A stretch of 24,174 nucleotides of DNA, taken from positions 1 through 24,174 of the forward strand of contig JBHHYO010000039.1 of NCBI GenBank assembly GCA_046757665.1, given 5' to 3'. Under the pieces are notes generated by a model. The model ran no database searches and was not told where the DNA came from. It worked only from the letters and a program-made list of their open reading frames with translations. Shown here piece after piece: positions 1 through 24,174 of the stretch (within the stretch, counting starts at the first letter, position 1; the number at the start of each line of letters is the position of its first letter). Source of the DNA: Nitrospinales bacterium (lineage in GTDB: Bacteria; Nitrospinota; Nitrospinia; Nitrospinales; JAJDAT01). The translations under genes and the position numbers were made by a program.

Positions 1-50
1 ACTCAAAAACAACTTTATAAAAAATACTCTAAATTACGCAATTAAGTACT

Positions 51-160
51 AGTGCTTCATTGCAAAAATCGCTCTTCGACAGGCTCAGGCCGACAAAATG
101 ATTGTCACGCTGAGCCCGTTGAAGCGTGAACTTCAAACGCGAACTTTGTAGCGAAGCACT
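51..160. mobile_element. MITE-like element (16-bp imperfect terminal inverted repeats) enclosing a REP-like palindrome
   Basis: AGTGCTTCATTGCAAA (51-66) vs TTTGTAGCGAAGCACT (145-160), 13/16 inverted match. Internal inverted pair CTTCGACAGGCTCAG (74-88) / CTGAGCCCGTTGAAG (110-124), 13/15. No transposase. Confidence 0.6.
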
Positions 161-284
161 GGCCGCGGGTTTCCGCTCCGCTCCAAAATGGATATCTGCT
201 ATAATCTCCGGCAAACAACGTGATCCGCTCAGCCCCGGCCAAGAGCGGAAAATCCCCACACCCGCCGCGGAATCGAATCGAACC

Positions 285-1208
285 ATGAACCGGCCTTCCG
301 GAATTTTAAAACGCTCCAGCGCATTGCGACTGCCGAAAAATTTCGATTATTGTCTGTTGGACACGGGTAACTTTCGCAAACTGGAGCAGTTGGGGCCGCA
401 CCGCGTGATTCGCCCCGCGCCCCAGGCCATCTGGCCCAACCGGCTTGCCGAGAAGGAATGGCAGGAAGCGGAAGCCGAGTACCGATACTTCAAGGAAAAA
501 CAATCGGGAGGGGAATGGACCTTTCACGCCGGCCTGCCGTCAATGGGATGGACGATTCGTTTCGCGGAGCTGGAGTTCAAAATCAATCCGACGGGTTTCG
601 GGCATATCGGGTTATTTCCCGAGCAGGCGTCAAACTGGCTGTGGATTCAGGATCGTATCCGCCAAGGCCGGAATGTGAACGTGCTCAACATATTCGGGTA
701 CACCGGCGCGGGCACGCTGGCGGCGGCGTCCGCCGGGGCGCGTGTCACCCATGTGGACGCTTCCCGTCCGTCCGTGACCTGGGCGCGGCGCAATCTGGAA
801 TTGTCCGGCCTGGACGACCGGCCCGTGCGCTGGATCGTCGATGACGTGCTGAAATTCCTCAAACGCGAGCGCCGGCGCGGCACCCGTTACGACGGCATTA
901 TCATGGACCCGCCCACCTTCGGACGCGGCGCCAAAAAGGAAGTCTGGAAAATCGAAAAGAACCTCCCGGAACTCATGACGCTTTGCCGGTCGGTACTCTC
1001 GGCAAAGCCGCGTTTTCTTCTCATCAGCACCCACACGCCGGGGTTTTCCGCGCTGACACTGGAAAACATGCTCCTGACCTACCTGGTGGAGCCGGGAAGC
1101 GGAACTCTGGAATCGGACGAAATGTATATCCACGACACCGCCTCCGGCCTCAACCTGCCCAGCGGATTTTATTCCCGCTGGAAACGAAAAAACCAGGGGG
1201 GAAAATGA
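285..1208 (+). CDS. Class I SAM-dependent methyltransferase (RlmI/RlmK-related family)
   Basis: Motifs VLNIFGYTG, HVDAS, IIMDPPTFGRG and N-terminal DYCLLDTGNFRKLE..IRP. Start moved from 126 (inside the repeat) to the in-frame ATG at 285. Confidence 0.85.
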   Translation: MNRPSGILKRSSALRLPKNFDYCLLDTGNFRKLEQLGPHRVIRPAPQAIWPNRLAEKEWQEAEAEYRYFKEKQSGGEWTFHAGLPSMGWTIRFAELEFKINPTGFGHIGLFPEQASNWLWIQDRIRQGRNVNVLNIFGYTGAGTLAAASAGARVTHVDASRPSVTWARRNLELSGLDDRPVRWIVDDVLKFLKRERRRGTRYDGIIMDPPTFGRGAKKEVWKIEKNLPELMTLCRSVLSAKPRFLLISTHTPGFSALTLENMLLTYLVEPGSGTLESDEMYIHDTASGLNLPSGFYSRWKRKNQGGK

Positions 1209-2734
1209 CGAGATATTTTTACGATTCGATCAGGAGTCATGCGGAAAAGACGCCGGACAAGGCGGCGGTGATCGACGGGGAAACTACTCTCACTTACCGG
1301 CAATTGCTGGAGCAGGTGGAAAAGTTTTCCGGCGCGCTGGGCGGTTTGACCCTGTCTCCGGAAAGCAAGCTGGGGATTTTATGCCTGAACCAGACGGAAA
1401 ACCTGGTCGCCGTGTTCGCCGCTCTTCTCAAGGGCGTTCCCTTTATTCCCTTGAATCCGCTGTTGACGCCGCGGGACCTTGCCTTTATCGTTCAGGACGC
1501 GAAAATCGACACCCTGCTGGTGGACGGGGTCTTTGTGAAACCTGAGACCGCGCCGTTTTTTCAATTGTTCCGGCACAAGATTCTGGCGGGCAAGTGCGCG
1601 GATACCGGCCTGCTCGGCGACGGCGCGATCGGATTCGCGGATTTTATCGGCAACGCGGACCGGCGGAACGGTTTAAAGGCGCATGTCCGGGCTCCCGGCA
1701 TTCCGGATGCGATTTTGTACACTTCCGGCACCACGGCGCGGCCCAAGGGGGTGATGCTGGATGAGTCGCAATTTTATCTGAACACGGGGGCGTTCCTGGA
1801 TTACTTGCAGTTGGGCGCCGAAGAGCATTGCATCGTCGCCCTGCCTCTCTTCCACTCTTTCGGCAACATCATGGCGATGACCCTGGTCCGGGTCGGCGGT
1901 TGCCTGATCCTGTTGCGGCAGTTCGCCCCGAAAACCATACTTGCCGAGATCGCCCGGCATCGGGCCACCGTACTGCCTCTGGTGCCGACCATTTACGCTT
2001 TCCTGATCGATTTGTATTCACGCGGCGGCTACGACGTCTCCTCCCTGCGGCTGTGCATATCCGGCGGCGCGTCACTGCCGGAGACGCTGTTGAAAAAGGT
2101 CGAGAAAACCCTGGGCGTGACGGTGATCGAGGGCTACGGGCTCACGGAAACGTCTCCGGTCATCGCCGTCAACAAGACGTCGGAGGGAAGCGTTCCCGGT
2201 TCGGTAGGCTACGTTCTTTCCAATGTGGAGATCAAAATCGTTGACGACGCCGGCAGTCCGGTCGAGCGGGGCCAGGTGGGAGAAATCCAGGTGCGCGGCC
2301 CCACGGTCATGAAAGGCTACTGGAACCGTCCGCGGGAAACCCGGGAAATCCTGAGCCCGGACGGCTGGTTGAAAACCGGCGACCTGGGTCACCTCGACGA
2401 CCGCAACCGCCTCTTCATCTCCGCCGGCAGAAAAAAAGACCTCATCATCCGCGCCGGGGAAAACGTCTCGCCGCTGGCTATCGAAAACGCTTTATTAAAC
2501 CACCCGGAGGTGATGGAGGTTGCCGTAGTCGGTGTTCCCCACCAGCGCAAGGGAGAGCAGGTCAAGGCCTGCATCGTTCTCCGGCCCGGCGGCTCCGCCA
2601 CGCAACAGGACCTGAAAGGCTATTGCCGAAAGCACCTGCCCGCCTTCATGGCTCCGGATATTGTTCAGCTTTACGAGGCGCTTCCCAAAACCGCCACGGG
2701 CAAAATCCTGAAATCGCAATTGCGCGAGGCATAA
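1205..2734 (+). CDS. Long-chain fatty acid-CoA ligase / AMP-binding (ANL) enzyme
   Basis: YTSGTTARPKG, GYGLTE, TGDLG and PKTATGK adenylation motifs. ATG at 1205 overlaps the upstream stop (ATGA). Confidence 0.9.
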   Translation: MTRYFYDSIRSHAEKTPDKAAVIDGETTLTYRQLLEQVEKFSGALGGLTLSPESKLGILCLNQTENLVAVFAALLKGVPFIPLNPLLTPRDLAFIVQDAKIDTLLVDGVFVKPETAPFFQLFRHKILAGKCADTGLLGDGAIGFADFIGNADRRNGLKAHVRAPGIPDAILYTSGTTARPKGVMLDESQFYLNTGAFLDYLQLGAEEHCIVALPLFHSFGNIMAMTLVRVGGCLILLRQFAPKTILAEIARHRATVLPLVPTIYAFLIDLYSRGGYDVSSLRLCISGGASLPETLLKKVEKTLGVTVIEGYGLTETSPVIAVNKTSEGSVPGSVGYVLSNVEIKIVDDAGSPVERGQVGEIQVRGPTVMKGYWNRPRETREILSPDGWLKTGDLGHLDDRNRLFISAGRKKDLIIRAGENVSPLAIENALLNHPEVMEVAVVGVPHQRKGEQVKACIVLRPGGSATQQDLKGYCRKHLPAFMAPDIVQLYEALPKTATGKILKSQLREA

Positions 2735-2813
2735 AAACCCGCGCCACTATTTCACGGCCAACATTTTTATTTTTCCCTGGGAGCCGGGCGCGGACACCTG
2801 CTACCATACGGGT

Positions 2814-4652
2814 ATGCGTATCGCCCTGGTCAACATGCCGTTTGGCTTCCATATCTACCCCTCGATCCAGTTGGGGACGCTCTCCACCCTCCTGAAAACC
2901 CACGGTTGGGAGGTGAAGAGTTTTCATCTGCTCCTGCATTTCGCTCACCAGCTCGAACTGCCGGTTTACAACAAACTCTGCGAGGAACGGTTTTTGGTCG
3001 GCGAATGGCTGTTCTCCGAATTGCTGTTCGGCGATGCGCCGAAAAACCGGGAGTACCCCGTCCATTACGCGGCTCACCTTCGGCGGATTTGCGAATCGGT
3101 CGGCCGCCCCGCGGACTTTCTGACGAGCGTCAAGACCCGGTTGGCGCCGGAGTTTCTCCGATGGGCCGCCGAGGCTTTCGACTGGGGAGAGTACGGCGTG
3201 GTCGGCTTCACCTCCACCTTCAACCAGAACCTCGCCAGCTTGACGCTGGCCAAACTGATAAAGGAAAGGCATCCCGGCGTCAAAATACTTTTCGGCGGCT
3301 CCAATTTCGAATCGGAAATGGGGCTGGAATATTTCCGGGTCTTTCCGTGGATCGACTACGTCGTGCCCGGCGAGGCGGAGCCGGTACTGCCCGGCCTGCT
3401 GGAAGCCGTCGAACGCGGAACCGACATCCCCGGGGGAGTGGCGCACCGCCGCGACAGCGAAGTCGTTTACGAATCCGAGCAGTCGATTTTCACGGCATTC
3501 GACAAGTACGGCGTACCCGATTACGACGACTATTTCGAGCAACTGCGGCAAATCGACCCCGCCTCGTCCCTGCTGGACAATCCCATCATCCTTTACGAAA
3601 CCGCCCGCGGTTGCTGGTGGGGTGAAAAGCATCATTGTACTTTCTGCGGCTTGAACGCCTTCACCATGAAGTTCCGTTGCAAGTCGATGGAGCAGGTCCA
3701 GGCCGAGATCGCCTGCCTGTCCAGGCGATACGACACGTTCCGCTTCCGCATCGTCGATAATATTCTGGAGATGAAATACATCGAGGGCGTATTCGGGAAA
3801 TTCGCCCGGGAAAACTACGACCTCGAGTTTTTTCTTGAAGTGAAAAGTAATCTGACCGGCAAGCAGATCAAAACGCTGGCACAGGGTGGCGCGACCGTCA
3901 TTCAACCGGGGATCGAGAGTTTCAGCGCCAACCAGTTGCTGGAAATGGACAAGGGCGTGCGGCCCATGCAAAACATCCTGTGCCTGAAACTGGCGTTGTA
4001 CTACGGGATAGAAGTCACCTGGAACATCCTGACGGGGTTTCCGGGGGAAACGGACGAGGACTACCGCCGGCAAATCGACATCATCAAATCCCTGCATCAT
4101 CTCCAGCCGCCTCTCGGCGTGGGGACGCTCTGGCTGGAACGGTTCAGCCCCTACTTCACCCGGCCCGGCGATTACGGCATCACCATCACCGGCCCCGGGG
4201 AGGCCTATGCGTATGTGTACGATTCGGCGGATATCGAACTGATGAAAGTCGCCTACGACTATGAATTTGAGACCGCCGGCGGGGTCGATCCCCAGTTGAG
4301 CGGGGAATTAAAACAAGAGGTGGAGGAATGGAAACGGCGGCATCAATCGGAGCAGACGCCGTTTCTGTTTTTCACGAAGTCGGTGGATTTCGTCGCCGTG
4401 TACGACGGCCGGCCGCAAGGCGCGCCGACAAAAACGCGATACGAAGGCGCCGCCGCCCACACCATTTTGTTCTGCAACGAAAATCCCAGAACCGCGGCGC
4501 AAATCCAGAAGTATATCGAAGAAACCACCGGCAAAAACACGCCCCCCGGCGAACTGGAAACCACTCTCGCCGACCTGCAACGCCGCCGCATCCTTTTCGA
4601 GGAGCGCGGCAAATACCTTACCCTCGCCCTGGCGCACAACGCGCATTTGTGA
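2814..4652 (+). CDS. B12-binding radical SAM C-methyltransferase, 'RiPP maturation radical SAM' type
   Basis: N-terminal LVNMPF..PSIQLGTL, VVGFTSTFNQ..SL and GEAE (cobalamin-binding region); RGCWWGEKHHCTFCGLN (Cx7Cx2C); IQPGIES; WNILTGFPGE; LERFSPYF. Confidence 0.88.
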   Translation: MRIALVNMPFGFHIYPSIQLGTLSTLLKTHGWEVKSFHLLLHFAHQLELPVYNKLCEERFLVGEWLFSELLFGDAPKNREYPVHYAAHLRRICESVGRPADFLTSVKTRLAPEFLRWAAEAFDWGEYGVVGFTSTFNQNLASLTLAKLIKERHPGVKILFGGSNFESEMGLEYFRVFPWIDYVVPGEAEPVLPGLLEAVERGTDIPGGVAHRRDSEVVYESEQSIFTAFDKYGVPDYDDYFEQLRQIDPASSLLDNPIILYETARGCWWGEKHHCTFCGLNAFTMKFRCKSMEQVQAEIACLSRRYDTFRFRIVDNILEMKYIEGVFGKFARENYDLEFFLEVKSNLTGKQIKTLAQGGATVIQPGIESFSANQLLEMDKGVRPMQNILCLKLALYYGIEVTWNILTGFPGETDEDYRRQIDIIKSLHHLQPPLGVGTLWLERFSPYFTRPGDYGITITGPGEAYAYVYDSADIELMKVAYDYEFETAGGVDPQLSGELKQEVEEWKRRHQSEQTPFLFFTKSVDFVAVYDGRPQGAPTKTRYEGAAAHTILFCNENPRTAAQIQKYIEETTGKNTPPGELETTLADLQRRRILFEERGKYLTLALAHNAHL

Positions 4653-4698
4653 AGGAGATTTAAGCAACTGTTTTAGCCGCTTTTTTTATTCAGTGCGC

Positions 4699-4734
4699 TT
4701 GAAATTTTATTTTGTACGTATATACTATGTATAT
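4699..4734 (+). promoter_or_regulatory. sigma70-type promoter of mazEF overlapped by a palindromic operator
   Basis: TTGAAA (4699-4704), 16 nt, TATACT (4721-4726). A perfect inverted repeat ATATAC-TAT-GTATAT (4720-4734) covers the -10, as expected for TA autorepression. Confidence 0.65.
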
Positions 4735-4766
4735 CTAAATTGTTTTTAAAGGAAAGGTGAGGTGTC

Positions 4767-5003
4767 ATGGATTCCATGATCGGCGCGTGGGGAAACAGTC
4801 TTGGATTAAGAATCCCGAAAGCTTATGCCAGAGCGGTTGGGCTGGATAATGGAACTAAAGTCAAAATAGTCGTTGAGAAAGGACAACTGGTTATCAAACC
4901 TCTGAAACGGTATTCCCTCAGAGACCTGGTGGATCAAATATCCTCCGATAACGCTTACGGGGAGATGGATTTCGGCAAGCCCGAGGGCAAGGAGGTATGG
5001 TAG
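4767..5003 (+). CDS. mazE: AbrB/MazE-family antitoxin
   Basis: WGNSLGLRIPK N-terminus, Y-S-L-x-x-L-V and G-K-P-E-G-K-E-V-W C-terminus. RBS GAGGTG upstream; overlaps the toxin gene. Confidence 0.92.
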   Translation: MDSMIGAWGNSLGLRIPKAYARAVGLDNGTKVKIVVEKGQLVIKPLKRYSLRDLVDQISSDNAYGEMDFGKPEGKEVW

Positions 5004-5347
5004 CAAAAAAGAAATACGTCCCCGAGCGAGAACATATTATCTGGCTTAATTTCACTCCTCAGGCAGGGCATGAGCAAGCGGGACACCGGCCCGCCCTGGT
5101 TATCTCTCCAAAAATCTTCAATGAAAAAACCGGGTTGGTGATCGCCTGCCCTATCACATCCAAGGTTAAAAACTATCCTTTCGCCGTGAACCTTCCGCCT
5201 AAATACGGCGGCGGGTGCGTTTTGGTCGATCAAATTAAAAGCGTGGATTGGCGTGTTCGCAAGGCACGGTATAAATCAAAGGCTCCCAGGAAGGCTATGA
5301 GCGAGGTCCTGGGAAAGCTGGGCGCTCTGATTTTTGAAGAGGAATAA
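4997..5347 (+). CDS. mazF: MazF/PemK-family endoribonuclease toxin
   Basis: YVP..IIWLNFTPQAGHEQAGHRPALVISP..FN..TG..IACPITS..DQIKSVDWR. Confidence 0.95.
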   Translation: MVAKKKYVPEREHIIWLNFTPQAGHEQAGHRPALVISPKIFNEKTGLVIACPITSKVKNYPFAVNLPPKYGGGCVLVDQIKSVDWRVRKARYKSKAPRKAMSEVLGKLGALIFEEE

Positions 5348-5367
5348 ATTCTACCTGAAATATACGC

Positions 5368-6648
5368 TCAGGAGTCGGCGGCGCAACGGAAGCCGACGCC
5401 CTCGGCGCGCAGGTCGTGCCAGAGCCCACTGCGGTTGGCGGAGCGCAGTTCGCCGGGGCCGGTGTTCCAGCCGCCGCCGCGAATGCCTTTTGCCTCCGTC
5501 GGCGGCGGTCCTTTGGGATTTTCCCTGGGGCTGAACCGGTAATAATGCTCGTCCATCCAGTCCGCCACCCACTCGCCCACGTTGCCCGCCATGTCGTGAA
5601 GTCCGAAGGCGTTGGCGGTGAATGACCCCACCGGCGCGGTGCGCGGAAAGCCGTCGGTCGCGGTCGCTACCCGCACATTCAATTCGCAGGCGCTGTCGCA
5701 AAAGTTGGCGTACTTGCCGTCGATGCCGTCTCCCCAATAATAATTGCTAACCGAACCGGCGCGCGCCGCGTATTCCCATTCGGCTTCCGTGGGCAGGCGC
5801 TTGCCCGATTTTTTGCAAAAAGCATCGGCCTCGTCCCAGGTCACGCTGTCCACCGGCAGGTCGGGTCCGGGGTTTTGCGACGGATTGGACTCCATCATCA
5901 ACTGAAAAGCCCTTTGGGTGACTTCGTGCTTGTCCATGAGGAACGAGGCGACGCAAACCTCATGCGCGGGTTGCTCGTCCGGACTGCCCGATGCACTGCC
6001 CATGAGATAGCATCCGCCCGGAATGGCGACCTTTTCTATCGGGGCGGACTGCTGGGAAGCGGCGATGATGCCTTTATTGACAACCGCCTTGAGTTCTCTT
6101 ACCCGCTCGTATGTCGTCCGCAGAACGCCGACGTATTTTATCCGCACCTGGTACTGGGGGACGAGTTTCATTTTCCCCGACTTTTTAAAAAACAGGCGGT
6201 AGTGAGGGATGGGCTCGGTCAATTTCAAGTCGAGGTAATTTTTCATATTGTTTTTGCCGCTTTCCGGGGCGACCACGGTTTCGTCCACCAGCTCGGCTTC
6301 CAGAGGCTCGGCCTGGCCCTTCTCGAATACCAGCACGTTGCGGCCATGGGCGACGGGCATTGCCAGAATACGGTCAACAAAGACCTTGGCCTCGCTGAAT
6401 TTTCCCAGCTTGATTTTCACTTCCGCCAGGGATTTCAAAATGCGCGGGTTATCCGGCTCCAATGCCAGGGCGCGCTCGAAGGCGCGTTCCGCCTCGGAGA
6501 ATTTTTTGTCGGCCCATGCCTTGTCGCCGGCGGCGGCCAGGACGGCCAGGTCCTCCCCGGCCGCGCTGATAGCAAAAAGAGGGAGCGCCAGGGCAAACCC
6601 AAGAATCAACAGATAGCGCGTAAAAAATGTGTCCTTTTCTTGCGTCAT
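5368..6648 (-). CDS. Exported TPR-containing protein with C-terminal FGE/SUMF1-fold domain
   Basis: Hydrophobic N-terminal signal; TPR-like AERAFERALALEPDN; FGE-fold motifs MDKHEVT, RLPTEAEWEYAAR, NAFGLHDMAGNVGEW, RGGGW, GFRCA. Confidence 0.85.
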   Translation of the reverse strand: MTQEKDTFFTRYLLILGFALALPLFAISAAGEDLAVLAAAGDKAWADKKFSEAERAFERALALEPDNPRILKSLAEVKIKLGKFSEAKVFVDRILAMPVAHGRNVLVFEKGQAEPLEAELVDETVVAPESGKNNMKNYLDLKLTEPIPHYRLFFKKSGKMKLVPQYQVRIKYVGVLRTTYERVRELKAVVNKGIIAASQQSAPIEKVAIPGGCYLMGSASGSPDEQPAHEVCVASFLMDKHEVTQRAFQLMMESNPSQNPGPDLPVDSVTWDEADAFCKKSGKRLPTEAEWEYAARAGSVSNYYWGDGIDGKYANFCDSACELNVRVATATDGFPRTAPVGSFTANAFGLHDMAGNVGEWVADWMDEHYYRFSPRENPKGPPPTEAKGIRGGGWNTGPGELRSANRSGLWHDLRAEGVGFRCAADS

Positions 6649-6789
6649 GTAAACGTCCTCAATCGAAAGAATTTATTGAAACCTGTCGCGGAGTTGGCGG
6701 TGTTTCCGCCGCCACATCATTATACGCTTTCGGGTTTGCCGGTCCGCAAGAGGAAAATTTCGTCTTGAACCAACACCTACCCCCTGCCG

Positions 6790-7402
6790 CCTTTCAACCT
6801 GCCGGGTCGAAAGGGCTTCCGCCAGCGCATACCTGCACTCCACGCTATATGTAAGGGATAAAAACGGAGGCCGGAGGCGGGAGACCGGAAAAAGCTTTAA
6901 ACCGCAAAGGCGCCAAGGGCGCAAAGGAAAAAGCCCCCCAGCCCCCTTCCAGAAGGAGAGCAAATTTCAAATGGGGTTTTTCTGTGTTCATCTGTGTACA
7001 TCGGTGGTTAGATTTTTTCTTTTCTTTGCGCCCTCTGCGCCTTTGCGGTGATTTCGGCATGGTAAATTTTAATCTTCAAACGGCGGGGTTCGGCATGGGA
7101 AAATATGAAACAAAAATATCTTTTAATATCAATATATTATAATAATATTTTTAAAGCTTTTTCGAGGACGGTTTTTCCGCAAAATCCGGTCATTTTTTAC
7201 CTGACGGGAGAGTTGGAGAACCGGTTGCATAACAAGGGGTTGTCGTCTTTGCAGGCTGACATTTAGACTATTTCGTTCCTCGTTTTTCAAAAATTTTTTT
7301 TTCGTAAAAACCGGCCCGGTCAGGGTTTTTGAAAACCTGGATTCGCTCAACTTATTTGAAACAAGGGGGTTGGATTAACGGATATGGACTGCTCGGTCAG
7401 GC
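6790..7402. repeat. Copy 1 of a ~600-bp composite non-coding repeat (terminal hairpin, arm A 6821-6893, variable palindromic slot 6902-7048, arm B 7045-7402)
   Basis: 6821-6893 matches the reverse complement of 21882-21954 at 65/73. 7045-7287 matches the reverse complement of 21499-21741 at 200/243 without gaps. Weaker similarity continues to GTCAGGC (7396-7402 vs 21383-21389). Confidence 0.92.
6901..7049. repeat. REP-like long palindrome with nested half-palindromes
   Basis: ACCGCAAAGGCGCCAAGGGCGCAAAG (6901-6926) pairs with CTTTGCGCCCTCTGCGCCTTTGCGGT (7024-7049). The loop contains CCCCCCAGCCCCCTTCCAGAAGGAGAG (6934-6960) and TCTGTGTTCA-TCTGTGTACA-TCGGTGGTT (6981-7009). Confidence 0.85.
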
Positions 7403-7430
7403 GTGGGGTTCAAGGCGCCCGGCCGCCCGG

Positions 7431-8258
7431 CTAAACCAGATGGAGGGTGAGAACGTGGTTGATTTGCAGTACCGGCGGGCCGGCGGGTTTTGCTTTCAGG
7501 ACAAAGGTCTGTCCGTCGCGGGTTCCCCTGGGAACGAAAAATTTGATCGCGCCCTGAATGGTGTTCAGGGTCAGCACCCGGCCATTGCCGATGTCTTCCC
7601 GGGGCACCGTCATTTCATAGAAGAAATTCGTGGTTCCGGGGCTGATGACTCCTCCCGGGACCACGCGGATCTTCAGGAGCAAGTCGCCGCGCCGCCCTTT
7701 AATGAAACTTTTGCCGCCTTTTTCGGAGAGCAGGAGTTCGATCGGATTCTGCGTGGTGGCGGGGATTTTGACTCGAAAGCTCTCGGAGGGCGTTCGCACT
7801 TTGATCGTGCCGCCGGTGGCGGCGGCTCCGGCGTCCAGGGTGACGGCTTTTTCGACATCCAGGAGAAAGGCTTTTCTCTCGAACTCGAACAGATTCTGCT
7901 TCATGCGCTCTGCCCATTCTTGAAACCGCTGGCGGGTTTTCTCGGGCACACAGTTTTCAACCACCCGTTGCAACGTATTGAAAAGTCCGCCTGGATTCCT
8001 TGCCGCCATGCCCGGCGCGGCGGGATGGCGAACCGCGCGCCCGGTTTGAAGCGCCTTGTAATGGCGGTCCAATTTATTGTAAGCTTGGGAGATTGTTTTG
8101 AAGCGGGCTTCGTGGGCCGGATTGCCCCGGTTCATATCGGGATGGTAACGCCGCGCCAGGACGCGGTAGGCTTTTTTTACCTCATCCCAACCCGCACCTC
8201 GAGGGATGTTCAACGCTCTGTAGCAGTCGGGAATGCGCATCGAAATTTCAGGATACAT
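7431..8258 (-). CDS. DnaJ-domain protein (CbpA/class B-like, no zinc finger)
   Basis: J domain KKAYRVLARRYHPDMN..FKTISQAY; DnaJ C-terminal-like GRRGDLLLKIRV; no CxxCxGxG repeats. Start could be 8240. Confidence 0.8.
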   Translation of the reverse strand: MYPEISMRIPDCYRALNIPRGAGWDEVKKAYRVLARRYHPDMNRGNPAHEARFKTISQAYNKLDRHYKALQTGRAVRHPAAPGMAARNPGGLFNTLQRVVENCVPEKTRQRFQEWAERMKQNLFEFERKAFLLDVEKAVTLDAGAAATGGTIKVRTPSESFRVKIPATTQNPIELLLSEKGGKSFIKGRRGDLLLKIRVVPGGVISPGTTNFFYEMTVPREDIGNGRVLTLNTIQGAIKFFVPRGTRDGQTFVLKAKPAGPPVLQINHVLTLHLV

Positions 8259-8404
8259 GATTTATGCCAAATCCGCGAAACACCGATTGATCAAAATAGT
8301 GTGTTGATTTTTTTGTGGTTAAAGCTTGAAGGATTTTTCATAAAAACGCAAGGGGTCGGCAAAATTTTCCGGGTTCGCCGGATTTTTTTCACCACCGGAT
8401 TATC

Positions 8405-9448
8405 ATGAACAACCTGATCGGTTACTCCGAAAAACAACTGCAACGGATATTGTCCGATTGGCGGGAAAAGCCTTATCGCACCTGCCAGATATTGACATGG
8501 GTTTACCACCATGGGGCGAGGGATTTCGACCTCATGAGCAACCTGTCGAAGGACTTGCGAAACCGGTTGAAGGAGCATTTTTGTTTCGCCCTGCCGGCAA
8601 TCCGCAATAAAACCCGGTCGCGGGACGGCTCCATAAAATATCTTTTCGAGCTGGCGGACGGATCGACGATCGAAAGCGTCTGGATGCCGTCGGAAAACCG
8701 GGACACGCTGTGCATTTCCACGCAGGTGGGATGCCGGCTGGCCTGCTCCTTCTGCCTGACGGGGCGGATGGGGCTCAAGAGAAACCTGAGTTCGGCGGAG
8801 ATCGTCGGCCAGATCATCGCGGTCAACGAAGATTTGCCGGAGGAGCAGAGGCCTTCCAACATCGTGATCATGGGCATGGGCGAGCCGCTCGACAATTACG
8901 ACGAGGTGGTCCGAGCCGTCGGCTTGATGGTTTCCCCGCACGCCATGAAGATATCGACCCGGAAAATAACATTATCGACTTCGGGCCTGGTCGACAAAAT
9001 CCGGCGGTTTGCCGGGGAGAATCTGCATGTCAATCTTGCCGTTTCCCTGAACGCCACCGAGGAGGCGACGCGCACCCGGATCATGCCGATCAACAAAAAA
9101 CATTCGCTGGAGGAGCTTTTGCGCTGTCTGCGCGACTATCCCTTGAAACCAACGCGCCGGATTACGTTTGAATATGTTTTGATCGAGGGCGTCAACGACA
9201 GCCGGGAAGACGCCGTCCGCCTGGCGAAACTGTTACGGGGAATTCGTTGCAAGATCAACCTGATCCCCTTCAACGATTTCGATGGGGTGGCGTACCGTCC
9301 GCCATCGGAAGAAACGGTTTTGTTTTTCCACGAGTACCTGCTTGCGAGGAACTTTTCCGTTTTCATCCGCAAAAACCGGGGTACGGACATTCTGGGCGCG
9401 TGCGGGCAACTGGCGGCGCGGTCTTTCGACACGGCGTCCGCCAATTAG
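8405..9448 (+). CDS. rlmN: Dual-specificity 23S rRNA A2503 / tRNA A37 C2-methyltransferase RlmN
   Basis: TLCISTQVGCRLACSFC, MGMGEPLDN, LAVSLNA, FEYVLI, NLIPFN, DILGACGQL. Confidence 0.97.
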   Translation: MNNLIGYSEKQLQRILSDWREKPYRTCQILTWVYHHGARDFDLMSNLSKDLRNRLKEHFCFALPAIRNKTRSRDGSIKYLFELADGSTIESVWMPSENRDTLCISTQVGCRLACSFCLTGRMGLKRNLSSAEIVGQIIAVNEDLPEEQRPSNIVIMGMGEPLDNYDEVVRAVGLMVSPHAMKISTRKITLSTSGLVDKIRRFAGENLHVNLAVSLNATEEATRTRIMPINKKHSLEELLRCLRDYPLKPTRRITFEYVLIEGVNDSREDAVRLAKLLRGIRCKINLIPFNDFDGVAYRPPSEETVLFFHEYLLARNFSVFIRKNRGTDILGACGQLAARSFDTASAN

Positions 9449-9470
9449 CAACGGACTTTATCAAATCGCC

Positions 9471-10208
9471 ATGGAACCCATCGGCAAACAATCGGACTCG
9501 CCTGATCTCTCCATCGTTATCCCTTTATACAACGAAAGGGAAAACCTGGTTGACCTGGAAGAGGAGTTGCAGAAACATCTTGAAAAGTTGCGCCGGAGCT
9601 ATGAAATCATTTTCATCGACGACGGCAGTCAGGACGGCGGCGCCGAGGTGATCCGATGCTTAAAGAGTATCAACCCGCACATACGCCTGATCCAATTTCG
9701 GGCCAACGCGGGACAAACCGCCGCGTTCGACGCCGGTTTCAAAGCCGCCCGGGGCGAGGTGGTGGTGACCCTGGATGCCGACCTGCAAAACAATCCAGCC
9801 GACATCCCCTTATTGCTTGAAAAAATCGGCGAATACGATATGGTATGCGGCTGGCGGCACAGGCGCAACGACCCGTGGATCAAAAAGGTTTCATCAAAAA
9901 TCGCCAACGCGGTGCGCAACCGGCTGAGCGAGGAAAACATTGCCGACACCGGTTGCTCGCTGAAGGCGTTTCGCAGGGAGTGTTTGCGGGACCTGAAGCT
10001 TTATAACGGCATGCACCGGTTTTTTCCCACGCTGGTAAAAATGCGCGGATTCAAGGTTACCGAGACCAAAGTCAATCATTATCCTCGCCGCCACGGAGTA
10101 TCGAAATATAATATCAGAAACCGTCTGCTCAGTTCATTTATGGACCTTTTGGCTATCCGGTGGATGAAAAAGCGGCGGCTGAACTACCAAATTTGCTCGG
10201 GGGACTAA
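9471..10208 (+). CDS. Glycosyltransferase family 2 (polyprenol-phosphate glycosyltransferase, ArnC/DPM-synthase-like)
   Basis: SIVIPLYNE, IDDGSQD, NAGQTAAFDAG, TLDADLQN, DTGCSLKAFR, GMHRF. Start set at the ATG following the rlmN stop. Confidence 0.9.
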   Translation: MEPIGKQSDSPDLSIVIPLYNERENLVDLEEELQKHLEKLRRSYEIIFIDDGSQDGGAEVIRCLKSINPHIRLIQFRANAGQTAAFDAGFKAARGEVVVTLDADLQNNPADIPLLLEKIGEYDMVCGWRHRRNDPWIKKVSSKIANAVRNRLSEENIADTGCSLKAFRRECLRDLKLYNGMHRFFPTLVKMRGFKVTETKVNHYPRRHGVSKYNIRNRLLSSFMDLLAIRWMKKRRLNYQICSGD

Positions 10209-10490
10209 ATGACCACAACCCACTGGTTAATTATCGGCTTTGTCGGCCAGACATTTTTTTTTATGCGGTTTCTCATCCAGTGGCTGGTATCGGAAAAACG
10301 CGGTGAAAGCACCATACCCATTGCCTTCTGGTACTGTAGTATTGGAGGAAGCGCCATTTTGTTGAGCTATGCGATTCACAAACAGGACCCCGTTTTCATT
10401 CTGGGCCAGAGCGTAGGCTCCTTTATTTACATTCGCAATCTTATCCTGATTGCGCGCAAGCAGAAAACTATCGAAGAACCCCAGCCATGA
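10209..10490 (+). CDS. Lipid-A-disaccharide synthase N-terminal (LAB_N) domain small membrane protein
   Basis: IGFVGQTFFFMRFLIQWLVSEKRGES.IP.AFWY.SI.G..LSYAI..DPVFILGQ..IYIRNL. Abuts the GT2 stop. Confidence 0.88.
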   Translation: MTTTHWLIIGFVGQTFFFMRFLIQWLVSEKRGESTIPIAFWYCSIGGSAILLSYAIHKQDPVFILGQSVGSFIYIRNLILIARKQKTIEEPQP

Positions 10491-10693
10491 GACCCTGGAA
10501 ATACCGTTTAATCGGCTTGACATTGATGGTCCTGGGCGGCTTTCTTTTCGTTTGGGCCATAAAATATGTATCCTCCGAATGGCCGCAAATATTTACCGGT
10601 CTCCTGTCGATTTTTTTTCTGTCCATGGGATTCGGGTTGCTGATTATGCCGATTGAAGCCCGGCGCACGGAATCGACAACAAAAACCGATTGA
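10487..10693 (+). CDS. Small two-helix membrane protein, unknown function
   Basis: Two hydrophobic segments; ATGA overlap with the LAB_N gene. Confidence 0.7.
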   Translation: MRPWKYRLIGLTLMVLGGFLFVWAIKYVSSEWPQIFTGLLSIFFLSMGFGLLIMPIEARRTESTTKTD

Positions 10694-10817
10694 AAAGAAT
10701 TTTTGCCGCCCGGATAAGAATTTTCCTAGGCCGGGTCAGCCTGAACGCAATAAAGCAAACGGGGTTTGCCGCTGAAAGAAGGCTACAAGCCCTTTAATAT
10801 GGGGATTTATAATTTTC

Positions 10818-10846
10818 TTGACTTGGAAAAACCCCTGTGATATCTC
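10818..10846 (+). promoter_or_regulatory. Putative sigma70 promoter of the bd-like oxidase operon
   Basis: TTGACT (10818-10823), 17 nt ending in TGA, then TATCTC (10841-10846); AT-rich upstream region. Confidence 0.4.
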
Positions 10847-11030
10847 TTACGTTCTTTCCGGATATGATCCGTTTAAGAAGATTTCCGGAAGGTCGAAAAC
10901 GTGTAATACCGATCGCCTCGTATTATAAAATCAAGCAAACCCAACGCCATTTTTTGGGCGGATTTAAAAATGATTAACCCGCTTTTTTGCTGAAACCTGT
11001 AAGGCTTTCAGCACGTGAGGAGCCCCCCTG

Positions 11031-13325
11031 ATGGCCAGGCCCGGATTTTGCCGAAAAAAAACGTTTTGTTTTAAGCTGGTCACAGCCTCTTTCCTCGCCT
11101 TCTTCCTGAGCCTAATCGCTCTGCCCGCAACCCTGTCGCCGGCTTTTTTAAAGGTGGTGAACCTTGGCCCCGTTGCCGCCCTCGCCCAGGAGGAAGGGGG
11201 CGAAACAGCCGAGGAATTTGCCGGAGAAGAGGAATTTTTCGAGGAAGAATTTTCCGGGGAGGAAGCGACAGGCGCCGCCGAAACTGAAACAGCCGTGGAA
11301 GACGCCGCCACCGACGAATTCGCCGGAGACGAAGAGTTCGCCGGGGAAGAGTTTGCAGGAGATGAGTTCGCCGGGGATGAAGAGGTCGTGGGCGATGAGG
11401 AATTTGCCGGGGACGATGAATTTGCCGCCGACGATGAAGAAGAAGGCGAAGATGAAGAGGGCGGCGAGGGAGAGGCCGGGGAGGAAGAAGACCCGGATGC
11501 CTGGAAATACGATGTCGGCATCGCCCAGGACCAGAAAGTGGACACGTTCATCTTTCCGGGAATCGGCAATCGGCACGCTACCTGGTGGGCCGCGCAAATG
11601 CACATCTTATTTGCCTCCTTCATCCTGGGCTGTCCCATGTTCGTCGTCATCATGGAGGTCATGGGCGCTCCCCGAACCCAGGGAGTCCGCAAATCCATTA
11701 TTCTCTCGAATGTTTTCCTCGGCGTATTGATCGGGGTCGTCATCGGCATCACCGGCGAAATCATCCTCGACATCCACCACGGCGTTCTCTTCGGATTATG
11801 GGCCTGTTCCTTCGGAGCCCTTGTCGTCAGTTTCCTGAACTACTTCCACAAGGCGACGAATACCAAGGTTTCCGCGGCGATCGGCGGCATAACGGGCTTG
11901 ATTTTCGCCGCGTCCCTGGTGGAAGGCCATATGTCCGGATACATTCTGGCTCTCGTCAACGGGATCGTCGGCGGAATCCTTTCCAACGGCATCATGTTCG
12001 CCAAGGCCGATTTTAAGTTTGAAAGGCTGGCTCACGAGGTCACCAAGGTCATCGGCATCTGTTACAGTTTTACGGCCCTCACCGGCGGACTGTTCCTGCT
12101 GGTCATGCTGGTCGCTTACCGGGACTTCATAAGCTATCTGGTATCGCTTTATCCGGTCCTGTTCATGATCGCGTACCCCACGCTTTTCATCCTTGAAACC
12201 ATCGTGATGTACGTTTACGTGTACTCGTGGGAGCCTCTTAATCTGCAAAACAAGAAAGGCCGCCACATCGTTTGCGGCGTGGTATTGAATATTCTGGGCC
12301 TGACCCTGTTGTGCGCCCTGGACGGTCCGGCAACCTTGATGCAAACCCCGCCGAAGCCGATTGACATGTTGCCCAGCATGAGCGAATGGGACAAGATCGC
12401 AACCGCCACATGGATGCCGCTGAATTACCACCGGCTGGTGGGCAACGGTACTTTCGGCGGATACCTGGTCGGCATCATTGGAGCCTATATGTACCTGTGG
12501 TCCTCCGACCCAAAAGAAAAAGAATACTATGACTGGGTCGGTTACACGGGCAACATTATCGGCGTCGCTATCATGATTCCCCTGCCCGCCATGGGTTACA
12601 TTTTCGTCAGGGAGATTTATCAATACGACGCCACCATCGGCATGTATATCATGTCCGACCGCGAGTCGATGTTCATGCTGGTCCAGGGACTGCTGGTAGG
12701 AACCATGTTCAGCGCCAGCAATGTCTATATGTGGGTCAGTATGAAGCGCATTGAGAATGCCCAGCGGTTTTTCCCCTTCATGAAAGTCGGTTTTGTGTTG
12801 ATCGTCATTGCCGCGGCGATCTGGTTCACGCCGCGACGGTTTTTCGCAACCATGATTCCCGAACCGCAAATGAATCCCGAGATGGTGCTTCCGGAACATC
12901 TGGCCGTCATGGCGTTGATGATATCCAAAAACACTGCCGCGTTCGCCCTGGTCACAGTTACTTTCATCAATTACATCTTTTACACCATCGCCACGAAAAC
13001 CGGCAAGGTGCATTACGGGAAAATCAATCCCCTGGGAATTTACGTCCTTATTTTTCTTGGCTTCAGCGACATCTGGCTGTTGAGCTGGATGGGAACCATC
13101 CGCGAGCTATCCAGAATGAACTGGCATATTTACAGAGTATTCAAGGACATCACCCCGGACAAATTCGCGCCCACTCTTGCCAACGCGGGAATGCAGGTGA
13201 CTGAAATCGTCTGGGCCTTTTTCATCATCATGACCGCCATCGTCTGGCTGGGGATCAAATATCCCAAAAGCGTTAAGGAAAAAGCGAAGCAACCGCCCCA
13301 GGCCGCGCCGCAGATGGCTGAATAA
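11031..13325 (+). CDS. Cytochrome bd-like oxidase subunit I (CydA-related) with signal peptide and acidic N-terminal repeat region
   Basis: Polytopic membrane protein. QMHILFASFILG and NYHRLVGN resemble the CydA haem-ligand His motifs. LFILETIVMYVYVYSW and WMGTIRELSRMNWHIY resemble CydA FFLE and ExGRQPW. Exact start uncertain. Confidence 0.82.
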   Translation: MARPGFCRKKTFCFKLVTASFLAFFLSLIALPATLSPAFLKVVNLGPVAALAQEEGGETAEEFAGEEEFFEEEFSGEEATGAAETETAVEDAATDEFAGDEEFAGEEFAGDEFAGDEEVVGDEEFAGDDEFAADDEEEGEDEEGGEGEAGEEEDPDAWKYDVGIAQDQKVDTFIFPGIGNRHATWWAAQMHILFASFILGCPMFVVIMEVMGAPRTQGVRKSIILSNVFLGVLIGVVIGITGEIILDIHHGVLFGLWACSFGALVVSFLNYFHKATNTKVSAAIGGITGLIFAASLVEGHMSGYILALVNGIVGGILSNGIMFAKADFKFERLAHEVTKVIGICYSFTALTGGLFLLVMLVAYRDFISYLVSLYPVLFMIAYPTLFILETIVMYVYVYSWEPLNLQNKKGRHIVCGVVLNILGLTLLCALDGPATLMQTPPKPIDMLPSMSEWDKIATATWMPLNYHRLVGNGTFGGYLVGIIGAYMYLWSSDPKEKEYYDWVGYTGNIIGVAIMIPLPAMGYIFVREIYQYDATIGMYIMSDRESMFMLVQGLLVGTMFSASNVYMWVSMKRIENAQRFFPFMKVGFVLIVIAAAIWFTPRRFFATMIPEPQMNPEMVLPEHLAVMALMISKNTAAFALVTVTFINYIFYTIATKTGKVHYGKINPLGIYVLIFLGFSDIWLLSWMGTIRELSRMNWHIYRVFKDITPDKFAPTLANAGMQVTEIVWAFFIIMTAIVWLGIKYPKSVKEKAKQPPQAAPQMAE
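11211..11492 (+). repeat. Intragenic tandem repeat encoding (D/E)EFAG(D/E) units and a poly-acidic tract
   Basis: About 8 degenerate GA(A/G)TT(T/C)GCCGG(A/G)GA units; translation EEFAGE...DEFAGDEEFAGEEFAGDEFAGDEEVVGDEEFAGDDEFAADDEEEGEDEE. Confidence 0.9.
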
Positions 13326-13351
13326 CAAATCGATTTTGGAGAGTTCTTACT

Positions 13352-14461
13352 ATGGAAGGTAAAAGCTTCCTCGAAAACATTAAATTCAAGATTCCCTTTT
13401 TTCTGGTGCTTTCCGTAACCATATGGTTTGTGGCGGGAAAGCTCGGGTTTCCCATTTGGTGGCAAATCGAGTTCGTTATTTTTGCATTTGTCGGGTTGGT
13501 TTTTTTCATTCTTTTAGACCTCCCTACCTTAAAACCTGAAAAAGGGGCGGGAAGGAAAACATTCCGCCTGCTGTCCACCTACGCCCTGGCTTCCGGCATA
13601 TTTATCACAGTTACCCAGCAACTGCCGCAATTTGATCCGGCCGTTGAACTGGAAAAACTCAACAAACCCCCGGTCAAACTTTCCGGACTCGCCGGTCCGG
13701 AGGTCATCGCCGCGGGACGATCGGTTTTCGAGGAAAACAAATGCTTCAACTGCCACAAGGTGTTCTGGGAAGGCAACTCCGACCGCGGACCAAATCTCGG
13801 CACCCGACAGATCGGCCTGTACTCGGAAGAGTACATCAAGGAGCAAATCCTTGAGCCGCGCAAGGACCAGGCGCCCGGATTCGATGATCCCAAGTCCAAA
13901 AAAGCCATGCCCACTTATTATGGTGAAGACCTGAGCGAGGACGAACTCAACGCCCTGGTCTCCTATTTGAAAACCCTGCGGGACCCGGAACATATTCCCG
14001 TCGAAGGCAAACTGGGCAACCAGTGGACTTGGTGGGACGATCCCAAAATCATTGCGGAAGGCCAAAAAGTCTTTGAAGGCGTCGAAGAAGCCACCCAACC
14101 CCTGAACTGCTCCGTCTGCCACGGCAAAGAAGGCATTCCGCTCATGACCGGAGCTTTTGATTTCCGCGACCCCAACCGCAAGGACACCACGAAGATGCCC
14201 GACCACGTCGAGGCGCCACTGAAAGACTGGCCCGATTCCCTGTGGTACCGGCGCGTGACCCGCGGCATCGACGGAACACCTATGGCCGCCTGGGGCAAGG
14301 CGTTCCCCCATTATTACCTCTGGAAGGCCGAAGCCTATGCCCGCACCTTCCACGATCCCTTGGAGAAAAGGAAGGAGAAAAAACCCATCCCTCCCATCCC
14401 CACCAAGGAAGACATCGAAAGGTGGAAAAAGGAAGGCTTGTTTCTTGACCCGCTACTCTAA
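13352..14461 (+). CDS. Membrane-anchored diheme c-type cytochrome
   Basis: Three N-terminal hydrophobic helices; CFNCH and CSVCH haem motifs with candidate distal Met in AMP and PMAAW; RBS GGAG upstream. Confidence 0.9.
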   Translation: MEGKSFLENIKFKIPFFLVLSVTIWFVAGKLGFPIWWQIEFVIFAFVGLVFFILLDLPTLKPEKGAGRKTFRLLSTYALASGIFITVTQQLPQFDPAVELEKLNKPPVKLSGLAGPEVIAAGRSVFEENKCFNCHKVFWEGNSDRGPNLGTRQIGLYSEEYIKEQILEPRKDQAPGFDDPKSKKAMPTYYGEDLSEDELNALVSYLKTLRDPEHIPVEGKLGNQWTWWDDPKIIAEGQKVFEGVEEATQPLNCSVCHGKEGIPLMTGAFDFRDPNRKDTTKMPDHVEAPLKDWPDSLWYRRVTRGIDGTPMAAWGKAFPHYYLWKAEAYARTFHDPLEKRKEKKPIPPIPTKEDIERWKKEGLFLDPLL

Positions 14462-14503
14462 CAGCGTACGCTCCTGATTTTAACCGTCAGGAGCAATTCA
14501 TTC

Positions 14504-14550
14504 GCCGGTTCCGGAGCTTTGCCTGGCTCCCGGAACCGGCTTTTTTGTTT
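14504..14550 (+). terminator. Rho-independent terminator of the oxidase/cytochrome c operon
   Basis: GCCGGTTCCGGAGC...GCTCCCGGAACCGGC stem (14504-14540) followed by TTTTTTGTTT. A second hairpin GCTCCTGA/TCAGGAGC (14470-14494) precedes it. Confidence 0.85.
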
Positions 14551-14615
14551 GCATTGACCGCGGACAAGGATAAAATAAAACTACGAAATTTCATAAATGG
14601 AACCCATAAACGACT

Positions 14616-15095
14616 ATGAGCAAAATCGACGATTTGATCCGCGAAAATTTGTCTCCCGACGGCGAAATCCTGACCTTGAAAGAAAAAATGGTCGGGGTCA
14701 GGGGCACCATGGAACTGGCCACGAAACAAGCTCTCGCCAAAGTGAAAATCCTGGTTTACTCCGGAAACCAGTGTTGCGACGAGGGCGTCGAGGCGCTGGC
14801 GAATTCGCCCTTTCTTTCCAACCTGGAAACCTTGAACTTGAATCACAATGAAATCGGCGATGAGGGCGCCGTCATTTTAGCCACATCGCGGAATTTTCCC
14901 AAGCTGACCAATCTGTCCCTGTTCGGCAACGTCATCGGCGACGAAGGCGCCAAGGCCTTCGCCGATTCCAGCGAGAGCAAGCGATTGGCCCGCCTGGACC
15001 TTTATAAAAATCAGTTTGGCAGTGCAGGTATCCGCGCACTCAACGAATCCGAGAACCTCAAGAACTGCGAGGAACTGGAATACTCGCAAGACTGA
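14616..15095 (+). CDS. Small leucine-rich-repeat protein
   Basis: ~27-residue repeats LxxLxLxxNxIGDEGAxxLA (LNLNHNEIGDEGA, LSLFGNVIGDEGA, LDLYKNQFGSAG). Candidate promoter TTGCAT-16-TAAAAT at 14549-14576. Confidence 0.85.
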   Translation: MSKIDDLIRENLSPDGEILTLKEKMVGVRGTMELATKQALAKVKILVYSGNQCCDEGVEALANSPFLSNLETLNLNHNEIGDEGAVILATSRNFPKLTNLSLFGNVIGDEGAKAFADSSESKRLARLDLYKNQFGSAGIRALNESENLKNCEELEYSQD

Positions 15096-15130
15096 GAAAA
15101 AATGCCATACAATGCCGCTCCCACACTTCG

Positions 15131-15415
15131 TTAACTCATCTTTTCCCATTGTTGCGGCGTAAAGGTTTTGATTTGCAGGGCATGGATCAATTTGGGCGTG
15201 CCATTCATCTGTTGATCCAGAGCCCCATAAACCAGACGGCGCTGGTCGATCAGGCTGACGTTTTCAAACCGGGGGGAAACCACCGTGAGATTATAATGCC
15301 CGCCGCCGCCGGCGGCCTTGTGCCCGGCATGTAAATAGCTCTCGTCAATAATTTTCACGTAGGTGGCCCCCAGATTTTCTTTTAAAATATTATAAATAAT
15401 ATCAACTGGTTGCAT
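15131..15415 (-). CDS. bolA: BolA-family protein
   Basis: IIDESYLHAGH, GGHY.L.VVS.RF, R..VY.AL, IHALQIKT.TP..W; RBS AAGGA upstream. Confidence 0.9.
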   Translation of the reverse strand: MQPVDIIYNILKENLGATYVKIIDESYLHAGHKAAGGGGHYNLTVVSPRFENVSLIDQRRLVYGALDQQMNGTPKLIHALQIKTFTPQQWEKMS

Positions 15416-15560
15416 AATAAATCCTTATAAATAGCTTTAAGAAAGAAAACAACGCTTCAAAACAATCTCCAAGGGAGAGAACGAAATAAATAACCGCAAA
15501 CCCGGCGTTTCATGCGATTATATTAAGTGACCCAAAAAATAGAAACCGGAGGATAACAGC

Positions 15561-15818
15561 ATGTTTTTTTATCAAATCGGCCAGCCCGGCGCGAAACTGC
15601 CGTTCCGAACCAAAGCGGCGATGATCCTGGGCATCGTGGCCGCCCTTTCGGTTTTGGCCGTGTTCGCGTTTACGTTATTTCTTGTCGCCTTGTGCGGAGG
15701 GTTGGTATTGCTTGTCATGAACCTGTTCCGCAAACCCGCCCCTCCGGCCAGCCCGCCCGGCGCTTGCCGTCCCTACCAGCCACCGCGCGCCCGTAACGAC
15801 GACGTGATTGACATTTGA
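15561..15818 (+). CDS. Small membrane protein with Pro-rich tail ending DVIDI
   Basis: Strong RBS GGAGG; long hydrophobic hairpin; divergent from bolA. Confidence 0.7.
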   Translation: MFFYQIGQPGAKLPFRTKAAMILGIVAALSVLAVFAFTLFLVALCGGLVLLVMNLFRKPAPPASPPGACRPYQPPRARNDDVIDI

Positions 15819-15831
15819 CTTAAAATTCACG

Positions 15832-17238
15832 TCAAACGGTTTCCTCCCGTTTTTTGAAAATGTGCACGGGATGGCCGATGTGCAATTCGGCGGCTTCCAT
15901 AAGCGTTTCGGAAAGCGTGGGATGCGGATGAATGGACAGGGCGAGGTCGCGCGCCACCGCCCCCATCTCCACCGCCAGGACGGCTTCGGCAATCAACTCT
16001 CCCGCCCCGGCGCCCACAATACCGACGCCAAGGATGCGGCCGGTTTTCGGTTCCACCACCAGCTTGGTCAACCCGTCGTTGCGGTCCAGAGTCGTGGCCC
16101 TTCCCGAAGCCCCCCAGGGGAAACTTGCCGTTTGAACTTCCCGCTCCGCGGTGCGCGCCTCGGTTTCGGTAAGCCCGCACCAGGCGATTTCCGGATCGGT
16201 AAAAACCACCGCGGGAATGGCCCGGTTGTCGAACTCCGCCGATTCGCCGGCCATAACGTCCACCGCCACCTTGGCCTCGCTCGACGCCTTGTGGGCCAGC
16301 ATGGCGCCGCCGACAACGTCGCCGATAGCGTATATTCCCGAATCGTCCGTCCGTTGACGCTTGTCTACGCGGACGAATCCCCGGTCGTCCAGCCGCACGC
16401 CGGTATTTTCCAGCCCGATTCCGCCGCTGTTGGGCGCACGGCCCACCGAGACCAGTACACGGTCAAAGGTTTGCCGCACGGTACCGGTTTCGCTCTTGAG
16501 GCCGGCAACGACTTCGCCGGTTCCGGCTTCCAGCGACTCAACGCCGGTTTGGAGCAAGATATTCTCGAACGCCTTTTTCAGCCGGGCTTGCAGAGGGCGC
16601 ACCAGGTCGCGGTCAATCCCCGGCAGAATCCCGTCCATCATCTCCACTACCGTCACACGGCTACCCAGCGCGGCGTACACCGTGCCCATTTCCAGTCCGA
16701 TGTAACCGCCGCCGACGATGAGAAGCCGTTCGGGAACCTCCTCCATTTCCAGGGCTCCCGTGGAATCCATGATCAGCGGGCTGTCGTGGCGGAGCGCGGA
16801 GGGCATGATCGGACTGGACCCCACGGCCAGGATAGCCCGATCAAATTCCAGAGAATTTTTGCCGTCCACCACAACGTGACGGGAGTCCTTGAAAACCCCT
16901 CGTCCGGTGACAATAGCGACTCCCCGTTTTTTGCAGAGAGCGACCAGGCCGCCGGCCATTTTGGCAACGACCTGGTTTTTCCATTTTCGCAGAGCGTCGA
17001 GGTCGATTTCCGGTTCGGAGAAAGTGATTCCCCATTGTCTGGCTTGCCGGGCCTCGGAGATGAGCCTGGCAACATGCAACAGCGCCTTGGAGGGAATGCA
17101 ACCCCGGTGCAGACACACGCCTCCCGGCTTGCTTTCGGTATCGACAAGCGTCACCTTCATTCCCTTGTCCGCCGCCAGGAAGGCCGCGGTGTATCCTCCC
17201 GGTCCGCCGCCCAACACCAGCAGGTTTTTCGAGGTCAT
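15832..17238 (-). CDS. lpdA: Dihydrolipoamide dehydrogenase (E3)
   Basis: GGGPGGY, GGVCLHRGCIPSK redox disulfide, GGGYIGLE, HPHPTLSE. Confidence 0.97.
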   Translation of the reverse strand: MTSKNLLVLGGGPGGYTAAFLAADKGMKVTLVDTESKPGGVCLHRGCIPSKALLHVARLISEARQARQWGITFSEPEIDLDALRKWKNQVVAKMAGGLVALCKKRGVAIVTGRGVFKDSRHVVVDGKNSLEFDRAILAVGSSPIMPSALRHDSPLIMDSTGALEMEEVPERLLIVGGGYIGLEMGTVYAALGSRVTVVEMMDGILPGIDRDLVRPLQARLKKAFENILLQTGVESLEAGTGEVVAGLKSETGTVRQTFDRVLVSVGRAPNSGGIGLENTGVRLDDRGFVRVDKRQRTDDSGIYAIGDVVGGAMLAHKASSEAKVAVDVMAGESAEFDNRAIPAVVFTDPEIAWCGLTETEARTAEREVQTASFPWGASGRATTLDRNDGLTKLVVEPKTGRILGVGIVGAGAGELIAEAVLAVEMGAVARDLALSIHPHPTLSETLMEAAELHIGHPVHIFKKREETV

Positions 17239-17239
17239 C

Positions 17240-18529
17240 CTATCCTCCGAGCATCAATTCCTCGCAGTTTTCCAATTCGTGCGCGATAAACCGGGCGAAG
17301 CGGGCGCCATCGGCGCCGTCGATCACGCGATGATCGTAAGAAACGCAAAACGGCATCACCAGCCGGGGTTCGAACCTCTTGTCCCGCCACACCGGCCGGA
17401 TGGCGCTACGCGACAAACCGATCACCGCCACGTCCGGAGGAATCACCAACGGCCCAAACCCGGTGCCGCCGATGCCCCCCAGGTTGGAAACGGAAATATT
17501 GCCGCCTCTCAGTTCCTCCAGGGAGACCTTGCGGTCGCGGGTGCGTTGCGCCAGATCGTTCAATTCCACCGCCAGCTTGAGAAAGCTCTTTTTATCGACA
17601 TCCTTGATCACCGGCACGATCAACCCCGACGGCGTATCCACCGCCACGCCGACATTGCAGTAATGTTTGTAAACGATCTCGCCGCGGGCCAGGTCGAGGC
17701 TGGCGTTGAACTGGGGAAACGCTTTCAAGGCCGCCGCCACGGCCTTGATGACGAAAACGGTCACCGTCAACCGGCCTCCCTGATTCTTCACATATTCGGC
17801 GTTTTTCTTCCTGACCTCCTCCAGCTCGGTGATATCCGCCTCGTCAAACTGCGCGACCAGGGGCACGGCATTCCACGCGGCGCCCATCCGGTCGGCTATT
17901 TTGGCGCGCAACGAAGACAACGGCTTGCGCTCGATTTTTCCCCATTGCGAGAAATCGGGTAACTCCGGAGCCTGGGGACCCTGCGTGGGGAAAGTCAGCC
18001 GACGCCTGGCGTATGCCTTGACGTCGTCCAGGGTGATCCTGCCCCCACGCGCCGTTCCGGAAACGCGGGTGAGGTCGATTCCCAACTCCCGCGCCAGCCC
18101 GCGGGCCGCCGGACCCGCCGGAACTCGGGACAAATCCGACACGAGCCCGTCCTTTGCCGACCGGACGACAGCCTCCGGGGTTTTACTTTCCGAAACCGCG
18201 GGTGTTCCCTCCCCTGCCGATTTTGTTGCCTTCTTTTTCTCCGGAGGTTTTACCGAAGGAGGTTTGGCCTCGTCGCCGGAGTCGGAGACTTCTTCCTCCT
18301 CCAGGCTGAACATGACCTGTCCCACTTGAATCTTGTCGCCGTTGCGGACATGGATTTTACCGATACGCCCCGCCCGCGGCGAGGGAACCTCCACCACGGC
18401 CTTCTCGGTTTCCAGTTCCAGCAGAATGGCGTCTTTTTTAACCACGTTCCCCGGCTCGACCAGAATATTCACCACGTCGCCGCCGTCGATGCCGTCACCC
18501 AACGCCGGCAATTTGATTTCATGGGACAT
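17240..18529 (-). CDS. aceF: Pyruvate dehydrogenase E2, dihydrolipoamide acetyltransferase (single lipoyl domain)
   Basis: Lipoyl motif LETEKAVVEVP, E3-binding PAAR..ARELGIDL..V.GT..GGRI, catalytic SYDHRVIDGA. Start placed at ATG 18529 by RBS spacing. Confidence 0.93.
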   Translation of the reverse strand: MSHEIKLPALGDGIDGGDVVNILVEPGNVVKKDAILLELETEKAVVEVPSPRAGRIGKIHVRNGDKIQVGQVMFSLEEEEVSDSGDEAKPPSVKPPEKKKATKSAGEGTPAVSESKTPEAVVRSAKDGLVSDLSRVPAGPAARGLARELGIDLTRVSGTARGGRITLDDVKAYARRRLTFPTQGPQAPELPDFSQWGKIERKPLSSLRAKIADRMGAAWNAVPLVAQFDEADITELEEVRKKNAEYVKNQGGRLTVTVFVIKAVAAALKAFPQFNASLDLARGEIVYKHYCNVGVAVDTPSGLIVPVIKDVDKKSFLKLAVELNDLAQRTRDRKVSLEELRGGNISVSNLGGIGGTGFGPLVIPPDVAVIGLSRSAIRPVWRDKRFEPRLVMPFCVSYDHRVIDGADGARFARFIAHELENCEELMLGG

Positions 18530-18564
18530 AGGATTCACCTGCCTCCTTCAACAAGAGACCTTAA

Positions 18565-18678
18565 GAGTCTTTTGCATAATATTTGCTTGTCATTGCGAGG
18601 CGGCTCCGCCGACGAAGCAATCCAGAAAGGACCCATGACGCCGGGACGGCAAAGAATCTCGACTTATGCAAAGCTCTC
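18565..18678. mobile_element. MITE-like element between aceE and aceF carrying a half REP-like palindrome
   Basis: GAGTCTTTTGCATAA (18565-18579) vs TTATGCAAAGCTCTC (18664-18678), 12/15 inverted match. Interior 18589-18636 is 45/48 identical to 21750-21797. Confidence 0.7.
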
Positions 18679-18680
18679 CT

Positions 18681-21353
<2,673 letters not shown>

Positions 21354-21382
21354 CCTCGCCGCCTTTCGCGTGGAAGCCGCCT

Positions 21383-21978
21383 GCCTGACTATTTCATCCG
21401 CAATCGCCGAAGCAACTCCCCCGTTTTAAAAGATTTGTCCCGAATCCCCGGCCAAAAAACCCTGACCGGCCGGCTTTTTCACAAAAAAAAATTTTTCAAA
21501 AAACGAGGAACGAAATAGTCAAAACGTCAGCCTGCAAACCCAGCAACCTCTTGTTATACAATGGACTTTCCAACTCACCGGTCAGGTAAAAAATGAACGG
21601 ATTTCGCGGAAAAACCACCCTAGAAAATGCCTGAGAAATAGCCTTGTAATATATGAATATTAAAAGAAATTTTTATCACTTATTTTCTCATACCGAAGGC
21701 CGCTTTTTGAAGATTAAAATTTACAATACCGAAATCACCGCGTTCGATCGTCGTTGCGAGGAGGCTCAGCCGACGAAGCAATCCAGAAAGGACCCATTCC
21801 CACCGGGCGTGGCCCGGCTGGATCGCCACGCCGCCGCTGGCGGCGGCTCGCGATGACATCGAAGCGGAGAAACCGTCGTTGTTTTCCCGGTCTCCCGTCT
21901 CCGGCCTCCATTTTTATCCCTTACATATAGCGCCAAGTGCAGGTATGTGCCGGCCCCGCACCTTGAAAAACAAGGCGC
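21383..21978. repeat. Copy 2 (inverted) of the ~600-bp composite non-coding repeat (arm B 21383-21741, variable slot 21738-21867, arm A 21882-21954, terminal hairpin 21958-21978)
   Basis: Reverse-complement match to 6821-6893 and 7045-7402 as described for copy 1. The slot content is unrelated to that of copy 1. Confidence 0.92.
21738..21867. repeat. REP-like branched palindrome (GTCRTTGCGAG...GCAATC / GATYGC...CTCGCRATGAC type)
   Basis: CCGCGTTCGATCGTCGTTGCGAG pairs with CTCGCGATGACATCGAAGCGG; GCAATCCAG (21778-21786) pairs with CTGGATCGC (21818-21826); side hairpins at 21803-21817 and 21830-21847. Confidence 0.85.
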
Positions 21979-22100
21979 CGCGCAAAACTTTTCAACAGGT
22001 AATCGGATTTTTCTGGAACGCGCCGGATACGCAAAAATTATCGGCCAAAAGCCCGACCGAGTCAAAGCAAATGTTCCGCAAGGGCAAGGCGCCCGTTTTC

Positions 22101-22652
22101 TCAATCGGGCAGGCTCTTCCTGTGCCGGCGGCGGCTGAGTTGTTGCCATTTCAGCGGTTGCGCTTTCACCCGGGTCCTGGAGAGCATGTAATTGAAAAGT
22201 TTGCGGGCGTCTCCCCGGCTGGTGTTGGGGCCCGCCAGTTTGTCCAGCCAGTTTTTTTCCAGGTCGAGAAACGGTTGCAGGCCGGCGGCGGTTTTCCTGA
22301 CAATCTGCAAATTGCTCGGGTCCGCCGACCTTTTAAAGTTAAAGCCCGATTCCCGGTGCGCGGGCCCGGCGGCCAATTTAAAGTCACCGGGCTCGGCCAG
22401 ACCCGACCGGGAAGCGAGAAAATAGCCCACGGCAAACCCCTTTTCCGTCGCGCACAGCTTTTCCAGATGGTTCAGGATATCCTCGGGGTCCGTGCCCGCA
22501 AGCGACCATCGAGCCCCGCCGCCGGTCTGAAAAACTCCCAGGTCGGCCAGGTGATGCAGGAAGGCGCGCACGACTTCCTCCCCGGCGTCCGGCGGCACGA
22601 TGTCCCGTTTAAACCGCGCCACCCAGGTTTCCAACGTCCGCGCCTCGCTCAC
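22101..22652 (-). CDS. Hypothetical protein
   Basis: In-frame GTG at 22652 overlaps the MOSC stop (GTGA) and has GGAGG upstream. No family recognised. Confidence 0.65.
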   Translation of the reverse strand: MSEARTLETWVARFKRDIVPPDAGEEVVRAFLHHLADLGVFQTGGGARWSLAGTDPEDILNHLEKLCATEKGFAVGYFLASRSGLAEPGDFKLAAGPAHRESGFNFKRSADPSNLQIVRKTAAGLQPFLDLEKNWLDKLAGPNTSRGDARKLFNYMLSRTRVKAQPLKWQQLSRRRHRKSLPD

Positions 22653-23305
22653 CTCAGCGCCTCCAGTTTTTGCAAGCGTGCGCGAAAGGTTTCCTTCCAC
22701 TCCTCGGACAGCGTATCCAGGGCAAGCATATCACGAATTCTTTGCGGATTTTTCTTGTCTTCATACATAAGGTGGTTGGCCGCCGTCACGCTGATCCGCT
22801 TGTCGTCCGCCCGCAAAAGCGTCAGTTCACCGCCGGGTTTCAGCCAGCCCGGACGCAGGACGCGGCAATAAAATCCGGTATACCCCATCCGTTGAACCCG
22901 GCTGGTCATATCCGGCAGGCCAAAAATATTGTTCAACTTGTAGCAAGGCTGGCGGGGTTGCGAGACCTGCACCTCGGCCTCGCCGGCGCGAAACACGTCG
23001 CCGACGTGGACGGCGCTTTCATCCAGGCCGGAAACGGTCAGATTTTCGCCGAACGCGCCGGGGGACAGTTTTCTGGCCAATTTCTCTTCCCACCAGGGGT
23101 AATGATCCAGCAAATAAACGCACGCCGCCTTGTTCGGCCCCCCATGATGACGCCGGTCGGCACAGCCGTCCCCATCGAATCCCAGGAAATCCAGATAAAC
23201 CGGCTTCGCAACCGGTTTCTTCAAAATCCCCGAAACCATCGTTCTGGCGTCTCCCAGTACTACCGGCCCCGGAAGCGAGATATTGATGGATGCAATGATG
23301 GGCAT
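22649..23305 (-). CDS. MOSC-domain protein (YiiM-like, with C-terminal 3-alpha region)
   Basis: SGILKKPV, GFDGD..AD..HHGG, GAFGENLT, VSQPRQPCYKL, TGFYCRVL. Start placed at ATG 23305 (23341 possible). Confidence 0.9.
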   Translation of the reverse strand: MPIIASINISLPGPVVLGDARTMVSGILKKPVAKPVYLDFLGFDGDGCADRRHHGGPNKAACVYLLDHYPWWEEKLARKLSPGAFGENLTVSGLDESAVHVGDVFRAGEAEVQVSQPRQPCYKLNNIFGLPDMTSRVQRMGYTGFYCRVLRPGWLKPGGELTLLRADDKRISVTAANHLMYEDKKNPQRIRDMLALDTLSEEWKETFRARLQKLEALR

Positions 23306-23377
23306 AAAAGGTAATTTTTGGAGAATTAAGCCGCGATGCAAATCGTGTGATTAAGATCAAACCGCTTTATTCCGTCT

Positions 23378-24174
23378 TTAATAGATACCCAAATCTCGCT
23401 CTTCGTCGCGGCGATGTTCATCTTTAATAAAATTGTTCAGTTGTCTTAACATATCTTGTGCAAATTTTCTAACCAAGCTATGACGATGAGTTTGAAGGGA
23501 CTTGAGAGGTTCAATATATCTTTCGTAATATGGCACTCGCGATCCCCAACTACCAAAGCTCAACATATTTGATTCTAATGATCCAAGAACTTTCTTGCAA
23601 TTGCCAAATTCATCGATAAGTTTTTGAACAAGAGAGGTCCATTTTTTCCCCCCTCTCCCAGAAGGTGTTAGTAAGGGGGCTATTCGTGCTATGAATACCG
23701 GAGCCTTTGGAGAATTTTCCCGACACCATTGCAGAAGAGTGGAATCCGTAAGAATAAATAGAGGTCCTTTCACATCTTTTTTTTCATCGAATGACTCTTT
23801 CCCCAAAAATCTTTCAAGATGAATGCTGGTTAAACCATCCGACGTTAGAATAGCGTCGCTGATGAGTTTCCAAACAGGTTTCGGGTATTGTTTAAGCAAC
23901 TCCGGTATGAACGCTGAAATAAGATGATCCAAATGGTGAGGAAATCTTTGTTTTTGACATAGCTTTAAAATTTCCTGGGTTAAATGAACGGCAACATCAG
24001 GGTTCTCATTCTCTGATTTAAGGACACAGATGGCGAGCGTTTCAAAATGATGAAGATCAAGATTTGGGCCTTCTTTCACAAGTAATAGGTTTGGCTCCAT
24101 GACCAATCGTTTAATTTGAGGTTTTAATGCGTCGAAGTGATCTTGATTGCCGTGTACATACATAGCGGAAATAT
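23378..24174 (-). CDS. C-terminal part of a large alpha-helical hypothetical protein (runs off the window)
   Basis: Frame stays open to the window edge. Visibly more AT-rich than its neighbours. Ends SFGSWGSRVPYY...VRKFA...IKDEHRRDEERDLGIY. Confidence 0.75.
   Translation of the reverse strand, partial: ISAMYVHGNQDHFDALKPQIKRLVMEPNLLLVKEGPNLDLHHFETLAICVLKSENENPDVAVHLTQEILKLCQKQRFPHHLDHLISAFIPELLKQYPKPVWKLISDAILTSDGLTSIHLERFLGKESFDEKKDVKGPLFILTDSTLLQWCRENSPKAPVFIARIAPLLTPSGRGGKKWTSLVQKLIDEFGNCKKVLGSLESNMLSFGSWGSRVPYYERYIEPLKSLQTHRHSLVRKFAQDMLRQLNNFIKDEHRRDEERDLGIY

Follow-up and report, generated by a model that had tools for sequence, protein, structure and literature searches.

What is the non-coding sequence that lies twice, in opposite orientations, in the 24,174-nt stretch of Nitrospinales DNA analysed here (hereafter the window)? 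The initial annotation described a two-armed element, present twice, and regarded it either as one of a dispersed family of sites serving recombination or capture, or as a non-autonomous element of an unfamiliar type. The repeat finder detected two inverted pairs, one of 73 nt at 6821-6893 and 21882-21954 (89% complementary), in agreement with the 65 of 73 matching positions first counted for arm A, and one of 266 nt at 7045-7310 and 21476-21741 (82%), confirming the arm B match. Extension of the arm B pair by blastn gave a match far beyond chance (287 nt, 82.2%, one gap, E 4e-77), and arm B runs on to CCGGTCAGG at 7316-7324. Likewise, the GTCAGGC at which similarity was said to fade out is present (7396-7402, and 21389-21383 on the minus strand), but the stretch beyond arm B is a separate variable module. 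The start of arm A, placed at 6821, had to be moved, since arm A of copy 1 begins at 6773 with ACACCTACCCCC.

Copy 1 spans 6773-7401 on the plus strand and copy 2 spans 21384-21969 on the minus strand. Both lie between minus-strand genes and in opposite orientation to each other, as first described. The neighbours of copy 1 are an FGE-sulfatase/TPR gene (5368-6648, minus strand) and a DnaJ-like gene (7431-8258, minus strand), and those of copy 2 are an ORF without a Pfam match (22101-22700, minus strand) and aceE (18681-21353, minus strand). In copy 1, the arm A core (6773-6865) holds the conserved GCATACCTGCA and GCTATATGTAAGGGATAAAA; the 5′ edge of arm A is sharp in the alignment of 32 A copies, and the profile match for this copy is 6757-6912. 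A run of GGAGRCS heptads, the length of which differs among copies in the alignments, stands 3′ of arm A at 6866-6888. It is followed by the mid1 module (6901-7049), in which 30-nt inverted repeats (6901-6930 and 7020-7049, 90% complementary) enclose an 89-nt inner segment that occurs in either orientation among other copies. This optional module is the sole hairpin module of the element; its full-length matches lie on contigs carrying A-B elements, and on one of them (C95) it is inverted relative to A and B. The arm B core (7050-7324; approximately 285 nt in the family model) carries the invariant 17-mer AAATTTTAATCTTCAAA at 7064-7080, ATTTTTTACCTGAC at 7192-7205 and the invariant 22-mer GACTATTTCGTTCCTCGTTTTT at 7266-7287, and terminates with the CCGGTCAGG mentioned above. 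The variable 3′ module, which occurs in classes a-d with the terminal motif GCGGGCG..YCGGTCAGG, is of class d in copy 1 (7325-7401); a second GTCAGG, at 7396-7401, terminates it and marks where the element truly ends on the 3′ side.

Copy 2 lies on the minus strand. Only the 3′ two-thirds of its arm A (21878-21969) is recognizable (profile positions 67-159), and a mid2 repeat is nested within the A/B junction (21742-21885). The arm B core (21461-21741) holds the 17-mer at 21722-21706, the 22-mer at 21520-21499 and CCGGTCAGG at 21469-21461, and the variable 3′ module, again of class d (21384-21460), ends with GTCAGG at 21389-21384, 30 nt before the ATG of aceE (21353). The contents between the arms, which the initial annotation had proposed to tabulate, thus proved to be other repeats, the inverted-repeat-flanked mid1 in copy 1 and mid2 in copy 2. 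The layout of the element is arm A, GGAGRCS heptads, optional nested repeats, arm B, the variable module and the terminal YCGGTCAGG.

Profile searches of the 2.97-Mb, 160-contig assembly gave 41 matches for arm A and 42 for arm B. The element is therefore not merely present twice but belongs to a dispersed family, one of the possibilities originally raised, with at least 40 copies in the genome. Without exception, A precedes B on the same strand, at a distance of 9-760 nt that is occupied by varying modules, and 26 complete A-B pairs were found. A single composite interspersed element, modular in anatomy and 0.5-1.2 kb long, has arm A as its conserved 5′ core and arm B as its conserved 3′ core. 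Its distribution is intergenic, with 82 of the 83 matches overlapping crude gene calls by no more than 30 nt, and the flanking DNA is unrelated from copy to copy. The A and B cores make up approximately 0.5% of the assembly and about one-third of all DNA having at least five other copies. Contig ends cluster near copies (28 of 320 lie within 400 nt of an A or B match), indicating that the family interrupts the assembly.

Conservation within arm B is concentrated in invariant blocks. Among 27 copies, the 17-mer showed 2 deviations in 459 sites and the 22-mer 2 deviations in 594 sites, compared with 20.4% deviation across the remaining 226 columns. In 27 of 29 copies, CGCGAAATTCG is followed by GACTATTTCGTTCCTC at a distance of exactly 88 nt; the stretch separating them is the most variable part of the arm despite its constant length. 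Arm B copies are on average 77% identical in pairwise comparison (range 66-89%), and gap openings number 0.035 per substitution; together with the fixed distance, this bears out the constraint on spacing suggested from the two window copies. The invariant motifs are also intact in both copies from a related organism. Intact motifs in old copies indicate that they are still selected, or homogenized between copies. No repeated binding-site word was found in the conserved blocks of the consensus, each invariant motif being unique, in contrast to the ends of Tn7 and Mu with their repeated binding-site words. Unique invariant motifs at fixed distances are the signature of a defined protein-DNA complex. 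Outside the elements, the assembly contains only two matches to the 17-mer, each with two mismatches, and none to the 22-mer. In this family, non-coding DNA is clearly subject to strong constraint at specific positions, with no known reading machinery.

The family is restricted to one lineage. Two metagenome contigs from a congeneric organism carry it, and it was absent from a further 119 genomes of the phylum, from 185,579 species genomes, and from plasmids and phages. When two B copies were compared by blastn with 40 relatives and with the 119 other genomes of the phylum, a single chance match was obtained in each case (36 and 25 nt, respectively). A sequence-only profile gave six single matches of 18-28 bits in 101 other genomes of the order, compared with 229-256 bits here, and the weak match in the sister genus falls inside a 740-aa ORF. 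Exact-motif scans returned 0 and 0 in the genome-contig collection and 0 and 0 in viral contigs, and the plasmid and phage searches gave no match to the family. In the literature on intergenic, interspersed or MITE repeats under Nitrospina or names beginning with Nitrospin, nothing related was found.

Comparison with the congeneric contigs bears on the age of the copies. The copy on contigs C129 and C15 is orthologous to that on metagenome contig L013, and arm B of this pair is 89.3% identical (258/289), compared with 85.1% (639/751) at the third codon positions of the neighbouring gene, a difference that is not significant. No near-identical copies were found and no paralogue pair exceeded 89% identity, and hence there is no sign of recent movement. 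Contig L014 carries the element in an intergenic region whose counterpart here (C25:19421-19702, 282 nt) is element-free; this single case, with one junction on the contig, could equally be a deletion in the present assembly. The copies are best read as old, with mobility today at most rare.

We searched for an enzyme that could have mobilized the element. No recombinase gene lies beside any copy, as had been noted for the two in the window; three Phage_integrase genes are present in the genome, the nearest approximately 9 kb from a copy. In this assembly, a fragmented MAG of 160 contigs and thus of a kind in which multi-copy transposase genes are often left unassembled, Y1_Tnp, TnpB, RVT_1, rve, Resolvase and Cas1 gave no match. 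PF01797 gave 0 matches in the assembly, with the control positive in 6 of 14 genomes; for the Y2_Tnp search, the control was positive in 0 of 14 control genomes. A single IS110 gene, on contig C124, has no sequence in common with the element; the final 83 nt of C124 likewise gave no meaningful match elsewhere. The only DDE_Tnp_1 match is a 115-aa C-terminal remnant nested between A and B on contig C6, in 1 of the 26 pairs. Across 15 elements whose two ends are both defined, the initial 20 nt agreed with the reverse-complemented final 20 nt at 8.7 of 20 positions, compared with 8.3 (sd 1.5) in shuffles, and the longest direct repeat in the flanks averaged 2.0 nt for own flanks compared with 1.76 nt for mismatched flanks. 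The element therefore lacks both terminal inverted repeats, as the initial annotation had remarked, and target-site duplications. No parent IS with matching ends was found in the same host within the 160-contig draft.

The reading that we prefer, and in which we place roughly even confidence, is that the element is old, non-autonomous and interspersed and acts at the DNA level, with invariant motifs that are putative protein-binding sites. In the ancestor of this genus-level lineage, it may have spread through intergenic DNA, and it would function as DNA, neither as RNA nor as protein. It would represent a non-autonomous type without terminal inverted repeats and without target duplication, with an enzyme supplied in trans binding or cleaving at the invariant motifs; this enzyme would be encoded beside no copy and would not be recognizable in this assembly. 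Protein binding, past mobility and the mechanism of that mobility are what we infer here. Should proteins indeed bind the invariant motifs, these would provide a direct handle on a new DNA-binding or DNA-moving protein. The proposal of an undescribed system in place of an old non-autonomous repeat was not supported.

Several known repeat systems share features with the element. The BOX elements found in Streptococcus pneumoniae and S. suis are built as boxA-boxB(n)-boxC, with boxE and boxF variants. They are modular and 67-637 bp long, with 115 nt for boxE and 133 nt for boxF, and have terminal inverted repeats, target-site duplications and predicted stem-loop folding (PMC3049150). The present element resembles BOX in being composite and intergenic, with two conserved end modules and variable inner modules, and in its many copies, size variation, apparent dormancy and the lack of its own transposase gene, but differs in having no terminal inverted repeat, target-site duplication or stable whole-element stem-loop; its cores are also longer (approximately 95-120 and 285 nt) and unrelated in sequence. 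With MITEs the element shares its non-coding nature, multiple copies, mutual nesting and the lack of its own enzyme; however, the terminal inverted repeats and target-site duplications that define MITEs are missing, it is longer than most of them, and it has no parent IS. The BIME/REP sequences of enterobacteria are mosaics of a few motif types, intergenic and often located between convergent genes, and the present family is likewise mosaic, intergenic-only and often between convergent genes. REPs are palindromes of approximately 35 nt and REPINs accompany a Y1 (RAYT) transposase, whereas the cores described here are long and not palindromic, and PF01797 was unmatched in the assembly. IS200/IS605 (PATEs, omega RNA) and IS110 (bridge RNA) have no terminal inverted repeats or target-site duplications and possess long functional non-coding ends, which act via hairpins or structured RNAs with flank-matching guides. 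The element resembles these ends in lacking such repeats and duplications, but it shows neither conserved structure nor flank complementarity, TnpA and TnpB were not found, and the lone IS110 gene is unrelated.

A different and rather unlikely explanation is that the element is a cis-acting module of the host, namely, a platform to which a lineage-specific nucleoid-associated or regulatory protein binds (insulator, architectural site or portable promoter) and which is kept by host selection. The intact motifs in old copies, the fixed spacing and the orthologous copy kept in a second species are consistent with this explanation, as is an AA/TT periodicity of 11.5 bp in arm B (power 2.14 compared with 0.20 shuffled, the copies not being independent samples). 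The position of copy 2 also favours it: because this copy ends 30 nt before the start of the aceE-E2-E3 operon, the operon promoter must be situated within the element or upstream of it, and the element must be compatible with, or contribute to, expression of this pyruvate dehydrogenase operon. Nevertheless, all four gene arrangements occur among the 20 near-full B copies flanked on either side by a called gene, of which 8, the commonest class, are convergent, 5 co-directional sense, 4 co-directional antisense and 3 between divergent genes. These mixed orientations argue against a promoter cassette and, as already concluded in the initial annotation, against a shared promoter or UTR. Neither a sigma-70-like promoter nor an intrinsic terminator was common to both window copies, and the scan counts for both were not above those of shuffles. 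Furthermore, the motifs are practically confined to the elements, the two mismatched 17-mers apart, and hence no original operator is visible; nor is there a candidate protein.

We regard as improbable a more far-reaching version of the DNA-level reading, in which the A and B cores would be the cis platform of an undescribed system. A protein complex would read the motifs at approximately 110, 88 and 60 nt, and would either move the element without terminal inverted repeats and target-site duplications or recruit small non-coding repeats into two junctions bounded by YCGGTCAGG. The second option, if true, would amount to integron-like capture of non-coding modules. Repeats do accumulate at the A/B junction (9 of the 89 mid2 matches), but several of these arrangements are common to more than one copy and are therefore inherited, not independent, so that the capture platform envisaged from the two window copies was not borne out.

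It is quite improbable that the copies form an RNA-gene family, with arm B giving an unstructured small RNA, whose UUCCUC could pair with ribosome-binding sites, or a reverse-strand peptide of 21 residues. On the reverse strand, a GAGGAA precedes a frame of 21 codons that runs to an invariant TAA and is uninterrupted by stop codons in 26 of the 27 copies; the 88-nt spacing would follow from a fixed coding length, and GUUCCUCG is invariant on the sense strand. However, ATG is the first codon of this frame in just 8 of the 27 copies, the others having ACG there, the deviations per column by codon position (5.04, 4.87 and 4.13) show no third-position excess, and most of the differences within the frame between the orthologous copies, in an alignment read by eye, change the amino acid. 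No ORF is common to most copies. A protein gene or micro-ORF was rejected on the basis of the missing shared ORF, the inconsistent start and the lack of third-position excess, in line with the non-coding character initially assigned to the element. With respect to RNA, no Rfam model matched at gathering score across the window, and relaxation to E values up to 10 on 6650-7450 yielded only noise (mir-3167 and ctRNA_p42d). RNAalifold gave -5.94 and -4.68 kcal/mol over approximately 290 columns on the two strands, with fold z-scores of +0.12 and -0.36 (29 copies), and neither covarying helices nor a conserved terminator were found in the element. In a test of guide-flank complementarity on 15 elements, the longest word that the variable segment shared with the flanks was 5.3 and 6.1 nt for own pairs, compared with 5.6 and 5.9 nt for mismatched pairs. 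A structured non-coding RNA (Rfam family, omega or bridge RNA) was rejected because covariance-model match, fold, covariation and guide complementarity were all lacking.

Neutral relics of old segmental duplications or of an extinct burst of repeats, decaying without present constraint, are a very improbable account of the family. The absence of near-identical pairs agrees with this account, as do the truncated copies detected by profile search on contigs C80, C109 and C64, and two arm A copies on contig C54 that have a common 5′ flank, as in a segmental duplication. Against it, divergence is uneven, being approximately 1% in the blocks compared with 20.4% elsewhere, indels are nearly absent, the spacing is exact and the flanks are unrelated. 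A mere two copies in neutral decay, the outcome that the initial annotation had held against its own proposal, do not describe a family of far more than two copies in which decay is not uniform.

Least probable of all, to the point of being hardly credible, is a known feature out of context (a CRISPR leader, a known IS end or an integron-like attachment site): one copy begins 36 nt past a CRISPR array with 10 or more repeats (C94:1-627), the C6 copy holds the DDE transposase remnant between A and B, and CCTGAC and GTCAGG recur inverted within and after arm B, but only 1 of approximately 42 copies is near an array, the array repeat nearest the element is degenerate, the transposase piece is a C-terminal fragment in one pair, the CCTGAC-GTCAGG segment shows no fold or covariation, and no copy has a tyrosine recombinase gene nearby. 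As a rule of thumb, a degenerate CRISPR repeat marks the trailer end of an array, and the C94 element is therefore not a leader. A CRISPR leader was rejected, since the sole array is flanked at its degenerate end, Cas1 was not found and approximately 41 copies have no array; an integron-like attC/attI site was rejected for want of an adjacent tyrosine recombinase and of fold or covariation in the CCTGAC-GTCAGG segment. Among the identities that the initial annotation had asked to be checked, neither an Rfam family nor a CRISPR leader was recovered.

The mid2 repeat nested in copy 2 is an independent family with 89 matches in the genome. A partial mid2 copy also occurs in the window at 18582-18636, between aceE and the E2 gene.

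With alignment-built profiles, 41 matches to arm A and 42 matches to arm B, the 5′ and 3′ conserved cores of one composite intergenic repeat element, were found in the assembly of this Nitrospinales bacterium (2,972,371 bases in 160 contigs, 97.6% complete; the window is contig C39), refuting the statement in the initial annotation that the element is present twice. A single-sequence nhmmer search of the assembly with arm B gave 40 matches, 30 of them near full length, and an arm A query gave 38. The order was invariably A then B on the same strand, with a gap of 9 to 760 nt, and 26 complete A–B pairs were identified. Contig ends were touched by nine A and 12 B matches, and 28 of the 320 contig ends lay within 400 nt of an A or B match; the copy count is therefore a lower bound. 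L013, a metagenome contig from a congeneric organism, physically links C129, carrying an arm B, with C15, carrying an arm A. For 82 of the 83 A/B matches, overlap with crude gene calls was 30 nt at most. The A and B cores comprise 15,017 bases of the assembly, and DNA with at least five other copies comprises 43,009 bases (1.45%). On contig C54, arm A occurs twice at a distance of about 1.1 kb (16179-16322 and 17294-17415) with the same 5′ flank, a pattern that resembles a local segmental duplication more than a pair of insertions.

Both inverted pairs in the window were recovered with a repeat finder: arm A at 6821-6893 and 21882-21954 (73 nt, 89% complementary) and arm B at 7045-7310 and 21476-21741 (266 nt, 82%). 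By blastn, the arm B match between the window copies reached 287 nt (82.2% identity, one gap, E 4e-77), and the GTCAGGC reported for both copies was found in place. Copy 1 (6773-7401, plus strand, 629 nt) lies between an FGE-sulfatase/TPR gene (5368-6648, minus strand) and a DnaJ-like gene (7431-8258, minus strand). Copy 2 (21969-21384, minus strand), in which arm A is eroded at its 5′ end, lies upstream of aceE (18681-21353, minus strand), which is followed by the E2 gene (17240-18538) and the E3 gene (15832-17238), all as identified with Pfam.

Arm A starts sharply with ACACCTMCCCC. The words GCATACCTGCA and GCTATATRTAAGGGATAAAA are conserved within it, and it continues into GGAGRCS heptads of variable number. 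The content of the A|B junction is highly variable between copies. In copy 1, it includes the repeat mid1 (6901-7049), an 89-nt segment flanked by 30-nt inverted repeats, the orientation of which relative to A and B differs among copies (for example, C95:8623-8770 compared with the window). In the alignment, read by eye, the 89-nt segment was in one orientation at least nine times and in the other four times, which could mean that the segment inverts between its repeats, or that it was inserted sometimes one way and sometimes the other. Nested in copy 2 is mid2 (21742-21885), an independent repeat of approximately 130 nt with inverted ends of the GTCATYGCGAG type; a partial mid2 (18582-18636) separates aceE from the E2 gene. 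Small GC-rich hairpin repeats are likewise present in A|B junctions. Arm B, of approximately 285 nt, ends at its 3′ side with CCGGTCAGG, and is followed by a variable module of 45-95 nt, of which there are at least four classes, the class being identical in both window copies. A second GTCAGG terminates this module and is usually part of GCGGGCG..YCGGTCAGG; of the 21 occurrences of this longer sequence, 18 are no more than 400 nt away from an arm B. The module classes are independent of the two arm B subfamilies, indicating that the family is mosaic.

Two blocks of arm B are nearly invariant. Among 27 full copies, the 17-mer AAATTTTAATCTTCAAA showed 2 deviations in 459 sites and the 22-mer GACTATTTCGTTCCTCGTTTTT showed 2 in 594, compared with 20.4% deviation from the consensus in the 226 columns outside the blocks. 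In 27 of 29 copies, CGCGAAATTCG lies at a distance of 88 nt from GACTATTTCGTTCCTC, although the approximately 50 nt between them are the most variable part; the two remaining anchor distances were 109-112 and 58-60 nt. Among 24 copies, the mean pairwise identity was 77% (range 66-89%), and gap openings numbered 0.035 per substitution. This pattern is not that of uniform neutral decay, and the selection on spacing proposed earlier is upheld. Elsewhere in the genome, the arm B motifs were represented only by two 2-mismatch matches to the 17-mer, and they were intact in both copies from the related organism. The arm B copies also showed an AA/TT periodicity of 11.5 bp (power 2.14 versus 0.20 in shuffles; one observation, the copies being homologous), which hints at curved DNA.

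A blastn search with two different arm B copies against 40 relatives and 119 other genomes of the phylum gave no real match, the sole hits being one chance match per search (36 and 25 nt). A sequence-only profile gave six isolated matches of 18-28 bits in 101 other genomes of the order, compared with 229-256 bits in the assembly under study, and the match in the sister genus falls inside a 740-aa ORF. Exact-motif scans detected nothing in 185,579 species (one genome each) or in IMG/VR, and plasmids and phages gave no match. A metagenome scan detected the element on two contigs, L013 and L014, the genes of which are 85-89% identical to those of the assembly, indicating a congeneric organism. 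The L013 element and the C129/C15 copy are orthologs, so that this copy is older than the split of the two organisms. Arm B of this pair is 89.3% identical (258/289), compared with 85.1% (639/751) for third codon positions in the neighbouring gene; by itself, this pair is no proof of constraint. One intergenic region of L014 is occupied by an element that has three variable modules in tandem, and the equivalent region of the assembly (C25:19421-19702, 282 nt) contains no A or B match, a presence/absence difference for which one junction only is on the contig. Since no paralogue pair exceeds 89% identity, nothing points to a recent spread. Between two syntenic blocks (L014:7119-8950 and C25:21290-21595), the related organism has approximately 1.5 kb more DNA, which contains no A or B match.

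The best-supported explanation is an interspersed element, old and confined to this lineage, that is non-autonomous and acts at the DNA level. Its unique invariant motifs would be the imprint of a defined protein–DNA complex, as suggested by invariant motifs at exact distances and free sequence of fixed length with no fold or frame. Many copies with unrelated flanks, the strictly intergenic location and the one presence/absence case suggest that the element was mobile in the past; its movement would have occurred without inverted ends and without duplication, by an enzyme not seen among the matches in the assembly. The motifs persist even in the oldest copies, so either each copy is still under selection or copies are homogenized with one another. 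The main rival, that the copies are now architectural or regulatory sites of the host, fits the same data, and is compatible with the position of copy 2 ahead of the pyruvate dehydrogenase operon. The gap between copy 2 and the aceE start codon is only 30 nt (21354-21383), so the promoter of this aceE–E2–E3 operon must lie inside or upstream of copy 2. The two explanations differ mainly in who benefits. The capture platform suggested in the initial annotation is weakly supported: nested repeats are approximately ninefold enriched in the junction (nine of the 89 genomic mid2 matches in approximately 1% of non-coding DNA), but several arrangements are common to copies, and a junction merely tolerating insertions would give an equal pattern.

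As for an enzyme mobilizing such an element, no recombinase was detected among the 20 window ORFs scanned, and the lack of an associated recombinase noted for the window proved true across the whole draft genome, in which three tyrosine recombinase genes are present, none near a copy. Y1_Tnp, TnpB domain, RVT_1, rve, Resolvase and Cas1 had no match in the assembly, with positive controls; the control of the Y2_Tnp search matched nowhere. The single intact IS110-family transposase gene (C124:4859-5932, 357 aa, at a contig end) shows no sequence similarity to the element. DDE_Tnp_1 had a single match in the genome, a 115-aa C-terminal, IS1182-like DDE_Tnp_1_6 remnant (E 4.8e-16) in the A|B junction of the copy on C6 (C6:57800-58998; locus L020:495-842, plus strand). 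As a caveat to these negative results, multi-copy transposase genes are often missing from MAGs.

Composite intergenic repeats such as the pneumococcal BOX elements are the closest known things, and BIME/REP mosaics are also close; the element resembles them in being modular, mosaic and intergenic. In BOX elements, end modules enclose a variable interior and no enzyme is encoded, but TIRs, TSDs and stem-loops are present (PMC3049150); these three features were not found in the element. Among 15 elements with both ends defined, the TSD comparison gave 2.0 nt for own flanks versus 1.76 nt for mismatched flanks, and the TIR comparison 8.7 of 20 versus 8.3 in shuffles; a classical MITE was rejected on the lack of both. 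Judged by the defining tests of each, the element is not a MITE, BOX, REPIN, omega/bridge-RNA end or CRISPR leader, and literature searches returned no description of such repeats in Nitrospinota. The family is real and oddly constrained, akin to known composite repeats, with no new mechanism shown. The only CRISPR array found (C94:1-627, partly in locus L025) runs off the contig start and consists of at least 10 copies of the 36-nt repeat CCTGTAGGACCCTGTCGGATGGGGTGTGATCCGAAC with a period of 66, the last being degenerate and located 36 nt ahead of an arm A. As a rule of thumb, a degenerate repeat marks the trailer end of an array; with the single array adjoining one copy by this end and no Cas1 match, the CRISPR leader was rejected.

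A structured RNA is opposed by the lack of a known family, a conserved fold and substantial covariation. The window had no Rfam match at the gathering score, and 6650-7450, searched with E values as high as 10, yielded nothing above noise. RNAalifold of 25 arm B copies (approximately 290 columns) gave −5.94 kcal/mol in sense and −4.68 kcal/mol in antisense, with four and zero compensatory-change pairs, respectively; folded singly, 29 copies had the same energies as dinucleotide-shuffled sequences (mean z +0.12 and −0.36), and our own scan detected no covarying helices of substance in arm A or arm B. No promoter or terminator common to both window copies was found, and, among 20 near-full B copies for which a gene was called on either side, the genes face the copies in every arrangement (eight convergent, three divergent, five co-directional sense and four co-directional antisense), which argues against a promoter or terminator element. 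No ORF was common to most copies; the best coding candidate, a reverse-strand 21-codon frame located between a GAGGAA and an invariant TAA, was free of stops in 26 of 27 copies, but an ATG start was present in only eight, third-position change was not in excess, and changes in the orthologous pair, read by eye, were mostly non-synonymous, so a protein-coding element was rejected. A guide RNA was dismissed, because the complementarity of the variable segment to its own flanks did not exceed that to the flanks of other copies.

Elsewhere in the window, a 67-nt direct repeat (11182-11248 and 11368-11434; 70% identity, spacing 186 nt) falls within a 764-aa ORF (11031-13325), which has a weak match to cytochrome bd subunit I and is followed by a cytochrome c gene.

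Follow-up and report, generated by a model that had tools for sequence, protein, structure and literature searches.

The closest known kinds of repeat to the element described here are the BOX, BIME and NIME mosaics. BOX elements of Streptococcus pneumoniae and S. suis are built in the order boxA - boxB(n) - boxC, with boxE/boxF forms as well, and in S. suis the end modules measure 115 and 133 nt (PMC3049150, excerpts). The BIMEs of enterobacteria and the NIMEs of Neisseria (REP/dRS3 units) are intergenic and consist of alternating hairpin REPs interleaved with other modules, and in the four described families of CGTC-tagged REPs the stem measures 8-9 bp and the loop 4-5 nt (Di Nocera et al., 2013; PMC3733652, excerpts). 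In addition, Chenal et al. (2025) described small single-domain GIY-YIG proteins (Ssn) that cut single-stranded DNA beside CGTCAT-headed hairpin repeats (NTS/SRM); in the available part of that paper, these repeats typically flank the Ssn gene as inverted hairpins (PMC11893778).

The repeat analyzed here is a ~630-nt non-coding, dispersed mosaic in the genome of a Nitrospinales bacterium (GCA_046757665.1). It shares with BOX, as the excerpts of PMC3049150 present it, a composite intergenic structure, conserved end modules around a variable middle, a strain-dependent length and a frequent clustering with, and insertion into, other repeat families; conserved terminal modules flank a variable middle in 22 pairs here, and the large indels of an orthologous copy from a related strain fall in the middle only. 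The two differ in that the middle of BOX consists of a single module repeated in tandem, while here it is made of unrelated hairpin modules; in that BOX has terminal inverted repeats (TIRs) and target duplications, while neither was seen at the scaffold ends by eye and flank comparison; and in that the arms here are longer (about 120 and 280 nt), lineage-specific and accompanied by two slots. Unlike BIMEs and NIMEs, this mosaic is built on one long lineage-specific scaffold with fixed insertion zones, and has no RAYT gene.

The window, by which we mean the whole 24,174-nt stretch of DNA analyzed (contig JBHHYO010000039.1), contains two inverted copies of the element: copy 1 at 6770-7401 (+) and copy 2 from 21384 to at least 21954 (-). 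A repeat search within the window paired arm A over 73 nt (6821-6893 / 21882-21954, 89% complementary) and arm B over 266 nt (7045-7310 / 21476-21741, 82% complementary), and when copy 1 is aligned with copy 2 the arms are alignable and the interiors are not. Flank comparison showed that the family is longer than the arms originally noted: its start, marked by a motif resembling GCCGACACCTMCCCCC, is ~50 nt 5' of arm A, the flanks turning unique upstream of ACACCT, and past the terminal GGTCAGG of arm B there is a second variable stretch followed by a short conserved end (..GCGGGCGGGNNCGGTCAGG), so that GGTCAGG ends both arm B and the short 3' end of the element. The order of parts is 5' arm, GGAGRCS heptads, slot 1, 8-mer array, 280-nt AT-rich arm B, slot 2 and 3' end. 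The features of the window are as follows.

6770..6863 (+): copy 1, 5' arm, from the family start (consensus GCCGACACCTMCCCCC) to the core GCATACCTGCA..GCGCTATATGTAAGGGATAAAAA (28-copy alignment)
6864..6900 (+): copy 1, GGAGRCS heptad run closing arm A, plus a short linker
6901..7049 (+): copy 1, slot 1 content, the canonical interior of the family (all hits lie between family arms; z -5.9)
6901-6926 (+): copy 1 interior, left 8-mer array
6927-6975 (+): copy 1 interior, C-rich hairpin part
6976-7019 (+): copy 1 interior, TTCTGTGTTCATCTGTG..GGTGGTTAG part
7020-7049 (+): copy 1 interior, right 8-mer array
7050..7324 (+): copy 1, AT-rich arm B, up to the first GGTCAGG, with three near-invariant blocks inside
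7325..7401 (+): copy 1, slot 2 and 3' terminal CGGTCAGG (7394-7401) (flank comparison of 30 arm B ends)
18561..18682 (+): solo, internally deleted MITE with one REP unit, filling the pyruvate dehydrogenase E1-E2 spacer
21384..21460 (-): copy 2, slot 2 and 3' terminal AGTCAGG (reverse complement of 21384-21390)
21461..21741 (-): copy 2, arm B, 82% identical to copy 1
21738..21881 (-): copy 2, slot 1, the inner part of a separate MITE-like repeat and its degraded flank beside the heptads
21882..21954 (-): copy 2, arm A core with heptads (repeat search, alignment and flank comparison)

A sequence-only reading of this DNA had placed unrelated palindromic interiors at the same position in the two copies, and both sequences were found where it put them, copy 2 being on the opposite strand. 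Its view of both interiors as long hairpins was also borne out: folded as single-stranded DNA, that of copy 1 (6901-7049) reached -38.0 kcal/mol (z -5.9; 0 of 200 shuffles as good) and that of copy 2 (reverse complement of 21738-21867) -37.7 kcal/mol (z -2.7; 2 of 200 shuffles as good). A 30-nt inverted repeat (6901-6930 / 7020-7049, 90%) closes the interior of copy 1. Upstream of its arm A core (to about 22005), copy 2 has diverged from the 5' extension of the family, and a gap of 31 nt separates its 3' end from the start codon of aceE at 21353.

The genes flanking the two copies are housekeeping genes (an FGE-sulfatase/TPR gene, a DnaJ-like gene, RlmN, and pyruvate dehydrogenase E1 and E2). 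The crude gene call is wrong in one place in the window, where Pfam supports the DnaJ-like gene at 7431-8258 (-), not 7329-8408 (+).

The genome to which the window belongs (2.97 Mb, 160 contigs, 97.6% complete) carries many relatives of these copies. A 541-nt query (6800-7340) gave 73 matches in it, the arm A core 30 blastn matches, and arm B 45 HSPs that fall in about 42 places, often at contig ends. Twenty copies of arm B are full-length, 277-281 nt long and without a large indel, and 123 of the 282 columns in their alignment are invariant; three near-invariant blocks stand amid variable stretches, the 20 copies being otherwise 70-88% alike. Overall arm identity is low because two arm B subfamilies differ in one AT-rich stretch. 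No conserved open reading frame was found in the element, and candidate start codons vary among copies (judged by eye on the arm B alignment). Twenty-two pairs of arm A and arm B (same strand, within 1 kb) enclose intervals of 46-778 nt with diverse content, so the fixed hypervariable position first proposed from the two window copies is general in the family; GGAGRCS heptads are present in most of these 22 elements, in varying unit number.

The family appears confined to a narrow lineage in the collections searched. Arm B was absent from all 40 related genomes of the same order, except for one 36-nt match at E 3e-4; a 21-mer from arm B had 0 exact matches in 185,579 species genomes; and the element had no match among plasmid records. 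Among the papers searched, none on intergenic repetitive elements of Nitrospina was relevant.

In the 22 elements, slot 1 is filled by mosaics of a few hairpin modules, with at least six unrelated modules represented.

MITE-like core: 10 of 22 elements (each orientation in five of them)
Parts of the canonical interior: 10 of 22 elements, with C95, C1 and C54 carrying them in reverse orientation to the arms and C41 carrying both orientations
GC-rich hairpin: 5 of 22 elements
TTCGAC..GCTCA hairpin: 4 of 22 elements
Another hairpin module: 2 of 22 elements
Insertion-sequence (IS) remnant of 565 nt: 1 of 22 elements (C6)

The IS remnant contains a 133-residue frame without a start codon that matches the C-terminal part of DDE_Tnp_1_6 (E 2.6e-17). 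Two short elements match none of the modules, and a third matches only the mirror of the 8-mer array. Inside slot 1 the modules are placed variably, in both orientations, and are often truncated. The diversity predicted for these intervals is therefore present in the genome, one transposase fragment included, but it is made up of dispersed repeats and not of unique cargo.

Directly before arm B, 19 of the 22 elements have an array of at least two 8-mer units (CTTTGCG.. / CTCTGTG..). Copy 2 is one of the three exceptions, with 0 array units and the last GCGG alone kept. The sequence-only reading had both interiors closed by CCGC/GCGG and joined to arm B at a constant junction. GCGG does stand immediately 5' of TGATTTCGG at the arm B junction in both window copies; since it is the last unit of the 8-mer array, however, this "constant junction" belongs to the array and is part of the scaffold. 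The left CCGC opens the mirror array as its first unit in copy 1, whereas in copy 2 it comes from the MITE flank, and because its origin differs in this way the closure is not a shared family feature; as a 4-nt match, it is no more than chance would give.

The 149-nt palindromic interior of copy 1 is the canonical one for the family: 11 of 11 matches of at least 60 nt lie between family arms, beside arm B copies, and none is free-standing. It is 85-95% identical to the other copies, with the conserved arm blocks at 86-97%, and since interior and arm blocks are alike in this respect there is no sign of recent exchange. A recent exchange of cargo between the subfamilies had seemed a candidate, the interior being 93% identical to that of C95 and the arms 72%, and was rejected when the arm blocks proved equally similar once the AT-rich part was left out. 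The occurrence of the canonical interior in both orientations fits inversion by recombination between its 26-30-nt inverted arrays, and re-insertion is also possible.

The cargo of copy 2 is of another kind. It is an 89% direct repeat of window positions 18582-18636, within the solo copy at 18561-18682, which shows that this cargo exists apart from the arms. Near-full copies of the MITE core number 72 genome-wide: slot 1 has 10 of them, intergenic DNA elsewhere has 50, and the remaining 12 fall within crudely called ORFs. Their usual setting is a ~190-nt element with TIRs GAGACCTTTGCATAAG / CTTATGCAAAGGTCTC (59 full cores listed). Copy 2 is without the outer part of the MITE, TIR included, on the arm B side, and on the arm A side its degraded flank ends, as judged by eye, in GGTCTCC. 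The arm A heptad has this sequence as its complement, a hint that the MITE inserted at the heptads or recombined with them and that the canonical interior and the array were deleted afterwards. Short direct repeats near the ends of several MITE copies were seen by eye only, and no cognate transposase for the MITE was found in the genome.

The MITE core is itself a doublet of two inverted hairpin units, 85 of the one and 83 of the other being complete. C or T precedes GTC at the head of 80/85 and 82/83 units, the tail is CCAG in 78/85 and 76/83, and the stems begin with AT (ATTGC.. / ATCGC..). From head to stem end the units measure 28-33 nt, with longer and imperfect arms. Among 84 pairs of heads, 82 are spaced 32-108 nt and none is placed around a gene-sized insert. 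Single REP units of the copy 2 type occur in 22 of the 40 related genomes of the same order.

REPINs and REPtrons are inverted REP doublets with a GTAG head, accompanied by a RAYT (Y1 transposase) gene. Such doublets are present here, but the head is YGTC, not GTAG, and no RAYT gene accompanies them, Y1/RAYT (PF01797) having 0 matches in the 97.6%-complete genome. With the CGTC-tagged REPs, as the excerpts of Di Nocera et al. (2013; PMC3733652) present them, the units of copy 2 share the CGTC/TGTC head, the AT stem start, the CCA(G) tail and the arrangement as inverted dimers. Judged by sequence, then, these cargo units bear the marks (head, AT stem start, tail) of the CGTC-tagged REP superfamily. 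They differ in size and form, being 28-33 nt units outside the stem and loop dimensions that those excerpts give for families 1-4, and in that the dimer here is embedded in a ~190-nt element with TIRs of its own.

The genome has two matches to the GIY-YIG domain (PF01541), one in a 621-residue frame, which we take to be UvrC, and the other in a 106-residue ORF (C47:15712-16032, -; 50.8 bits). Inverted TTCGAC..GCTCA hairpins stand on both sides of this small gene, whose last codons are provided by one of them. The best solved-structure matches of its product are UPF0213 proteins (E 3.4e-14), and NCBIfam returned no match for the 106-aa protein. In the available part of Chenal et al. (2025), Ssn genes are single-domain GIY-YIG genes with inverted hairpin flanks, and the one candidate small GIY-YIG gene here is flanked in the same way; likewise, the NTS starts with CGTCAT and ends with ATCYRG around a hairpin, and the units here run CGTCAT..AATCCAG (PMC11893778). 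A difference is that the flanks of the GIY-YIG gene here are TTCGAC..GCTCA hairpins, not doublet REPs. The SRM search motif given in that part of the paper (PMC11893778) was not enriched in our data, with 18 matches versus 15-18 in five first-order Markov simulations, and none of the papers searched joined GIY-YIG with repetitive extragenic palindromic sequences. The resemblance to the NTS/SRM-Ssn system is clear, and membership of the small protein in Ssn (cd10448) is putative.

Large insertions are limited to slot 1 and to slot 2, after arm B. Inspected by eye, the slot 2 content of 30 arm B ends falls into about five types (with roughly 9, 6, 7, 3 and 4 members, one end being unreadable at a contig end); the rare type with three members is common to copy 1, copy 2 and C104. 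Slot 1 adds up to 5,384 nt, or 1.1% of the intergenic DNA as crudely called; crude gene calls underlie both this intergenic size and the gene-orientation figures given below. The binomial probability that at least 10 of 72 MITE cores would fall in slot 1 by chance is 8e-9, and that for at least five is 1.3e-3, the latter given because several MITE-bearing elements share one junction and are not independent events. Of the strict TTCGAC..GCTCA hairpins, 12 of 22 are found either in slot 1 or in the 130 nt that follow arm B. Given this confinement of insertions and this enrichment of repeats, the slots are either preferred targets or the sole places that tolerate insertions.

A related strain, represented by two contigs from one metagenome scan that are 85-89% identical over syntenic genes, allowed a look at one copy in place. 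In the orthologous element the arms and slot 2 are about 90% identical, with indels of 1 nt only, and slot 1 shows a 34-nt indel and a replaced MITE centre. The differences in orthologous arm B are distributed unevenly, with 2 in the 123 paralog-invariant columns (defined on the other 19 arm B paralogs) versus 28 in the 155 remaining columns (Fisher p 3e-6); differences in the invariant columns being so few, the arm B blocks were preserved in place and the scaffold appears constrained, as far as one orthologous pair can indicate, since gene conversion could mimic selection. At a second locus, the related strain has an element where this genome has unique sequence, and copies are therefore gained or lost between strains. 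Among public reads, two DNA runs of one hydrothermal-vent study contain the stretch, one of them perhaps the source of this DNA, and none of their short-read contigs bridges either element; the read joints and loose ends match the expectation from other genomic copies of the repeats and so carry no inference on slot variation within the population. No public RNA run was listed with this stretch.

Searches for a mobilizing function covered both the window and the genome. No direct-repeat array flanks the arms (repeat search within the window), and no TnpB gene was found in the genome. An IS110-type gene, considered as a mobilizer, is single-copy, with unique flanks and a contig end, and has no link to the arms; the IS fragment in C6, considered as a "parent" of the family, proved to be a unique remnant bounded by an end of its own, and another remnant is located outside the elements. 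No transposase or recombinase is tied to the arms, which speaks against a reading of selfish spread.

How, then, should the slot be understood? It is the hypervariable middle of a dispersed repeat, and we consider it probable that selfish mosaic-repeat dynamics act on a constrained scaffold. The sequence-only reading had proposed other possibilities. An integron holds discrete, attC-bounded cassettes in an array beside an intI recombinase gene, and a CRISPR array consists of direct repeats separated by unique spacers beside constant sequence. A system of integron attI-like or CRISPR-leader-like character, inserting hairpin cassettes at the arm A/arm B junction, would agree with the diverse content at a fixed position (one transposase fragment included), with the near-constant start of arm B and with the over-representation of repeats in slot 1. 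The units themselves tell against such site-specific acquisition, however: they are dispersed repeats, found mostly outside the slot (62 of the 72 MITE cores) and also in genomes without the arms (REP units in 22 relatives). The exchange of cassettes fares no better, as modules of varied position, both orientations and frequent truncation are not what it predicts, and the cargo of copy 1 is the canonical interior of the family. Moreover, the constant junction is the 8-mer array of the scaffold, no repeat-spacer array was found in the window, the slot contents are themselves multi-copy repeats, and the nine window and locus ORFs scanned, neighbouring genes among them, are housekeeping genes or an IS fragment. 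We regard a cassette system as extremely improbable. A structured RNA encoded by the element, with the slot as a variable stem, draws on the folding of both interiors as long hairpins, but the hairpins of double-stranded palindromes fold equally on both strands. BOX, in the excerpts of PMC3049150, offers a precedent for a variable middle that is tolerated in a folded transcript. Against this, Rfam gave 0 matches both at the gathering score and at E <= 1, and arm B lacks a consensus fold on either strand (-9.5 / -9.9 kcal/mol over 282 columns, with a covariation term of +0.21, and single-sequence z scores of +0.9 / -0.6). In the 5' arm, a hairpin that seemed by eye to covary (CCTTT..AAAGG) was set aside, since folding of the 28 copies was no better than that of shuffled sequences (mean z -0.07). 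The orientation of the elements to neighbouring genes is mixed as well, the downstream gene being co-oriented in about half of 26 copies by the crude calls, and overall a structured RNA seems very unlikely.

Two further alternatives give the scaffold a role of its own. It may be a DNA element used by the host, as a protein-binding or promoter module, with the slots as free spacers and the hairpin repeats as passengers. The three near-invariant arm B blocks among variable stretches in 20 copies, and the retention of these block columns at one orthologous locus (2/123 versus 28/155), are in keeping with such a role, and conservation of the blocks at a resident locus would fit host function better than pure selfish DNA. 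The position of copy 2 points the same way: with 31 nt between its end and the start codon of aceE, transcription of that gene has to begin inside the element or run through it. The mixed gene orientation just noted weighs on the other side, as do the arms not found in 40 related genomes and a consensus scan of 6600-7500 that gave one promoter-like site versus 0.7 expected (and one terminator-like site versus 2.3). We know of no protein that binds the scaffold, and we judge a host element to be unlikely, if worth keeping in mind. Alternatively, the scaffold could be a constrained, protein-bound "landing pad", a dedicated trap or reservoir, and not just a tolerant spot, whose two fixed slots capture CGTC/TGTC hairpin repeats when a nuclease specific for hairpins, for which the small GIY-YIG protein is a candidate, cleaves a single strand; this is a speculative proposal to which we give little weight. 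A point against the dispersed-repeat reading is that repeats may be enriched in the slots through genuine targeting, and not because insertions are simply tolerated there.

Returning to the dispersed repeat with a hypervariable middle, we infer the following for the sequence of steps in copy 2, for how the element spreads and for what constrains the arms. Independent hairpin repeats and one IS would land in two permissive slots, the canonical interior would invert between its 26-30-nt inverted arrays, and deletions between hairpins or short homologies would reshape the content of the slots. Composite copies may then spread or recombine. In copy 2, the canonical interior and the 8-mer array would have been lost, and an independent MITE-like core, with its two inverted CGTC/TGTC-headed REP hairpins, would have been kept. 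The arms would persist because they are constrained, and our guess is that the constraint lies in the binding of a protein needed either for the spread of the element or for a host function.

This analysis removes the tempting reading of a new cassette-capture system and documents, in its place, a lineage-specific composite repeat in a hydrothermal-vent bacterium. The arm B blocks, apparently unchanged at a resident locus, suggest that the scaffold is not neutral junk. Repeats of this kind also have practical consequences for genomes such as this one, as they break short-read assemblies (many copies are at contig ends) and create spurious ORFs. The units that fill the slots appear to be of the CGTC/NTS-like class, and single-stranded DNA nucleases acting on such hairpins have been described only recently, in Neisseria and Wolbachia. 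If the small GIY-YIG protein cuts these hairpins, the bacterium would offer a natural system in which to study how such repeats spread and pile up.

Members of the family, a dispersed non-coding mosaic of arm A, slot 1, arm B and slot 2, differ both in whether they are present at a site and in whether they are whole. One element lies in a related strain (L039:10620-11187), while the matching site in the window's own genome (G000) carries unique sequence (C25:19620-19400) upstream of a gene that by eye resembles a uroporphyrinogen methyltransferase gene; this is a presence/absence difference, with a single junction visible as the contig ends there. At G000 C3:52500-52870, arm A and two hairpin modules abut a stretch that by eye resembles a tRNA gene. 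No copy of arm B lies within 3 kb, and the arms can therefore occur separately.

The sequences carried in, beside or apart from these elements include an insertion-sequence remnant, a small gene and a MITE-like repeat, the last of the kind that fills slot 1 of copy 2:

G000 C6:57939-58503, DDE transposase remnant, IS1182/IS5-like C-terminal part, in slot 1 of one element
G000 C9:20920-21054, fragment of that IS end (135 nt, 98.5% identity), immediately outside another element
G000 C47:15700-16095 (L042:1396-1791, gene plus hairpins), single-domain GIY-YIG gene, 106 aa
Window 18561-18682, internally deleted MITE copy with one REP unit, in the pyruvate dehydrogenase E1-E2 spacer

The C6 remnant is the sole DDE transposase remnant in the genome, and the 106-aa gene its only small GIY-YIG match. 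Inverted TTCGAC..GCTCA hairpins, a module also found in slot 1 of some elements, flank this gene on both sides, the downstream one encoding its last residues, in an architecture similar to NTS-ssnA-NTS, in which hairpin repeats flank the gene for the Ssn single-stranded DNA nuclease (Chenal et al., 2025, PMC11893778). Hairpin repeats of this type also occupy window 60-160, at the contig start (self-BLAST depth up to 16), and the contig probably breaks there inside a repeat nest.

Two stretches of an FGE-sulfatase/TPR gene (window 5496-5613 and 5721-5868) have 8-17 BLAST matches in the genome, presumably reflecting a paralogous gene family, not repeats. The long plus-strand ORF at 7329-8408, which opposes a DnaJ-like gene (7431-8258, minus strand), matches nothing in Pfam and is probably spurious; here the GC3-based gene caller chose the wrong strand.

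At the pyruvate dehydrogenase locus, the MITE copy makes up nearly all of the 142-nt spacer between E1 (stop 18681) and E2 (start 18538), and is probably co-transcribed as part of the operon. The aceE gene, on the minus strand, has its start codon at 21353, 31 nt past the end of copy 2 of the element (21384-21954, minus strand; window 21354-21390), and therefore either the aceE promoter lies inside the element or transcription reads through across it.
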